A DNA stretch of 64,000 nucleotides from Syntrophales bacterium (GTDB lineage Bacteria > Desulfobacterota > Syntrophia > Syntrophales > UBA6109), in contig DAOSIS010000015.1 of NCBI GenBank assembly GCA_035366835.1, positions 23,949-87,948 of the forward strand, in the 5' to 3' direction. Of the stretch, positions 1 through 64,000 are shown in pieces. Made by a program: the position numbers and the translations under genes. Positions within the stretch are counted from its first letter, which is position 1; each line of letters begins with the position of its first letter. The notes beneath the pieces are model-generated. The model did no database searches, was not told the DNA's origin, and saw only the letters and a list, made by a program, of their open reading frames with translations.

Positions 1-889
1 TGAGCTTGATGGAGACCCACCGTGTGCCGTAGGGCGGCTGCACGATGTCCCGGACGAGTTCCTCCAGCCGGTCGTAGATCTCCCGGTGGTCCGCCAGGAC
101 GTCGGGCAGGCGGGGGCGGTAATCCTCCGTCCGGTCGGCGACGGCGATCACCCTCGAGACGAGTTCGCGGATGCCGGTATTCTTTGTCGCCACCATGGAG
201 ACGACGGGGATGCCCAGGAACCGCTGCAGCGCGGCGGCATCGACGGAGATCCCCTGGGAATCGGCCACGTCCAGCATGTTCAGGCCCACGATGACGGGGG
301 TCTCCAGGAGAAGCAGTTCGGACAGGAGATAAAGGCTCCGCTCCAAGGCGGCCGCGTTGACGAGCAGGACGGTGACGTCCGGCCGGGAATGGATGATGAA
401 TTCGCGGGCGACGCGCTCCTCCTCGGAAAAGGCGGTCAGGCTGTAGGTGCCGGGGAGGTCCACGATGCGGAGTTCGACCCCTTCCGTGACGTAGGATCCT
501 TCCTTCTTCTCGACGGTCTTGCCGGGCCAGTTCCCGACGTGCTGGGAGAGCCCCGTGAGGATGTTGAACACCGTGGATTTTCCGACATTGGGCTGTCCGG
601 CGAGCGCGACGAGCAATTGCCGGCACTCCCTGCACTGCGCCTCGATGTCGTCGGGCTGGAAGCGGACGACCAAGATCTTTTCGGCCTCGCCGCGGCCCAG
701 CGCCACGCGGGTGTCGCCGGCCTGGAGCATGATGAGTCCGCCGCTCTTCTGAAGGATGCGGACGCGGAGGCTCGGAGCGAGCCCCATCGCCGCGAGGCGG
801 GCTGTGAGCGCCGTTCCGCCGCTGATCGTCTGGATGTATCCCTCGTCGCCCTCTTTCAGGACCAGCAGGGGGACTGTCTCTCTGTTCAT
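1..889 (-). CDS. feoB: FeoA-FeoB fusion ferrous iron transporter, N-terminal part (3' end outside window)
   Basis: Absent from the ORF track because there is no stop in the window. Manual translation from ATG 889-887 gives MNRETVPLLVLKEGDEGYIQTISGG... (FeoA-like domain), then GTPase motifs GQPNVGKST and DLPGTYSL. Confidence 0.85.
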   Translation of the reverse strand, partial: MNRETVPLLVLKEGDEGYIQTISGGTALTARLAAMGLAPSLRVRILQKSGGLIMLQAGDTRVALGRGEAEKILVVRFQPDDIEAQCRECRQLLVALAGQPNVGKSTVFNILTGLSQHVGNWPGKTVEKKEGSYVTEGVELRIVDLPGTYSLTAFSEEERVAREFIIHSRPDVTVLLVNAAALERSLYLLSELLLLETPVIVGLNMLDVADSQGISVDAAALQRFLGIPVVSMVATKNTGIRELVSRVIAVADRTEDYRPRLPDVLADHREIYDRLEELVRDIVQPPYGTRWVSIKL

Positions 890-905
890 CGGATTCGTCC
901 GCTTC

Positions 906-1628
906 TTACAGTGTCAGCGTTGCGCCGTTGCGCCTCAGCCACGCCCTTTGCTCCCGGTAGCCCGGGGCTGCGGCCGCGACGATCTTCCAGAAGGCCGGCG
1001 CATGGTTTTTCTCTTTCATGTGGGCCAGCTCGTGGACCACGACATAATCGATCGCCTCCGGCGGCGCCAGGATCAACCGCCAGGAAAAGGCCAGCCGGTT
1101 CGATGCCGAGCAGGAACCCCACCGCGCCGCCGCGTTGGTGATCCGGAACGGGGGGCACGGGAAGCCGAGCCGGTCGCTGAAGAACCTGACCCGGGGGCCG
1201 ATCCGGCGGCGGGCCATGCGCCGGTACCATCCGACGAACAGCGCCCTTGCCCGCTCCTCCGGCAGCGGCGTCATCGAAAAAAGACGGCCGTCGAACTCCA
1301 GGCTCGCCCGTCCGTCGTCCCCGCCGCGCAGAGACAACGGATAGCTCTTGCCAAGATAGAGGAAAGGTTCGCCTTCCCGGAAGGGTTTCGGCTGCACGCC
1401 GCAATCGGCCGTCGCCTCGCGGCGCTTGCGTTCGATCCAGTCCGCTTTGCGGCGGACGAAGTCCTCTACTTCCTCCCTGGCTGTCCACGCCGGCGCCCGG
1501 ACGACCACGCTTCCGTCGGGCCGGATCAGAATCGTCAGGGTTCTTTTTCGCTTCCGGCTGCGAACCAGGGTGTAGGCAGCGGCATCGGTCCCGTCAGGGT
1601 CTCTTTTCGATGCGGATGGCTGCTGCAC
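906..1628 (-). CDS. YgjP-like M48-family metal-dependent hydrolase (DUF45)
   Basis: ORF 906..1628 (240 aa). HEXXH motif in VVVHELAHMKEKNH. Size and layout are typical of the YgjP/DUF45 family. Confidence 0.8.
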   Translation of the reverse strand: MQQPSASKRDPDGTDAAAYTLVRSRKRKRTLTILIRPDGSVVVRAPAWTAREEVEDFVRRKADWIERKRREATADCGVQPKPFREGEPFLYLGKSYPLSLRGGDDGRASLEFDGRLFSMTPLPEERARALFVGWYRRMARRRIGPRVRFFSDRLGFPCPPFRITNAAARWGSCSASNRLAFSWRLILAPPEAIDYVVVHELAHMKEKNHAPAFWKIVAAAAPGYREQRAWLRRNGATLTL

Positions 1629-1968
1629 CTTTGGCCTTCTTGAGCTCGGCGGCGTTCCCGAGAATCCGGCCGACGAGATTGACGTCGCTTGCGGGGACCG
1701 GGTCCGGTCCCGAACTCATCGGCGTCCGCCCGAAAAAGACGGCGAGGGCGTTTCCCGGCGGCCAGTAGCCGATGTCGCCGACCGTGATCCTGCTCGTGGC
1801 GGTTTCATCGGAACCCATCTTCACGGGAATCGTGAAGTAGAACTCGTCGCCCCATACGCTGGGGGCGGTCTCGATGGGAAGCTTCGCCGCGATGGCCTTG
1901 GCACAGGCCGTGTCGAAAAGCTCCGCGTCGAGCGATACGTCTCCCACGGATATGCGGATGGCCGTCAT
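1594..1968 (-). CDS. cyclophilin-like fold protein
   Basis: Internal Met of ORF 1594..2547: MTAIRISVGDVSLDAELFDT...GDIGYWPPGNALAVFFG, as in the cyclophilin-like family. The upstream part of the ORF is low-complexity junk. Confidence 0.7.
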   Translation of the reverse strand: MTAIRISVGDVSLDAELFDTACAKAIAAKLPIETAPSVWGDEFYFTIPVKMGSDETATSRITVGDIGYWPPGNALAVFFGRTPMSSGPDPVPASDVNLVGRILGNAAELKKAKGAAAIRIEKRP

Positions 1969-2236
1969 CGTCTTCAGTCCTTTCTGTCCTGCCCGTGTGG
2001 CCGGGCGTTTTGCCGACAATCCTGCCTGCCGATCTATACAGGACCGGCGGCGATTTTGCAATTTGAAGCTTCCCGGGAATCCCTCCGGGGAGGTTTTCGG
2101 CGGCCCGGGATGAACATCGCCGGGACCGCGGCGCCATCGCTCCTTTCCGCCGGGCCGGGAAGCCCGGAAAGCCTTCCCCTCGACCCTGTGCTGTGCTATG
2201 GTGGCCGCAGCATCCCATCCGGAGAGGTGACGGAAC

Positions 2237-2581
2237 ATGACGGACGCCGAGCATCGCCCTTGGGGCTCTTTCGAAGTCCTGGCCGAAGCGCCTGACCACA
2301 AGGTCAAGAGGATCACCGTCCGTCCGGGGCAGCGCCTGAGCCTCCAGCGCCATCGCCGCCGGAAGGAGCACTGGTATGTCGTCGCGGGCGAGGCCCTCGT
2401 CCGGGTCGGCGACGGGGAAAGCCTGCTTCGGCCGGGACAGGCGGCCGACATCCCCTGCAGGACGCTGCACCGCATCCGCAATACCGGGGCGACGGACGTC
2501 GTTTTTATCGAGGTCCAGACCGGCGGGTACTTCGGTGAGGACGACATCGAGCGATTCGAGGATGACTACGGCCGGGCCTGA
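2237..2581 (+). CDS. cupin-domain protein resembling the C-terminal mannose-6-phosphate isomerase (type II PMI) domain
   Basis: 114 aa. RPWGSFEVL...KVKRITVRPGQRLSLQRHRRRKEHWYVV...HRIRNTG matches the ManC-type cupin signature. Confidence 0.75.
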   Translation: MTDAEHRPWGSFEVLAEAPDHKVKRITVRPGQRLSLQRHRRRKEHWYVVAGEALVRVGDGESLLRPGQAADIPCRTLHRIRNTGATDVVFIEVQTGGYFGEDDIERFEDDYGRA

Positions 2582-2805
2582 TCGCCGGCCGAGGCAGCAT
2601 TCGCGTAAGCAGGGGATAAACCGCCGGCGGCGTATTCACACCGCGGTCTTCCAGCCGGCCGAATTCCATCGCCGCCGCCGTCGCCGGGGTCGGGAAGATC
2701 GAAGGGGAGACGCTCTGCATCGGAGGGAGGTACTGCATCGGCGGGGACGCCCCTGCCGGACATCAAGATCGCGATGGATGACGAGATCGCGCCGGAGGGA
2801 TTTTC

Positions 2806-3930
2806 ATGAGTCTTCTGTTCACGCCAGCGAGAATCGCAAACCTGGAATTGCCGAACCGCTTCGTACGATCGGCCACGAACGACCGTTTTACCGAGGGGAG
2901 CGGTTTTATCACCGATCGGAAGGTCGCCCTGTACTCGGAGCTGGCCGCAGGAGGCATCGGCCTTATCATCAGTTCGGTCACCTCGGTGCACCCGATGGGA
3001 AAGCACACGGTTTCGCAGATGTCCGTAGCGGGGGATGAATACATCCCTCGTCTGAAGAAGCTGACCGGGGCGGTGCACGGGAAAGGGGCGAAGATCGCCA
3101 TCCAGCTGGGCCACGCCGGCAGGGAGGCGGCCGCGTACTGGAATACCGTGAACGAGAGATCCCTCGCCCCCTCCGCGGCCGAAGGAGATCCCTATTTCAG
3201 GGGAGAATCACGCGCCATGACCGAAGCGGAGATCTGGGAAGTGATCGAAGCCTATGGGGATGGGGCCCGGAGGGCGCGGGAAGCCGGATTCGACGCCGTT
3301 CAGGTTCATGCGGCCCACATGTTCCTTCTCCCCCAGTTCCTCTCACCGCAAACGAACCGGCGGAGCGACCGGTGGGGCGGGTCATTGGGAAACCGCCTCC
3401 GCATCCACCGGGAGATCTACCGGGCCATGCGGAAAACAACGGGAAAGGACTATCCCCTCTTCGTGAAGCTCGGCGTCCAGGACGGATTCGCCGGCGGCCT
3501 GGCGTTCGACGAAGGGCTCCGCGCCGCCGTGGAGCTCGCGCAACTCGGCTATGAGGCCCTGGAAATCAGCCAGGGCCTGAGGGGGACCCCCTATCAGGAG
3601 ACGGAATTCCGGACCGGAATCGACCGGCGCGAAAAAGAGGCGTACTTCCGCGGATGGGCGGCAGAGGTGAAGAAGAACGTGACCGTCCCGGTGATCATGG
3701 TGGGAGGACTGCGGACGTTCGAGCTCATGGAAGAGGTCGTCCGGAACGGGGAAGCCGATTTCGTCTCGCTCTGCCGTCCACTCATCCGGGAACCCGGCAT
3801 CGTCAACGAGTGGAAGCGTGGGAGCCGCCGCCGGGCGGCCTGCATATCCTGCAACAAATGCCTGGAAGCGAATCGCAGGGGAGAGGCGCTGGTCTGCATT
3901 TTCAACCGACGTGCCGATGAACAAGCCTGA
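2806..3930 (+). CDS. NADH:flavin oxidoreductase, Old Yellow Enzyme family
   Basis: 374 aa. N-terminus LFTPARIANLELPNRFVRSA, plus HAAHMFLLPQFLSPQTNRRSDRWGGSLGNR, typical of OYE/2,4-dienoyl-CoA reductase-like FMN domains. Confidence 0.85.
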   Translation: MSLLFTPARIANLELPNRFVRSATNDRFTEGSGFITDRKVALYSELAAGGIGLIISSVTSVHPMGKHTVSQMSVAGDEYIPRLKKLTGAVHGKGAKIAIQLGHAGREAAAYWNTVNERSLAPSAAEGDPYFRGESRAMTEAEIWEVIEAYGDGARRAREAGFDAVQVHAAHMFLLPQFLSPQTNRRSDRWGGSLGNRLRIHREIYRAMRKTTGKDYPLFVKLGVQDGFAGGLAFDEGLRAAVELAQLGYEALEISQGLRGTPYQETEFRTGIDRREKEAYFRGWAAEVKKNVTVPVIMVGGLRTFELMEEVVRNGEADFVSLCRPLIREPGIVNEWKRGSRRRAACISCNKCLEANRRGEALVCIFNRRADEQA

Positions 3931-4516
3931 CCTTCCGATGCCTGCGGCCCGCGAGAAAGGCGTCCCGCCGGCTGAAGCCGGGCGGGGTCATGCCTTCCGG
4001 CCTCGGTCCCTCGCCGCGGCCCTCGCCGGGTTGCTGATCCTTATCGGCGCACCGGTCCCCCGCGCGGAGGCGGACGGCGCCGTTTCCGTCCGAGGGCGCG
4101 TCTTTTCCGCGGAGGTCGCCCGGACGCCCCAGGAGAAGGCGAAAGGCCTCATGTTCCGGAAGGCGCTCGCCCGGGACGCCTGCATGTTCTTCCTCTACGA
4201 TGAAGATTCCCATCACGCCATCTGGATGAAAAACTGTTTCCTTCCGCTCGACGTCGTCTGGGTGGACGGGGAAGGGCGGGTCGTGGAGGTGGCGGAGAAC
4301 GTTCCACCGTGTGCGGCGGCCGCAGAGGCTTGCCCGTCGTACGGGGGGAAGGTCCTGTCGCGGCATTTCGTCGAATTCCCCGCCGGCACCGTCGCCGCGG
4401 TGGGAGTCCTGCCGGGAGAAGAAATCGGATGGGACCTGTCCGTGGCCGGGGAGGGGAGATGGATCAACACCCCCGACGACGGGATCCCCCCGTCATTCCT
4501 TCCCGCAGCACCCTGA
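3917..4516 (+). CDS. DUF192 domain protein with N-terminal signal/anchor
   Basis: Internal Met (MNKPDLPM...) of ORF 3818..4516. AEVARTPQEKAKGLMFR...MFFLY...IWMKNCFLPLDVVWVD is the DUF192 pattern. Overlaps the upstream gene by 14 nt. Confidence 0.7.
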   Translation: MNKPDLPMPAAREKGVPPAEAGRGHAFRPRSLAAALAGLLILIGAPVPRAEADGAVSVRGRVFSAEVARTPQEKAKGLMFRKALARDACMFFLYDEDSHHAIWMKNCFLPLDVVWVDGEGRVVEVAENVPPCAAAAEACPSYGGKVLSRHFVEFPAGTVAAVGVLPGEEIGWDLSVAGEGRWINTPDDGIPPSFLPAAP

Positions 4517-4639
4517 CGGCGCGGCGGCGGAGGAGCCCGGGCCGCGCCGGCCTGCCCCGGCCGTCAGATTGTTTCCGAAGCCCGCGCGCACGCATTCCCG
4601 ATCCTGTCCGGCCCGTTTTTCCGGAACACCTCTTCATAA

Positions 4640-4656
4640 AAACCCGGCGCGGGTTT
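4640..4656 (-). terminator. candidate intrinsic terminator downstream of ygiQ
   Basis: AAACCCG-GCG-CGGGTTT hairpin. On the minus strand it is followed by a T5 run (A5 at 4638-4642 on plus). Confidence 0.4.
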
Positions 4657-4696
4657 CAGGGCAAGGGCCTGTCAATATCCTCTTCGCGTGGGAAGA

Positions 4697-6496
4697 TCAT
4701 GTTGGGCAAGCCCGGCCCGCGTTTCGGTTCTTTTTCTTCCGGCGTTCCCGCCTTCCGTCGCCCGTCGCCAGGTCCTTCTGGCGCTGCTTCCCCCGGGCCG
4801 TCTTTTCCACGAAAAGCCTCCTGCCGCTGAAGGGGTCGACGCCCGTCCGGTACATGACGGTGGACCAGGTGGAGGGGGTCGGCGTGAAGATCTGGACCTG
4901 TTCGGGCACCAGGTGCAGTTCGCGCCGCGCGAATTCCCCGAGCCTTTGCATGTCCTCGTCGGTGCAGCCGGGATGGGCCGCGAGCAGGTAATAGGTGAGG
5001 AACTGTTTCTTCCCCGCCTTCCGGCTCAGGCGGTCGAAGGCCTCCTTGAAGTCCGCGAGGTGCCGGCGGCCGGCCTTGCCCATGACGTCGAGGACGCCCT
5101 GCTCGGAGTGTTCCGGGGCCAGCTTCAACTGGCCCGAGACGTGGTGGGCCGCGAGCTCTCCCAGGTAGGCGAGACCGGACCGGCGGTCGTCGAGGACGAG
5201 GTCGTGGCGGACGCCGGAAGAGACGAAGACATGGCGCACCCCCGGGAGGGCGCGCAGTTTCCGGAGCAGCCGCATCTGCCGGCCGTGGTCGTGCTCGAGC
5301 GACGGGCACGGTTCCGGGAAGAGGCAGCGGCGGTCCCGGCAGGCGCCGGACCGCTCCATCTTTCCGCAGGACAGTCCGTACATGTTGGCCGTGGGCCCGC
5401 CGACGTCCGATATGACGCCCCGGAAGCCCGCCGACGCGGCCAGGCGGCCCGCCTCGCGGAGGAGGGAGGCCTCCGAACGCGACAGGACGCGGCGTCCCTG
5501 GTGGAGCGCCACGGCACAGAAGCGGCACTCTCCGGCGCAGCCGCGATGCGAGGCCAGCGAGAAGCGGATGGTGTCCTGCGCGCGGACCGCGCCGCGCTGG
5601 GCGTCGAGGGGATGGACCTCCCTCGAAAAAGGAAGTTCGCAGACCTCATCGAGCCCGGCTTCCGAAAGATGCGGCTGCGGCGGATTGTGGACGAGCCAGC
5701 GTCCGTCCTGGCGCTGGCACAGTCGCTGCGCGGTAGGCGGGTCCTGGTTCTCGCAGAAGACGCGGAACATCCGGATGAAGGCGTCGGGATCGGCCCTGAC
5801 TTCGGCCAGGGAGGGGAGCGCGATGCAGCCGTCGGGAGGCGAAGCCGCCAGATGGCACAGGCCGCGGACGTCCCGCCAGTCGCGTCCGTCGCGCAGGCGG
5901 GCGGCGATCTCCAGCACGGCCCTCTCCCCCATGCCGTAGACCAGCGTGTCCGCCTTGGCGTCGGCGAGGATCGAACCGCGGATGGTGTCGGTCCAGTAGT
6001 CGTAATGCGCGACCCGCCGCAGGCTCGCCTCGATGCCGCCCAGGACGATCGGTTTCGTGCGCTTGAAGCGCGAACGGATCAGGTTGGTGTAGGCGATGAC
6101 TGCGCGGTCGGGACGCCGGTCGTTCAGGCCGCCGGGCGTGAAATCGTCGGTCCGGCGCGGTTTCCCGAGGGCGGTGTAGTTGGCGACCATGGAATCGACG
6201 CTGCCGCCGGAGACGCCCCAGAAGAGCGCGGGTTCGCCGAGACGCTCGATGTCGGTCCCCGACCGGACGTCGGGCTGGGCGAGGACGCCGACGCGGCAGC
6301 CGGCCTTTTCCAGCAGGCGTCCGATGGCGGCCGCACCGATGAAGGGGCTGTCGACGTAGGCGTCCCCCGTGACGAGAATCACGTCGAGGCGATCCCAGCC
6401 GCGGGCGGACATCTCCTCGCGCGTGGCGGGCAGGAAATCGGCATCCCGGGTCCGGCCGGACGGGAGGGATGTCCGGCGGCCGCCGCGGCGGGTCAT
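4697..6496 (-). CDS. ygiQ: YgiQ family radical SAM protein
   Basis: 599 aa. CxxxCxxC cluster motif in HRGCAGECRFCAV. N-terminal LDVILVTGDAYVDSPFIG is typical of UPF0313/YgiQ. Confidence 0.9.
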   Translation of the reverse strand: MTRRGGRRTSLPSGRTRDADFLPATREEMSARGWDRLDVILVTGDAYVDSPFIGAAAIGRLLEKAGCRVGVLAQPDVRSGTDIERLGEPALFWGVSGGSVDSMVANYTALGKPRRTDDFTPGGLNDRRPDRAVIAYTNLIRSRFKRTKPIVLGGIEASLRRVAHYDYWTDTIRGSILADAKADTLVYGMGERAVLEIAARLRDGRDWRDVRGLCHLAASPPDGCIALPSLAEVRADPDAFIRMFRVFCENQDPPTAQRLCQRQDGRWLVHNPPQPHLSEAGLDEVCELPFSREVHPLDAQRGAVRAQDTIRFSLASHRGCAGECRFCAVALHQGRRVLSRSEASLLREAGRLAASAGFRGVISDVGGPTANMYGLSCGKMERSGACRDRRCLFPEPCPSLEHDHGRQMRLLRKLRALPGVRHVFVSSGVRHDLVLDDRRSGLAYLGELAAHHVSGQLKLAPEHSEQGVLDVMGKAGRRHLADFKEAFDRLSRKAGKKQFLTYYLLAAHPGCTDEDMQRLGEFARRELHLVPEQVQIFTPTPSTWSTVMYRTGVDPFSGRRLFVEKTARGKQRQKDLATGDGRRERRKKKNRNAGRACPT

Positions 6497-7953
6497 GATT
6501 GCGAAGGGGGAAGGTCTCCCGGCGAAAAGCCGGCATCGCAGATTTCCCCGTAAAGGCGGTAGGTGTTGCGGCCCATCTTCTTGGCCTCGTACATGGCGAT
6601 GTCGGCCTTCTTCACGAGCGTGTCCACGTCCCTTCCGTCGAGGGGATACAGGGCCATGCCCACGCTGGTCGTCACCATGAGATCCCGGCCTTCCAGCCGG
6701 AAGGGCTGCTGAAAGGCCTGGATGATCTTCCCACCGAGAACATGGAGGTCCTCCAGCGCGTTGATCTCGGGCAGGATCATCATGAATTCGTCGCCGCCCA
6801 TCCGTGCGATGGTGTCGCTCTTGCGGACCAGCCCCGTCATCAGGGTAGCCGCCTCCTGCAGCAGGCGGTCTCCGAAGGTGTGGCCGAACGTGTCGTTGAT
6901 CTCCTTGAACTTGTCGAGGTCGAGCATCGTGATGGCGACCTTCCGGCCCGAGCGGTTCGCCTGGGCCAGCGCCATGCCGAGACGGTCGTTGAAGAGATAG
7001 CGGTTCGGCAGACCCGTCAGATGGTCGTGGTAGGCCATGTGGAGGATCGTCTCCTCGGCCCGTTTGACCTCGGTGATGTCGTGGAGGAGCGCGATCGTCC
7101 CCTCGAACTTCATGCTGACATCGAGCATCTTCTTGAGAAGGACCTGGTAGATGCGCCGCCCTTTCCGGCAGTCGAGCGCCTTCTCGAAACTCCGTTCCAG
7201 GGCATGGCTTTCGATTAGATCGTTCAACTCGCCGGCAAGCCAGGTCGGCGCGTCCTGAAGCGCCCGCCGTCCTCCGTAGTCGTCGTAGCCGGGCTTCTCG
7301 ATTCCGAAGAAGGATTCGATCGCCGCATGATTGGCGTTTTCGATCCTCCCGTCCCCGTTGAGAAACAGTACGGGGTTGTGGATGCTTTCAAAGATCGTGA
7401 TGTACTTGTTCTTTTCATTGGTGATGGCTCGGTTGGCTTCCTGCAGCTGCGCGACCGCGTCGAAGTCGGAAATGCTGAACCACTCCCGGAGAAACCCGAG
7501 TTCGAGCCGGTCGAAGAAGCGTTCGATGTACAGGAGGGAATAGCGTTCGCCGTCGGCGGGAAGGCCGGCCGCTTTCACCAGGTCCAGGTAGCTCTGCCGG
7601 TAATACTTCATCAGGCCCAGGAACATCTCGATCGTCACGCCGCGGGCGCGGTGGAGGCGGGCCTCACGGATGGCGAAGGTCGCCACGGTGTCGAGCGCGT
7701 AGTCCTCGTCCGGCCCCAGTTCGGGGACCGCCCCATTCCGCCCGAGCGATTCCCGCAGCGCGCCGGTGAGCCCGGCGATGGATATCCGCCAGTCCTCTTC
7801 GAGCGTGGACGTGTACTTGCTGTAGTCGCGCTGCCTCGCGTAGTCGAGGATCCGGCGCATCAGCCATTCCTCGCGGGAGCCGACCAGGCGGGACAGTTCT
7901 TCGGCGCGTTTCTTGTCGGAGTCTTCCATGACGTTTTCCGCGATCGGGTTCAA
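6493..7953 (-). CDS. PAS-containing diguanylate cyclase (GGDEF)
   Basis: 486 aa. Active site RMGGDEFMMILPE with an RxxD I-site (RKSD) just upstream. 4-nt overlap with ygiQ. Confidence 0.9.
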   Translation of the reverse strand: MNPIAENVMEDSDKKRAEELSRLVGSREEWLMRRILDYARQRDYSKYTSTLEEDWRISIAGLTGALRESLGRNGAVPELGPDEDYALDTVATFAIREARLHRARGVTIEMFLGLMKYYRQSYLDLVKAAGLPADGERYSLLYIERFFDRLELGFLREWFSISDFDAVAQLQEANRAITNEKNKYITIFESIHNPVLFLNGDGRIENANHAAIESFFGIEKPGYDDYGGRRALQDAPTWLAGELNDLIESHALERSFEKALDCRKGRRIYQVLLKKMLDVSMKFEGTIALLHDITEVKRAEETILHMAYHDHLTGLPNRYLFNDRLGMALAQANRSGRKVAITMLDLDKFKEINDTFGHTFGDRLLQEAATLMTGLVRKSDTIARMGGDEFMMILPEINALEDLHVLGGKIIQAFQQPFRLEGRDLMVTTSVGMALYPLDGRDVDTLVKKADIAMYEAKKMGRNTYRLYGEICDAGFSPGDLPPSQS

Positions 7954-8002
7954 AGGAGTCCGTACGAACGAACGGAGGCCCGGCAGACGGGGCCCGGTGA
8001 AG

Positions 8003-8842
8003 CTACAGGCGGATCTCCGTGTTCTGGGTCAAGGCAAAGCATTCCATTCTGCTTCCCTGCTGCGCGATTGTTCCCCGGCAGGAGGACACGATCTCGTCGA
8101 TCTCATCGTCCGACCGGTCCTGGTTGTGATGGAACAATCCGAGTTGCCTGACGTTGGCTTCCAGGGCCATGCGGAGCGTGTCCCTGTAGACGGAGTGCCC
8201 CCATCCTCTTGTCTTCCGATATTCGACTTCGTTGTATTCGGCGTCATGAATGAGAAGGTCCGCGTCCCGGGAGAATTCGAGGTAGTCCCGGAAATCGCGG
8301 CCGCCTTCGTGCCGGTAGGTCAATTCGTTGTCGGTCAGGAACACGAAGCTCCGGCCGTCTTCCTCGAACTTGTAGCCGATGCCCTGGTTCGGATGGCTCA
8401 GGTTGATCGGCGTCACGTTCAGGCCGTGGACGGAGAATCCGTCGTCGCAGTAGTCGTCGAATTTCAACTCGGCCCGGATGTCGTGGAAATTGACGGGAAA
8501 ATTCGGCGGGGCCATGACGCGGGAAATCACGTCCCGGATGGAGGCCAGGGCGAACGGGCAGCCGTAGATGCGCATGTGCGTCTTCGGGAAGTAGATCGGT
8601 TTGAAGAAGGGAAATCCCATCAGGTGGTCCCAATGGGCGTGCGTGAAGATCATCGTGTAGCGGCGCTTTCCCTCGCGGAGGAGGCTGTTGCCGAGCCGCC
8701 GCAGACCCGATCCGGCATCGACGATGACAACGTCGTCGTTCTTCGTTCGAAGTTCCAGGCAGGTCGTATCGCCGCCGTACTTGAGATATTCCCGTCCCGA
8801 GACCGGACTCGATCCGCGCGCTCCCCAGCAGCGAATGATCAT
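8003..8842 (-). CDS. MBL-fold metallo-hydrolase
   Basis: 279 aa. HxHxDH motif in FTHAHWDHLMG. Confidence 0.8.
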   Translation of the reverse strand: MIIRCWGARGSSPVSGREYLKYGGDTTCLELRTKNDDVVIVDAGSGLRRLGNSLLREGKRRYTMIFTHAHWDHLMGFPFFKPIYFPKTHMRIYGCPFALASIRDVISRVMAPPNFPVNFHDIRAELKFDDYCDDGFSVHGLNVTPINLSHPNQGIGYKFEEDGRSFVFLTDNELTYRHEGGRDFRDYLEFSRDADLLIHDAEYNEVEYRKTRGWGHSVYRDTLRMALEANVRQLGLFHHNQDRSDDEIDEIVSSCRGTIAQQGSRMECFALTQNTEIRL

Positions 8843-9084
8843 CCCTGCCCTCCGTTGTCGACGCCGACTCCAAGGCCGTCAGGCCGGCCCATATAACCAT
8901 ATTTATATTGACAATTCAAGCGATGGTTGCCGCCGGAAAGGGGCGCAGGCGGCGGAGTCGCATAGCAGGAAACCGGATCGCATTGCAACCGGATATGTCG
9001 TTTCCGGCTGCGGATTCCGGAACGGCCGTTTCATCCTTTGCCAGGCGGCGTTTGAGGGAATTCCGCGATTGCCCGGCAGTTCGA

Positions 9085-9104
9085 TGTGGGATATGATATC
9101 CACA
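9085..9104. promoter_or_regulatory. candidate operator palindrome upstream of copZ
   Basis: TGTGGGATATGATATCCACA with a perfect 13-bp core GGATATGATATCC (9089-9101), about 65 nt upstream of the copZ start. Confidence 0.3.
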
Positions 9105-9165
9105 GATTGCGCGCTCTTTGAGCCCATCCGGAGATTCCAATGCACGGCTTCACAGGAGGAGAGAG

Positions 9166-9363
9166 ATGAAAACGATCAGGATCAAGGGGATGACCTGCCG
9201 GCACTGCGTCATGGCCGTGACGAAGGCCCTGAGCAGCATCGACGGCGTCAAGGATGTGCGTGTGGACCTGGAAAAGGGGGAAGCCTCCTTCGAGGAGGAG
9301 CGGCCGGTCGACATGGAGACGGTGCGGCAGAAGATCGTCAAGGCGGGATATGAAATCGGCTGA
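9166..9363 (+). CDS. copZ: copper chaperone, heavy-metal-associated domain
   Basis: Internal Met of ORF 9118..9363: [22 protein letters not shown]..., carrying the GMxCxxC motif. Confidence 0.85.
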
Positions 9364-11617
9364 GGACGGGGAAGAGAAGACGACGGTGTCGGTCGGCGGC
9401 ATGACCTGTGCCGCCTGTGTCCGGCGGGTCGAGACGGCGATCAAGGAGCTCCCGGGCGTGAGGGATGCGGCCGTCAATCTCGCCACGGCCAGGGCGACCG
9501 TCCGGCACGGCGCCGACTGGGCGGGGCTGCCGGAACTGCGCAGGGCCATCGAGGATCAGGGCTACACCTTCCTCGGCGTCCCGCGCGACGACGAGGCCGA
9601 TCCGATCACGGCGCTGAGGGAACGCGAGATCCGCGAACTTCGCACGCGCCTCGCCGTCGGCGCCGTCCTCTCCGTCGTCGTCTTTCTCGGCTCCATGCAG
9701 CACTGGTTTCCCCTTCTGCACGGCCTGCCGCGCGGGATCGTCCTCTACGCGATGTTCGTCCTGACCTTCCCCGTCGTCTTCTGGGTGGGCGATCGCTTCA
9801 TCGTCGGGGCGCTCAAGGCCGCACGGCAGCATACGACCGACATGAACACCCTCGTGGCGGTGGGAGCGCTGTCCGCTTATCTGTATTCGGCGGCCGCCAC
9901 GTTTTTCCCCTCCTTCTTCTCCGCGGCCGGCGTCGCGCCGCACGTCTATTACGACGGCGCAGCAATCATCGTGACGCTGATCGTTCTCGGCAGGCTTCTG
10001 GAAGCGAAGGCGAAGGGAAGGACGTCGCTGGCGATCCGCAAGCTGCTGGATCTGACGCCGAAGACGGCCCGCGTCATGCGGGACGGCGTCGAGACGGAAC
10101 TCCCCATCGAGGGCGTGCTCACGGAGGACCTGGTGGTCGTCCGGCCGGGCGAGCGCATTCCGACCGATGGCGTCGTGGTCGCCGGCGCTTCCAACGTCGA
10201 CGAGTCCATGCTGACGGGCGAGAGCATGCCGGTGCCGAAAGAGCAAGGGGCGCAGGTCTTCGCGGCGACGATCAATCTGAACGGGACGGTCACCTTCCGC
10301 GCCACCCGCGTCGGGACGGAAACGGCCCTGGCGCAGATCGTGCGGATGGTCTCGGATGCCCAGGGATCGAAGGCGCCGATCCAGCGCATCGCCGACCGCG
10401 TCGCGTCCGTTTTCGTGCCCGCGGTCTTCGCGATCGGGGCGGTCACCTTCGCCGTCTGGTATTTCGCCCTTCCGGAGCCGTCCTTCAGCCGGGCCCTCCT
10501 GAATTTCGTCTCCGTCCTCGTCATCGCGTGCCCCTGCGCCCTCGGCCTTGCGACGCCGACGGCGGTCATGGTCGGCACGGGGCTCGGCGCCGATCACGGC
10601 ATCCTGATCCGCGACGCGGAGAGCCTCGAGAACGCCTACAAGCTCACCACGGTGGTGTTCGACAAGACGGGGACGCTGACGAGGGGGAAGCCGGAGGTCA
10701 CGGACGTCGTGCCCGTCCCGGGCGTCTCGGATCGGGAACTCCTGCAGACCGCGCTGTGCATCGAGAGCGCTTCGGAGCATCCCCTGGCGCGGGCCGTCAT
10801 GGCGCGGGCCGCGAAGGAGGGCCTGGCGCCTGAACCGACGGAGGGGTTTGAGGCCCTTTCCGGGTTCGGTGCGAGGGCGCGCATCGGCGGGAAGGACTGC
10901 ATGCTGGGGAACCGGCCGCTGATGGAGAGGAAGGAGGTGGCGTTCGACGAACTGGCAGCCGCCTGCGAACGCCTGAGCGGGGAGGGGAAGACCTGCGTCT
11001 TCGTGGCGCTGGAGAAGAGGGCGCTCGGCGTGATCGGCATCGCCGACACGCCCAGGGAATCGGCGGCCGCGGCGGTCGCGGCCCTCAGGGAGATGGGGCT
11101 GCAGGTCGCCATGATCACGGGGGACACGGCGGGAACGGGGAGGGCGGTGGCGGGGGCCGTCGGAATCGACCGCGTCCTGGCCGAGGTGCTTCCCGCGGGC
11201 AAGGCGGACGAAATCCGCCGTCTGCGCGAGAAGGGGGAGGTGGTCGCCATGGTGGGCGACGGCATCAACGATGCGCCGGCGCTGGCGGCGGCGGACATCG
11301 GGATCGCCGTCGGCGCCGGTACGGACATCGCCATCGAGGCCAGCGACATCACCCTGATGCGGGACGACCTCCGGACCGTACCGCACGCGATTCTTCTGTC
11401 GGCGGAAACGATGAAAGTGATCCGCCAGAACCTGTTCTGGGCGTTCGTCTACAACGTCGTCGGCATTCCCATCGCCGCCGGCGTCCTGTACCCCTTTTTC
11501 GGGATCCTCCTCAATCCGGAGTTTGCCGCTGCCGCGATGGCCATGAGTTCCGTCTCCGTCGTGAGCAACTCGCTGCGCCTGCGCAGGGTCTGGAAGAGGA
11601 AGATGGGCCGGGCCTGA
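9350..11617 (+). CDS. copA: copper-translocating P1B-type ATPase
   Basis: Internal Met ([24 protein letters not shown]) of ORF 9254..11617. CPC ([12 protein letters not shown]), DKTGTLT and [10 protein letters not shown] motifs. 14-nt overlap with copZ. Confidence 0.95.
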
Positions 11618-11732
11618 ACCGAAGTTGCAGACTGTTGAAAAACGCCCGTCTGCCGCGTTTCCCCCATCCTTCGCCATTCGACGTACGTCTTGCGTACGCC
11701 TCACGGCTCAGGATTTCGGAGCCTGCATTCTG

Positions 11733-12425
11733 TCATTTTTCCGGTTCGAACTTGCCCTTCTCCGCCCCGCACACCGGGCATATCCAGCCGTCGGGGAGCC
11801 TTTCGAAGGGTGTCCCGGGCGAAATGCCCGCATCGGGGTCTCCCTTTTCCGGGTCGTAGACGTAGCCGCAGACCGTGCAGACGGACCGCTTCGCCTTCAC
11901 GGGCGGTGCGTCCTTCGGTTCGTCCTTGATGAAGGTCGGGGCGTTCTTCGGCGACTTGCCGCCCTTGACCTCGTGATAGAAGGCGTAGGTCATCGGCTCC
12001 GCTTCGCTCAACACCCCGCAGTCGGCGACCTTGCCGATGAAGACGGTGTGCGTTGCGCAGTCCGTCTCGCCGATCACTTCCGCCTCGACATAGGCCACGG
12101 AAAAATCGGTCACGATCGGGGCGCCCGTCACACCGGTCCGGTAGCCGATGTCGGCGAACTTGTCGATGTCCCGGCCTCCCTTGAAACCGAAGCGGCCGAT
12201 GAAGGTCATGGGCGTATCCTTCGACAGGACCGACACCGAGAACACACGACTATCCCGCACGTAGTCGTGGGTGAGGTTCTGCTTGTTGAGGCTGATGGCG
12301 ATCGTAGCGGGGTCCGACGAAACCTGGAAGACGCTGTTCGCGATCTGGCCGTTGAGACGCTCTCCGCTGCGGGAACTGACGATGTAGAGGCCGTAGCTGA
12401 GCTTGCGGAATGCCCTGGTGTTCAT
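11733..12425 (-). CDS. flavin reductase domain fused to rubredoxin (high-molecular-weight rubredoxin type)
   Basis: 230 aa. N-terminal flavin reductase-like domain ([22 protein letters not shown]). C-terminal rubredoxin with [10 protein letters not shown]...WICPVCGA. Confidence 0.85.
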
Positions 12426-12449
12426 GGAATTCTCCTTTGCATGGACTTC

Positions 12450-13190
12450 TTATTTCACCTCCGGGGTCGCATCGGGGTCGAACGGGTTCGTCCGCATGGC
12501 GAACGAGAACAGGTACGGGAAATGGTCGTGGAGATGCTGCATGTAGTCCAGCCACGCGGAAACCAGCTGCCCGTAGACCCGCTGCATGTCTGTTTCGACG
12601 TGCCGGCAGTCCGTTGCCGTCAACGCCGCCAGGTCGGTCCGCGCGGCAAGCTCCTCGGTCAGGTGAAAGACGGCGATGAGGCAGTTCGTGAAGGAGTCGT
12701 GTTCCAGAAGGCTCGGATTTTCCAGGAGGCGGAGAAGAAACTCCCTGTGCCTGACGAGGAGATCCTTCAGGGCGCGGAGGTCCGCGCCGCAGACGGCCAT
12801 GTCGCCGCGGTGCTCTTTGAGCTTCCGGCTCGTTCCCGCAAACTCCTTTGCCGTCCAGGATGTCTTGACGAGGAGGTGCTTCGTGATTTGCGCGGCGCTC
12901 CGGTCGAAGCCCGACAGGACCCTCAGCAGATCGAGCCCCACTTCGCTGAAGAAGGAGCCGATCACCATGTTGAGCTTTTCCAGGAGGCTGCGCTTCTCTC
13001 GCAGGCTCAGCAATTCGTGCAGGATGAGCGTCACCAGGAGGACCTCGATGAAGACGAAGGCGACGTCTTCCAAAAGGAAGATGAAGATGTGGTGGGCGTC
13101 ACGGAAGATGAGCCAATGGATGTAGTAGACGAGCGCCGAGAGGGCGATCAGCGATGCCCCCAGCAGGAAGGGCCATCGGAATCGTTTCAC
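12450..13190 (-). CDS. hypothetical membrane protein (two N-terminal TM helices plus helical cytoplasmic domain)
   Basis: Tail of ORF 12450..13673. The plausible start is GTG at 13190, which forms a GTGA overlap with the yggS stop. Protein begins VKRFRWPFLLGASLIALSALVYYIHWLIF. No family recognised. Confidence 0.55.
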   Translation of the reverse strand: MKRFRWPFLLGASLIALSALVYYIHWLIFRDAHHIFIFLLEDVAFVFIEVLLVTLILHELLSLREKRSLLEKLNMVIGSFFSEVGLDLLRVLSGFDRSAAQITKHLLVKTSWTAKEFAGTSRKLKEHRGDMAVCGADLRALKDLLVRHREFLLRLLENPSLLEHDSFTNCLIAVFHLTEELAARTDLAALTATDCRHVETDMQRVYGQLVSAWLDYMQHLHDHFPYLFSFAMRTNPFDPDATPEVK

Positions 13191-13897
13191 GGGGATCCTT
13201 TCCGGACCGGCCGCTCGCCGAAGATCGCCCGGCCGATCCGTACGATCGTGGAGCCTTCTTCGACGGCGACTTCGAAGTCCTGGGTCATGCCCATGGACAG
13301 CTCGCGCATCGAAACCCCGGCGATGCGCTCTTCCGCGATCCGGTCCCGGAGTTCGCGGAGCGACCGGAAAAAGGGGCGGGCCTCTTCGGGATCGTCGAAC
13401 CACGGCGGCATGGTCATGAGTCCGCGAACGGAAAGATTCGGCAGGGCCGCGGCGCTCCGCACGAGTTCCATGGCGCGCGCCGGGGGAATGCCGCTCTTCG
13501 TGTCCTCGCCCCCCGTATTGACCTCCACGAGGACGGGTGTGACCGTTCCGGCAAGGGCGGAACGCCGGCTCAGTTCCTGCGCCAGTTCCATCCGGTCGAC
13601 GGAGTGGATCAGGTCGAAGAGCCGGACGGCGTACTTGGCCTTGTTCGTCTGGAGGTGGCCGATCATGTGCCATTCTACGGTCTTCCCGAGTTTCTCGATC
13701 TTCCGCTTCCCCTCCTGGACGTAGTTTTCGCCGATGATGTCCACGCCGGCGGCGATCGCCTCCGCCACCCGTTCGTCGTCCACCGTCTTGGTCACGGCCA
13801 TCAGGCGCACGTCGGAGGGGCGACGCCCCCCGCGCAGCGCCGCATCGGCCATGCGCTCGCGTATCCGCAGGATGTTGGAAAGGACCGCTGAGTCCAT
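13187..13897 (-). CDS. yggS: YggS-family pyridoxal phosphate homeostasis protein
   Basis: 236 aa. LMAVTKTV...IIGENYVQE...WHMIGHLQTNK are hallmark YggS motifs. Confidence 0.9.
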   Translation of the reverse strand: MDSAVLSNILRIRERMADAALRGGRRPSDVRLMAVTKTVDDERVAEAIAAGVDIIGENYVQEGKRKIEKLGKTVEWHMIGHLQTNKAKYAVRLFDLIHSVDRMELAQELSRRSALAGTVTPVLVEVNTGGEDTKSGIPPARAMELVRSAAALPNLSVRGLMTMPPWFDDPEEARPFFRSLRELRDRIAEERIAGVSMRELSMGMTQDFEVAVEEGSTIVRIGRAIFGERPVRKGSP

Positions 13898-13901
13898 GCT
13901 G

Positions 13902-14498
13902 CTAACCGGCGAAAGAGAGGATCCTGAGTTTCTTCAGAACGTCGACGACTTCACACAGCGGAAGGCCCATGACGTTCGTGTAGGAGCCGCGGATTTCCTT
14001 GATGAAGAAGGCGCCGAGCCCCTGAACGGCGTATGCGCCCGCCTTGTCGTACGGTTCGTCGGTCGCGGCGTACCAGGCGGCCTCGTCGTCGCCGATGGTC
14101 CGGAACGTCACGGCCGATTCCACGGCCTCGCTCACCGTCGCGGCGCGCTCCGCCGAGGTCATGCTGAAACCGGTGAAGACGCGGTGTTCCCGCCCGCTCA
14201 ACTTCCGCATCATGGCGATTGCCTCCGCGGGCGACGAGGGCTTCCCGAGGATCTCGCCGTCGATGACGACGATCGTATCGGCGCCCAGGACCCAGGCATC
14301 GGGCCGACGCAGGGAAACGGCGCCGGCCTTCGCTTCGGCCAGCCGCAGGACGTGATCCCGGGGGGATTCGCCTTCGCGAAAACTCTCATCGACGCCGCTC
14401 GGGAGGATTTCAAAGCGCAGGCCCATCTGCTGCAGCAGTTCGATGCGGCGAGGCGAGGCCGAGGCCAGGATGACCCGCCCCGTCGTCTGTAAACCCAT
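13902..14498 (-). CDS. maf: Maf-like nucleoside triphosphate pyrophosphatase
   Basis: 198 aa. ILASASPRRIELLQQMGL...GADTIVV...KAGAYAVQG. Confidence 0.9.
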   Translation of the reverse strand: MGLQTTGRVILASASPRRIELLQQMGLRFEILPSGVDESFREGESPRDHVLRLAEAKAGAVSLRRPDAWVLGADTIVVIDGEILGKPSSPAEAIAMMRKLSGREHRVFTGFSMTSAERAATVSEAVESAVTFRTIGDDEAAWYAATDEPYDKAGAYAVQGLGAFFIKEIRGSYTNVMGLPLCEVVDVLKKLRILSFAG

Positions 14499-14648
14499 GG
14501 TTGTTCTGTCTCTCCGTACTTCGTCTCGATACCTCCGTCCTTATAGAGGATTGAGGCGGGCGAGTCAAGGCGGACCCGTCCGGGGAAGGGGCTGGATTTT
14601 CGGACGGATCCGGTTTATAAGGACCCTGCCGATCGGGAGGGAAAGGAA

Positions 14649-14960
14649 ATGGCGCAACGTACGGGTTGGCTGCTGACATCGATCGCGGTGGTGGCTCTGC
14701 TGCTGGCGGGGCTCTTCGCCGCCGCGGATGCCGCCGAGAAGCGGGTTCGGGTCGTCGTTCCCGGCTGCAGTTCCTGAGGGACCGCGGCGAGGGTCCGTGC
14801 GGCCCTCCAATCCGCAGACGGGGTCGTCCGCTGGGAGACCGTGAAGGCGAACACCCTGGTCATCACGTTCGACGACGCAAGGACGTCGGTGGAACGTATC
14901 GTTGAATCCCTGAAGGCGGGCAAACTGACCGTGCAGGGGAAACCCGAGATCCTCAAATAG
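14649..14960 (+). CDS. candidate selenoprotein: secreted HMA/MerP-like domain protein with in-frame TGA (Sec) at 14775-14777
   Basis: Manual translation, not in the ORF track: MAQRTGWLLTSIAVVALLLAGLFAAADAAEKRVRVVVPGCSS[TGA]GTAARVRAALQSADGVVRWETVKANTLVITFDDARTSVERIVESLKAGKLTVQGKPEILK*. There is an SD GGGAGGGAAAGGAA before the ATG. The TGA sits at the second Cys position of the GMxCxxC loop. G/C third-position bias continues past the TGA. Confidence 0.6.
14789..14807 (+). promoter_or_regulatory. candidate bacterial SECIS hairpin
   Basis: GAGGG-T-CC-GTGC-GG-CCCTC begins 11 nt after the TGA. It has a 5+2 bp stem, a bulged U, and an apical loop GUGC containing G and U. Confidence 0.45.
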
Positions 14961-14981
14961 AAGAATCGGAGGGCGCAGGCG

Positions 14982-16052
14982 CTACAGCAGTTCCTTCCAG
15001 CCACGTCGCTCGATTTCCACGACCGCCTTCTTCACGTCCTGGGAGGCGCCTCTCCGGCAGATGAGGAGGGCGTCTTCCGTTTCCACGACGATCAGGTCCT
15101 TCACGCCGACGAGGGCGACGAGCTTTTTCGCGCCGTGGACCAGCACGTTCGCGGCATCGACCTCGACGAGACGGCAGGAGGCGGCGTTTCCGCAGGCGTC
15201 CTTTTCCGAGATCTCCCACAGGGCATCCCAACTGCCCACATCCGACCAGCCGAAGTCGCCGCGCAGGACGAGCACGTTGCCGGCCTTTTCCATCACGCCG
15301 TAGTCGATGGAGACGGCGGGAAGCTGCTCGTAGATCCTGCGGAATTCCTCTCTTGAAGGGGCGGAGGCCGGGAGTGCCGCGATCCTCCCGAGGCCGTCGT
15401 TCAGATCCGGCATCCAGCGTCCGATGGCCCGCAGGATGCTCCCCGCACGCCAGACGAACATGCCGCTGTTCCACAGGAATCCGCCCCGGGCGAGGAATTC
15501 GCAGGCCGTCGCGCGGTCCGGCTTTTCACGGATCGAGGCCACGCGGAACACCTCCTCCCCGCGGGCGTCGAAGGCCTTCTCGCCGCACTCCAGGTATCCG
15601 TAGCCGGTTTCCGGGCCGGTGGGCTGGATGCCGATCGTGACCAGGACGTCTCCCGTGGCAGCCGCATCCGCCGCCGCAGCCAGCACGCTGCGGAATCGTT
15701 CCGCGTCGAGGATGATCTGGTCGGAAGGCAGAACGAGCATCACCTCTCCGGGATCCCGCCGGGCGATCTCCATGGCGGCCCAGCCGATGCAGGGGGCCGT
15801 GTTCCGCCCCGCCGGTTCGATGAGGATGTTCTCGCGCGGCAATTCCGGGAGCTGGCGGATCAGCGCCCCGGCGTGGCTCTCGCCGGTCACGATCAGGATC
15901 TTCTCGGGCGGGACCAGGGGAAGCACCCGGGCGACCGTTTCCTGGACGATGGTCCTGCCGCCGAAGAGGTCCAAGAGGTGCTTGGGAAGTTTCTCCCGGC
16001 TCTTCGGCCAGAAGCGGCTTCCTCTCCCCCCTGCCATGATGACCGCGTGCAT
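14982..16052 (-). CDS. mannose-1-phosphate guanylyltransferase (nucleotidyltransferase domain only)
   Basis: Internal Met of ORF 14982..16214: MHAVIMAGGRGSRFWPKSREKLPKHLL.... The upstream extension is junk. Confidence 0.85.
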   Translation of the reverse strand: MHAVIMAGGRGSRFWPKSREKLPKHLLDLFGGRTIVQETVARVLPLVPPEKILIVTGESHAGALIRQLPELPRENILIEPAGRNTAPCIGWAAMEIARRDPGEVMLVLPSDQIILDAERFRSVLAAAADAAATGDVLVTIGIQPTGPETGYGYLECGEKAFDARGEEVFRVASIREKPDRATACEFLARGGFLWNSGMFVWRAGSILRAIGRWMPDLNDGLGRIAALPASAPSREEFRRIYEQLPAVSIDYGVMEKAGNVLVLRGDFGWSDVGSWDALWEISEKDACGNAASCRLVEVDAANVLVHGAKKLVALVGVKDLIVVETEDALLICRRGASQDVKKAVVEIERRGWKELL

Positions 16053-16340
16053 GGGTCTTTTCCTTTCGCTGTCCGGATCGCGGGAACGGCGCCTGCGGCA
16101 CCCGTCCGCGGAGGGCCTGGAGGCCGCAGGTGCTTCCTTATACAACGATCCGCCTTGCTTTTGAAGGGCCGAATCGATATGTTGGCGCCAGCGCAGAAAG
16201 CGCATTGATGACACCTGTCCCGGGTCGCCGGGATATTTTTCGACCCTGCAAACTCTCGCCGCGGAGGCAAGAGGCCCCGAAAAATCTCCAAGGCGCCCCT
16301 GCGACGGACATCATCAACAGCGGAAGAAGAGGCTGATGAC

Positions 16341-17525
16341 ATGCCCGATTACCCTGTTTTGAAATTGAAGGCCGGACGCGATGTCCCGCTGCGGCGCGGC
16401 CATCCCTGGGTCTTCTCGGGCGCCGTTTCGCGCGTGGAGGGGAATCCGGCCCCCGGAGACGTCGTGACGGCCGCCTCTTCCGACGGCGTTGCGTTGGCGA
16501 TCGGATTTTACCAGCCTTCGTCGGATATCGTCTTCCGGCGCCTGTCCTGGGACACCCGTGCGACCGTCGATGGGGACTTCTGGCGAAGAAGACTCCGGGA
16601 CGCGATGTCGTTGCGACGGCGTGTCGTGCCGCCGGACACGACGGCCTACCGCCTGGTCAATGCGGAAGGGGACGGCATGCCTGGCCTCGTGGCCGATCTC
16701 TACGGCGATGTCCTGGCGGTCTCCATCGGGACGGCGGGCATGGACCGCCGCCGCGAAGAACTCGCCGGGATCTTTCGGACGGAACTGTGCACGAGGTGGA
16801 TCTGCGAGCGGAGCGAAGGGCGCTCCCGCCGGCGCGAGGGGTTGTCCGACCGGGTCGGACTGCTGCAGGGAGAGGAACTGCCGGCCCTGGTGCCGATCCG
16901 CGAGGAAGGAAGGAAATACCTCGTCGATGTCGCTTCGGGACAGAAGACCGGTTTCTTTCTGGATCAGCGCGTCAACCGCGGGATCGTCGCCGAGATCAGC
17001 GCCGGCATGTCGGTCCTGAACGCCTTTTCCTACACCGGCGGATTCTCCGTCGCCTGTGCCTGCGCGGGCGCGGCCCGTGTGGTCTCCGTGGAGGTTTCTG
17101 CGGCCGCCAACGCCATTGCCGGGCGCAACCTTGCCGCCAATGGAATCCCCCTCGACCGGCACCCGATCGTGGAGGCGGACGTCTTCAACTATCTCAGGGA
17201 GACGGAGGAGAGGTTCGACGTGATCGTCCTCGACCCGCCCGCCTTTGCGAAGTCGAGCCGGGACGTGCCGTCGGCCGCAAGGGGCTACAAGGAGGTCCAT
17301 CTCCAGGCGCTGAAAAGGCTGAAAAGCGGGGGGATCCTGGCCACGTTTTCCTGCTCCAACCCCGTCGACGAAGAGCTGTTCAGGAAGATCGTCCTCGGGG
17401 CGCTTCGCGACGGGGGGCGGTCCGCCGCAATCCTCCGCTCGCTGGGCCCCTCGCCCGATCACCCCACGGACCCGGGCCATCCGGAGGGCCGTTATCTGAA
17501 GGGGCTGCTGCTGTTCGTGGCCTGA
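16341..17525 (+). CDS. rlmI: class I SAM-dependent 23S rRNA (cytosine-C5) methyltransferase, RlmI type
   Basis: 394 aa. N-terminal PUA-like LKLKAGRDVPLRRGHPWVFSGAV. MTase core VLNAFSYTGGFSVA and DVIVLDPPAFAKS. Confidence 0.85.
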   Translation: MPDYPVLKLKAGRDVPLRRGHPWVFSGAVSRVEGNPAPGDVVTAASSDGVALAIGFYQPSSDIVFRRLSWDTRATVDGDFWRRRLRDAMSLRRRVVPPDTTAYRLVNAEGDGMPGLVADLYGDVLAVSIGTAGMDRRREELAGIFRTELCTRWICERSEGRSRRREGLSDRVGLLQGEELPALVPIREEGRKYLVDVASGQKTGFFLDQRVNRGIVAEISAGMSVLNAFSYTGGFSVACACAGAARVVSVEVSAAANAIAGRNLAANGIPLDRHPIVEADVFNYLRETEERFDVIVLDPPAFAKSSRDVPSAARGYKEVHLQALKRLKSGGILATFSCSNPVDEELFRKIVLGALRDGGRSAAILRSLGPSPDHPTDPGHPEGRYLKGLLLFVA

Positions 17526-17566
17526 GCGCGCGCCGCTTCCCGCGGGTCTATGCGGTCATGATTCCT

Positions 17567-18013
17567 TCATTTCCCCTGCGGGGCGGAGTCCTGGGTCTCC
17601 GGGGCCAGGGCCTCGGAGATGCGTTTGCCGAGCCGTTCGTGGATGAGTTCCGAGGCCAGGTTGTTGCCGGCCATGCCGACACGGACACCCACGGCGGTCG
17701 AGTTCTTCTCGACGTACTCGATCTGAACCACGACGTTTTCATCCTGAACGACCGCCTTCATCGCGCCCGTAGCGATCTCGCGTTTTTTCTCGAGATCCCC
17801 TGCCTTGAGCTCCAGCAGCGTCTTTTCGGCGGCCGGCCAGACGACGTCGAAGGGCGCGTTGTACGTCGATCGGAGGTAGCCGTCCGTAAAGATGAAATGG
17901 CCCGAACGGACGCCGACGGTCTTGCTGCCCACGGTCAGGGCCGCGTCACATCCGATCAGGAGCACAAGGGCCGCAAGCGGCGCGAGAACCATTCGCAGTG
18001 TCCCTCTCTTCAT
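17567..18013 (-). CDS. lipoprotein, function unknown
   Basis: 148 aa. Signal peptide with lipobox LLIGC. Confidence 0.6.
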   Translation of the reverse strand: MKRGTLRMVLAPLAALVLLIGCDAALTVGSKTVGVRSGHFIFTDGYLRSTYNAPFDVVWPAAEKTLLELKAGDLEKKREIATGAMKAVVQDENVVVQIEYVEKNSTAVGVRVGMAGNNLASELIHERLGKRISEALAPETQDSAPQGK

Positions 18014-18182
18014 GGCGTGTCATCCTTTGCTGTGGCGAAGTTTCGTATGCCGGCGCCCCGCACGGCGGAACGCGGACCCATCGGCGAGCGGAGGCGGAAG
18101 GACGTTTTCGACGGACGGTCATAGTAAAATAGGACGCCCTGTCTGTCAATCTTCCCTTTTCGTTCCCCGCCGCCGGGAGGGA

Positions 18183-19361
18183 TCAGCGGAGATAGGGGCC
18201 GAGACCCTCGGCGGCGACTTTTTCGGAAACCGGGAAGTTTCTGAGTTCGACGGGTTTGCCGGGATTTGCTTCCTGAAAAGCCTTCAGGAATTCCTCGATG
18301 CCGGCCAGATGGCGGGCCACCCGTTCGTTCTCGAGGGGATGGCCGCCTTCGTCGTACTCCACGAAGAGACGCCCCGCCTTCGCCGCCCGCACATACATCT
18401 TGTCCCTGCCCTTGACGATCAGGTCGGCGGTTGTCCTTCCGCGCAGCCTCCCCTGCGCCGGGTTGGCGGTCTCCATGAGCACCGCCAGCGCCGCCGTGTG
18501 ATCGCCCAGTTCCCGATGCGTGAGGCCGTGCAGATTCTTCGGCGACGGCTCCAGGGCGATCTTGATCCCCCGCATCTCCAGGTTCATCACCACGGCCACG
18601 GCGAGCGGCATCGCCCGCTCGTGGGCGACGATGGCATGAATCACGGGATACTCCGGCGAGGCCTCGTGAAGGTCGATCACCAGGTCGACCTTTTCGCGCC
18701 GGACCAGTTCCGTGATGGCGAAGGCGACCCGTTCCGTGAAGTTTCCGTCCGGGCGGCCCGGAAAGGCCCGGTTCAGGTTCCTCGTCTGGTTGCCGGAGAG
18801 CGTCTGTCCCGATGGATAGTGAAGGTAGATGTCGGGGTCCGGCCATTGATCCATGGGGCTTGTTCCGCGTGAGCCGTAGCGGAACCAGCGTTTCCCCGAG
18901 GGCGTGTCGATGCTGAAGGCCTGCGGGCTTGCCTCCTGCGGGTCGCCGGCGGTGAAGCCGCTGGCGTTGGCCCGCGGGATCACGAAAAGGCGTCCCTTTT
19001 CGGCTGCGGCGTTTTCGACGATCGTGATCGCCGCCAGATGGCCGGACGGCTCGTTCGGATGGGTCCCCCCGAGGATGAGGACCGTGCCGCCGGGCTCTTT
19101 GCCTGCAAGAAGAAACACCTCGGAGTCCCCGCGCGTCCCCGCCAGCGGTCCGAAGTAATCGCGGAGATGGCGGATTTTCGTGACCCCGGGGCCGGCCTTG
19201 ACGGGCAGGGGACGGCGGTGGTCGAGGAACGAACCCGCCGCCGCCCCGGCGACGGCCAGCGCCGCCAGGAGCAGCAGCGTGCCCCGCGCCGTCTTCTTTT
19301 TCAGCAATCCTCGCAGACTCGACATGGTCGACCCGACTTCATCCGGTTTCCCGGCCTTCAC
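18183..19361 (-). CDS. succinylglutamate desuccinylase/aspartoacylase-family (M14-like) zinc hydrolase, exported
   Basis: 392 aa. Zinc motif GGTHPNEPSG plus a later DLHE. N-terminal hydrophobic signal. GTG start forms a GTGA overlap with the upstream small ORF (alternative ATG at 19325). Paralogue of 24987..26033. Confidence 0.75.
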   Translation of the reverse strand: MKAGKPDEVGSTMSSLRGLLKKKTARGTLLLLAALAVAGAAAGSFLDHRRPLPVKAGPGVTKIRHLRDYFGPLAGTRGDSEVFLLAGKEPGGTVLILGGTHPNEPSGHLAAITIVENAAAEKGRLFVIPRANASGFTAGDPQEASPQAFSIDTPSGKRWFRYGSRGTSPMDQWPDPDIYLHYPSGQTLSGNQTRNLNRAFPGRPDGNFTERVAFAITELVRREKVDLVIDLHEASPEYPVIHAIVAHERAMPLAVAVVMNLEMRGIKIALEPSPKNLHGLTHRELGDHTAALAVLMETANPAQGRLRGRTTADLIVKGRDKMYVRAAKAGRLFVEYDEGGHPLENERVARHLAGIEEFLKAFQEANPGKPVELRNFPVSEKVAAEGLGPYLR

Positions 19362-19516
19362 TTGATCATCAGGACGCGCAGCAGCAGCGGCACGACCAGG
19401 AACGCCGCCATCACCTGAAAATAACCATCCTCCTCGTCCAGGGCGCTCCAGGCGGTGAGGCCCAGAACCAGGAGGACGATGAGGCGGTAAACGATGACCA
19501 TGATGGCGTCGATCAT
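19358..19516 (-). CDS. 52-aa two-TM membrane protein, translationally coupled to the TRAP permease
   Basis: MIDAIMVIVYRLIVLLVLGLTAWSALDEEDGYFQVMAAFLVVPLLLRVLMIK. ATGA overlap with the permease stop at 19513-19516. Confidence 0.5.
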   Translation of the reverse strand: MIDAIMVIVYRLIVLLVLGLTAWSALDEEDGYFQVMAAFLVVPLLLRVLMIK

Positions 19517-20787
19517 AGAAGTTTCCCTACCCAGTTTGCGTAAACCAGCGCCGCGATGCCGACGAGATCGATGACGAGCGCCGGCCACAGGCAGCGCCGG
19601 AGGACCGTGAAGTAGTTTTCGATCTGCAGGACCTGCGCCGCGAACATCCCCGCCAGCGCCGTCGGCGGTACGAGGTCCCCGAGGCTTGACACCAGCGCCA
19701 GCGCCGACACGGCCAGGATCTGGTCCTTTCCCAGGAGTGCAAGCGCGATGGGAACGCCCAGGACGCTGGCGGAGCCGATCGCGGAAACGGCCCCGAAGGC
19801 GGGGACCGCCGTGGCGACGGCGATCAGGAGCCACGCCTTGGGCAGGGTGAGCGACGTCACGACGAAGGCGCCCCTCGCCCCCGTCAGCGTCATCATCTGG
19901 ATGAACATCCCGACGCCCATCAGGATTCCCATGACCGGGATGGCTTCGCGCATCGCTTCCCGCGCGGTCTTCAGGAACTGGATCCGCCGGCCCGTGAAGA
20001 GGCCGACCGCCGTCGAGAGGACGAAGGCGAAGGAGAGTCCGGGATCGTAGATATACCGCGGGGCCGCCTTCGGCAGGATCATGAGCGCGAAGAGGACGGC
20101 GAGGGGAAGGTAGAGCTTCCAGCCGTAATCGGGGAACAGGGACGGCGGCATGGAGGCGGACAGCTCGGCGAGCGGGATGTCCCGGCGGACGTGGCGCCTC
20201 CCCATGGCCAGGACGAAGACCATGGCGAGCGGAACGGTGAGCAGGGTCAGCGGCCAGAAAAACCCGACATAGGGCATGTCCAGGCCCTCGCCGACGATCA
20301 TGGCGGGGATGCAGACCGGCGGCGCGATCATGCCGAGCAGCGAACCGATGGCGATGATGGCCGCCGTCTGGGCGCGGGGGATGCCGAGGTTCATCATCAC
20401 CGGCGCCACCAGCGCGCCCGTCGTGAAGACGCAGGCCGTCGAAGAACCGGTGATGGCGCCGGGGAACAGGACCAGCAGCATGAGCACCATGAGCAGCAGC
20501 GAAGGCCTCCGATGGAATGCCTCCGTCACCTGCCGCCCGAGGGTGTCGAGCACTCCCGTGCGCTGGAGCACTTTCATGTAGATCATCGCCGTGGCGATGA
20601 CGATGATGAAATCGAAGAAGCTGAACATCCCCTCCACAAGCGACCGGATGGGGACGCCCTCGCCGGCGGCCAGGGCGCCGGTGACGGAGGCCGCCACGAG
20701 ACCGAGTGCGACCGGAAGCTTCAGGCCGAAACAGCCGCCCGCGAACACGGCGACCATCGCGGCAAGCGTAAGGAGTTCAGGTTCCAT
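19513..20787 (-). CDS. TRAP transporter large permease (DctM-like)
   Basis: 424 aa polytopic protein. LFPGAITGSSTACVFTTGALVAPVMMNLGIP...IGSLLGMIAPP matches the conserved DctM GS-loop region. Confidence 0.8.
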   Translation of the reverse strand: MEPELLTLAAMVAVFAGGCFGLKLPVALGLVAASVTGALAAGEGVPIRSLVEGMFSFFDFIIVIATAMIYMKVLQRTGVLDTLGRQVTEAFHRRPSLLLMVLMLLVLFPGAITGSSTACVFTTGALVAPVMMNLGIPRAQTAAIIAIGSLLGMIAPPVCIPAMIVGEGLDMPYVGFFWPLTLLTVPLAMVFVLAMGRRHVRRDIPLAELSASMPPSLFPDYGWKLYLPLAVLFALMILPKAAPRYIYDPGLSFAFVLSTAVGLFTGRRIQFLKTAREAMREAIPVMGILMGVGMFIQMMTLTGARGAFVVTSLTLPKAWLLIAVATAVPAFGAVSAIGSASVLGVPIALALLGKDQILAVSALALVSSLGDLVPPTALAGMFAAQVLQIENYFTVLRRCLWPALVIDLVGIAALVYANWVGKLL

Positions 20788-20847
20788 GGGTAGACCGCTT
20801 CCTCGACGATGTCAGGCTAATACCCGGCCGCGAACCCCGTCCCGTAT

Positions 20848-21417
20848 TCATTTTTTTCCGAATATGGCCTTCAGGGGCTCCTGGGTTTGGGAGACCTTGT
20901 CGACGAAGAGTACGGGGATGTTGTTTTTGGCGGAGGTCTTGGTGATGAAGCCGTCCTTGTCACCGTCCTTCAGCGCGATGACGCAGGCCGAGGCCGGCAC
21001 CACGAGACCGATGAAGCGGTCGGAGAGCTCTCCGCGCTTTGCGCTGCCGCCGACATGCAGGGACAGGATCGGTACGCCGAGTTCCTTCGCCTTGGCGACC
21101 ACCTTCTGGACCCGTGCGGCCTCCTTGTCGGCGTCCACGCCGGCGGCCCCCAGGCCCTTTGCGCTGCCGCCGATGGCGACGACCAGGGTCTTGACCCCTT
21201 GCAGATCGTCCGGGCCGGCGAGGGCGGCCGTCTTGACGGCGATCTTGTTTCGTTCGAGAAGCACCTTCACCATTTGGACGTCGGCGCTCTGCCCGGCCGA
21301 CGTCAACAGGACCGGTTCCTTGGCGGAGAACTTCACTTCCTTTTTTTCCTCGCCCGCCGACAGGACCGCCGGCAGGAAAAGGACCAGACACGCAGCGACC
21401 AACCATTCTTTTTTCAT
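20848..21417 (-). CDS. exported alpha/beta protein of unknown function
   Basis: 189 aa. Signal peptide MKKEWLVAACLVLFLPAVLSA. No DctP/TAXI similarity recognisable by eye. Confidence 0.65.
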   Translation of the reverse strand: MKKEWLVAACLVLFLPAVLSAGEEKKEVKFSAKEPVLLTSAGQSADVQMVKVLLERNKIAVKTAALAGPDDLQGVKTLVVAIGGSAKGLGAAGVDADKEAARVQKVVAKAKELGVPILSLHVGGSAKRGELSDRFIGLVVPASACVIALKDGDKDGFITKTSAKNNIPVLFVDKVSQTQEPLKAIFGKK

Positions 21418-21554
21418 GGAGCACCTCTCCTTTCGGAAACCGCCTTCTTCATGACTTCACAGGCGCCGCGGTCGGGATCCCGCCTATGACAAACCTTCAA
21501 GAGAAAACGTACCGGGGTGGCGGATGCCGTCCCCTTTTCGCCGGTTCCGCGCCG

Positions 21555-22556
21555 CTATTCGGGAAGGGCGCAGACCAGGGGCAGATCTTTCATCGTCAGC
21601 AATCCCGAGGGGGCTTCAACCGCCCGCGGAACGGAATTGACGATCATGGCCGCCGTCGCCAGGTCGCCGTGGACGCCGCCCTCGATCACGACCGCCAGAG
21701 GGGGCGTCCCGTCGATGGTGACGGCATCATAGGATTCCTTTGCGCCCAGGCACGCCTCGAATTCGAGCGTGATGACTTCGCGGCCGTCCCGATATCCCCT
21801 CCCTACCTGGCGGACGCCGGCCGCCTGACCGGCCTTGACGGTGAGGTACTGGCTCTTGACGGTCCTCTTCGCCACGATCGGTTCAATGGTCTCCGTGAGC
21901 TTGTCCAGTTCCCATCCCAGACCCGCTGCGATCATGCCGATCGATTCGGTCAGCCCCACGTGGCGTATCGTTCCCGCCTTCACCAGGTCCTTGAACTCCT
22001 TGACGGTCAAGCCGGCGCCGATTTTCTTCTGGAACGGCAGGCGCCGCGGCGTCGCATCCTGAAAGCGGGCGACCTTCACCTTCCGGACCGACTGGCACAC
22101 GCCGGTCATTGCCAGCGGCCATGCGTCCATCATGAAGCCCGGATTGACGCCCGTGCTCATGACGGTCACGCCGTGTTTCCTGGCCAGTTTGTCGATCTTC
22201 GCCGACAGGGACGGCTGATTGCGGAAGGGATAGGACATCTCTTCGCAGGTGGAAACGATGTTGACGCCGGCCTCGATCACGGTCCTGAGCTGCGGAAAGA
22301 CGCCTTTCAGCACCGATCCCGTCGCATGCATGACCACGTCCGGTCTTGTCCTTTTCAGAACGGCCCCTGCATCCTTCTCGATCAAGACCTCCAGTTTGCG
22401 GCCGACGCCTGCGACTTCCCCCAGGTCCCTGCCGACGTTCAGCAGGTCGACGGCGCCCACGATCCTGATGCCGGGCTTGCGGGCGGCAAGCCGTACGATG
22501 CCCGCGCCCACGGGACCGACTCCGAACTGTACGACCTTGATGACTTTCTTCGCCAT
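21555..22556 (-). CDS. DapB-like NAD(P)-dependent amine dehydrogenase family protein (2,4-diaminopentanoate dehydrogenase-like)
   Basis: 333 aa. Rossmann N-terminus KVVQFGVGPVGAGIVR. Layout matches the dihydrodipicolinate reductase-like amine dehydrogenase family. Confidence 0.7.
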   Translation of the reverse strand: MAKKVIKVVQFGVGPVGAGIVRLAARKPGIRIVGAVDLLNVGRDLGEVAGVGRKLEVLIEKDAGAVLKRTRPDVVMHATGSVLKGVFPQLRTVIEAGVNIVSTCEEMSYPFRNQPSLSAKIDKLARKHGVTVMSTGVNPGFMMDAWPLAMTGVCQSVRKVKVARFQDATPRRLPFQKKIGAGLTVKEFKDLVKAGTIRHVGLTESIGMIAAGLGWELDKLTETIEPIVAKRTVKSQYLTVKAGQAAGVRQVGRGYRDGREVITLEFEACLGAKESYDAVTIDGTPPLAVVIEGGVHGDLATAAMIVNSVPRAVEAPSGLLTMKDLPLVCALPE

Positions 22557-22572
22557 GACATTTCTCCCTTCT

Positions 22573-22996
22573 TCATCTCCTTCCGGGTTCGTTCATCGGT
22601 CCGGAGAAAGGACTCCAATGACTCCTGCAGATCTTTTCAACCTCTTCGACTTTTCGGGCTTCACGGCATCCAGGATTTTTCTGTGGCTCTCCGCAGATTT
22701 CTTCGGTACGCCCGGCCGGGAGTAGGATGCGATGCGCTCCCCCGGGTACTGAAGCATTTTCGACTGGATCTGTTCGAGTGTATAGCGCCTTCGCCTTCGA
22801 GCTTGCGGATGGCCTCGCCACAGGGGTGGTGCTTACGCCGAACTGGCGTGCGATGTCCTTTTCCCGGATGCGGTCGGAGGGGCTTGATCCGCTGGCTGGC
22901 GACGGCCTCGCGCAGGAACGCGTAGATGGCGTCCTTGCAGGTCCTGGGAGATTTTGTCGGCGTGAAGTCGGGGGTCTTTTCCGTGCTTTTTTTCAT
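22573..22996 (-). pseudogene. decayed GntR/FadR-family transcriptional regulator
   Basis: The wHTH sequence is split over frames: ...KDAIYAFLREAVASQRIKP / SDRIREKDIARQFGVSTTPV / EAIRKLEGEGAI. C-terminal FCD-like pieces (SAESHRKILDAVK, EEVEKI, DLQESLESFLRT) lie in different frames. Total length is far shorter than an intact FadR-type protein. Confidence 0.6.
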
Positions 22997-23025
22997 CGGA
23001 ATCCGCCTCGGCGCGAGATATATTT

Positions 23026-23042
23026 TCGTATAATTTATACGA
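23026..23042. promoter_or_regulatory. GntR-type operator palindrome with embedded TATAAT
   Basis: TCGTATAATTTATACGA is a perfect 17-bp palindrome with a GT-N-AC core, located between the decayed GntR gene and divergent ggt. Confidence 0.45.
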
Positions 23043-23288
23043 TGTCAAGAATGTTTTGGCCGGATGCCGTCCGGACCGGAATCTCCTTGTCCGGTCACCG
23101 GAAAAACCACCCCTTGTTTTTTTTTGGAGACAACGCTACAAGACAAGGCCCGAGAGGCACTCGTTCTTCCCATCACGGGCCCGCAGGTCCGATCGCGGGC
23201 AAGATTCCCTTCCCGGCTTTTCAGCGGGGCAGCGGTCCAAGGAAGTAATCCACAGCAACAGACGAACAACGAAACGGAAGGAGACGCC

Positions 23289-24962
23289 ATGAAGAGCCTG
23301 AGCAAGATGCGGTTCGAAAGGGAGGCAGTCGGGATGTTCCGGTATGCCTGCATGGTATGGATCCTGTTTTTCGTCTTCTGCCAACCTCTTCCGGCGGCGA
23401 CGAAAAATGTCCAGGTCGAAGCCGCCCACGGTATGGTGGCCTCGGCGCACCCGCTGGCATCCGAAGCCGGTTTGAAGATCCTCAAAGCCGGCGGCAACGC
23501 CGTCGATGCCGCGGTCGCGGCCGCTTTTGCCATCGGCGTCGTGGAGCTCAACGCCAGCGGCCTCGGCGGAGAGGGGATGATCGTCATCTACCGGGCCGAC
23601 ACCAAGACCGCCGTCGCCATCGATTACCGTTCCGCGGCGCCGGCCTCCGCCACGTTCCCCAAGAAGATTCCGGACGCCGGCTATGCGTCGGCGGCCATAC
23701 CCGGGACCGTTGCCGGACTTTCGACGGCGCTCGCCAAATACGGAACGATGCCGCTTCACCGGGTGATGGCGCCTGCCATCGGCCTTGCGGAGCAGGGCTT
23801 CACGGTATCGCCGACGCTGGCGGGGATGATCCAGGACAACTTCGACAGGATCAGCAAGAATCCGCCGCTGGCCGCCGTCACCTTCCGGGACGGCCTGCCG
23901 CTGGAGGCCGGCGCGACCTTGAAGAATCCGGATCTCGCGCTCAGCCTGCACAAGATCGCGGCCTTTGGTCCGGATGTCTTCTACCGAGGTGAACTGGCCG
24001 AGGCGATGGTTGCGGAAATGGCCGCGAACGGCGGGTTCTTTTCGAAATCGGACCTCGCCTCCTACAAGGCGGTCGTCCGCGAGCCGGTCCGGGGAAGGTA
24101 CCGCGGCTATGAACTGATTTCGGCGCCGCCCCCCGTCGGCGGCCTCTCGGTCATTCAGATTCTGCAGATCCTGGAGAATTTCGACCTCGCGAAGAATCCG
24201 CCGACCTCGACGATCAACGTGCATCTGATGGCGGAGGCCATGAAGAAGGGCTTCGCGGACTTCGCCGCCTTCATCGGCGATCCCGATTTTGAAAAAATAC
24301 CCGTCAAGGGGCTGCTTTCGCCGGAATACGCCAAGAAGAGGGCGGCCGAGATCAGGGCCGACGCCATCAGCGCCAGGATCGAGGCGGGCGAACCCTCGCG
24401 CGAAAGCGGGAGCACGACGGCCCTGTGCGTCGTGGACCGCAGAGGCAACGTGGTGGCGCTGACCCAGACGATCTCCAGCTTCTTCGGCGCCAGGGTCATG
24501 ATCGGCGGCACGGGAATCATCCTCAACAACGAGATGCAGAACTTCTCGGCCAAGGGCGTGAACGCCATGGCGCCGGGCAAGCGCATGCGCACCACCATCT
24601 CCCCGACGATCATGCTGAAAAACGGCAAGGCCTATGCGGCCATGGGAACGCCGGGGGCGGCGCGTATCATCTCGACCATGGCAATCCTGGTTTCGAACCT
24701 GGTGGACCACAAGATGCCGATCCAGGAAGCCATCGAGGCGCCGCGCTTTTTCGCGCGCGACAAGCCGAAGGATCTTTACGTGGAGACGCGTCTGCCGGCG
24801 GACACGCTGGCCGCGCTGGAGCGCATGGGCTATGCGCTGAAAAAATACAAGGACTACGATCTGTTCTTCGGCGGGGCCCAGGGAATCGTCATCGATCCCA
24901 AGAGCGGGAAGAAGATCGGCGGCGCCGACCCGCGGCGGGACGGCGTGGTCGTCGGCTATTGA
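23289..24962 (+). CDS. ggt: gamma-glutamyltransferase
   Basis: Internal Met (MKSLSKMRFE..., SD GGAAGGAG) of ORF 23064..24962. HGMVASAHPLASEAG. Nucleophile region ESGSTTALCVVD. GIILNNEM. Confidence 0.9.
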   Translation: MKSLSKMRFEREAVGMFRYACMVWILFFVFCQPLPAATKNVQVEAAHGMVASAHPLASEAGLKILKAGGNAVDAAVAAAFAIGVVELNASGLGGEGMIVIYRADTKTAVAIDYRSAAPASATFPKKIPDAGYASAAIPGTVAGLSTALAKYGTMPLHRVMAPAIGLAEQGFTVSPTLAGMIQDNFDRISKNPPLAAVTFRDGLPLEAGATLKNPDLALSLHKIAAFGPDVFYRGELAEAMVAEMAANGGFFSKSDLASYKAVVREPVRGRYRGYELISAPPPVGGLSVIQILQILENFDLAKNPPTSTINVHLMAEAMKKGFADFAAFIGDPDFEKIPVKGLLSPEYAKKRAAEIRADAISARIEAGEPSRESGSTTALCVVDRRGNVVALTQTISSFFGARVMIGGTGIILNNEMQNFSAKGVNAMAPGKRMRTTISPTIMLKNGKAYAAMGTPGAARIISTMAILVSNLVDHKMPIQEAIEAPRFFARDKPKDLYVETRLPADTLAALERMGYALKKYKDYDLFFGGAQGIVIDPKSGKKIGGADPRRDGVVVGY

Positions 24963-24986
24963 TCGAAACACGACGAAAGGACCGCT

Positions 24987-26033
24987 ATGAAACGCCTATG
25001 GCTCGCACTGGCCGCGATGGTGTTCCTGCCGCCGGCATCGCTTCCGGCGGCAGGGTCCGGCGGCGCGCTTCTGCACGATATCCGTCCGGGGAAGGGTGTG
25101 GCGGCCGTCAGACAGCTTTCCGATTATCTGCCCGTCCTGGCGGAGACGCCCGGGGATACGAGGATCTACGTTCTGGAAGGGAAGGAACCGGGCGGGACCG
25201 TCTTTGTCGCCGGCGGGACGCACGGCAACGAAATCGCGGGGATCGTCGCGGCGACGATCCTCGTCGAGCGGACGCAGGTGCAGAAGGGACGGCTGATCGT
25301 GGTCCCGCACGCCAACAACTCCGCCGTCGGGTACCCGGATGCGCGCCGGCCGGGGCCTCCGTCGATCTTCATCGAGACGCCGTCGGGCAAACGGGGCTTT
25401 CGCTACGGATCGAGGCTGACCAATCCCGACCATCAGGGGGCGAAGGATCCTCCCCAGTATCGCCCCCCCGGCTCCATGGAAGAGATCGAGGGATGGGAAG
25501 CGCGCAACCTGAATCGCAACTATCCCGGAAAGGCGGACGGCAATCTCACCCAGAAGATCGCCTTCGCCATCATGGAACTCCTGAGGAAGGAATCCGTGGA
25601 CGTCGCCTACGACTTCCACGAGACGGGGCCGGGGTCCCGGCTGGCGTGGATGCTGGTCGCCAACCCGAAGAACGTCGATGCGGGGGCCGCGGCGCTCCTC
25701 ACGCTGGATGAGGCGGGCATTCCCATCAAACTGGAGGCATCTTCGAAAACGTTCCGCGGGCTCTCGCACCGGGAATGGGGGGACGCGACGAGGGCCATGG
25801 CCTTTCTTTTCGAGACCCCCAATCCCCTGATGAAAGACGGCGACCGCGGCGCCGATACGGTGAACGATCCGGATCTGCCGCTTTCGCGGCGCGTGGGTGT
25901 CCAGCTTTCGGTGTTTCTGGCGGTCCTCGAGGCCTGCAACGGGGCTGCCGCGCCGGAGAAGAAATTCGGTCTGGCCGGCGTGCCGGGGTTCCCCGAGATC
26001 AAGGCCGCCGGTCTCGGCTCCTTCCTGAGATGA
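24987..26033 (+). CDS. succinylglutamate desuccinylase/aspartoacylase-family (M14-like) zinc hydrolase, exported (paralogue)
   Basis: 348 aa. Signal peptide. GGTHGNEIAG and DFHE zinc motifs. Collinear with 18183..19361 (EGKEPGGTV..GGTH.NE, KGRL.V.P.AN). Confidence 0.75.
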   Translation: MKRLWLALAAMVFLPPASLPAAGSGGALLHDIRPGKGVAAVRQLSDYLPVLAETPGDTRIYVLEGKEPGGTVFVAGGTHGNEIAGIVAATILVERTQVQKGRLIVVPHANNSAVGYPDARRPGPPSIFIETPSGKRGFRYGSRLTNPDHQGAKDPPQYRPPGSMEEIEGWEARNLNRNYPGKADGNLTQKIAFAIMELLRKESVDVAYDFHETGPGSRLAWMLVANPKNVDAGAAALLTLDEAGIPIKLEASSKTFRGLSHREWGDATRAMAFLFETPNPLMKDGDRGADTVNDPDLPLSRRVGVQLSVFLAVLEACNGAAAPEKKFGLAGVPGFPEIKAAGLGSFLR

Positions 26034-26066
26034 TGAAACCCCTGTAAGATCGGATGGAAAACCTGT

Positions 26067-26104
26067 GCATCCCCCGCCCCCGCGTTTGCGGGAGCGGGGG
26101 ATGC
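26067..26104. terminator. long GC hairpin between convergent genes
   Basis: GCATCCCCCGC...GCGGGGGATGC, perfect 11-bp arms enclosing an inner CCCGC/GCGGG stem. Same arm core as the repeats at 42198 and 51086. Confidence 0.5.
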
Positions 26105-26189
26105 TTCGTCTTGTCCCGTCTCTTTTCACTGGATGAATCGCAACTGCCGGACTCCCTCCGCAGGCGGCCGGGCAATTCCCATGCGGGAA

Positions 26190-28691
26190 TCAACGGTCGC
26201 CGACCGTGTCGCCTGAGTTGTAGTTGACCCGGCAATTGCCGTTCCCGCCGCTGATTTCAATGTCGGCGTTCATGGCGCCCGTGTAGTTGATGGTGCCCTG
26301 CGCAGCGCCGCAACTGCCGTTGTTCGTGTTGTACCTCGTCACCGTTTCACCCGAACTCAGCCGATAGGTGTCGGTCGTAATTTCACTGCCGTTGTTTACC
26401 CGCCGGCAGCCGGACCCGGTGACCCTGAAGTCGCGCCTGCTGCCGGTATTGTTCCATACCCTGTATTCGGAGCAGCCGGTATATACGGTAGCCGAGCAGG
26501 TGCTGCTGCCGTTGGCATTGCTGACCGTGAGGGTGTAGGTCCGATCGCCCGCCGTCGTCTGGCTTCCCGAAGTGCAGGTGCCGCCGCTCGAATTCGAGAA
26601 GTTCGCGCAGACGCCGCCGGGCGACGGGCTCCACGATCCGTTGGCGGGACCATTCGCGATGGTCCAGGTGAGACTCGTCGTGCCGCCGTAGGGCACGATA
26701 TTCGGGCTGACGGCGAGGGTGCAGGTCGGCTGGGCCGCCTGGGTCACCGTGAAGGTCTGCCCGGCGATGATCATCGTACCGGTGCGCGGGGCGCCGGTGT
26801 TGTTGGTGGAGACGCTATAGCCGACCGTTCCCGTCCCGGACCCGCTGCTGCCGGAGGTGATGGAGATCCAGGAGTTGTTACTCGCCGCGGTCCAGGTGCA
26901 GCCGGTCACGGAGGTCACGGTGACCGTTCCGGTTCCGGCGTACCGGCCGAAGGACTGGCTGTAGGAGCTCAGCGTATAGACGCAGCCGTCGGCCTGATTG
27001 ACCGTGAAGGTCTGCCCGACGATGTTGATGTAGCCGGTCCTTGCAGGGCCGGTATTGGCGGCGACGGCATAGCCGATCGTCCCGTTTCCAGCACCGACGC
27101 TGCCGGAAGTAACGGTGATCCAATCGGAGAGGCTCGACGTCATCCAGGGGCAGGACGTCGTCGTGGTGGTGAGGTTGACGCTGCCCGATCCTCCCGCGGC
27201 GGTGGCCGACGCAGCTTCGGGCGTGATGGAATACGTACAGTCCCCCTGCGGAAAGAAGACGCGGAAATTGGTGAGTTCGATCTGCTGGGTGCTCGATCCG
27301 GTCGCCTCCGTGAAGCCGAAGAAGATCTTGCTGAAGTCGTTGTGATCCGCTTCCGAGAGGGATACGGTCTTGTTGATCTGGGCGGTCGTATCGGTGTAGG
27401 GGACGATGACGTCCTGGAAGCGGCTCATGGCCAGAGGATCGGCGAAACTGTCCTTGCGCGAGATCCATGCTTTGATTTCATAAGGGTAAGGCCCCGAGAG
27501 CGAACCGGGGCGGACGATCTCGATCCTGCAGACGTAAGGGCGTCGGCTTTCCATCCAGTTGCAAGAGCCGGAGGTCATGCAGGGTTCCGTCTGGCTCGCG
27601 GGCTGATAGTAGCCGCTGTCGCCCGTCCCCGCCGAATTCTGGGGATTCCCCCCGGAACCGCCCGCGCCGTGCTTGTTGTCGTCGTAGCTGTTCGGGGATC
27701 CTGTGCAGCCGGTGCCGGATGCCGTCCTGGCGCCCCAGAACATGAGCGCCACGTGGTTGTAGAAGGTATAGGTCGGGTTCCACCATGGACCGCTCTGTGT
27801 CCGCGGATCGTTCCTGCTGTCCGATTGGCAGATGTTGCCGGTGCCGGGGTTGGGGAAGGTATCGAACTCCAGGGCTATTTTCGGGGGCTTCAGGCCGAGG
27901 CCGTCCGCCGTGTCCCCAGCGCCGGCGTAGCCGATGAGCTCGCCCTCTCCCACGGCCCCGCCGGTGCGGTCCCGCGTGTTGTTTCGGTCAGGATCCGTGG
28001 CGCTGAGGACGGCAAAGGTGAAGCCGTCGGCGTAGGCGGTGCTGTCGGAGGAACGGTCCTCGTTCAGGAAGGTGAATTCGAAGTAGGCCCGTATGCCGAG
28101 GCCGAAGTTGCATATGCCGTCGGTGCAGTAGCCGACGATGCTGCTCCCCTGGTACCAGAGGGAACCGTAGCTGTCCTCGACGCCGCCGCCCATCGTGATC
28201 GTGTTCGTGTCCGGATCGGCCTGGACGGCGCTGCCGCCCGATTCCCCCGAGGCGATGGGCTCGCTGAAACTGGGGAATTCCGTGTCGGACTCGATGACCG
28301 GCGACGTCGGCGGGGGCGGTTCCGATGTGCCCGTCCCCGAACCCCACGTCACGGCGAGGTCATAGACGATCACCCGCCGCGCCTCCAGAAACGAACCGGC
28401 GTTGGCAACGCCCGTCGAGGTGATCCTGTAGTTCTCGATCTTGATCGTGAAGGCCGAATTGGCGTCGGGCATGTAGAACGTGGTTTCAGGATAATTCGCG
28501 AGCTGGATGGCCACGCCGTAGCGCACGCCCGCCCTGGCGAGATCGTAGGCGTTGTCGTTCCTGTTGGTCAGGAGCTCCCCGAAGGTCGACGACGCGGTGA
28601 TGCTGTAGATCCCCGCGCCGAGAACGCCCATGATCAGCATGGCGATGATGATCGTGATGAGGACGTCGCCTTTTCGTTTCCGCAAGCCCAT
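26190..28691 (-). CDS. pilus-associated adhesin: PilX-type N-terminal anchor, L-type (legume-like) lectin domain, tandem beta-repeats, Cys-rich C-terminus
   Basis: Internal Met (MGLRKRKGDVLITIIIAMLIMGVLGAGIYS) of ORF 26190..28832. Lectin motifs ADGFTFAVL, KIALEFDTFPN and FFGFTEATGSSTQQIELTNFRVFF. Two ~84-aa repeats with a C..W..W.(S/T).TSGS..G.GT.GY....N.G..RTG...I.GQTFTV.Q pattern. Confidence 0.8.
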   Translation of the reverse strand: MGLRKRKGDVLITIIIAMLIMGVLGAGIYSITASSTFGELLTNRNDNAYDLARAGVRYGVAIQLANYPETTFYMPDANSAFTIKIENYRITSTGVANAGSFLEARRVIVYDLAVTWGSGTGTSEPPPPTSPVIESDTEFPSFSEPIASGESGGSAVQADPDTNTITMGGGVEDSYGSLWYQGSSIVGYCTDGICNFGLGIRAYFEFTFLNEDRSSDSTAYADGFTFAVLSATDPDRNNTRDRTGGAVGEGELIGYAGAGDTADGLGLKPPKIALEFDTFPNPGTGNICQSDSRNDPRTQSGPWWNPTYTFYNHVALMFWGARTASGTGCTGSPNSYDDNKHGAGGSGGNPQNSAGTGDSGYYQPASQTEPCMTSGSCNWMESRRPYVCRIEIVRPGSLSGPYPYEIKAWISRKDSFADPLAMSRFQDVIVPYTDTTAQINKTVSLSEADHNDFSKIFFGFTEATGSSTQQIELTNFRVFFPQGDCTYSITPEAASATAAGGSGSVNLTTTTTSCPWMTSSLSDWITVTSGSVGAGNGTIGYAVAANTGPARTGYINIVGQTFTVNQADGCVYTLSSYSQSFGRYAGTGTVTVTSVTGCTWTAASNNSWISITSGSSGSGTGTVGYSVSTNNTGAPRTGTMIIAGQTFTVTQAAQPTCTLAVSPNIVPYGGTTSLTWTIANGPANGSWSPSPGGVCANFSNSSGGTCTSGSQTTAGDRTYTLTVSNANGSSTCSATVYTGCSEYRVWNNTGSRRDFRVTGSGCRRVNNGSEITTDTYRLSSGETVTRYNTNNGSCGAAQGTINYTGAMNADIEISGGNGNCRVNYNSGDTVGDR

Positions 28692-28701
28692 GGGTTCCCC
28701 G

Positions 28702-29205
28702 TTACCAGTACGACTCCAGGATGTTGACACGCTGGCTGAAGCTGGACGCGGAATTGTCCGCGCCGGTGACCGTAAGGGCGACATCGATCCGGCGGATGTT
28801 GGCCGCCGTTGCCGTCGCCGTCCCCGAACCATCGAAGTAGCTGAGGGTGAAGGCGGTGACGCGGTCGATCAGGGTCGTCCCGTTGATCTGCACCTTGTCG
28901 CCGGAAAGGGCGATGGCGACGGTGACGGGTCCCGTCCGCGTGCAGGTCACCGCGGAGGTTACCGACTGGGCCGGCGAGGGCGCGACGGCCGTCGCCGCGT
29001 GCAGTTCCTTCGCGATCCGCGTCAAGGCGACCTGGGCCTTCTGGAGCGTATCGGCGTTTTTCCGGGCAAAGACGTAGCCGCTCGCAATCTGCGTCAGGCC
29101 CATCCCCACGACGGCGACGAGAATGCCGATCAGCACGAGGCAAACGATCATCTCGACGAGCGTGAAGCCCTTATCGTCTGAGCGGGGTCCGTGCATCATG
29201 GCCAT
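28702..29205 (-). CDS. prepilin-type minor pilin/pseudopilin
   Basis: 167 aa. N-terminal methylation motif DKGFTLVEMIVCLVLIGIL. Confidence 0.8.
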   Translation of the reverse strand: MAMMHGPRSDDKGFTLVEMIVCLVLIGILVAVVGMGLTQIASGYVFARKNADTLQKAQVALTRIAKELHAATAVAPSPAQSVTSAVTCTRTGPVTVAIALSGDKVQINGTTLIDRVTAFTLSYFDGSGTATATAANIRRIDVALTVTGADNSASSFSQRVNILESYW

Positions 29206-29220
29206 CTAAACCCTCTCCCC

Positions 29221-29874
29221 TCACCGCAGGACGAACAAAGCCGTCCGCGTTTCGCCCGTCCGGTTCGACGCGTCCGACCGGTGGCCGACGACGACCTTCA
29301 GGTAGCGCCCGTAGGCCGGATCGCCCGTCGATCCATTGATGTTTTCTTCCCTGTTGCTTGCATCGAACTTGATGAACCGGTTCTGGAGAACGCGGTAGTT
29401 CCCGAAGGCGTTGCCGTAGTCCTGGTTCTCTCCGCCGCCGGGGGCGCCGATGGCGGTCTGCAGGTCCGTCAGCGTCGGTGCCGCGCCGTTGTTCTGCCAG
29501 GTGACGGTTCCGTCGCTGACCGTGGCCCCGGCGGTGATCGGCCACGCCGGTTCGTTCTCGCCGCTGGTTCCGCCGCCCGTGCAGCGGTAGTGGAATCCGT
29601 TTCGTATGCGGATCGAGGGAAGGATGAGCGTATCGGCGGCGTAGGACGTGCTCGGCCGCCAGTGCGGGATCCTGCTGTACAGCGTCGTCATGTTCTCCAG
29701 GACCTGGCTCAGGTTTGCCGATGCCTGGAGCCGGGCGATGGGGGTGGAACTCAGGGAGATGGACGATCCGAAATAAGGCGCCATCATGGCGGCGACGATG
29801 GCGAGCATGACGATGGCCACGAGGATTTCGACCAGCGTCAGTCCGGATTTCATGAGTCTATTCCGTGGCGTCAT
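29221..29874 (-). CDS. prepilin-type minor pilin/pseudopilin
   Basis: 217 aa. KSGLTLVEILVAIVMLAIV. Contains GENEPAWPITAGATVSDGTVTWQN. Confidence 0.8.
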   Translation of the reverse strand: MTPRNRLMKSGLTLVEILVAIVMLAIVAAMMAPYFGSSISLSSTPIARLQASANLSQVLENMTTLYSRIPHWRPSTSYAADTLILPSIRIRNGFHYRCTGGGTSGENEPAWPITAGATVSDGTVTWQNNGAAPTLTDLQTAIGAPGGGENQDYGNAFGNYRVLQNRFIKFDASNREENINGSTGDPAYGRYLKVVVGHRSDASNRTGETRTALFVLR

Positions 29875-30329
29875 GGCGTGATGAACCCCGTATTGGCGGC
29901 GAGGATGATCGTGGATGTGCCGCTGTCCCCGCTCAAGGTGATCGACACATCGGAAGGCCCCGGGCTGCCCCAGGAATCGAAGCTGACCGTCACGGGCGTG
30001 GTCACCGTCGTGCCGGACGGGAAGGACCGCGTGCTGGAATTTTCAGTGGGGAGGTTGATCGCGGCGGCCGCGCCGTTGCGCTGAAGGGTGTAGGACCCGC
30101 CGGCGAATGCGATTCCCCAGGTTGCCGTATCGTCGTTCAGGGCCTTCATCTGGGCAAATCTGAGATGCGTCTTGACGATATCGGTCTGCACGACAAGGTC
30201 CTGCTGCGTCGTCAGGACGCGGCTGACGGCAACGGCGGCGATTACGCCGATGACCAGCAGAACGACGATCACCTCGACGAGGGTGAAGCCCCGGTCAGCA
30301 GTGTCTGTTGAGGCGTGATGGTTCATCAC
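29871..30329 (-). CDS. prepilin-type minor pilin (GspH/FimU-like size)
   Basis: 152 aa. DRGFTLVEVIVVLLVIGVI. 4-nt overlap with the next gene. Confidence 0.8.
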   Translation of the reverse strand: MMNHHASTDTADRGFTLVEVIVVLLVIGVIAAVAVSRVLTTQQDLVVQTDIVKTHLRFAQMKALNDDTATWGIAFAGGSYTLQRNGAAAAINLPTENSSTRSFPSGTTVTTPVTVSFDSWGSPGPSDVSITLSGDSGTSTIILAANTGFITP

Positions 30330-30354
30330 TTCTCAGGTCCTTATGTCACGCGGA

Positions 30355-30382
30355 CTATAAGGTGAAGCGGCCCGCTTGTCAA
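30355..30382 (-). promoter_or_regulatory. near-consensus sigma70 promoter for the minor-pilin operon
   Basis: Minus strand reads TTGACA (30382-30377), a 17-nt spacer, then TATAGT (30360-30355), about 25 nt upstream of ATG 30329. Confidence 0.45.
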
Positions 30383-30413
30383 TATCGCATCATGAGAAAA
30401 ACAGAAGACGGCG

Positions 30414-30737
30414 TCATCCGATCGTGGCCCGGATCACGGCGAAGCCTTCCCGTTCCATCTGTGCGGCGACGCGGTCCTGCAACTCCCTTCCCGGTGTGAG
30501 CGCGACCATGTAGCCGCCCTTCCCGGCGTAGACCCCTTCCAGGACTTCCGGATAGGGTTTTTCCAGAGACACAGGTGGCGAACCTCGCGGCCGTCGCGTT
30601 CGAAGGCCCTGGTGAGGATGGCGGCGGACCTGAGGCCGTCCGGGTCGTTGTGATGAAAGAGGGTGCGCCGTCCGGTCGGGCCATGCCCGCATCTCGCCGA
30701 TCGCCTTTCCCATCGCATGAACGAGATCATCGATCAT
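30414..30737 (-). pseudogene. small DHH-like ORF with an apparent compensating double frameshift
   Basis: The N-terminus (MIDDLVHAMGKAIGEMRAW) and C-terminus (VSLEKPYPEVLEGVYAGKGGYMVALTPGRELQDRVAAQMEREGFAVIRATIG) share a frame. The protein-like middle (RRTLFHHNDPDGLRSAAILTRAFERDGREVRHL) is in another frame. ATGA overlap with the GDPD stop. Confidence 0.3.
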
Positions 30738-31504
30738 CCCCGAGCTCCCTGTGCGATTCGCGGATCGTCCGAGATCACGCCGTCCACCTCTGCCGCCAGG
30801 GCGCAGCGGAATTCGTCGGCCCTGTCGACGCGATAGGGGAAGACGGCGATGCCCGCTTCGTGCATGCGGGCGACGTGTTCCTTTTGGAGAAAGAGCCAGT
30901 TCGGATGTACGGAAAAGATTCCGAGGGACCGGCAGCGCCCCGGGAGGCCTTCTTCGCCGGGGTTCTTCGTGATGAAGGCAAGAGAAACGTCGCTGCGATC
31001 GCGTCGGATGCTTTCGAGGACGCGCCATTCGAAACTGGAGATCAGCACGGAATCCAGCAATCGGCGTTCTTCGACAAGGGCGACGAGCTGGCGCTCCACC
31101 GCATCGGCCGGGCCGTCCGCCTCTAAGGCTTCCTTCTTGATCTCGAAGTTGATCAGGACCCTGCCGCCGAACAGGTCGAGGACCTCCTCCGGCGTCGGGA
31201 CCGGCTCGCCGGTGAAGCGGACGTCGAACCAGCGGCCGGCGTCCAGCTTCTTGATCTCCTCCAGGGTTCGGCCGTTCACCCGTCCCGTTCCGTCGGTCGT
31301 GCGCTCCAGGCCCGGATCGTGAATTACGATCAGCCTGCGGTCTAGGGTCAACTGGATGTCCATTTCGAGCATGTCCACGTCCGCCTCAAAGGCCGCCCGG
31401 AACGCGGCGAAGGTGTTTTCCGGGCAGCGGACCCGGTCTCCCCGGTGGGCGACAATCCACGGCTTCCTGATGCGGAGTCGATCCTGGAGCGAAGGTGTCG
31501 GCAT
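30734..31504 (-). CDS. glycerophosphodiester phosphodiesterase (cytoplasmic UgpQ type)
   Basis: 256 aa. WIVAHRGDRVRCPENTFAAF...EMDIQLTLDRRLIVIHD. No signal peptide. Confidence 0.9.
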   Translation of the reverse strand: MPTPSLQDRLRIRKPWIVAHRGDRVRCPENTFAAFRAAFEADVDMLEMDIQLTLDRRLIVIHDPGLERTTDGTGRVNGRTLEEIKKLDAGRWFDVRFTGEPVPTPEEVLDLFGGRVLINFEIKKEALEADGPADAVERQLVALVEERRLLDSVLISSFEWRVLESIRRDRSDVSLAFITKNPGEEGLPGRCRSLGIFSVHPNWLFLQKEHVARMHEAGIAVFPYRVDRADEFRCALAAEVDGVISDDPRIAQGARG

Positions 31505-31540
31505 GAAAACGGGTGCCTTCCCGGATTTCGATGTCGGTTC

Positions 31541-31621
31541 TTAGCGGAACCGGAGGCCGGCTGCCCGGTCGAACACGTGCAGATCCTGCGGTGGAACCTC
31601 GACGGGGAGCCTATCCTGTTT
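31541..31621 (-). pseudogene. relic of the 3' end of a MalK/UgpC-type ABC ATPase gene
   Basis: Manual translation gives *KQDRLPVEVPPQDLHVFDRAAGLRFR*, which matches the ...lHlFD..tG.r. C-terminal signature. Only about 26 codons remain after an in-frame stop. Confidence 0.35.
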
Positions 31622-31816
31622 CTACAGCTGATGCAAGAGACGGACCGTTGCGGGGTTTCGGTGGCGTCGAAAGGGCCGTACCACCCGGGTGTCGGCGCCT
31701 AGGATTCCTGAAGACGACGCGTTTTTCCATGGGGCTCCGCCGGGATCAACCGTGTGCCCGCCGGCTCCGGCTAGCGGATACCGGGAAAATCATCAGGAGA
31801 CTGAGGTCAACGGATT

Positions 31817-31959
31817 CTACTTGCTGGTTTCTTCAAACTGCCGCAGTTTCTTGTTCCCCCCGCGACGGCGTCGTCGAGGGCTTGTTGGGCGGTCATCTTG
31901 TCGGAAAAAGCGGATTCGAGTTCGTCGTAGACGATTTTCACGAAATGGATTGCCGAACG
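31817..31959 (-). pseudogene. relic of the 3' end of a family-1 solute-binding protein gene (UgpB-like)
   Basis: Manual translation gives RSAIHFVKIVYDELESAFSDKMTAQQALDDAVAGG, then a 1-nt frame shift at the C6 run (31856-31861), then NKKLRQFEETSK*. An in-frame stop lies directly upstream. Confidence 0.4.
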
Positions 31960-32120
31960 TCAATCCGTCATCTACAAAAAATGTAGGTAAATGACAAAAA
32001 TTAGTAGAATTCGTTTTCCAAGGAGTACGGTCGAGTTGAGGATCGGAGGGTATTCAAGACAAAAAACGTTGTAAATCAACATGTTAATCATTATATTTTG
32101 GCATTTGCTTTCCAGGATAC

Positions 32121-32136
32121 TGGCATGTTATGTGCT
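32121..32136 (+). promoter_or_regulatory. candidate sigma54 (-24/-12) promoter for the pilin genes
   Basis: TGGCATGTTATGTGCT has GG-N10-GC spacing and is close to TGGCAC-N5-TTGC. It lies in an AT-rich region about 83 nt upstream of ATG 32219. Confidence 0.55.
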
Positions 32137-32218
32137 AAAGCCAAATTCTGAAAATGGAGGAGTAGTCCATTATCGACCATCCTGCTCCGTCAGGAAAAAA
32201 CTCTGAGGAGGAAATTGT

Positions 32219-32617
32219 ATGAGAACAAATCAGAAAGGCTTTACATTGATCGAGATCATCGCCGTCTTGATCATTCTTGGCATTCTGGCCGCAGTAGCCG
32301 TGCCGAGATTCATGGATCTGACGGCAGACGCCAGGAGGCAGGCCGCAAACGCAGCGGTTGCCGAAGGGATCGCGAGGGCAAATATGCTAATAGCTAGGAA
32401 CATTTTGTCAAGCGGTGGAACGATACCTACTGCGGCATGCGTAGTTGAGGGCCTGAACGCGAGTTATCAGAATGCGGGTGATTTCTCAATCTCCTATGCA
32501 GGTGCGGGCGGCGGTGGAACTGCGGGAACCATCACGGTTTCCGGATGGGGCGTCTCCGGCAACGTAAGTGGCGGGGATACCGTTGAAAAAGCGTTTGACA
32601 TGCCGACCTCCAATTAA
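32219..32617 (+). CDS. type IV pilin / pseudopilin (prepilin N-terminal methylation domain)
   Basis: 132 aa. MRTNQKGFTLIEIIAVLIILGILAAVAVPRF. SD GAGGAGG upstream. Confidence 0.85.
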   Translation: MRTNQKGFTLIEIIAVLIILGILAAVAVPRFMDLTADARRQAANAAVAEGIARANMLIARNILSSGGTIPTAACVVEGLNASYQNAGDFSISYAGAGGGGTAGTITVSGWGVSGNVSGGDTVEKAFDMPTSN

Positions 32618-32658
32618 TTTAATCTACACGCGTCCACCCATCTGAGGGGGGTGGTGAA

Positions 32659-33063
32659 ATGGCGTTTCGAACGAGGAGGGCGTCCCCTGGCCCGAGAGGC
32701 GAGGGTGGGTTTACATTAATTGAGATTATAAGCGTCCTCGTCATAATTGGAGTTCTTGCGGCTATCGCAGTTCCAAGATACATGGACCTCATCGACTACG
32801 CGAGGAACAGGGCCGCCTACGCGGCGCTTGCCGAGGGTATGGCCCGTGTGAACATGATCGCCGCCAAGCGGATTCTTCAAACCGGGAGCATTCCGAGCGC
32901 GGCGAGCGTTGTCGCCGATTCGGCATTGAACACGGATGCAGGAGATTTTTCCCTTAGTTTCGCAGCAAACGGCGAAGGCAGCGTCAATATCACTGCTTCC
33001 GGCACGGCGGGAAACGTGGACGGCGGAAGCGTGACAGGCAATGTCGGATTGCCCGTGTTGTAG
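32659..33063 (+). CDS. second type IV pilin paralogue
   Basis: 134 aa. GEGGFTLIEIISVLVIIGVLAAIAVPRY. Collinear with the first pilin (GDFS.S.A..G.G). Unusually long leader peptide if the start is correct. Confidence 0.8.
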   Translation: MAFRTRRASPGPRGEGGFTLIEIISVLVIIGVLAAIAVPRYMDLIDYARNRAAYAALAEGMARVNMIAAKRILQTGSIPSAASVVADSALNTDAGDFSLSFAANGEGSVNITASGTAGNVDGGSVTGNVGLPVL

Positions 33064-33100
33064 TGTTAACGGGAAACGGACAGATCGTGGTTTAGAACCA

Positions 33101-33146
33101 AGACAGGACATCGCCACCGATTAATAATTGTGGCGATGTCCTGTCT
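33101..33146. terminator. 17-bp perfect inverted repeat between convergent pilin and TPR genes
   Basis: AGACAGGACATCGCCAC - 12 nt - GTGGCGATGTCCTGTCT. The loop holds the stop codon of the minus-strand gene and the right arm encodes its last residues. Confidence 0.55.
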
Positions 33147-35115
33147 TCTTATGATGGATCCCTCTTTTTTTTTGTTCTGTATTGCGTCCTGCAGCCACTA
33201 ACGAGACGGTCTGACGGAGATTTTCACGTGCTTTTTCATAGCCGGGGTTGAGCATCAGCGCTGCCGAGAAGTAATACGCCGCTTTTTCCCAATCGGCGGT
33301 CTTTTGCATGGCGATGCCTGCATTGTTGTATGCCGCTACGAAATCCGGCTGCAACGCAATTGCGGCGACGAGGAATTGGATGGCATCCCGAGGGCGGTCC
33401 AAAAGGTTCAGGACTCTGCCGATATTGTTGTTGGTGTCCGCCCTCTTGGGCGACAGTACCAATGCCCGATGGAAATGGGCCAGAGCACGGTTGAGGAGGC
33501 CGACTCCCGCGTAGGCAACCCCTAAAATATTATGTTTCCACGAATTGTCGTCTGTCAACATTTCCGCGGCTGAATAGGCAGCGATCGCCCGTTTCGTTTC
33601 TCCCATTTTCACCAGGAGGTCTCCCTTTCCGATATAGGCATAGGAGTTTTTCCTGTCACGGAGAAGCGCATCGTTGAAATGGACCAGCACTTCTTCCAGC
33701 GGTGCGCCCTTTTTTTCAAGGAGATTTGCCAGGCTGGCATGCACGGAGGAGTAACCCGGCCAGATGGCGAGGGACTTGAGGATTTCCCTTTCCGCTGCTG
33801 CAAGATTCCCTTCCACCAGTAGAACATCGCCCAAAATCCGATGGGCGAGCCAGTTCTTTGCGGTGACCTCCGTCGCATGCTGAAAGAGGGTCTTGGTGTT
33901 CCTCCAATATTCCACTTGCCGCCAGGTGACCACGGACAGGATGATGAGAATTGACGCCGTCACAGCGGTCGCGAGCATCCATTGACGGGGGGCATCACTG
34001 AAGGCCGAGACACTCCAGACAATTGCAATGAAGACGCCGATAGAAGGCAGATACATGTATCGATCCGCCATGGACTGTAACCCTACCTGAACAATACCGA
34101 TTACGGGCAGCAGTGTGATCAGAAACCACAGCCAGCCGAACAGCACATAGGGGTGACGGCGGACGAGCAGGAAGGCGGCAAGCGAAACAAGGAGTAGGAA
34201 AACGCCTGCGCCGATAACACGCGGCGACAGAAGGGGGAAAGAAACATAAGGATAGAAAATGGCCAGACTGTCCGGCCAGAAAGTCTTTTCCATGTATCCC
34301 TGGTAGGATACCGCGGCATTCAAAATCCTCGCAGACAGCGGAATTCCGCTCAGGGTTGCCATCGCCCCGGCCTTTGCCTGGACGATCATCGTCACGATGC
34401 CTGAAAATAGGGAAAGGGAAAAAAACGGTATTTTTTCCATGACGACGGAGCGGTGCAATCTCAAATTCTGGAAACGCATCCAATCGGAGTATTGGTCTGG
34501 CGCCTCGATGCGCTTCAGAGGCCAGAAATCGAGGAGGAGAAAGACGATCGGCAGCGTGACGAGCATCGGTTTGGACAGGAGACCGAGGGCGAAGAGGAAA
34601 AGCGTTGCGGTGTAGCGAAGGGGGTGAGGTTTCCTTGCATAGCGTACATAGGAAAGGAGCGCCAGGATGCCGAAGAATCCCGATAGAACATCCTTCCTTT
34701 CCGAAATCCACGCCACCGACTCCACGTGGAGCGGATGGATACCGAAGAGCGCCGCGACCACGGCGCTTTCCCATCGCCTTCCCGTGGTTTCCAACAGCAA
34801 AAGAAACAGCAGCAGAGTATTGGCGATGTGAAAAAAGAGACTTGTCAGGTGATGTCCCACCGGATGCACGCCGTACATCTGGCAATCGAACATATGGGAA
34901 ATCATCGTAAGGGGATGCCAGTTGGCGGCAGCTTGGGTGGTGAACGCCCGGATCAGGCCTTCTTTCGTCAACCCCGCCTGAACGTGGTCATTCTGCGTGA
35001 CATATAACTGGTCGTCGTATCCGACGAAGTCGTTCTTGACCACGCCGCCGAAGGCGGTCAGGACCAGAAGGATCAGAACAAGACCGATCCAGCGGTCCTT
35101 CATGGAGATCGTCAT
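33121..35115 (-). CDS. TMTC/PMT_2-like polytopic membrane glycosyltransferase (GT-C type) with C-terminal TPR repeats
   Basis: Internal Met (MTISMKDRWIGLV...) of ORF 33121..35373. NDFVGYDDQLYVTQNDHV and FGIHPLHVESVAWISERKDVLSG resemble the TMTC/DUF1736 signature. The C-terminal half is TPR-like. Confidence 0.65.
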   Translation of the reverse strand: MTISMKDRWIGLVLILLVLTAFGGVVKNDFVGYDDQLYVTQNDHVQAGLTKEGLIRAFTTQAAANWHPLTMISHMFDCQMYGVHPVGHHLTSLFFHIANTLLLFLLLLETTGRRWESAVVAALFGIHPLHVESVAWISERKDVLSGFFGILALLSYVRYARKPHPLRYTATLFLFALGLLSKPMLVTLPIVFLLLDFWPLKRIEAPDQYSDWMRFQNLRLHRSVVMEKIPFFSLSLFSGIVTMIVQAKAGAMATLSGIPLSARILNAAVSYQGYMEKTFWPDSLAIFYPYVSFPLLSPRVIGAGVFLLLVSLAAFLLVRRHPYVLFGWLWFLITLLPVIGIVQVGLQSMADRYMYLPSIGVFIAIVWSVSAFSDAPRQWMLATAVTASILIILSVVTWRQVEYWRNTKTLFQHATEVTAKNWLAHRILGDVLLVEGNLAAAEREILKSLAIWPGYSSVHASLANLLEKKGAPLEEVLVHFNDALLRDRKNSYAYIGKGDLLVKMGETKRAIAAYSAAEMLTDDNSWKHNILGVAYAGVGLLNRALAHFHRALVLSPKRADTNNNIGRVLNLLDRPRDAIQFLVAAIALQPDFVAAYNNAGIAMQKTADWEKAAYYFSAALMLNPGYEKARENLRQTVSLVAAGRNTEQKKRGIHHKKTGHRHNY

Positions 35116-35366
35116 AAGGGGAGTCTCCCTGGCGGTTGCCGGAGACTTTATAGCGTACTCCTGCCGATTCCGCAAAATATTTGCGGAGCCCCAGGTAAGA
35201 GTTATCGTTGTTGATGGTTGCTCATCTGCCGTCGTCTGCCCTGACATTGCGTCCTGCCTTTCCTGAGAAGCAGCGCATGATTTTTCTTTTCTGAAATGTG
35301 CGGCGTTCACGGACAGGGCGCGAAAAAATAGTTTACGCGGGCACCCCTCAGCGGCTAATAAGGAGC

Positions 35367-37289
35367 ATGGCATTGAAAGAGCAAACCATCTCGCCGATCC
35401 TGATCGCGGCGGCGCTTATCGGGAGCCTTTTTTTCCAGGGACGAAATCTTTATGTCTTTCTTGCGGTGCAGGCGGCCCTGGTCTGCGCCTTGACGTATCG
35501 ACTGATGAGGGCACAGGCGGAAACCGTCCTCCTCAAGATCGATTTCATGTCCGGGGCCGTTCTTCTCTTCTGGGTATGGCTTGCCGTCAGCGCTTTTCTC
35601 TCCCGCGTTCCCTACGTCAGTGGGTTCATCTTCTGGTGGATCGGGGTCCTGCCGATGGTCTATCTGATCCATGTCCTGTCGCCGGAGACCGAAGATTCCG
35701 GGTCGGCGACTGTGATGGTTCTGCTCGCCGTTGGATCGGGGCTGGCTGCATGGGCTCTGTGCCAATTTATTGTCTGGCAGGATCCTCCGCGGGGACCTTT
35801 TATCTATCGTAATCTGCTGGCGGCGTTTCTCGGCATGCTGGCATTGATCGTGTCTGCCCGTTTCCTCATGAGAGACGAGAACGGGGGAACCCGTGAATTC
35901 TGGTTCCTGGCCGGGATCTTTCTGATGGTCCTGATCGTGGGTTTGATCCAGAGTCGCGGAGTCCTGCTCTGTTTTTCCATCGGTGCCTTCGCCCTCCTCT
36001 CTTTCTCTCGTCCGTTCGTGAAGAAAAGAAAGGATATCCTGACGATCATCGCAGTCTATGCGGTCGCCCTGGCCCTGGCCCAGGTCTCCTCGTCGGGGGA
36101 GATGGGTGCGAGAATGGCTACTCTCCAGGATCCCTATCAGGCTGGGGGAACCCGCTTCGTCATCTGGGAGGGGTCGTGGGAATTGTGGCAGCAGTCCCCT
36201 TGGTACGGCAACGGCATCGGGACGTACTGGCTGGCCTATCCGGCCTATCGGCAGGCGGACGATACCAACGCGGGCTTCTACGTCCACAACGACTACCTGC
36301 AGATTCTGATCGAAAGCGGCTGGCCGGCCCTGCTCCTGCTTTGCTGCATTTTGCTTGCGATCCTTTTTCTGTTCGTCAAGACATACAGGAGCGAATCGAC
36401 CGGCCCTTCTGCAAAAATCGAAGCTGCGGGCCTGTTTGCCGCGCTGCTGTCGATTTTTCTGCACAGCTTGCTCGATTTCAATCTCTATACGGTGCCGACC
36501 ATGATCCTGGCGGGGCTGGCCATGGGACGCCTCCGCTCGCTCTGTCATGACCCGCTTCCGTCCGTATCCATGAAAATTTCTTTAGGCCGCTGGCTCCGGC
36601 CGACTGTTTTTCGCTGCTGCCTGCTGTTTTTGGGACTCCTTCCGGGGATCTATTTCGTCACGGTTGGCGTTTCCTACTATTACCTCCAACGTGGCGAGGC
36701 GTTGATCGAGAAGGCTCAATTGAAAGAGGCCCTTGGGTCGCTGCGGATTTCCGAAGCCCTGTGGTCGAACCAGGACCGGCCGAAATATCTGCAGGCCAAC
36801 ATCTATCAGTTGACGCTGCAGGAAAATCCGCAAATGGATCTCGCGGTGCGTAGACAAGTATATGACGATGCACAGATGAAGTTGCAGCAGGCCGAAAGTT
36901 TGAATCCCTGGCGGCCGGAGATTCATGCCGTCCGCGGTCAACTGTACCGACAGAACCGCGACCTCGCCGGCCCGGACTGGTATGAAAAGGCCGTGCGGTC
37001 CTTTCGTCACGCGCTGGCTATCGACCCGCGATGCTACGATGCGCGGGTCTTCTACGCAAGGATGCTCTTGGAGACGGGCGATGCTCCAAAGGCCGCCGAT
37101 GTCTTGAAAGCGGGATTGAAATACTGGCATACGCCGGATGCCCGGATGATTTCCTATTATCGACTGACAGCGTTCGTTTGTCGGCAACAGGGAGATCATG
37201 CCTCGGCCACGGAAGCGGAAAAGAAGATGGCGGCCGTTATCGCGGCCTACCAAAGAGCCGCGCGGGAGAAATGGGAAAGGCCCTTTTGA
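35367..37289 (+). CDS. O-antigen ligase (Wzy_C) domain membrane protein with C-terminal TPR repeats
   Basis: Internal Met (MALKEQTISP..., SD AAGGAG) of ORF 35298..37289. NAGFYVHNDYLQILIESGWPALLLL is the Wzy_C/WaaL/PglL-type loop motif. TPR-like tail. Confidence 0.75.
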   Translation: MALKEQTISPILIAAALIGSLFFQGRNLYVFLAVQAALVCALTYRLMRAQAETVLLKIDFMSGAVLLFWVWLAVSAFLSRVPYVSGFIFWWIGVLPMVYLIHVLSPETEDSGSATVMVLLAVGSGLAAWALCQFIVWQDPPRGPFIYRNLLAAFLGMLALIVSARFLMRDENGGTREFWFLAGIFLMVLIVGLIQSRGVLLCFSIGAFALLSFSRPFVKKRKDILTIIAVYAVALALAQVSSSGEMGARMATLQDPYQAGGTRFVIWEGSWELWQQSPWYGNGIGTYWLAYPAYRQADDTNAGFYVHNDYLQILIESGWPALLLLCCILLAILFLFVKTYRSESTGPSAKIEAAGLFAALLSIFLHSLLDFNLYTVPTMILAGLAMGRLRSLCHDPLPSVSMKISLGRWLRPTVFRCCLLFLGLLPGIYFVTVGVSYYYLQRGEALIEKAQLKEALGSLRISEALWSNQDRPKYLQANIYQLTLQENPQMDLAVRRQVYDDAQMKLQQAESLNPWRPEIHAVRGQLYRQNRDLAGPDWYEKAVRSFRHALAIDPRCYDARVFYARMLLETGDAPKAADVLKAGLKYWHTPDARMISYYRLTAFVCRQQGDHASATEAEKKMAAVIAAYQRAAREKWERPF

Positions 37290-37342
37290 AGGCAGGTACT
37301 CGGCCTGAGTTCTTTCAATCGCCTTGACAATGCGGGAGCGGC

Positions 37343-38914
37343 TTGTTACGACTCGATGCAAGATATTTCGCGGGGTCTCCGTTCGTGCATCTCAAGACCG
37401 AGGTGATCATCATAGGCGGCGGTTCCACCGGGACGGGCATCGCCCGGGACCTCGCGCTGCGGGAGATTCCTTCCATCCTCCTGGAAAAGGGGGACTTCAC
37501 CAGCGGCGCCTCGGGAAGGAATCACGGCCTCCTCCACAGCGGCGCGCGCTATGTCGTCTCCGACCGGGAAGCCGCGCGGGAATGCATCACGGAAAACCGG
37601 ATCCTCAAGGCCATCGCCCCCCATTGCATCGAAGCGACGGGGGGCTTTTTCGTCTCCCTGCCGGAAGACAGCCTTTACTGGCGGGACCAGTTCATCCGCT
37701 CCTGCATGGACGTGGGCATCGAGGCGGAGCCGCTGCAGAGGGACGATGTCCTGCAGAGGGACCCGGCGATCAATCCCGACCTCGTCGCGGCGGTGCGCGT
37801 GCCGGACGGGGCGGTCGACCCCTTTCTCCTGGTGATCGAAAACGCCCGCGACGCCGAGAGGAACGGCGCCAAGTGCCTGACGCACGTCGAGGTCACGGAA
37901 CTGCTCGCTGCAGGGGGGCGTATCCGCGGGGTGATGGCGAGGGATACCATCACCGGAGAGCCCCACGACATCGAAGCGCCCTTCGTCGTGAATGCGACGG
38001 GCGCCTGGGCGGACCACATCCTCAAACTGGCGGGCCTGCACCTGGGGCTCATCCTTTCGAAGGGAAGCATGCTCATCACGAATCGCCGCCTCTGCCGGCA
38101 CGTCATCAACCGCTGCCGGCCGCCGGGCGACGGTGACATCATCGTTCCCAACGAGACGGTCTCCATCCTGGGGACCACGTCCGTGACCATCGACGACATC
38201 GGCAGAATCGAAGTCACGCCTCCGGAGGTCTCCCGGCTCATCGAGGCGGCCTCCCATCTGATTCCCGCCGTGAAGACGACGCGCTTCATCCGGGCCTACG
38301 CGGGGGTGAGGCCGCTCTTCCAGTTCGCGGATGCCGCCGACGGCCGCGCCGTCAGCCGCGAGTTTGTCCTGGTGGATCACGGGGCCCGCGACGGCCTGTC
38401 GGGATTGATCACCATTACCGGCGGAAAGCTCATCACGTACCGGCTCATGGCGGAAAAGGTCTGCGATCTCCTCTGCGGGAAGATGGGCGTCCGCGTCGAC
38501 TGCAAGACGGCCGTCACGCCGCTGCCCGGTGCGGAAAGGCCCTTCGACCTCAGCGGACGGCTGAAGGAATTCGGGGACGTTCCTCTCCAGGGCCGCGGCG
38601 AGACGCTCTGCGACTGCGAACTGATCGGCAGGGGCGAAATCGAGGGGATCCTCCGGCAGGGCCGCCTGCGGAACCTCCAGGACATCCTGCACCGCACCCG
38701 GCTGGCCAAGGGGACCTGCCAGGGTGCCTTCTGCGTGTACCGGCTGCTGGGCGTCCTGCAGGAGCAAGGGCTCACCGGGGGCGGCGAGCCCCACGAGATC
38801 CTCAAGGGGTTTCTGGAAGAACGCTGGAAAGGCGTCCGGCCCATTCTGGGGGGGCTGTCGCTGAGAGAAGAAGAACTCATCGAATCCATTTATCGGGGTC
38901 TCTTCAACCTGTAG
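37343..38914 (+). CDS. glpA: anaerobic glycerol-3-phosphate dehydrogenase subunit A
   Basis: 523 aa. EVIIIGGGSTGTGIARDLALR...SGASGRNHGLLHSGARYVV. The start is uncertain: TTG 37343 or GTG 37385. Confidence 0.9.
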   Translation: MLRLDARYFAGSPFVHLKTEVIIIGGGSTGTGIARDLALREIPSILLEKGDFTSGASGRNHGLLHSGARYVVSDREAARECITENRILKAIAPHCIEATGGFFVSLPEDSLYWRDQFIRSCMDVGIEAEPLQRDDVLQRDPAINPDLVAAVRVPDGAVDPFLLVIENARDAERNGAKCLTHVEVTELLAAGGRIRGVMARDTITGEPHDIEAPFVVNATGAWADHILKLAGLHLGLILSKGSMLITNRRLCRHVINRCRPPGDGDIIVPNETVSILGTTSVTIDDIGRIEVTPPEVSRLIEAASHLIPAVKTTRFIRAYAGVRPLFQFADAADGRAVSREFVLVDHGARDGLSGLITITGGKLITYRLMAEKVCDLLCGKMGVRVDCKTAVTPLPGAERPFDLSGRLKEFGDVPLQGRGETLCDCELIGRGEIEGILRQGRLRNLQDILHRTRLAKGTCQGAFCVYRLLGVLQEQGLTGGGEPHEILKGFLEERWKGVRPILGGLSLREEELIESIYRGLFNL

Positions 38915-38971
38915 GATGGATTTCGAAGAAACGGCCTTCTGCAACGGCTCGTTCGACAGGCTGCTGAATCT

Positions 38972-40195
38972 ATGCGCTACGATCTCATCGTCATCGGCAT
39001 GGGGCTTTCGGGCCTGATGTCCGCGAAAACGGCGGTCGACGCCGGGGCGAAGGTCCTCGTCGTCGGCAAAGGCACGGGCGGGTTGTGCCTCTTCACCTCG
39101 GGCATCGACGTCATGGGGGCCCTCCCCGCGGGCGCGGCGATGGGGGAGGCGCTGCCGCGCTGGATCGAACGGCATCCCGATCATCCCTATGCCAAGATGG
39201 GCTGGGAGGGCGTGCGCGAGGCGCTCGAAGCCTTTGCCGAGCTTTTCCCGCCGCCCTACGGCTTCGCGCCGGAAGGCGAGGGGAACTGCCTTCTTCCGAC
39301 CGGCGCAGGGACGACAAGGCCGACCTACCTCGTGCCGGCCACGATGCGCAGTGCCTGCCGCCTGGAGAAGGAACGGACGCTCCTCGTCGGATTCCAGGGC
39401 TTCCGCGACTTCTACGCGGAGTATGCTGCGGCCGGGCTGAAGTGCCGGGGGGAGAATCTGGCGATTCCGGAGATCGCGGGCCGGAACAACTCGGCGACTT
39501 CCCTGGCGCGACTCCTGGAGGACTTGCCGTTCCGGGAGCAGGTGGCCGCGGAAATCGTCCGCCGGCTTCGGGGGGAGACCCATGTCGGTTTCCCCGCCCT
39601 GCTGGGATTCCGCAATCCCATGGAGATCCTGAAGGACCTGGAGGACCGGACGGGGACCGCGATCTTCGAAATCCCCATTCTTCCGCCTTCCGTTCCCGGG
39701 ATGCGCATCTTCCGCCGTTTCCGGCAGCATCTGATCGCGCGGGGCGCGACTTTTCTCCTCGGCAGTCCCGTCAGCCGGATCCTGCGGAACGGACCGTCCT
39801 GCACGGCCGTCGAGATCCTCCATCCTCCCGTGACGCAGGTCTATGAAGCCGATCGATTCGTCCTCGCGACCGGGCGCTTCATGGGGGGCGGGCTCTGCGC
39901 CGACGAGGAGACGATGCGTGAGCCGCTGCTGGGCCTTCCGCTTTCGGCCTCCCTGCCCCGGGAGCATTGGTTCGAGCGTTCGTTCCTGGAAGGCCGCGAA
40001 CATGCCATTCACGGCGTCGGAGTCGTGACGGACGGGGATTTGCGGCCCCTGGACGGGGCGGGGCGTCCTTACGCTGCGAACCTCTGGATCGCGGGCACCC
40101 TCCTTGCCCATCAGCGCTGGATCGATGAGAAATCCCGCGAAGGCATCGAGATCGCCACGGGATACCGGGCGGCGCGAAAGGCCCTGGCGTCATGA
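38972..40195 (+). CDS. glpB: anaerobic glycerol-3-phosphate dehydrogenase subunit B
   Basis: 407 aa. MRYDLIVIGMGLSGLMSA. Position between glpA and glpC. Confidence 0.85.
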   Translation: MRYDLIVIGMGLSGLMSAKTAVDAGAKVLVVGKGTGGLCLFTSGIDVMGALPAGAAMGEALPRWIERHPDHPYAKMGWEGVREALEAFAELFPPPYGFAPEGEGNCLLPTGAGTTRPTYLVPATMRSACRLEKERTLLVGFQGFRDFYAEYAAAGLKCRGENLAIPEIAGRNNSATSLARLLEDLPFREQVAAEIVRRLRGETHVGFPALLGFRNPMEILKDLEDRTGTAIFEIPILPPSVPGMRIFRRFRQHLIARGATFLLGSPVSRILRNGPSCTAVEILHPPVTQVYEADRFVLATGRFMGGGLCADEETMREPLLGLPLSASLPREHWFERSFLEGREHAIHGVGVVTDGDLRPLDGAGRPYAANLWIAGTLLAHQRWIDEKSREGIEIATGYRAARKALAS

Positions 40196-41406
40196 ACAGA
40201 GAAGAGTCGAAGATCGTCAATCCCGACGTCTGCATCCGGTGCGCAACCTGCATGGGGATCTGTCCCGTCGCCCGTGTGACGGCGTCCTTCCCGGGTCCGA
40301 AGCAGGCGGGGCCCGGGGCGGAGCGGTTCCGCAAGCCCGGCGATCCCTCCGTAGACGAGTGGATTCATCTGTGCATCGGCTGCCGCCTGTGCGACACGGT
40401 CTGCTCCTCCTGCGTCAACGTTTCCGAGATGAATCTCCTGGCGAAGGCGAAGTACCGGGACGAGCACGGCATGCCCCTGCGGGACTGGATGTTTGCCCAC
40501 AACTCCTTCGTTGAAAAGCTGGCCGGCCGCGTCCCCCGCCTCTCCAATGCGGTCTTGCGGAATCCGCTCGTCCGCCGTCTCCTGGACAGGCTTCTGAAGA
40601 TCGATCTCCGCAGGCCCCTGCCCGTCTATGAAGCAACGACGTTCCGGCAGTGGTTCCGGACGCACACCGGGCGCGGCGGAAAGCCGATCGGCTACTTTTA
40701 CGGCTGCTACGCCAACACCCACGAAAGGGATGTCGCCATTGCCGCCGTCCAGGTTCTGGAGGCGGCCGGCTACGAGGTCGTCATACCCCGGCAGGAATGC
40801 TGCGGCCTTCCGGCATTGGGGCAGGGAGACGTCGGGGAAGCGCGGCGGATGGCGGAAAGGAACGTCCCCTGGCTGCTGGCGGCCGTGCGCTCCGGCCTGG
40901 AGATCGTCTTCACGTCGACCAGCTGCGGCCACATGCTCAAATACGAGTACAGCCGTTTTCTGGAAATTCCCGATGCGGACGAGGTGGCGCGCCATCTTCA
41001 CGAACTGTTCGATTATCTGCGCGACCTCCAGGGAAAGGGACAGTTCGACGTCCGCTTCCGTTCCCGGCCGCTCCGGGCCGCGTACTTTGCCCCCTGCCAC
41101 CTGCGGTCGTTGCAGATCGGCTTCCCGTCCCTCGATATCCTGCGGCGGATTCCCGAACTGCAGATCGAGATGGTGGACGCCGATTGCTGCGGCATGGGCG
41201 GCCTCTACGGATTCAAGAAGGAAAAAGCCCCGATCGCGGACGCGATCGGGGCCGACCTGACGAAGGCGGTGGAGCGCCTGAACGTGGAGATGGTGCTGAC
41301 GGAATGCGAAGGGTGCCGCATGCAGATCCAGCGCCTGACGGGCCTCAGGACCCTGCATCCGATCCAGATCGTCCGGGACGCGTTGGAGCCGGGGGCCGGC
41401 AACTGA
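40192..41406 (+). CDS. glpC: anaerobic glycerol-3-phosphate dehydrogenase subunit C (2x4Fe-4S plus CCG domains)
   Basis: 404 aa. CIRCATCMGICP and CIGCRLCDTVC ferredoxin motifs. CCG motifs (QECCGLP, ADCCGMGG). Confidence 0.9.
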   Translation: MNREESKIVNPDVCIRCATCMGICPVARVTASFPGPKQAGPGAERFRKPGDPSVDEWIHLCIGCRLCDTVCSSCVNVSEMNLLAKAKYRDEHGMPLRDWMFAHNSFVEKLAGRVPRLSNAVLRNPLVRRLLDRLLKIDLRRPLPVYEATTFRQWFRTHTGRGGKPIGYFYGCYANTHERDVAIAAVQVLEAAGYEVVIPRQECCGLPALGQGDVGEARRMAERNVPWLLAAVRSGLEIVFTSTSCGHMLKYEYSRFLEIPDADEVARHLHELFDYLRDLQGKGQFDVRFRSRPLRAAYFAPCHLRSLQIGFPSLDILRRIPELQIEMVDADCCGMGGLYGFKKEKAPIADAIGADLTKAVERLNVEMVLTECEGCRMQIQRLTGLRTLHPIQIVRDALEPGAGN

Positions 41407-41465
41407 GGAGAAAGTCATTTGAACGGTCTGTCCGAGGCTTGGCGCAGCCATGAAACGTCGCGGAG

Positions 41466-42188
41466 GTGCTCGTGAAACGCATCCGTTCCGTCCTGCTTCA
41501 CCTGTTTCTTCTCCCGGCCGTCGCCCTTTCCGTGGGCGGCTGTTCCCTTTCTCATCCGTTCTCGGCGCAGGACGCGGCCGCTCTTCTGGCGTCGACGCCG
41601 CGGGTTCCGGAGAACACCGGTCAGGCCCTTTTTGCCGGGGAGGAAAGGTTCCTCTTCCGGAGGCAGATCAAGGTCTACGCGCTGGAGAAACGCGATGCGA
41701 CCTGGAGGCCGGCCTTCGGACCGATCGATGCCGTCATCGGTCGTAACGGTTTCGCGCCCGCCGGGGAAAAGAGGGAGGGGGACGGGCGGACGCCGTCCGG
41801 CATCTTTCCTCTGAAACTGGTTTTCGGTTACGAAGAGAAGTCCCGAACCAGGATGCCCTACCGCCAGGCCCGGGACGAGGACCTGTGGGTGGATGACCCG
41901 GAATCGCCCGATTACAACCGCTGGGTCGCAAAGGGAGGGACGACCGCCGCCTCGTTCGAGAAGCTCAGGCGCGACGACGACCTTTACAGGTATGCGATCG
42001 TCATCGGGTACAATACCGACCCGGTCGTCAAGGGACACGGCAGCGCGATCTTCTTCCATGTGTGGAGGGGGCGCGGCTCATCCACGGCCGGATGCGTCGC
42101 CGTCGCGGAGGAAGACCTCCTGAAGATTCTTGCCTGGCTGGAACCCGACGCCAAGCCGGTCATCGTCATGGGGACGGATTCGCCATGA
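41466..42188 (+). CDS. L,D-transpeptidase (YkuD) family protein
   Basis: 240 aa. Signal peptide. Catalytic region GSAIFFHVWRGRGSSTAGCVAV. Confidence 0.85.
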   Translation: MLVKRIRSVLLHLFLLPAVALSVGGCSLSHPFSAQDAAALLASTPRVPENTGQALFAGEERFLFRRQIKVYALEKRDATWRPAFGPIDAVIGRNGFAPAGEKREGDGRTPSGIFPLKLVFGYEEKSRTRMPYRQARDEDLWVDDPESPDYNRWVAKGGTTAASFEKLRRDDDLYRYAIVIGYNTDPVVKGHGSAIFFHVWRGRGSSTAGCVAVAEEDLLKILAWLEPDAKPVIVMGTDSP

Positions 42189-42304
42189 ATCCGGCAGCGC
42201 CCGCATCCCCCGCGGCTTGCCGCGGGGGATGCGGGCGAATGATGTTCAAAATCCCTTCCTTGGGGATCGAAGATTTTCCGGAGCTTACTCCGGAGAGCTT
42301 CAAA
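42186..42304 (+). repeat. intergenic repeat element copy A (18-bp-stem hairpin plus conserved 3' box)
   Basis: CGCCCGCATCCCCCGCGG-CTTG-CCGCGGGGGATGCGGGCG, followed by GAAT..TGTT..ATCCCTTCCTTGGGGATCGAAGATTTTCCGGAG...TCCGGAGAGCTTCAA. Near-identical copy at 51070..51175. Confidence 0.6.
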
Positions 42305-42426
42305 CCGGCAGCCCCTTTGAGCCGGGCAAACCCGGGTCAAGGGGGCGAAGAAAGACAAGACATTTTCCCTGTGGATCGAGTATCCTCCGGAGCTTTCTCC
42401 GGGGAGCTGTAAAGGAGGCAACACCG

Positions 42427-43194
42427 ATGCAACGGAAATCTCTCTTTGTCCTGTGCCTTGTCCTGTTCTGCGGCTTTCTGCCTCCGGCGCCCGTTGTCCC
42501 GGGGGCCGAGAAGATGCCGCCCGGCTTCGTCGATGTCGCGAGCGTCGTTCCTTCGGCGCTTCTGGAGATCCGCTACTACGGCGAGCACAACTTCGTCGGC
42601 CGGCCGGTGGACGGCTACCGGGCGCCGAAGTGTCTGCTGACACGCCCGGCGGCCGAGGCGCTGGCGAAGGTTCAGGCGGACCTGGCGCCTTTCTCCATGA
42701 CCCTCAAGATCTACGACGGCTATCGCCCGCAGGCCGCGGTCGACCACTTCGTGCGGTGGGCCAGGGAACTCGGCGACGTGCGCACGAAAAAGGAGTTCTA
42801 TCCCACGGTCGACAAGGCCCATCTCTTCCGCGACGGTTATATCGACAGCCGTTCGGGGCACAGTCGGGGCAGCACCGTCGATCTGACGATCGTCCCTCTG
42901 CCGGTCCCGTCCCAGCCGGCTTACGTCGGGGGTCAGCCGCTCGTTGCCTGCTATCGGCCGGCCGGCGAACGCTTCGCGGACAACAGCATCGATATGGGCA
43001 CAGGCTTCGATTGCTTTCACGAGCTGTCGCACCCGGAGAACCCGGGAATCGGCCTGCAGCAGAGGATCAACCGGCTTCTGCTCAAGACGCTCATGGAGAA
43101 GCACGGCTTCCGCAATTACGACAAGGAATGGTGGCACTTCACGCTGAAGAACGAACCCTATCCCGACAGATACTTCAACTTTCCCGTCGAGTAG
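42427..43194 (+). CDS. D-alanyl-D-alanine dipeptidase (VanX/DdpX, M15D)
   Basis: Internal Met (MQRKSLFVLCLVL..., SD AAGGAGG) of ORF 42130..43194. LEIRYYGEHNFVGRPVDGY, SGHSRGSTVDLT and EWWHFTL motifs. Confidence 0.85.
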   Translation: MQRKSLFVLCLVLFCGFLPPAPVVPGAEKMPPGFVDVASVVPSALLEIRYYGEHNFVGRPVDGYRAPKCLLTRPAAEALAKVQADLAPFSMTLKIYDGYRPQAAVDHFVRWARELGDVRTKKEFYPTVDKAHLFRDGYIDSRSGHSRGSTVDLTIVPLPVPSQPAYVGGQPLVACYRPAGERFADNSIDMGTGFDCFHELSHPENPGIGLQQRINRLLLKTLMEKHGFRNYDKEWWHFTLKNEPYPDRYFNFPVE

Positions 43195-43259
43195 GGACGG
43201 CTCGGCGGCCTTCCGCGGATCCGCCCCGGGGACGGAGGAAAGCGAAGGGAAGCAAAATC

Positions 43260-43288
43260 TTGACTTTCGAACCCGTTCATTTTAAGGT
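43260..43288 (+). promoter_or_regulatory. candidate sigma70 promoter of the ABC/Slam operon
   Basis: TTGACT, 17 nt, TAAGGT. About 315 nt upstream of the SBP start. Confidence 0.3.
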
Positions 43289-43603
43289 TCGCCTGTCTTG
43301 TCGGCAGAGAATACAATCACGCAGCGCGGCTCCGATGGTTTCCGAAGCGACGATACCGATGATGCGCTCATTCTGTCCAGAGAGATCCTCCATTCCGTCC
43401 GTATCCGCGGGTCCTGTTTCGTTTTCATCCACCACCAGCAAAGGGCGGCGTCTGCCCTGTTCCTGGCGCCCGGCATGGGCGGTCCCCGATGCCGGGAAGG
43501 CGGCAGGCGGCCGTTGGCGGTGCGTCCAGGCGAGAGGGGAAAGGGAAACGGGGAATCGAGAAAAGCAGCCCAACATTTAGATAGAATGAAGGAGGGGAGA
43601 ATC

Positions 43604-44731
43604 ATGAAACGTTTTGTGTGGATGTTGGCCCTGTGCGTATTGGCCCTGTTCTGTTTCAGCGGCACCGGCTTCGCCCAGGCCGTTGAGAACGAACTGTACT
43701 TGATCACGCCCGTCTCAAAGGACGTCCATGATCCGGTGCTGAAGGCGTTTGCCGGCTATGCGAAGAAGAAGTGGGGCATCGACGTGAAAACGAGTGCCAT
43801 GCCCAAGGGCACCCCCGTCGCTTACGGACAGATCGTGGAGTGGAAGGGAAGGCCCCAGGCGGACGTCTTCTGGGGCGGCGAAGGGACGCTCTTCGACAAC
43901 CTCGCCAAGCAGGACTTGCTCGATAAGATCCAGGTGCCGGACAAGATGTGGAACGAGATCCCCGCCGAGATCGGCAAGCCCGTCGGGCTCCCGCTGAAGG
44001 ATCCCAAGAAATTCTGGGTCGGGACGATGCTCGAGCCCTACGGCCTGATCTATCAGCCGAAGCTTCTGAAGCGCCTCGGCGTCGTCATCAAGGACTGGGA
44101 CGACCTCCTGAATCCGAAACTGAAGGGGCAGATCGCGCAGTGCACGCCGGACCGTTCCAGCAGCAGCCATGCCTCCTATGAGGTCATCCTCGCCATGCAC
44201 GGCTGGGAGAAAGGCTGGCAGTGGTTGACGAAGCTGGCGGCCAACACGGGGATCTTCACGGCCCGTTCCCGCGACGTTCCGAGCGTCGTGTCCAAGGGGG
44301 AATTCGCCGTTGGATTCGCCGTGCCGAGCTACATGGCCTTCGCGGAAGCCCTCGGCGGATACGACGTCATGTACGTCTATCCGAAGAACGCCTACGTGAC
44401 GCCGGAGCCCATGGCCGTGCTCAAGGGAGCCCCCCATCCCAAGGCGGCCCACGCCTTCATCGAATTCCTGCTGACGGAAGAGGGCCAGCAGCTGGTCTCC
44501 CAGCTCGGCGTCTATCCCATCACCCCCAAATACAAAGTCCAGGGTCCTCCGGGGTCCAACCAGGAGAAGGCCGTGGCCTTCACGGGCGGCATGAGGTCTT
44601 TCTTCGACATCGAGGTCGGCAACGTCTACAACGACGAGATCGCCGGACCGAAGAAGCGCATCGAAGAAGTGAACTCCTATTTCCGCAAGGAAATCGCAGA
44701 AAAGCACAAGGACATCGTCAAGCAGAAATGA
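43604..44731 (+). CDS. ABC transporter periplasmic substrate-binding protein (Fe3+/AfuA-FbpA-like family)
   Basis: Internal Met (MKRFVWMLALCVLALFCFSGTGFA, SD GAAGGAGGGG) of ORF 43298..44731. Confidence 0.8.
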   Translation: MKRFVWMLALCVLALFCFSGTGFAQAVENELYLITPVSKDVHDPVLKAFAGYAKKKWGIDVKTSAMPKGTPVAYGQIVEWKGRPQADVFWGGEGTLFDNLAKQDLLDKIQVPDKMWNEIPAEIGKPVGLPLKDPKKFWVGTMLEPYGLIYQPKLLKRLGVVIKDWDDLLNPKLKGQIAQCTPDRSSSSHASYEVILAMHGWEKGWQWLTKLAANTGIFTARSRDVPSVVSKGEFAVGFAVPSYMAFAEALGGYDVMYVYPKNAYVTPEPMAVLKGAPHPKAAHAFIEFLLTEEGQQLVSQLGVYPITPKYKVQGPPGSNQEKAVAFTGGMRSFFDIEVGNVYNDEIAGPKKRIEEVNSYFRKEIAEKHKDIVKQK

Positions 44732-44751
44732 CGTCCGAAGACGTTCCATGA

Positions 44752-44795
44752 GGGACTCCCTGAAAGCGGCGCTTTCAGGGAGTCCCCTTTGTCTT
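44752..44795 (+). terminator. intra-operon hairpin / partial terminator after the SBP gene
   Basis: GGGACTCCCTGAAAGC-GGC-GCTTTCAGGGAGTCCC, a 16-bp perfect stem followed by CTTTGTCTT. Confidence 0.55.
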
Positions 44796-44821
44796 CAGCC
44801 TGCAACGAATCGGGTTCGACT

Positions 44822-45928
44822 ATGAATATTCAACTGAAGGACATGGTGAAGCGTTTCGGCGCCCTGGAGGCGGTGAGTCACGTTTCGCTTGACATCAAGG
44901 ACGGTGAGCTCTTCACGCTGCTCGGACCCTCCGGGTGCGGCAAGACGACGATCCTCCGTCTCATCGGCGGCTTTCACCGGCCCGATTGCGGAGAGATCTA
45001 CTTCGGGGACAAGGAGGTCTCGGACATTCCGCCCTACGAGCGGAACATCGGCATGGTTTTTCAGAACTACGCCCTGTGGCCCCACATGACGATCTTCGAG
45101 AACGTCGCCTACGGACTGAATATCCAGAAGAAGGTGCCGAAGAAGGATGTCGCCGAGAAGGTCAACTCGACGCTGTTGCTGGTCAATCTCACGGGCCTGG
45201 AAAAACGCTTTCCGGGCCAGCTTTCGGGGGGACAGCAGCAGCGCGTTGCCCTGGCAAGGGCCCTCGTCCTCAATCCGGACGTCCTCCTGCTCGACGAGCC
45301 GCTGTCCAACCTCGACGCCAAAATCCGGCAGCAGGTCCGTGCCGAAATCCGGAAACTCCAGAAGGAACTGGCCATCACCTCCATTTACGTGACCCACGAC
45401 CAGGAGGAGGCCCTTACCCTTTCCGACCGGATCGCCGTCCTGGATCACGGGAAGATTCAGCAGATCGGTTCCCCGCACGACCTTTACGAGCGGCCGGGGA
45501 ATCCCTTCGTCGCCGATTTCATCGGCATCAACAACCTGATCCCCGGCGACGTCCGGGAGATTCTCGAAACGCAGGGCCTGCTGGCCGTTTCGACCCGTTT
45601 CGGCTCGTTCCGCTGCGTGAACGAGGGCCTGCTGGAAAAGGGCGATCCCTGCAGGATCTGCGTACGCCCGGAAACCGCCTCCATCGGTTATGACGCAGCG
45701 CCGCAGGAGGGCCTCAATACGCTGGCGGGAAAAGTCAGTTTCGCCTCCTATATCGGGAACGCCATCCGTTACGACATCGAACTCGATCCCGAGACCATCT
45801 TCAAGGTGGACGTGCAGAATCCCTGGCACCAGCAGGCATTTCCGGTCGGCGAGAAGATCTTCGTGCGCTTCCCCGTGCAGATTACGCGGGGCATTCCCGT
45901 CCGAGATTCGAGAGGACTCCACACGTGA
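44822..45928 (+). CDS. ABC transporter ATP-binding protein (PotA/FbpC type)
   Basis: MNIQLKDMVKRFG.... Walker A GPSGCGKTT, signature LSGGQQQR, Walker B LLLDEP. Confidence 0.9.
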   Translation: MNIQLKDMVKRFGALEAVSHVSLDIKDGELFTLLGPSGCGKTTILRLIGGFHRPDCGEIYFGDKEVSDIPPYERNIGMVFQNYALWPHMTIFENVAYGLNIQKKVPKKDVAEKVNSTLLLVNLTGLEKRFPGQLSGGQQQRVALARALVLNPDVLLLDEPLSNLDAKIRQQVRAEIRKLQKELAITSIYVTHDQEEALTLSDRIAVLDHGKIQQIGSPHDLYERPGNPFVADFIGINNLIPGDVREILETQGLLAVSTRFGSFRCVNEGLLEKGDPCRICVRPETASIGYDAAPQEGLNTLAGKVSFASYIGNAIRYDIELDPETIFKVDVQNPWHQQAFPVGEKIFVRFPVQITRGIPVRDSRGLHT

Positions 45929-47640
45929 AGAGCATGTCGTCAACCGTTGCCCTGCCCAAAACCCGCTTTCTGGAGAACGTGACATTCGGAGGCTTGGCAG
46001 GCTATGCCGCCATCTGGCTCTTTTTCCTGGTTTTTCTCATCTATCCGCTGATCCGCCTCTTCTACGACAGCTTCACGACGGACGACGGCGTCTTCACGCT
46101 CGCCAATTTCCAGGATTTCTTCACGGACCGGTACTACCTGAAGTCGTTGATGAACTCTCTCGTTCTGGGCGTCGCCACGGTGGTCACGACGTCGGTCATC
46201 GGGATCGCCATCGCCTTCCTTCTCCTGCGCTACGACTTCCCCGGCCGCGGGCTCTTCTCGTATCTGACGATCATTCCGATGATCATGCCGCCCCTGGTCG
46301 GCGTCATGGGATTCGTCTTCATCATGGGCCGGGCCGGAACGGTCAACATCATCCTCCAGGATTATTTCGGTCTTCAGCAGCCCATCAATTTCATGTACGG
46401 CATCCACGGCGTTCTGCTCGTCGAGACGCTCCATCTCTTTCCCCTCATGACGCTCTCCATCGTGGACGCCATGGGGAAGATCTCCCCCTCGCTCGACGAG
46501 GCCGCGGAGAGCGTCGGATCCCGGGGGTTCCGGAAATTCTGGGACATCACCTTTCCCCTGACGACGCCGGGCTACGTCTCCGGGGCGCTCCTCGTTTTCA
46601 TCTGGACCTTCGCGGATTTCGCAACGCCGCTCGTTGTCGGGGTCGACGACCTGCTGGCCTCCCAGGCCTACCTGAACATCGTCCAGTTCGTGGACCGGCG
46701 CCTCTTCAAGATGGGGATCGTCATCTCGGCCATCATGGTCATTCTCGCGATCCTCTTCCTCATCATCGCGAAGAAGTACGTGTCCCTCAAGGATTACAGC
46801 TCCCTGAGCTATTCCGTGATCGAGCGGAAGAAACTCTCGCCGCTCGCGCAGGTCGGCGCGGTCCTTTTCCTGTCGCTGATCCTGCTTCTGGCTTTCATTC
46901 CCTATCTGGGGATTGCCTTGGATTCATTCGGGAAGGGGTGGGCCCTGACGCCCTTCCCCGTGAAATACACGCTCCAGTACTTCCAGCGGGTCGCGTTCGA
47001 AACGCCCAAGTTCATCCTCAACAGTCTCCTCTTCTCCGGCATCTCGGTGCTGATCTGCATCGTCGTCGGCGTGCCCGTGGCCTGGGTCATGGCGCGGACG
47101 AGGCTGCCGGGGAGGGACGTGCTGGACTCCCTGACGACGCTGATCCTGGCGCTGCCGGGCACCGGCATCGGCATCGCCTACATGCGGGCCTTCCGGGAGC
47201 CGTTCCCGTTCATGGAGACGGCGCTGATCGGCATGTGGATCATTATCCCGATCGTCCTAGGGGTCCGGCGCCTTCCCTACACCGTGCGGGGGACCTTCGC
47301 CTCGCTCCTCATCGTCCACAAGTCTTTCGAGGAGGCGGCGGAAAGCGTGGGTGCCACGAAGTCGAAAACCTTCAAGGACGTGACGCTGCCGCTGATCTGG
47401 AAAGGGGTGCTCGTCGGGTCGCTCTACTCGTTCATCCTCGCCCTGCAGGAGGCATCGGCCGCCCTGCTGCTCGTCGTTCCCGGCCACGAGATGATGACGG
47501 TGGGCATCTTCAACTTCTACATCGGCGGTTCCGTGAACGAGGCGGCCGCCCTGGGTTTCATTCTGATCATTCTGGGGGCGCTGTGCCTTCTGGTCATCAA
47601 CCGCCTGGCAGGTTCCAAGATGGGCGGCGTCTTCGGCTAG
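45925..47640 (+). CDS. ABC transporter permease, duplicated two-domain type (FbpB/ThiP-like)
   Basis: 571 aa polytopic protein. 4-nt overlap with the ATPase gene. Confidence 0.9.
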   Translation: MKSMSSTVALPKTRFLENVTFGGLAGYAAIWLFFLVFLIYPLIRLFYDSFTTDDGVFTLANFQDFFTDRYYLKSLMNSLVLGVATVVTTSVIGIAIAFLLLRYDFPGRGLFSYLTIIPMIMPPLVGVMGFVFIMGRAGTVNIILQDYFGLQQPINFMYGIHGVLLVETLHLFPLMTLSIVDAMGKISPSLDEAAESVGSRGFRKFWDITFPLTTPGYVSGALLVFIWTFADFATPLVVGVDDLLASQAYLNIVQFVDRRLFKMGIVISAIMVILAILFLIIAKKYVSLKDYSSLSYSVIERKKLSPLAQVGAVLFLSLILLLAFIPYLGIALDSFGKGWALTPFPVKYTLQYFQRVAFETPKFILNSLLFSGISVLICIVVGVPVAWVMARTRLPGRDVLDSLTTLILALPGTGIGIAYMRAFREPFPFMETALIGMWIIIPIVLGVRRLPYTVRGTFASLLIVHKSFEEAAESVGATKSKTFKDVTLPLIWKGVLVGSLYSFILALQEASAALLLVVPGHEMMTVGIFNFYIGGSVNEAAALGFILIILGALCLLVINRLAGSKMGGVFG

Positions 47641-47703
47641 AATGCGTCCGACGTCCTTCACGCACGGCTCTGCAAGCCCGCAACCTTCCGGAGGGTTCCG
47701 ATA

Positions 47704-49149
47704 ATGAGCGAAAGACTTTCTGCCTTCTTCTCCTTCCCAGGACTGATCCTCGTCGCATTGCTGGTCTTGACGCTCCCGCCGGCGCCAGCCTGCGTCCAGG
47801 CGCAGCCTCCGTCCGAAACCGGCAGCGCGGGCGGAGAGGTGGACTTCAGGACCGCGAACAAGGAGGCCATCGAGAAGCTGCGCAAGCTGCCGCCGGAAAA
47901 GATCGCCAGCCTCGACGAAAAACTCGCCGAGGCCCTGACCCTCTATTACGACGGGAAGTTCGCCCAGGCCCTGCCCATCTTCAACATGATCTCCGCCGAC
48001 GTGGAGACCATGGACATCATGTGGTGGCTGGGAACGAGCGCGATGAACGTCGGGGAGACGCGCCTCGCCGTGCAGAAATTCCAGCAGATGCTGGCGATCG
48101 ATCCCTCGCTGCACCGCGTCCGTCTCGAACTGGCCGCCGCCTATTTCCAGTTGAAACAGTACGAGGACGCCCGCCGTGAGGCGGAGGCGGTCAAGAATGC
48201 CCGGCCGCCGGAAGCGGTGGTCCGGAACATCGACAAACTCCTCGCGGCGATCGAGGAGAGCACCAAGACCCTCTACTGGAACGTGCGCTTCTCTCAGGGG
48301 ATTCAGTGGGACAGCAACATTTCCAGCGGCCCCGACCAGAAGGTGCTCAATGTGACGGGAGGAACCCTGACCCTCAACAACGACACGGCGGAGATCGGTG
48401 ACTGGGCGTCCATCACGAACTTCTCGGGGAACGTCCTGTACGACTTCGGCCGGAAGCAGGGCTTCATGTGGAATACGACGGCCGATCTCTACAACCAGTT
48501 CTACTTCCACAACGGCAAGTACAACTACAGCCTTGCGGATGTCTCGACAGGGCTCTGGTGGGTCGGACCCAGGGATATCCTGAAACTTCCCCTGGGTATG
48601 GCCAAGCAGGAGTTCGGCAGCGACCCGCTGTCCACCATCTATCACGTCAAGCCGAGCTGGGAGCACTACTTCACCCCCGGCTTCAGCGTCAAGGCCCTGT
48701 ACGCGTACAGCAACGAGCGCTTCATCGATGTGGAATACGATGATCAGGACAATGTCACGAACCGCTTCGAAATTACGCCGAACTTCTATTTCCTGAACCG
48801 GCGGCACATCGTTTCGATCAGCGGCGGCTACGAAAGATCCGCCGCGGACGCCCGGCGCTTCACCTACACGGCCCCCTACGGCGCCGTCTCCTACTATACG
48901 CGCTTTCCCACCAACACGGACCTTTTCCTGCGTTACCAGTATTCGAACCGGGATTACAAGGCGGCGCCCCTGCTCTACTCGGAAGATCGTGTCGACCGGC
49001 GCCACGCCTTTTCCATCGCCCTGAGCCAGGAGTTTCTGAAGCACTTCTTCACCTCTCTGGCCTTCAATTACATCGACAACCACTCGAATCTCGAACTGTA
49101 CGCTTTCCGAAAGCAGACCTACACACTCAGCTTCGGATTCTATTTCTGA
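47704..49149 (+). CDS. Slam-like outer-membrane protein (N-terminal TPR plus DUF560-type beta-barrel; type XI secretion-like)
   Basis: 481 aa. Signal peptide. TPR-like segment (LTLYYDGKFAQALPIF...AAAYFQLKQYEDA). Alternating-pattern barrel ending in the OMP C-terminus YTLSFGFYF. Confidence 0.7.
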   Translation: MSERLSAFFSFPGLILVALLVLTLPPAPACVQAQPPSETGSAGGEVDFRTANKEAIEKLRKLPPEKIASLDEKLAEALTLYYDGKFAQALPIFNMISADVETMDIMWWLGTSAMNVGETRLAVQKFQQMLAIDPSLHRVRLELAAAYFQLKQYEDARREAEAVKNARPPEAVVRNIDKLLAAIEESTKTLYWNVRFSQGIQWDSNISSGPDQKVLNVTGGTLTLNNDTAEIGDWASITNFSGNVLYDFGRKQGFMWNTTADLYNQFYFHNGKYNYSLADVSTGLWWVGPRDILKLPLGMAKQEFGSDPLSTIYHVKPSWEHYFTPGFSVKALYAYSNERFIDVEYDDQDNVTNRFEITPNFYFLNRRHIVSISGGYERSAADARRFTYTAPYGAVSYYTRFPTNTDLFLRYQYSNRDYKAAPLLYSEDRVDRRHAFSIALSQEFLKHFFTSLAFNYIDNHSNLELYAFRKQTYTLSFGFYF

Positions 49150-49167
49150 TTTTTCCGGGAGGTCACC

Positions 49168-51018
49168 ATGAACCGACGCATGCCCGTCCTGATCGTTCTC
49201 GCCGCAAGCCTGGCACTTCTTTGCTGTGCATGGCAGGTTGCCGACACTTTTGCCGCCGAGAAGAGCAGAGGCCATGCCGTTCCGGCGAGCCTCCTTCCCC
49301 GGGAGCTGAAGAACGTCGACGTCAAGGACCATTTCATCCCCGCAGGCACGAAGGCGGTCGGGGTGATCCAGTCCGTCATCGCCCATGTCGTCGTGGCCCG
49401 CAGGGATCTCGGCCAGGCCTACTATGCGGCCGACGGGGACAGGCTCTTTGAACAGGATGTGGTCTTCACATTGAAGGACTCCAAATGCCGCATCAAGCTC
49501 GCCAACGACGACATCATCACCGTGGGCGACAACAGCCGCCTGGCCGTCAACGAGATGACGGGCGACCGGAAGACCCCGGAAAAGAAATCGGTTCTGGAAC
49601 TGGCGCGCGGCAAGGCGATGTTCTATGCCATCCGCCTCCTCAACCACAAGAGCGCGACCATGAACGTGGTGAGCCCGACGGCCGTTACCGGCGTCCGGGG
49701 AACGAAATTCGGCATCGAAGTCACCGTGACGAACGAGACGGCGGCCGCCGCGCAGCCGATTCTTCTGGCCGACGCCTCCGCCGACTGGGGGCGACATCTC
49801 ATCCTCGCGCAGGCCGCGCCGTTGCCGGGAGTCACGACGGTCGTCCACGGATTTGAAGGCACCGTGGTGGTCACATCGACCGTCGACGGCAGGACGCAGA
49901 CCGTCGGCGCCGGGCAGACCTTATCGACCACACCGCAGGGCATCGGGGCGCTGATCCCGACGCCTCCGCAGGTTTCCCAGAGCTTCCAGTCCGCCACGAA
50001 TGTCCCGCCGCCGCAAGGGGCCGGAGGTGCCGGCGGCACGAGCGGCGGTCAGACCGGCGGCCAGAGCCAGGGCACGGCCGGCGGCACCGGGACGACGACC
50101 GCGACCACGACAACCTCCACCGAAACATCGCCGCCGCTGGTGGATACTTCGAGCGTGACGCAGACGCAGAGCACCAGCCAGACCGAACAGGCGGCAACGC
50201 AGACGGACCCCGTGACGGATCCGAAGACCAATGCCTCGGGCGGCCATACGGGCTATTTCGCGGGGATCCTCACCAACCTTTCTAAGGCGGGGATACAGGA
50301 CGTCTATGTCAGCCGGAACCGCTACGACGGCGACAGCAGCGTCTGGGGCAGGGGGCTCCTGAGCGCCCTGGATTATCTCCGTGTCGAGGGCGGCGGAAAG
50401 TTCGGGAACCCCACCCTGAAATGGGCCGAGCTCTTCGGTGCGACAAAATCTTCCGGGCCGCTCACGGTTCCCGTATCCTGCACAATCATGGGTACCTATA
50501 CCGACGGGTACGGCGGGCAGTACCTGGAATGGGGCTATGCCACGATTCCGTCCTTTGCGGTCGGCACGGAGAACTACGCCGTGGACAACCGGGCCTACTA
50601 CATCTTCGGCCAGAGCACGACCTCCGCCGACCTCATGAGCCTTACGGGAACGGCGATCTATTCGGGGGACGCCTTCGGGACCTACTGGACCTCCTCGGGC
50701 GGCGTGAACATGTCCGGCAGCTTCTCCTGTGACGTCAATTTCGCGACCAAGGCCGTGTCCGGCTTCAACCTCGGCGTATCGGGCTCCAATGTCTCCGCCG
50801 GGATCTCCGGCGCAAGCGGAACGATCGGCAGCGACGCGCACTTCCAGCTGACCGGCGGGACCTGGAGCCTCAACGGCACGACCCCCGCGAACACCAACGC
50901 CGGCGGCTCCCTCTACGGGCCGTCCGGCAGCTACATCGGCGGCCCCTGGGGAATGTCCACGAACGATGCGGCCGCCGCAGGCATCTACAAGGGGATAAAA
51001 AGCGGCGGGCCCTACTGA
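49168..51018 (+). CDS. exported FecR-domain protein with T/Q/G-rich linker and TbpB-like C-terminal beta-barrel (putative Slam cargo)
   Basis: 616 aa. FecR-like block (...ITVGDNSRLAVNEM...ARGKAMFYA...VVSPTAVTGVRGTKFGIEV). C-terminal pattern YSGDAFGTYW...GSFSCDVNFATKAVSGFNLGV...GGSLYGPSGSYIGGPWGM...AAGIYKGIK is collinear with TbpB/fHbp-type barrels. Confidence 0.7.
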   Translation: MNRRMPVLIVLAASLALLCCAWQVADTFAAEKSRGHAVPASLLPRELKNVDVKDHFIPAGTKAVGVIQSVIAHVVVARRDLGQAYYAADGDRLFEQDVVFTLKDSKCRIKLANDDIITVGDNSRLAVNEMTGDRKTPEKKSVLELARGKAMFYAIRLLNHKSATMNVVSPTAVTGVRGTKFGIEVTVTNETAAAAQPILLADASADWGRHLILAQAAPLPGVTTVVHGFEGTVVVTSTVDGRTQTVGAGQTLSTTPQGIGALIPTPPQVSQSFQSATNVPPPQGAGGAGGTSGGQTGGQSQGTAGGTGTTTATTTTSTETSPPLVDTSSVTQTQSTSQTEQAATQTDPVTDPKTNASGGHTGYFAGILTNLSKAGIQDVYVSRNRYDGDSSVWGRGLLSALDYLRVEGGGKFGNPTLKWAELFGATKSSGPLTVPVSCTIMGTYTDGYGGQYLEWGYATIPSFAVGTENYAVDNRAYYIFGQSTTSADLMSLTGTAIYSGDAFGTYWTSSGGVNMSGSFSCDVNFATKAVSGFNLGVSGSNVSAGISGASGTIGSDAHFQLTGGTWSLNGTTPANTNAGGSLYGPSGSYIGGPWGMSTNDAAAAGIYKGIKSGGPY

Positions 51019-51069
51019 CGGCCGGCCCGGGATCTCCGAGACCTGAAAGCCGCAGTTTTCGGCCGGTGT

Positions 51070-51175
51070 TGAATCCAGTAGAGAGCGCATTCCCCGCGGC
51101 TTGCTGCGGGGGATGCGAGCGAATCCTGTTTGAGATCCCTTCCTTGAGGACCGAAGATTCTCCGGAGAGCTTCAA
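51070..51175 (+). repeat. intergenic repeat element copy B
   Basis: GCATTCCCCGCGG-CTTG-CTGCGGGGGATGC (two G-U wobbles relative to copy A), then GCGAAT..TGTT..ATCCCTTCCTTGAGGACCGAAGATTCTCCGGAGAGCTTCAA. Confidence 0.6.
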
Positions 51176-51190
51176 TTTTGCCCAACGGGC

Positions 51191-51228
51191 GGATGTCCTG
51201 TATCAGCGGCGGGGCATCCGTTTTTTTT
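51191..51228 (+). terminator. intrinsic terminator after repeat copy B
   Basis: GGATGTCC-12 nt-GGGCATCC (8 bp including one G-U), followed by G and a T8 run (51221-51228). Confidence 0.55.
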
Positions 51229-51416
51229 CAGCGGTAAGTCCTCCATTTCCTCTCTGTGCAATGTCTCACGTCATGCACGTTTCTTCCCCTCCCATCCGAC
51301 GCCTGCTTCCGAATCAGATGTACAGGAGGACGCCTCGCAGAGTGAAGGCCCGGCCGATGGTGTGGCGGGTACATCATCGGCAGCCTGGGGAGAGGCAGGC
51401 GAGTGTCGGAATGGGC

Positions 51417-52256
51417 TCAGAAGAAGGCGAAATAAAGCGCACGGGCGGACGCCCAGGCGAGCACGGCGGCGTTCACGACCACGGCCGCCGAAGAGAGGAT
51501 CCTGTGGAGGGCTGTTTCGGACCGTTTCTCCTCGTATCCGGCGAGGAGTCCGATCAGAATGCCCGCTGCGATGCCGCCGCCGTGGGCCCAGTTGTTGATG
51601 CCCGGGAAGACGAGCCCGAAAAGGGCGAGACCGACGATCCATCCCATCGCCTGACGGTAGACCGCCTGGCCGTAGAATCCTCCGCGGCTCTTGCCGTAGT
51701 ACAGAATCGCGCCGATGAGGCCGCAAACGGAGGCGGAGGCGCCGATCGTAAAGGGTATCCCCGCCGGCAGCGACACGGCGAACCCGGCCACGCCGCTCAG
51801 GAGATAGATCAAGAGGAACCGGGCCGTCCCGTATTCCTGCCGGACGAAGGGGCCCAGCTGGTGGAGGGCCATCATGTTGAAGACGATGTGGAGGATTCCC
51901 CCGTGGAGAAAGGACGCCGTCAGCAGCGTCCACCATCGCCCGTACCCTTCGACGGGGATCGTGCCCGTCGCCCCGAGGACGAAGAGGCTGTTCGTCGTCG
52001 GCGAGAGGAACGTGAGGGGATTCATGGAGAAGCCGGCGCCCATCGGATTGAGGAGCAGTGAAAGGAGATAGCAGGCGGCGTTCACGCCGATGAGAATCCG
52101 CACGGGATCCAGATCGGTGTACCGGCCGGCGAGCAGCAGGCGCCGGAATCCCGAAGAGGGATTCTTCATGCCGCAATAAGGGCAGACCGGTTCGCCGGCG
52201 CTCAGGAGCCTGCGGCAGTTGGGGCACAAGAAGGAGGTTCGCCGGCGGTCGTTCAT
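51417..52256 (-). CDS. rhomboid-family intramembrane serine protease with N-terminal zinc ribbon
   Basis: 279 aa. CPNCRRLL...CPYCG. HGGILHIVFNMMAL. Catalytic GASASVCG and a downstream HGGGIAAG. Confidence 0.85.
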   Translation of the reverse strand: MNDRRRTSFLCPNCRRLLSAGEPVCPYCGMKNPSSGFRRLLLAGRYTDLDPVRILIGVNAACYLLSLLLNPMGAGFSMNPLTFLSPTTNSLFVLGATGTIPVEGYGRWWTLLTASFLHGGILHIVFNMMALHQLGPFVRQEYGTARFLLIYLLSGVAGFAVSLPAGIPFTIGASASVCGLIGAILYYGKSRGGFYGQAVYRQAMGWIVGLALFGLVFPGINNWAHGGGIAAGILIGLLAGYEEKRSETALHRILSSAAVVVNAAVLAWASARALYFAFF

Positions 52257-52265
52257 CGTCGCTCC

Positions 52266-53423
52266 TCAGAAGAACCGCATCATCACAGGTATCGCGACGA
52301 AGGTGCCGACGGACGTGGTCAGGTTCACGACGGCCACGAGGAGCAGGATGCGGGTGATCTTGTTGCGGACGAAACCGTAGAGCGTCGTGATATCGTCGGC
52401 CAGCGCCAGGAAATCCTTGACCTGCGGCTTGCGCAGGCTGGCCTCGGTCAGGCCGGCCACCCATCCGGCGGCGATCAGGGGATGGAGCGTGGTGATCGGA
52501 GCCGCCGCCGCGGAGGCGACGATCGTCAGCGGATGGGCCAGGAGCATGGCGGCGCCGAGCGCGGCGCACGCCGAGGTGATGATCGTCCACCACTTGATCA
52601 TGTTGAGGCTCGCCTGGGACCCCGAGTAGAAGAAGCCGGCGGCGAACAGGATGATGATGCCCAGGGAAAAGCCCCAGCCGAAGAACCGGGACCAGAGGCC
52701 GGGCGGCGGGACGGTATTGAGGGCGTCGATATCGATCTCCCTTCCGAAGTTCCGGACAATGCCGGGCACGTGTCCCGCGCCGACGACGGCGACGATCTTT
52801 TCGCCGGGGGCGGCTCCGATCTCATGGGCAAGATAGAGGTCCCGCTCGTCGATGAGCGTCGTCTTGAGGCTGGGCATCTTCTCCCCCACCGCCTGCAGGG
52901 CGATCTCCAGGACGTCGCTTTGCTTGAGTTTTTCGATTTCCTCTTCGGTGACTTCCTCCCCGATGAAGGGCGAGGCGAGCATCTCCGTCAGCAGTTTCGT
53001 CTTCGTCCAGAAACCCATCTTGCGCCAGGTGCGCAGCATGGTCACCCGGATGCCGCGGTCGGCGAGAACCATGCGGGCGCCGATCTCCTCCGCCTTCGCG
53101 AGGGCCCGCATCATCTCTTCACCGGGACGGATGTTGAATTTTTTCGCCAGCCGTTTCTGGAAGGAGGACATCAGCAGTTGGGACAGGAGGAGGGAGGTCC
53201 GCTTCTGCCGGATCACCTTCACGATATCCATCTCCCGCCAGCTGTCCTGCTGGCGCAGGGCCTCATAGCGGTCCCTGCAGAGCTCCACACAAACGGTGTC
53301 CGGCCTCTCCTCGTCGATGGTCCTTTCCACCAGCGCCACGCTTTCCCGCGAAATATGGGCGGTTCCGACCAGGACGATCCGTTTGCCGCCGGTCTCGATC
53401 CGTTGTATATTCTGCTCGCTCAG
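52266..53423 (-). CDS. TraB/GumN-family protein with C-terminal membrane domain
   Basis: ORF 52266..53339 starts at a GTG inside the conserved region. The in-frame upstream sequence encodes LSEQNIQRIETGGKRIVLVGTAHISRESVALVERTIDEERPD. The only start-like codon is CTG 53423-53421, 8 nt after GGAGGAG. Confidence 0.7.
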   Translation of the reverse strand: MSEQNIQRIETGGKRIVLVGTAHISRESVALVERTIDEERPDTVCVELCRDRYEALRQQDSWREMDIVKVIRQKRTSLLLSQLLMSSFQKRLAKKFNIRPGEEMMRALAKAEEIGARMVLADRGIRVTMLRTWRKMGFWTKTKLLTEMLASPFIGEEVTEEEIEKLKQSDVLEIALQAVGEKMPSLKTTLIDERDLYLAHEIGAAPGEKIVAVVGAGHVPGIVRNFGREIDIDALNTVPPPGLWSRFFGWGFSLGIIILFAAGFFYSGSQASLNMIKWWTIITSACAALGAAMLLAHPLTIVASAAAAPITTLHPLIAAGWVAGLTEASLRKPQVKDFLALADDITTLYGFVRNKITRILLLVAVVNLTTSVGTFVAIPVMMRFF

Positions 53424-53529
53424 GGTTCCCTCTCCTCCGGAATGTCTCCGGACGCTGGGGTCGTCATTATCAACAAACCGGAGTGTTGTAAAGCGAAAGG
53501 AAAAAGGTTTGCGTCAACGGCAGGGCGGC

Positions 53530-54729
53530 ATGAAGCGGGGCGATATCGTCGAAGTCTCGATCGGCGCATCGGCCTTCGGAGGCGAGGGCGTGGGGCGCAT
53601 CGCCGGGCAGGTCGTCTTTGTCCCCTTCACGGTCCCGGGCGACCGGGCCGAAGTGAAGATTCTCGAAGCGAAGAAGGCCTTTGCCCGGGGCAGGGCGCTT
53701 CGCATCCTGCAGCCCTCCGCCGGTCGGATCGAACCGCGCTGCTCCGTGTACGGACGGTGCGGCGGATGCTGCTACCAGCAGTTGCCCTACGAGCGCCAGA
53801 CCTCCCTCAAGGAGGCCCAGGTAACGGAAGCCTTTCGAAGAATCGGCGGAGTCGACGCGCCGCCGGTGAGGCCCATCCTGGCATCGCCGCTGCAGTTCCG
53901 CTACCGGGATCGGGCGGAGTTCCACTTCCGGACGGAAGGGGACGGACGTCTTCGCGCGGGCTTCATGCAGTGGCGCGACCGCCGGATCGTGGAAATCGAA
54001 GGCTGCGAAATCGTTCACCGCTCGATCGAAGAGAAGTTCCGCGCCTTCCGGGACGAACTGCGCGGCCGCCGGGATTCGCCCCTGAACCGGAAGGTCCTGT
54101 TCTGGTCGGACGGCGGGGAGCCTCTGTCCGGCGTCGGGAAGGGGAGGGCCGAAGAAGGATGCGTCCTGCGCGGCGTCAAGGAGCATTCCTTTCTCGTGCC
54201 GGCGGGAGGATTCTTCCAGGCGAACGGTTCCCTCGCCGGTGCGCTCGTCGATGCCGTCGTCGAGGCATGCGGGCTTCGCGGCAACGAGGTCGTGCTCGAC
54301 GCCTACAGCGGCTCCGGCCTCTTCGCGCTCTTCCTCGCCGCCCGGGCCGGGCGGGTCGTCGGTGTCGAGCGGGACCCGGACGCCGTCCGCTGCGCCCGAC
54401 GGAATGCGGAGCGGCTCGGCGTTCGCAACGCCGACTTTTCCTGCGGCGACGCGGCCGCCGCGTTGAGGGGGGAGGCACCGCTTGTACGGCCGGACGTCGA
54501 TGTCGTCGTTCTCGACCCGCCCCGGATCGGGATGGGCCCCGGTACCGCCGAGGGTTTGGCCCGGCTGCGACCGAAGAGAATCGTCTACGTCTCCTGCGAC
54601 CCCGCCACGCAGGCCCGGGACATCCGGTGCCTGACCGGCATGGGGTTCGCCCTGCGCAGCCTTCAGCCCCTGGACATGTTTCCGCAGACGTCGCACGTGG
54701 AAATTGTCGGTCTCCTGGAGGCCTCCTGA
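53530..54729 (+). CDS. rlmD: TRAM-domain 23S rRNA (uracil-C5)-methyltransferase, RlmD/RumA family
   Basis: Internal Met (MKRGDIVEVSIGASAFGGEGVGR) of ORF 53296..54729. Fe-S Cys cluster CSVYGRCGGCCYQ. FFQAN. VVLDPPR. Confidence 0.8.
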   Translation: MKRGDIVEVSIGASAFGGEGVGRIAGQVVFVPFTVPGDRAEVKILEAKKAFARGRALRILQPSAGRIEPRCSVYGRCGGCCYQQLPYERQTSLKEAQVTEAFRRIGGVDAPPVRPILASPLQFRYRDRAEFHFRTEGDGRLRAGFMQWRDRRIVEIEGCEIVHRSIEEKFRAFRDELRGRRDSPLNRKVLFWSDGGEPLSGVGKGRAEEGCVLRGVKEHSFLVPAGGFFQANGSLAGALVDAVVEACGLRGNEVVLDAYSGSGLFALFLAARAGRVVGVERDPDAVRCARRNAERLGVRNADFSCGDAAAALRGEAPLVRPDVDVVVLDPPRIGMGPGTAEGLARLRPKRIVYVSCDPATQARDIRCLTGMGFALRSLQPLDMFPQTSHVEIVGLLEAS

Positions 54730-54741
54730 AGGGAACTCCCG

Positions 54742-55491
54742 CTACAGTTCCAGAACCGCGTCATCCATGGCGGCGAAGGCAGACGGAAAGGTCCTTCGGG
54801 CGACAGCCTCCGCCTCCCTGCGGTCCGCGGGCGAGGCGTACTCGACTGCATCGAAGTGGACAAGGGCAAGCCTTTTCGCGCCCGCATCGACGGCGATCCG
54901 CGCGGCCGTTTCCGGGTTCAGGTGCGGCCAGGCTTCGTTGCTTCTCCCTTCCCGGTAAGCGCACTCCGCGATCAGCAGGTCCGCCCCGGCGGCCAGACGG
55001 ATGGCGTTTTCGCAGTAGCCCGTGTCCGGGCAGTAGGCGATGGTATGCCCGGCGAAACGGAAGCGGTAGCCGAGAGTCAGGGACGCATGGAGGAGGGGTC
55101 TCGCCTCCACCGGAAAGGGGAGGGAGGCGCCCTCGTCGGGCAATTCGCATACGGCCGTGGGGTAGGGCAGGCCGTTGAGGGGGACGGTGAAGGGCTGGTT
55201 CATGATCGTGTCCAGGACGGTCCTGGTTCCCGCGGGTCCGCAGACCGTCAGTTTTCCGAGACGGAGCTTGCAGAGCGTGTGCAGTCCGACGATGTGGTCC
55301 AGGTGAAAATGGCTCAGAAAGAGAAAGGTGCCCCGTCCCGGCGCGGTGTAGCGGTCCAGCTTGGCGATCCCGTAGCCGGCATCCAGGACGACGTCGAAAT
55401 CGTCGGCGCGGATCACGATGGAAATGGTGTTGCCGGTGACGGAGTCATACCACCCGTTTGTTCCCAGAAAAACCGCGTCCATCCCGTTCAA
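54742..55491 (-). CDS. MBL-fold metallo-hydrolase
   Basis: 249 aa. LSHFHLDHIVG motif. Confidence 0.8.
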   Translation of the reverse strand: MNGMDAVFLGTNGWYDSVTGNTISIVIRADDFDVVLDAGYGIAKLDRYTAPGRGTFLFLSHFHLDHIVGLHTLCKLRLGKLTVCGPAGTRTVLDTIMNQPFTVPLNGLPYPTAVCELPDEGASLPFPVEARPLLHASLTLGYRFRFAGHTIAYCPDTGYCENAIRLAAGADLLIAECAYREGRSNEAWPHLNPETAARIAVDAGAKRLALVHFDAVEYASPADRREAEAVARRTFPSAFAAMDDAVLEL

Positions 55492-55787
55492 CCTCCCGTG
55501 ATGAGCCTTTTCGCCCGGGCGAAAACCTCCGCCCGGAACTGGGGATAGCCGGGGATGACCCGGTTGAGGAACTTCGTGGTGTACTGGCTGTCGTAGGCGA
55601 GCAGATGCTCGTAGTCCCGCTTCTTGCCGCGGAACTCCATCTGCTTCAGGACCTCTTCCTGGTAGATCTCCTCCAGCTTCCCCGCGTACTGATCGACAAG
55701 ACGGCGCCTCGTGTCGTCGTCGAGGGGCTGCAGCTTTCCCTCCCGTTCCATTTCATCCAGCCACTCTCCCGCGGCCTGCTTGAACAT
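55488..55787 (-). CDS. hypothetical small acidic protein
   Basis: Internal Met (MFKQAAGEWLDEMEREGK...) preceded by GGAGGAG at a 6-nt spacing. 4-nt overlap with the downstream MBL gene. Confidence 0.55.
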   Translation of the reverse strand: MFKQAAGEWLDEMEREGKLQPLDDDTRRRLVDQYAGKLEEIYQEEVLKQMEFRGKKRDYEHLLAYDSQYTTKFLNRVIPGYPQFRAEVFARAKRLITGG

Positions 55788-55910
55788 GATTGGCTCCTCC
55801 TTCCCGCGGATGACCTGCAAGAAATGCCCCTACCCCTACCACATTCGCTTCCGGGCGACAATCGGATTGCAGCGGCGCGCTCAAGTTTCGGGGCCGTTCG
55901 TCCGATCCTC

Positions 55911-56381
55911 ATGAAGGAGGCTCTGGAAGTGTATCGCATCCTGCTGGCTGTCACGCTTCTCGTCGTGTCGGGTCCTGCCCGGGCCGGGGAGTCTCAGTAT
56001 GCAACAGCCAATGAACTGTTGAGCGGATTGAAGACGGGCACGACGTGGGTGGCGTCATACCGGTACAGGGAGTTTGACTGTTCCGTTCAGTCGACGACCC
56101 TGTGGCATCTTCTCAAGGAGAAGGGAATACGCGCGAAAATCCTGTACGCCGTATCCTTCGACGAAAGGGACAGGCTGCGGAGAGACCATGCATTCCTCAT
56201 CGCGGAGCTGGACGGGAGGACGCACAGCATCGAGGCCACCTTGCTGGAAATACGGGACACCCGCTTCCTCTCCCACGGGTACTACGTGATCGGTCTGTAC
56301 GACTCCCCGGAAGAGGCGAGCCGTGAATGGCCGGGGGATTTTCTGCGATGGGACCTCTCAAGACTTCAAAAGGGAAAGTGA
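55911..56381 (+). CDS. hypothetical exported protein
   Basis: C-terminal part of ORF 55458..56381. Signal-like YRILLAVTLLVVSGPARAGE. The start is ATG 55911 or GTG 55929 (after AAGGAGG). Confidence 0.5.
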   Translation: MKEALEVYRILLAVTLLVVSGPARAGESQYATANELLSGLKTGTTWVASYRYREFDCSVQSTTLWHLLKEKGIRAKILYAVSFDERDRLRRDHAFLIAELDGRTHSIEATLLEIRDTRFLSHGYYVIGLYDSPEEASREWPGDFLRWDLSRLQKGK

Positions 56382-56536
56382 CGGCGATCCAACTGCCGCC
56401 CCGGGGCCGATCGGAAGGACGGCGGCGGCCGCATGCCTGTGCGGCGGGGGCCGATGATGGGTTTCGGCGTCGGCCGGCGATGCCGGCTCCGGGCCGCCCT
56501 TGAGCGTTGTTCGATCTGCAGACGGAGGTGTCCGCA

Positions 56537-57214
56537 ATGCCCAAACTGATCGTGGCCGTCGACGGCATGACCTATCAGGCGGCGTCCGAAGCGAAGGTGT
56601 TTTCAACGCTGTCGAAGGCGTGGGAACAGGGATTGATCTGGGGGGTCAAAGTCAGCGACATGCTCTACGGAGGCGACTCCGCGAAGATCATCACGTCCCT
56701 GAAGGACGATTTCAAGCTCGGCGTCATGGCGGATGTGAAACTGCACGACATTCCCTCGACCATGGAGAACAGCCTCGCGAAGCTGACCAACGCCGGGGCG
56801 AACATCGTGACGATCCACTGTTCCTCCAATTTCCGCCCGAAGAACGCCGAACTGCTGAAATACATCGCCGGTGTGACCGCCCTGACCTCGTTCACCGATC
56901 TCGAGATCAAGTGGATCTATGACAAGAGCACACAGGAGATCGTCAAGGCCTTTGCGGACATGGCCCTCATGAACAGCTACGAATACATCATGTGTTCCGT
57001 GAAGGACCTGAATTACATCCGGGAGATCCCGCTGAAGAAGATCTGCACGGGCATCCGGCCCGCATGGTACTCCGACCGGCACGACCAGGTGCGGATCGCC
57101 TCCGTCAAGGAGGCATCGCGGCTGGAAGCGGATTTCATCATCCTGGGCAGGCCGATCATGCAGTCCAGGAGCATCCTGGAGGCGATCGAGAAGGTCTGCC
57201 GCGAGATTTCCTGA
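56537..57214 (+). CDS. pyrF: orotidine 5'-phosphate decarboxylase family protein
   Basis: MPKLIVAVDG...ADVKLHDIPST...GIRP...DQVRIASV...FIILGRPI match the OMP decarboxylase motifs. The sequence looks divergent. Confidence 0.7.
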   Translation: MPKLIVAVDGMTYQAASEAKVFSTLSKAWEQGLIWGVKVSDMLYGGDSAKIITSLKDDFKLGVMADVKLHDIPSTMENSLAKLTNAGANIVTIHCSSNFRPKNAELLKYIAGVTALTSFTDLEIKWIYDKSTQEIVKAFADMALMNSYEYIMCSVKDLNYIREIPLKKICTGIRPAWYSDRHDQVRIASVKEASRLEADFIILGRPIMQSRSILEAIEKVCREIS

Positions 57215-57224
57215 CCGGTGCCGG

Positions 57225-58217
57225 TCAGCGCCGGCGGGGAAGGACCTCCGGGTTCACCGGATGAGGCGGGACCTTGCCGGTGAGGCCCGCGATCAGGTTC
57301 TCGGCCGCCATGACGGCCATGCGTGTCCGGGTGGCGTGGGTCGCGCTGCCGATGTGGGGTACGACGAGGCAGTTCTTCAGGGTCAGGAGCCTGTGGTCGG
57401 CGGGCAGGGGCTCCGGCTCCGTGACATCGAGCGCCGCACCGGCGATTCTCCCCTCTTGCAGCGCCTCGTACAAGGCATCCGGATCGACGACCGGACCCCG
57501 GGAGGCATTCACGAGGATGGCCGTCGGCTTCATGGCCCCGAGTGCGCGCCTGCCGATGAGATGGTGCGTCTGCGGCCCGAGGGGCACATGGAGGCTGACG
57601 AAATCGGCCCGGCCGAGCAGTTCGTCCAGAACCGTACAGCGGATCGCCCCGGCAGGAAGGGGCACGTCGGCCGGTGCGAAGGGATCGTAGTAGAGGATCT
57701 TCATGTCGAAGCCGGCCGCCCGCTTCGCCATGGCGCGGCCGATCTGTCCCATCCCCACAATCCCCAGGGATGCACCGTGGATGTCCCGCCCCAGCATGAG
57801 CATGGGCTGAAAGGTCGTCCAGAGACCGGCACGGACGAAGTCTGCGCCTTCCGGCAGGCGGCGCGCCGCCGCCATCAGCAGTGCAAAGGCGAGATCCGCC
57901 GTGGTTTCCGTGAGCACCCCCGGGGTGTTGCCGACCAGGATTCCCCGCTCCGTGGCGGCAGGGACATCGATGTTGTCGTAGCCCACGGCGAAATTGCTGA
58001 CGACTTTCAGAGTCGGCCCCGCCGCGTCGAGGAGTTGCCCGTCGATCCGGTCCGTCAGAAGCGACAGCAGCCCGTCAACGCCCCGGACCTTTTCCATCAG
58101 GACGTTGGGGGGAGGCGGCGCGTCCTCCCGCCAGACTTCCGCGTCGCAGGCATCGAGGACCCTGTTCAGTCCCTCTTCGGGCAGGATCCTCGTTACGAAC
58201 ACCTTTGGCTTCTTCAT
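57225..58217 (-). CDS. D-isomer-specific 2-hydroxyacid dehydrogenase (glyoxylate/hydroxypyruvate reductase type)
   Basis: Internal Met (MKKPKVFVTRILPEEG) of ORF 57225..58493. GIVGMGQIGRAMA NAD motif. VNASRGPVVD. PHIGSAT. Confidence 0.85.
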   Translation of the reverse strand: MKKPKVFVTRILPEEGLNRVLDACDAEVWREDAPPPPNVLMEKVRGVDGLLSLLTDRIDGQLLDAAGPTLKVVSNFAVGYDNIDVPAATERGILVGNTPGVLTETTADLAFALLMAAARRLPEGADFVRAGLWTTFQPMLMLGRDIHGASLGIVGMGQIGRAMAKRAAGFDMKILYYDPFAPADVPLPAGAIRCTVLDELLGRADFVSLHVPLGPQTHHLIGRRALGAMKPTAILVNASRGPVVDPDALYEALQEGRIAGAALDVTEPEPLPADHRLLTLKNCLVVPHIGSATHATRTRMAVMAAENLIAGLTGKVPPHPVNPEVLPRRR

Positions 58218-58248
58218 GCCTTTCCCTGCTTTTTCAAGTTCTTTGATG

Positions 58249-59184
58249 TCACGTCGCCGCCGCTGCGGCGCGCGCGGCCAGTTCCGCGTAGAGTTTTTCG
58301 TACAGGGGAACGGACAGCCCCCTTTCCTTGGCCGCCCTGACCACGTATCCGGCAAAGGTCTCCAGTTCCGTCCGCCGCCCGCGTTCGAAGTCCAGCTGCA
58401 TTGACGAGCGTGACGAATAGGGAAGCTGGCGGGCCATTTCGACGGATTTTGCGACGAGGCTTTCCGGCAGGTCGACGCCGAGGGCGGTTGCAAGGGTGCG
58501 GATTTCCCGCATCATTCCTTCCACCGTCCGCCGCCACTCTTCATTTTCGACGACAGCACCGAAGGGCTGTCCGGTGAGCGACGTGACGCATGCGTAGGGT
58601 GCGACGAAGAGAAACTTGGACCAGACATCTCTTCGAATCGATTCGGACAGGCGCACGGCGATGCTCGCTTCCTGAATGAACCGTTCCACGTGACGGTAGG
58701 GATCGATCGGACCCGAAACAGGCCCGAAAAGGATGCGGCAGGAGCCGCCCACCTGGTGGATGACGCCGGGCCGTTCGATGTAGCTGCTGATGTAGACGCA
58801 TCCCTCCAGGACGGTTCCCGCCCGGATCCGCGAGCGGATCCGGGCCCCGTTGTCCACGCCGTTGAGGAGCGGGATCAGGATCGTGTCATCGCCGATGTTG
58901 CCGGCAAGGGACGAGACGGCGTTCTCCAGGTCGTAGCCTTTTACGCACAGGAGGATCAGGTCGGCCCGACCGAGCGTTTCCGGCCGGTCCGTGGCAGCGG
59001 TGGGCACGGCGATGAAATTTCCGTCCACCGTCTGCACCGAAAGACCCTCCGCGCGGATCTTCTCCAGGTGAGCGCCGCGGGCGACAAAGGAGACGGCGTG
59101 TCCGGGCGCCGCAGCGTATGTCCGTGCCAGTTTGCCGCCGAAATACCCTCCGACCCCTCCGATCCCGACAATGATCGTTTTCAT
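58249..59184 (-). CDS. panE: 2-dehydropantoate 2-reductase (ketopantoate reductase) family
   Basis: 311 aa. MKTIIVGIGGVGGYFGGKLA and LLCVKGYDLE are typical of ApbA/PanE. Confidence 0.75.
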   Translation of the reverse strand: MKTIIVGIGGVGGYFGGKLARTYAAAPGHAVSFVARGAHLEKIRAEGLSVQTVDGNFIAVPTAATDRPETLGRADLILLCVKGYDLENAVSSLAGNIGDDTILIPLLNGVDNGARIRSRIRAGTVLEGCVYISSYIERPGVIHQVGGSCRILFGPVSGPIDPYRHVERFIQEASIAVRLSESIRRDVWSKFLFVAPYACVTSLTGQPFGAVVENEEWRRTVEGMMREIRTLATALGVDLPESLVAKSVEMARQLPYSSRSSMQLDFERGRRTELETFAGYVVRAAKERGLSVPLYEKLYAELAARAAAAAT

Positions 59185-59328
59185 AAGCCCTTCCTGTGAA
59201 GAGATTCTTTTCTTCCCCGGCTGCAGACAGGGGGAATTTCATCTTCGGTTACAGCCGGCGCCCGGAAAAGTCAAACGGTTTTGTGAAACTGCAGGGACGG
59301 CTGTCGCCGCCGGCGAAAAAAAAGGGGG

Positions 59329-59356
59329 TTGACTTTTCTTTCCACTGTGTTAAGAG
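59329..59356 (+). promoter_or_regulatory. candidate promoter of metK
   Basis: TTGACT (59329-59334), about 16 nt, TAAGAG, preceded by an A-rich tract. Confidence 0.3.
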
Positions 59357-59359
59357 CAG

Positions 59360-59456
59360 GCACGCGGTGATTTAAGGGTAAATTGCTCCGCGATATAAAT
59401 GTGCTAAAGCGCCAGGGTCGAGAAAGCCAGCCCGCGCAACAGCGCGGGTTTTTTTT
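59360..59456 (+). ncRNA. riboswitch-like 5' leader of metK ending in an intrinsic terminator (class unresolved)
   Basis: Two CGCGG and two CCGCG segments allow alternative pairings. Contains UGAUUU...AUUGCUCCGCG...GCUAAAGCG. Terminator CCCGCGC-AACA-GCGCGGG plus T8 (59431-59456) lies 54 nt before the ATG. Confidence 0.4.
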
Positions 59457-59509
59457 GCTCCGGTCCCCGGCGAGGCGGAAGTGACAAAAGAATTCAAGGA
59501 GAATTGGAC

Positions 59510-60697
59510 ATGCGCATCACATCGGAAAGCATCAAGGTGGGACATCCGGATATCGTGGCGGACATGATCGCGGCCAACATCATCGCCGAGATCCTCGACG
59601 AGGAAAAGAAACTGGGGGTGGGGCTCCAAAACATGCCCCATTGCGGTCTGGAGGTCTTCCTCGGCAGGGGCCTGTGCCTTGTCGGCGGAGAAGTCACGAC
59701 CCGCGCCAAGGTGGATGTCGAGCGGTCCGTCAGGAAGACGGTCCTCGATCTCGGATACGGGGACGTAGCCGTCGGGCTCGACGGCAGCACCATGAAGATC
59801 CTCAACGAAATCATCCCGCAGTCTCCGGACATCAACCAGGGGACGAGCGCCGTCCTGAATGTCAACCAGGAGGTCGGGGCCGGCGATCAGGGCATCATGT
59901 ACGGCTTCGCCTGCGACGAGACGCCGGAGCTTCTGCCGCTGCCGTACGTGCTGGTCAACCGGATGATGCGGGTCTTCGAGACCTGCGGCGATCCGGCCTT
60001 TGCGCCCGACGGGAAGGGCCAGGTCTCCATCGAATACGACGAAGAGACGAGGCGCCCCGTTCGCGTCGCGAAATGCCTCATGTCCAACGCCATCGACTAC
60101 CGCCACGTGGACAAGGCAAACAAGGACGGCGTCCGCGAAAAGGCGCGGAAGATCGCCTTCGATTGCCTCGGAAAATGGGCGGATTCCCACACGGAGTTTC
60201 TCTTCAATCCCACCGGTGAATGGCAGGCCGTCAATTCCTGCAGCGCCGCCGATTCGGGCGTGACCGGGCGCAAACTCGTCGTGCAGTTTTACGGCGGCTA
60301 TCCGGGGGCGCAGGTCGGGGGAGGCGCCGTCGTGAACAAATCGCCGGAGAAGGTGGACTGCTCGGCGGCCTTCGGCGCCCGGTACGTGGCGAAGAACATC
60401 GTGGCTTCGGGGTTGGCGAAGAAGTGCTCGGTGCAGCTCTCCTACGCGATCGGCGTGGCGAAGCCGTTTTCCGTCTATGTGGACACTTTCGGAACGGGCG
60501 CCGTTTCAAACTGCGTGCTGGCTGGAGTCATCGACAAGATCTTCGATCTCACCCCCGGCGGGATGATCCGCCGCTTCGATCTTCTGAGCGGCGACGTCTA
60601 CCGGAGACTGCCGAAGACCTTCTTCCTGGACGACTATCCCTGGGAAAAAACGGATCTCGCGGAGGAGATCCGGAAAGCGGCGAACGCCTGCGCCTGA
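59510..60697 (+). CDS. metK: S-adenosylmethionine synthetase
   Basis: ATG 59510 after AAGGAG. GHPDIVAD, GAGDQGIMYGFA and DSGVTGRK motifs. Confidence 0.9.
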   Translation: MRITSESIKVGHPDIVADMIAANIIAEILDEEKKLGVGLQNMPHCGLEVFLGRGLCLVGGEVTTRAKVDVERSVRKTVLDLGYGDVAVGLDGSTMKILNEIIPQSPDINQGTSAVLNVNQEVGAGDQGIMYGFACDETPELLPLPYVLVNRMMRVFETCGDPAFAPDGKGQVSIEYDEETRRPVRVAKCLMSNAIDYRHVDKANKDGVREKARKIAFDCLGKWADSHTEFLFNPTGEWQAVNSCSAADSGVTGRKLVVQFYGGYPGAQVGGGAVVNKSPEKVDCSAAFGARYVAKNIVASGLAKKCSVQLSYAIGVAKPFSVYVDTFGTGAVSNCVLAGVIDKIFDLTPGGMIRRFDLLSGDVYRRLPKTFFLDDYPWEKTDLAEEIRKAANACA

Positions 60698-60711
60698 AAA
60701 AAGCACACGGA

Positions 60712-60742
60712 CCATCGCCCTCCCGAGGGCGATGGCCTATTT
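60712..60742 (+). terminator. hairpin downstream of metK
   Basis: CCATCGCCCT-CCCG-AGGGCGATGG (10 bp) followed by CCTATTT. Confidence 0.45.
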
Positions 60743-61024
60743 CCCGCCGCCGGCCTCCCTGTCGCCGTCGGCAGGCGGTTCGGGCCTCCGGCCGTCGCGC
60801 CGGAGGTACTGGCGGATTTTCAGCCGGATCGATTCGGGGAGCTTGATGCCGACCGACCTGATCCGGCTTTCGTATCTGTCGGAGGACCGCGTGTGCTGCG
60901 ACATGTTGGTGGAGGTCTGGAAGCAGGAACGGACGCTTCTCTCCGGTTCGGAGCGCTGGATCTTGCTGCCGTAATTCTTCCCCCTCAGCGTGCGGTAACG
61001 TTCCGCATCCACGACCGTTTCCAT
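60737..61024 (-). CDS. hypothetical small basic protein
   Basis: 95-aa ORF with strong G/C third-position bias. No family recognised. Confidence 0.4.
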   Translation of the reverse strand: METVVDAERYRTLRGKNYGSKIQRSEPERSVRSCFQTSTNMSQHTRSSDRYESRIRSVGIKLPESIRLKIRQYLRRDGRRPEPPADGDREAGGGK

Positions 61025-61072
61025 CCAGCGGCCGTCGGCCTCGCCATAGTGGGCGGTTCGCAGGTTCGGAGC

Positions 61073-62119
61073 TCATCTCTTGAGCAGCGCCTTGATCTGT
61101 CCGACGGCCTCAGCGGCCTTCCGGCGGCCCTCGGCGATCGCTTCTTCCACACGGGAGAATTCCAGCGAACTGATGTCGGAGACGTCCGGAGCGATGAGGA
61201 CGTCGTGGTTTTCGTGAGCGAGGATGAGTTTGTTTTTCTGGTACTGTTGAATGTTGGCGGACGCGAGGAGGACGTCGAAGATGTTCAGGACGTGCGGCCG
61301 GGTCGGAGCGGTCTTCTTCGTGCCCCCGCCGAACTGCTCGCGAAGCACTTCGACGAAGTAGGAGTCGCGGATGGCGTTGCCGTTGAGCCGCCGGAAGATG
61401 TTGCGGGCAAGAGGCGCAATGCCGTTTTGAAATATTCCCGAGCCGGCCATGGCCGAAACGCGTTCCATGATCCAGGACGGCACGTCCACGTCCCTTTCCA
61501 GGACTCTTTTCTCCTCCCGGAGGACGGCTTTGCGGCGGACGCTGTCGAAGCGGTCGGGCATCCGCGGGTGGAGGTTCACGGCGATGGTGATGTCCGGCGC
61601 ATAGCGCTTGAGAACATCAAGGGGAAGCGGGTCGGTGACGCCGCCGTCGGTCAGCAGCCGGTCCATGTGGATGACGGGCTTGAAGATGCCCGGGAGAGAA
61701 ATGCTTGCCATGACGGCATCGACGAGGGGACCGCGGTCGATGGCCACCGTCTCGCCGGTGTGGAGATCGGTTGCGACGGCGGCGAATCGGACGGGCAGGT
61801 CTTCGATGTTCACATCGCCGAGGATGCTGCGGAGAAACGCCCGGGCTTTCTTCCCCGCCAGGAACCCCGAGCGGGGGAAAACGGGGTCGACATAGTAGCC
61901 GAGGGATTCGCGGAGCGTGAGGTCCCGGACGACGGTCTTGATCTTCCCGAGCGAGCCCGTGGCGTAGAGGGCGCCGACGAAGGCGCCGGCGCTCGATCCG
62001 ACGACGATGTCGACGGGGATGCCGTTTTCCCGAAGCACATCCATCACTCCGATGTGGGCGCCTCCCTTGGCACCGCCCGTGTCGAGCGCGATGCCGACCC
62101 GCGGCCTCTTCTTCACCAT
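61073..62119 (-). CDS. patatin-like phospholipase family protein
   Basis: 348 aa. Oxyanion DTGGAKGGAHIG, GxSxG in VVGSSAG, catalytic DGG in LTDGGVTD. Confidence 0.9.
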   Translation of the reverse strand: MVKKRPRVGIALDTGGAKGGAHIGVMDVLRENGIPVDIVVGSSAGAFVGALYATGSLGKIKTVVRDLTLRESLGYYVDPVFPRSGFLAGKKARAFLRSILGDVNIEDLPVRFAAVATDLHTGETVAIDRGPLVDAVMASISLPGIFKPVIHMDRLLTDGGVTDPLPLDVLKRYAPDITIAVNLHPRMPDRFDSVRRKAVLREEKRVLERDVDVPSWIMERVSAMAGSGIFQNGIAPLARNIFRRLNGNAIRDSYFVEVLREQFGGGTKKTAPTRPHVLNIFDVLLASANIQQYQKNKLILAHENHDVLIAPDVSDISSLEFSRVEEAIAEGRRKAAEAVGQIKALLKR

Positions 62120-62334
62120 GCCTTGCCGACCTTCCGCAGCAAAATCGTTGTCCGAGGAATGTCCTGGAGGAAGCGGCGGGATTTGTCAATATTTTTTCGC
62201 GGAGGGAGGATCGATGGATGGGCCGAAGGACTCTTCCCGGGAGTAATGACCGCCCGATGAACAATAGCCTGCGGGAATCATTGTCATTACGCGCGGGTTA
62301 TGATAAGGAAGCTGACAGCCGCGAGGGAAAGACG

Positions 62335-63969
62335 ATGGTACGTAAGCGGAAGGTCGGACCGACGCGAAGTTTCTCCCGGGAAACGGACGAGTTGAAGGCC
62401 CGCCTCAAGGAGGCGGAAGAGACCCTGGAGGCCATCCGTTCCGGCGCTGTCGATGCCATCGTTGTCTCCGGGAAAACGGGGGAAAGGATCTATACCCTCC
62501 AAGGGGCTGACCAATCCTACCGGCTCCTCGTCGAATCGATCAGCGAGGGGGCTCTCACGCTGAACGCCGACGGCACCATCCTTTATGGGAACCTTCAGTT
62601 CGCGACCATGCTGGGGATCCCGCTGGATCAAATCATCGGCACATCCTTCTTAGGCTGCCTGTTCGAGGACGACCGGCGCGTCATCGAGCGGGTATTCCGC
62701 CGGGGAGATCCCGGAATTTCGCGCCATCAGGTGGCCCTGATAACCAGGGAAGGGGAGGGTCTTCCCGTCCAGTTCTCCCTGAACATCGCGGATATCGCCG
62801 GTGACCGGATCTTTACAGCCGTCGTCACGGACCTGGCGGAACAGATCCGTTACCGGGAAATCGTCGACGAAGAAAAACTGCTTCGCTCCATCCTGGAACA
62901 GGAACCGGTTGGGATCGCCGTATGTGACGCCACCGGGCGGATCATCCGGTGCAGCCGGGCGCTCCATGAGTTTTGCCACGAGCCTCCCGAAAAGCGCTTC
63001 TTCGAGGATCTCCTCGACCTCCGATACGAGGAAAACGGCGGGTGGGAGAAGTTGTTGCCGGCCATTCCGCTCCAAGGCGTGTCTTTGTCTGTCGTCGACA
63101 GCATCCTTCGTTGTCCGGACGGGAAAGTCCGTTATCTCCTGACCAGCGCCGCACCCCTCTTGGACGGGCATGGGAAAACCGTCGGCTGTCTTATCGTCCT
63201 CAGGGACGTCACCGAACGCAAGGCGATGGAAGAGCATCTCGCCGCACAGACGGTCGAACTCCGGACGAGTCAGGCGCAGCTGATGGATGCGAACAAAGAA
63301 CTGGAGAGTTTCAGCTATTCCGTTTCTCACGACCTGCGTGCCCCCCTGCGGGCCATCGACGGATACGCGCGGATGATCATGAGAAAGCAGGGCGACGCGT
63401 TCGATGATGAGACCAGAGAGCGGTTCAATCTCATTCGAAAGAACGCCGGCATCATGGGGAAACTGATCGACGATCTCCTGGCCTTCTCACGCCTGGGCAG
63501 AAAGGAATTGCAGGCGACGGCGATCGACATGCGGAAGATGCTGGAGAGCATCTGGGAAGAGCTGCAGGACCTCCACCCACATCGGCGGATGATCCTGAAG
63601 ATCGGCGACTTTCCGCCCGGCTGGGGCGATCCGGCCCTCATCAAGCAGGTCCTTGTCAACCTCCTTTCCAATGCGGTCAAGTTCACCAGAGGTCGGGAGG
63701 AGGCCTTCATCGAAGCGGGCACCTGCATCGAGGACGGTATGACGGCCTATTATATCCGCGACAACGGCGTCGGCTTCGACATGCGGTACGCAGACAAGCT
63801 GTTCAACGTCTTTCAACGGCTTCACGACGCCGATGAATTCGAGGGGACCGGGGTCGGCCTGGCCATCGTCCTGCGCATCGTCAAACGGCACGGCGGCCGG
63901 GTCTGGGCGGACGGAGAAGTGGACAGGGGCGCCGGCTTCTATTTTTCGCTGCCGGCGCGGGGCGGGTGA
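62335..63969 (+). CDS. PAS-domain sensor histidine kinase
   Basis: Internal Met (MVRKRKVGP...) of ORF 62218..63969. Two PAS-like segments. H-box FSYSVSHDLRAPLRAI. N, G1 and G2 boxes (LLSNAVKF, DNGVGF, GTGVGLAI). Confidence 0.9.
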   Translation: MVRKRKVGPTRSFSRETDELKARLKEAEETLEAIRSGAVDAIVVSGKTGERIYTLQGADQSYRLLVESISEGALTLNADGTILYGNLQFATMLGIPLDQIIGTSFLGCLFEDDRRVIERVFRRGDPGISRHQVALITREGEGLPVQFSLNIADIAGDRIFTAVVTDLAEQIRYREIVDEEKLLRSILEQEPVGIAVCDATGRIIRCSRALHEFCHEPPEKRFFEDLLDLRYEENGGWEKLLPAIPLQGVSLSVVDSILRCPDGKVRYLLTSAAPLLDGHGKTVGCLIVLRDVTERKAMEEHLAAQTVELRTSQAQLMDANKELESFSYSVSHDLRAPLRAIDGYARMIMRKQGDAFDDETRERFNLIRKNAGIMGKLIDDLLAFSRLGRKELQATAIDMRKMLESIWEELQDLHPHRRMILKIGDFPPGWGDPALIKQVLVNLLSNAVKFTRGREEAFIEAGTCIEDGMTAYYIRDNGVGFDMRYADKLFNVFQRLHDADEFEGTGVGLAIVLRIVKRHGGRVWADGEVDRGAGFYFSLPARGG

Positions 63970-64000
63970 AACGCACACATTCTTGTTTTCACGGCCATTG

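Follow-up and report, generated by a model that had tools for sequence, protein, structure and literature searches.

To our knowledge, type 11 secretion (T11SS), the route that runs through the outer-membrane protein Slam, has been studied almost solely in host-associated Proteobacteria. The Slam cargo studied are either lipid-anchored vaccine antigens or released hemophores. The surface lipoproteins among them (TbpB, LbpB, fHbp and NHBA/GNA2132 of Neisseria, Moraxella and Pasteurellaceae) share a handle and an 8-stranded barrel, have a disordered stretch that links the lobe to the N-terminal anchor position, and are encoded beside a Slam. The soluble hemophores (HphA, hemophilin and HrpC) are also Slam neighbours with a handle-barrel fold and are Sec-dependent and non-lipidated; HphA-type cargo pass Slam entirely, N-terminal domain included. 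Hemophilin and HphA hemophores also have a haem-ligating His in the beta5-beta6 loop. We know of no T11SS cargo that spans the outer membrane, the known ones being lipid-anchored outside or fully released.

Genes for a TonB-dependent receptor and for haem utilisation accompany those of hemophores (bioRxiv 10.1101/2023.03.29.534853), and Slam1 translocates unfolded TbpB only (PMC9090332). Another way of holding an exported protein is found in LapA and MpIBP, which use a type I secretion system (T1SS) and begin with a small beta domain and, after it, a flexible Gly-rich stretch. The LapA retention module, for which 5ix9 is the template, is a periplasmic plug of the outer-membrane pore with this stretch threaded through. 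FecR domains, for their part, occur in FecR/PupR anti-sigma regulators, in the Leptospira lipoproteins LipL45, Lsa33 and Lsa19, and in COG4254 (LysM+FecR) proteins paired with CHASE2 histidine kinases, as in the Burkholderia BiofilmReg operon; in such Burkholderiales operons, a periplasmic peptidoglycan-binding FecR protein is encoded with a CHASE2 kinase (PMC5192318).

Here, we analyzed a window of 64,000 nucleotides from a Syntrophales bacterium (contig DAOSIS010000015.1), in which a sequence-only reading had pointed to a putative Slam cargo that combines a FecR domain with a TbpB-like barrel.

Results

A Slam gene lies directly upstream of the candidate cargo gene

The candidate cargo is encoded on the forward strand at 49168..51018 (616 amino acids plus the stop codon) and comprises a signal peptide, a FecR-like module, a linker, a handle and a barrel. 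The reading frame starts with ATG, and its GC content by codon position (0.57/0.54/0.84) follows the pattern of the neighboring genes; it is a real gene. All motifs quoted in the sequence-only reading were recovered in the translation: LALLCCAW in the leader, ITVGDNSRLAVNEM and VTGVRGTKFGIEV for the FecR signature, the linker running from PPPQGAGG to TQTD, and YSGDAFGTYW, SFSCDVNFATKAVSGF, GGSLYGPSGSYIGGPWGM and AAGIYKGIK for the barrel.

The upstream gene on the same strand (47704..49149) encodes a 481-residue Slam, the type 11 secretion outer-membrane protein, which carries a signal peptide, a periplasmic TPR region (TPR_Slam, aa 88-158, 47965-48177, Pfam E=1.2e-9) and a membrane barrel (SlipAM, aa 192-481, 48277-49146, E=2e-11) that covers profile positions 1-288 of 288. 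The Slam stop codon and the cargo ATG are 18 nt apart, and direct reading of the sequence located a GGGAGG ribosome-binding site in this gap (49157..49162, forward strand), 5 nt upstream of the ATG. This arrangement fits co-transcription with an independent translation start for the cargo. Moreover, a consensus scan detected a terminator-like hairpin about 170 nt past the cargo stop codon (51187..51230, forward strand), with a 15-bp stem and then a T run, which likely marks the end of the transcription unit. No Rfam RNA family was found anywhere in the window. In three RNA-seq runs from wastewater or sludge, the cargo gene was covered by just a handful of short, exactly matching contigs (49540-49776, 49953-50100 and 50302-50465); such sparse contigs are compatible with low expression or DNA carry-over and are uninformative on co-transcription.

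Directly upstream of the Slam-cargo pair, again on the forward strand, lies an ABC importer (43607-47640), whose nearest NCBIfam models are of the PhnS2/T2/U2 type, all below cut-off and not specifically iron. A functional tie to this importer as a family feature was rejected, since only the congeneric locus L005 shares it.

The cargo leader is predicted to be of the signal peptidase I type

The signal peptide (aa 1-29, 49168..49254, forward strand) was delimited by family leader alignments and hand inspection; it consists of MNRRMPVLIVLAASLALLCCAWQVADTFA, after which the mature protein begins with AEKS. It combines a positively charged n-region (MNRR) with a hydrophobic core of 17 residues and the site T-F-A/A-E. 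The sequence-only reading had seen no canonical lipobox in LALLCCAW, and we reached the same conclusion: the Cys residues sit within the hydrophobic core, and the lipobox [LVI][ASTVI][GAS]C, with Cys as mature residue 1, does not match this string, which has L or C at position -1. We then compared the leaders of 123 family members. No Cys was present in 55 of the 123, and lipobox-like strings occurred in 7, always within the hydrophobic core and followed by more core and an AxA site. A small-x-small site just ahead of a conserved RG motif was found in 101. The cargo leader is thus predicted to be of the signal peptidase I type and not a lipoprotein leader; because of this survey, we rejected the reading of the protein as a surface lipoprotein in the manner of TbpB or fHbp.

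The N-terminal module is FecR-like and its solved structural relatives are periplasmic

The N-module (aa 30-277, 49255..49998, forward strand) was delimited by Pfam, NCBIfam, an AF2 model and Foldseek. A conserved mature N-terminus (xxRG...LPxxL) leads into a FecR-like beta domain with an invariant GVRGTKFG, and then into a small second beta subdomain that terminates in a helix (PTPPxVxxxF). The FecR-type domain claimed from the letters was confirmed by Pfam: PF04773 (FecR) matches aa 98-185 (49459-49722) with E=3.1e-8 and 34.4 bits against a gathering cut-off of 24. The AF2 model of the N-module (pLDDT 82.5) has a PupR-like fold, and Foldseek matched it to the periplasmic signalling domain (CCSSD) of PupR (6ovk, 7e-6), to the anti-sigma protein BDI_1681 (4m0n, 2.5e-5) and to the anchoring domain of MpIBP (5ix9, 4.8e-3; TM 0.76 on target, rmsd 1.1 Å over 63 columns). 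These solved structures, including 5ix9 with its label "cell surface anchoring domain", are all periplasmic parts.

Among NCBIfam models, the best matches of the N-module were the Leptospira FecR-domain lipoproteins Lsa33 and LipL45, in 13/13 members tested, as partial matches with 46 bits against a cut-off of 420. The retention_LapA model (NF033682) scored 28.3 bits against a curated cut-off of 50, over profile positions 3-70 of 145, and this sub-threshold match recurred in 12 of 13 diverse N-modules; we read it as suggesting resemblance, not membership. A profile of the N-module searched against PDB sequences returned nothing useful, the sole match being a de novo design (E=0.17), so the relations to PupR and 5ix9 rest on the predicted fold and the sub-threshold NCBIfam matches. 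Across the family, conservation is higher in the N-module than in the C-module for 52/58 relatives. In the comparison with congener L005, no part of the cargo has diverged more than the barrel (72%), with flanking genes 91-98% identical.

A linker connects the N-module to a lobe that matches Slam cargo

Residue composition delimited a low-complexity, T/G/Q/S-rich linker of 69 aa (aa 278-346, 49999..50205, forward strand), with 19 T, 13 G, 9 Q and 8 S among 68 residues counted. The sequence-only reading was right about such a linker but had put its length at about 90 aa, slightly more than the 70-85 aa or so that we found, depending on boundary choice. All 58 full-length relatives have such a linker, with lengths of 28-120 aa (median 53).

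The handle, a pedestal-like beta-sheet domain identified by AF2 and Foldseek (aa 347-489, 50206..50634, forward strand), begins at a conserved DPVTDPKTNASG..GYF motif and is followed by the C-terminal barrel (50635..51015, forward strand), which was recognized by PDB sequence matches, the family profile, PF01298 and AF2. The AF2 model of the C-module (md27eb97946e8) has an overall pLDDT of 90.3, with handle strands at model residues 15-135 (about 85-92) and an 8-stranded barrel (about 95). The best 50 PDB matches in Foldseek were all Slam/T11SS cargo (TbpB, NHBA, fHbp, LbpB and HphA), and the whole C-module aligned with the TbpB C-lobe, fHbp and HphA; the match to hemophores (8gmm, 8glo) reaches the shared handle-barrel level only. 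By sequence, phmmer against PDB found the C-barrel of NHBA/GNA2132 (E=5e-5), and the family profile found TbpB (1.8e-8) and otherwise NHBA and LbpB only. Of 12 family members, 5 matched PF01298, with the relative L028 scoring above the gathering threshold; the window protein itself reached FHBP_C only, at E=0.006-0.05, below cut-off. The TbpB-like barrel of the sequence-only reading therefore stands, and we presume that it is the Slam-targeting domain. None of the FecR, barrel and Slam matches is at chance level.

Predicted Slam-cargo pairs of this kind form a large family in Thermodesulfobacteriota

A word-indexed homologue search returned only 33 relatives and underestimates the family; an exhaustive profile search returned 247 clusters at 50% identity (E<=1e-30). 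Reference genomes contained 63 family loci, all in Thermodesulfobacteriota-type MAGs. Slam was present in 51/63 loci, immediately upstream and on the same strand in 47/63, and was the sole other gene family widely common to them; exact-protein context look-ups also found it in 3/3 cases. The sequence-only reading would have been refuted by orthologues that never lie next to DUF560 (Slam) genes; such adjacency is instead widespread. Seven loci with enough upstream sequence had no Slam of their own, and five of the seven are paralogues in genomes that have a Slam-linked copy. Like TbpB, many relatives have two or more handle-barrel lobes, up to six.

Two further partners recur in parts of the family. 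A peptidoglycan-binding OmpA_C module was found in 13/63 loci, either fused N-terminally to the FecR module (5 loci; in the L028 fusion, OmpA 1.5e-16, FecR 1.8e-11 and TbpB_B_D 2.4e-6) or as a separate, secreted protein of 180 aa encoded between Slam and cargo (8 loci). A CHASE2 sensor with a kinase or cyclase output adjoins the cargo in ten loci, largely of one clade. Neither an OmpA-type nor a CHASE2 gene was present at the window locus or in its Syntrophales clade. No ECF sigma factor or TonB-dependent transducer was found among the scanned window genes or the recurrent neighbors in 68 loci, and the loci examined had neither a TonB-dependent receptor or other uptake partner nearby nor a T1SS ABC/MFP/TolC set.

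In the literature, a 2025 catalogue of about ten T11SS cargo architectures never mentions FecR, and no paper among those searched joins Slam or TbpB with a FecR domain, in agreement with the claim that the combination is uncharacterized. The single co-mention of Slam and FecR uses FecR as a mere neighborhood filter for hemophores (bioRxiv 10.1101/2023.03.29.534853). Judged from these sequence comparisons, this is a large undescribed family of predicted Slam-cargo pairs in syntrophic and sulfate-reducing bacteria.

Discussion

The protein encoded at 49168..51018 is very probably a non-lipidated Slam cargo. Its cargo status is supported by the Slam neighbor, the 18-nt gap with its ribosome-binding site, the downstream hairpin, the matches of the C-module, and the presence of Slam in 51/63 loci, in 47 of them upstream and co-oriented; the leader comparison speaks against lipidation. 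Less firm is where its N-terminal half resides. We tentatively propose, at a confidence that falls a little short of an even balance, that the FecR module stays on the periplasmic side, where it would be an anchor or a head that binds partners, with the lobe displayed outside; the sequence-only reading had left "released" and "anchored differently" side by side, and the comparative evidence leans toward the latter, though not decisively.

According to this proposal, the two genes (47704-49149 and 49168-51018) would form a type 11 secretion cassette with a non-lipoprotein cargo. The cargo would first be exported by Sec, and its still unfolded C-terminal lobe would then be recognized by the adjacent Slam and threaded to the surface, where it would fold into a ligand-binding or adhesive part like TbpB, fHbp, NHBA and HphA. 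The most tentative step is that the FecR-like module would fold in the periplasm and, being folded and unable to pass the translocon, would stay inside. The low-complexity linker would cross the outer membrane, and the module would serve as a protein anchor and partner-binding head, possibly for peptidoglycan-binding OmpA-type proteins or CHASE2 sensors in relatives that encode them. A folded periplasmic domain would thereby take the place of the classical N-terminal lipid anchor, by analogy with the LapA-type retention module.

Several observations support periplasmic retention. The solved structural relatives of the N-module are all periplasmic; OmpA_C modules accompany 13/63 loci, peptidoglycan being periplasmic; and CHASE2 sensors stand beside the cargo in ten loci. 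The order of anchor, linker and lobe or lobes mirrors TbpB with the lipid replaced, and the N-module is better conserved than the C-module (52/58 relatives). Lastly, Slam1 is reported to move unfolded TbpB only (PMC9090332).

Other observations weigh against retention, beginning with the lack of any known T11SS cargo that spans the outer membrane. With neither an OmpA-type nor a CHASE2 gene at the window locus and in its Syntrophales clade, the argument is borrowed from relatives whose N-modules are 35-47% identical, and the CHASE2 linkage comes mostly from one clade. In OmpA-fused forms, which have two linkers, the OmpA domain could be the sole part inside and the FecR module could be exposed. 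In NCBIfam, the N-module matches best to Lsa33 and LipL45, which are Leptospira FecR-domain lipoproteins named as surface adhesins. The seven Slam-less loci sit uneasily with a cargo lodged for good in its translocon, a point softened by the five paralogues among them. Moreover, HphA-type cargo cross Slam in full, and Skp or another chaperone could prevent the entire chain from folding.

The main rival is full secretion in the manner of hemophilin, in which the whole non-lipidated protein passes through Slam and is released or loosely held at the surface, with the FecR-like module as effector, the handle as pedestal and the barrel as targeting domain. We consider this unlikely overall, though it deserves serious weight. 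In its favor are the absence of a lipobox and the precedent of soluble T11SS cargo: HphA and hemophilin are of this kind and turned up in the fold comparison (8gmm, 8glo). No OmpA or CHASE2 partner is encoded at the window locus, Lsa33 and LipL45 bear the names of surface proteins, and the layout fits a published scheme of variable N-terminal effector, pedestal and C-terminal barrel (PMC12282271). The cargo also shares with hemophores its Sec leader and Slam neighbor. By contrast, neither an additional N-terminal domain nor a long linker is found in hemophores, and the TonB-dependent receptor and haem-utilisation genes that accompany them are missing from the family loci. Full secretion is further opposed by the OmpA_C fusions and CHASE2 neighbors of relatives, which point to a periplasmic N-terminus, by the periplasmic nature of the solved N-module relatives, and by the N-module being the best-conserved part of the protein, which would be unusual for an exposed effector.

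A variant in which the whole protein is outside and held non-covalently, its exported FecR-like module binding Slam loops, LPS or another outer-membrane protein as an external anchor or adhesin, appears quite improbable. FecR domains are protein-binding modules (PMC5498481), and the Leptospira FecR-domain proteins are annotated as surface adhesins; nevertheless, every point against full secretion applies here too, an extracellular OmpA_C fusion would be senseless, and none of the conserved neighbors in the loci is a candidate surface partner. It is more doubtful still, indeed very unlikely, that the protein is purely periplasmic and non-exported, with the TbpB-like lobe working there and Slam as a functional partner instead of a translocon: the Sec leader, the periplasmic-type relatives of the N-module and the paralogues without adjacent Slam would suit this, but the C-module matches Slam-exported proteins only, in sequence and fold, and co-oriented Slam-cargo pairing (47/63 loci) is the signature used for T11SS cargo prediction. 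A canonical FecR anti-sigma regulator of iron uptake (FecIRA signalling), or an iron-uptake component working with the same-strand ABC importer directly upstream, is effectively refuted by domain architecture in spite of the Pfam FecR match, since Pfam and NCBIfam detect no cytoplasmic anti-sigma domain, no transmembrane helix follows the leader, the scanned window parts and related loci have no ECF sigma factor or TonB-dependent receptor, and the importer, shared with congener L005 only, is not of a specifically iron type.

Set against the described systems, the retained-cargo proposal has partial precedents. As in Slam surface lipoproteins, a disordered linker separates the N-terminal anchor position from the lobe and a Slam gene is adjacent; unlike them, the window cargo has no lipobox or lipid, a folded FecR-like module of 250 aa occupies the place of the lipidated Cys, and the hosts of the family are free-living anaerobes, not mucosal pathogens. 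The module shares its Pfam domain and its fold (6ovk, 4m0n) with FecR/PupR regulators, yet it is fused to an exported lobe and comes without the anti-sigma domain, membrane helix, ECF sigma factor and TonB-dependent transducer of those proteins. With the retention module of LapA and MpIBP it has in common the small N-terminal beta domain ahead of a flexible Gly-rich stretch, the 5ix9 fold and, in the proposed model, the role of a periplasmic plug that tethers an exported protein through its own pore; however, the route would be Sec and Slam instead of T1SS and a TolC-like pore, no LapG/LapD genes or TAAG site were identified, and the profile match is half-length and below the curated cut-off. 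Some relatives join a peptidoglycan-binding domain (OmpA_C, not LysM) to the FecR module, as COG4254 proteins do, and others adjoin CHASE2 sensors, as in the BiofilmReg operon, whereas COG4254 proteins have no TbpB-like lobe and no Slam, and neither CHASE2 nor an OmpA-type protein is encoded at the window locus. Likewise, LipL45, Lsa33 and Lsa19, although closest to the N-module in NCBIfam, are lipoproteins and have no barrel lobe.

Retention might also be part of something larger. The family could form an outer-membrane-spanning, TonB-independent signalling device, in which one or more exported TbpB-like receptor lobes would be joined, by a linker lodged in the Slam barrel, to a periplasmic FecR-like head. 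This head would signal to CHASE2 kinases or cyclases of the inner membrane that a ligand is bound or that a mechanical load is present, and OmpA-type modules would brace it on peptidoglycan. We regard this as an improbable extension. If true, it would be a protein-tethered counterpart of FecA-FecR signalling and the first Slam cargo still threaded through its translocon.

Collectively, our results indicate that the Slam system is common in free-living anaerobic Thermodesulfobacteriota (63 reference-genome loci, 247 clusters at 50% identity), where it is paired with a cargo architecture missing from the published catalogue, in which a folded domain stands in for the lipid anchor; every solved structure that resembles this domain is periplasmic. 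Should the retention model be wrong, the family would still constitute a large and new class of T11SS cargo, soluble and encoded by syntrophs and sulfate reducers. Should it be true, it would answer how a Slam cargo stays cell-bound without lipid, offer a naturally "stalled" substrate with which to trap an intermediate of Slam-cargo translocation, and connect T11SS with both peptidoglycan and the still ligand-less CHASE2 sensors. These bacteria may thus keep an exported protein tethered to the cell in a new way.

A FecR–linker–barrel protein encoded downstream of a Slam gene

The window is a chromosomal segment of 60–69% GC that carries ordinary housekeeping genes and no Rfam matches, and its sequence was found in activated sludge, anaerobic digester and bioreactor metagenomes. 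The ORF at 49168–51018 (+) is a genuine gene of 616 codons, with a codon-position GC pattern that matches its neighbours', and its translation contains all the peptide motifs quoted in the sequence-only reading. It begins 18 nt after the ORF of a Slam (type 11 secretion, T11SS) outer-membrane protein (47704–49149, +), which matched the entire SlipAM profile (E = 2e-11) as well as TPR_Slam (E = 1.2e-9). The 18-nt gap contains a GGGAGG ribosome-binding site, and a hairpin with a 15-bp stem and a following T-run lies ~170 nt past the cargo stop codon. Exact RNA-seq contigs (sludge, wastewater) covered small parts of the cargo gene, too sparsely for operon structure.

Directly 5' of Slam lies a three-gene ABC importer (43607–47640, +; binding protein, ATPase with TOBE_2, fused double permease), with a strong 16-bp hairpin (44752–44786) between the binding-protein and ATPase genes. 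Its nearest models are of the PhnS2/T2/U2 type, all with scores below cut-offs. We leave this importer out of the feature, as the neighbourhood is common only to the window and the congener locus L005; nor is the importer of a specifically iron-transporting type. Farther away, 26190–28832 (−) encodes an 880-aa protein with BACON domains.

The C-module (aa 347–616) was predicted by AF2 (pLDDT 90.3, pTM 0.89) to form a β-sheet handle followed by eight barrel strands. Every one of its best 50 Foldseek PDB matches is an established Slam/T11SS cargo (TbpB C-lobe, 5kkx, 6.6e-7; NHBA, 6cuj, 1e-6; also fHbp, LbpB and HphA). By sequence alone, the window protein matched the NHBA barrel (5e-5), and a 12-member family profile matched only TbpB (1.8e-8), NHBA and LbpB; PF01298 (TbpB_B_D) was found in 5 of 12 members and exceeded its gathering score in the relative at locus L028. 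A low-complexity, T/G/Q/S-rich linker (aa 278–346) precedes the C-module, and a linker is present in all relatives compared (28–120 aa, median 53).

The N-module (aa 30–277) matched Pfam FecR at aa 98–185 above the gathering score (E = 3.1e-8). Significant PDB fold matches of its AF2 model (22 homologues, pLDDT 82.5) were limited to three proteins. Two are anti-sigma factors: PupR, through its periplasmic cell-surface-signalling domain (6ovk, 7e-6), and BDI_1681 of Parabacteroides (4m0n, 2.5e-5). The third is the MpIBP adhesin, through a 76-residue 'cell surface anchoring domain' (5ix9, E = 4.8e-3; TM 0.76 on target, rmsd 1.1 Å, 63 columns). A search of PDB sequences with the N-module profile found none. 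Among 13 diverse N-modules, partial and sub-threshold NCBIfam matches were obtained to the Leptospira FecR-domain lipoproteins Lsa33 and LipL45 (13/13) and to the LapA-type retention module (12/13; 28 bits where the cut-off is 50, over positions 3–70 of the 145-position profile). The N-module thus resembles the LapA retention module, yet is not a member of that family.

The leader (aa 1–29) combines a basic n-region with a hydrophobic core of 17 residues, followed by the site TFA|AE. Both of its Cys fall inside the core and are preceded (position −1) by L or C, hence the cargo has no lipobox. Leaders could be assessed in 123 family members: 55 lacked any Cys, and only seven had a lipobox-like string, in every case with further hydrophobic core after it. 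A small-x-small site just before a conserved mature N-terminus (xxRG...LPxxL) was present in 101. From these leaders, we conclude that family members are cleaved by signal peptidase I and are not lipidated. The architecture noted in the sequence-only reading, a FecR domain, a linker, a TbpB-like barrel and no canonical lipobox in a putative Slam cargo, was confirmed in every respect.

The cargo family and its linkage to Slam

A word-indexed search returned 33 relatives from Syntrophales, Syntrophus and Thermodesulfobacteriota MAGs, named just 'FecR family/domain protein' or 'hypothetical'. An exhaustive profile search gave 247 clusters at 50% identity (E ≤ 1e-30), ~100 of which span the full 600-aa architecture; multi-lobed relatives reach 1973 aa with six matched stretches. 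Many Syntrophales relatives of ~870 aa have two handle-barrel lobes, as does TbpB. In some members, three to six tandem lobes follow a single FecR module (P0034, 1663 aa; P0035, 1973 aa; P0036, 1421 aa; and L018 6001–9552). L012 and L042 each contain two cargo genes, which in L012 flank the Slam gene.

Scanning one genome per species yielded 63 loci, all from Syntrophales, Desulfobacterales, Desulfatibacillaceae and allied MAGs; Desulfobacterium sp. N47 and an Olavius symbiont are among the carriers, and 2–4 copies occur in some genomes. We called ORFs in all 63 and searched them with the window's Slam. A Slam gene was present in 51 loci, upstream on the same strand in 47 (26 of them no more than 150 nt from the matched region) and downstream in four. 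Upstream sequence was too short to judge in five of the 63, and Slam was not found within the sequence covered in seven, five of which come from genomes that also have a Slam-linked copy. When flanking ORFs were clustered all-against-all, cargo and Slam were the sole widely shared genes, and in three exact-protein contexts Slam lies immediately 5' amid otherwise unrelated housekeeping genes. Since Slam recurs beside the cargo across loci, orthologues never adjacent to DUF560 genes, the finding that would have counted against the original proposal, were not what we observed. At L001, an OmpH/Skp chaperone gene (10749–11294) lies directly 3' of a two-lobed cargo gene; Skp is the holdase reported for Slam substrates, and Slam1 moves TbpB only in the unfolded state (PMC9090332).

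In 52 of 58 relatives, conservation is higher in the N-module than in the C-module (median identity to the window protein 42.5% versus 33.6%). Between the window and L005, flanking genes are 91–98% identical, Slam 89% and cargo 82%, and the barrel diverges most (72%), as expected of an exposed surface.

Recurrent neighbours in relatives

A peptidoglycan-binding OmpA_C module with a conserved N-terminal extension (SPLEFLK..AH+DA.GEVYLGKV) occurs in 13 loci. In five (L028 5272–7638, L030 4251–6623, L033, L045 and L057) it is fused N-terminal to the FecR module via a Pro/Lys-rich spacer, for example in the 788-aa L028 protein (OmpA 1.5e-16, FecR 1.8e-11, TbpB_B_D 2.4e-6). In the other eight (L040 5420–5962, L042, L043, L053, L058, L060, L061 and L022) it is a separate 180-aa protein with a signal peptide, encoded between Slam and cargo. 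Given fusion in some loci and separation in others, the OmpA-type protein probably acts together with the cargo's N-terminal half, and peptidoglycan binding would place this half in the periplasm.

A CHASE2 sensor gene, mostly convergent and just downstream, adjoins the cargo gene in 10 loci (L014, L016, L018, L019, L020, L023, L024, L031, L038 and L046). The output domain varies, being a Ser/Thr kinase in L031 and an adenylate/guanylate cyclase in L018 and L046. A single clade accounts for most of the ten, and the others fall in two lineages with N-modules only 42–51% identical. In Burkholderiales, CHASE2 histidine kinases have been described in operons with FecR proteins that bind peptidoglycan in the periplasm (PMC5192318). 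The window's own clade contains neither OmpA nor CHASE2 genes. Signalling genes seen in the window were limited to those for a GGDEF diguanylate cyclase (6493–7953, −) and a PAS/PAS histidine kinase (62218–63969, +), both without a CHASE2 domain.

An island of lower GC (32000–37300; 0.53–0.55 versus ~0.64) contains two type IV pilin-like genes with an N_methyl motif (32219–32617 and 32659–33063), a Wzy_C O-antigen-ligase-like protein with TPRs (35298–37289) and a multi-pass membrane protein of 750 aa (33121–35373, −), which carries TPR repeats at its C-terminus and has no Pfam match in its N-terminal 480 aa. The last resembles a protein encoded beside the FecR-barrel gene in L008, L026, L040, L042, L043, L044, L052 and L062 (24–35% identity, 31–35% in seven of the eight, over 400–650 aligned residues). 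A GT2-type glycosyltransferase gene is also found in six of these loci and in L009; in the two that were scanned, L044 and L062, it is fused to a GT1/GT4 domain. These neighbours may point to glycosylation connected with the Thr/Ser-rich linker or with the cell surface.

Discussion

On the features that can be tested, the window protein classifies as a T11SS cargo, and neither as a FecR anti-sigma regulator nor as a lipoprotein; it is very probably a non-lipidated cargo of the adjacent Slam. How it is held is a more tentative matter. The retention module of LapA, for which 5ix9 served as the model, acts as a plug on the periplasmic side, and the flexible Gly-rich segment after it runs through the outer-membrane pore (bioRxiv 10.1101/198937). 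By a comparable arrangement, the C-terminal lobe would be exported and then displayed, the FecR-like module would fold and remain in the periplasm as an anchor and partner-binding head, and the linker would span the outer membrane through Slam. The domain identities, the missing lipobox, the Slam linkage and the OmpA and CHASE2 associations in relatives were established here; export of the lobe, retention of the N-module and passage of the linker through Slam are inferred. To this topology, taken as a whole, we give slightly less than even chances. We know of no precedent for it among T11SS cargo. Further weaknesses are the lack of OmpA and CHASE2 genes in the window's own clade, the two linkers of OmpA-fused forms, either of which could cross the membrane, the surface-adhesin annotations on Lsa33-type proteins, and the paralogues without their own Slam. 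The main rival is that the entire protein is released, as hemophilin is, and that its FecR module is the effector; we consider it the less probable of the two, the OmpA fusions pointing to a periplasmic N-terminal half. A more far-reaching and improbable reading is that the protein signals across the outer membrane, with a receptor lobe at the surface coupled to CHASE2 sensors. Nothing in this analysis connects the C-terminal lobe to iron.

In a Proteobacteria-wide survey, T11SS cargo are defined by the C-terminal barrel and about ten architectures are listed; the barrel is described as preceded by a 'pedestal' and, N-terminally, by an 'effector' that varies (PMC12282271). Neither that survey nor the 2021 description of type 11 secretion mentions FecR, Desulfo- or Syntropho- taxa, in agreement with the earlier remark that FecR with a Slam-type system is an uncharacterised combination. 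The FecR–linker–barrel protein is therefore a new cargo architecture in a neglected phylum, and possibly represents a new anchoring principle.
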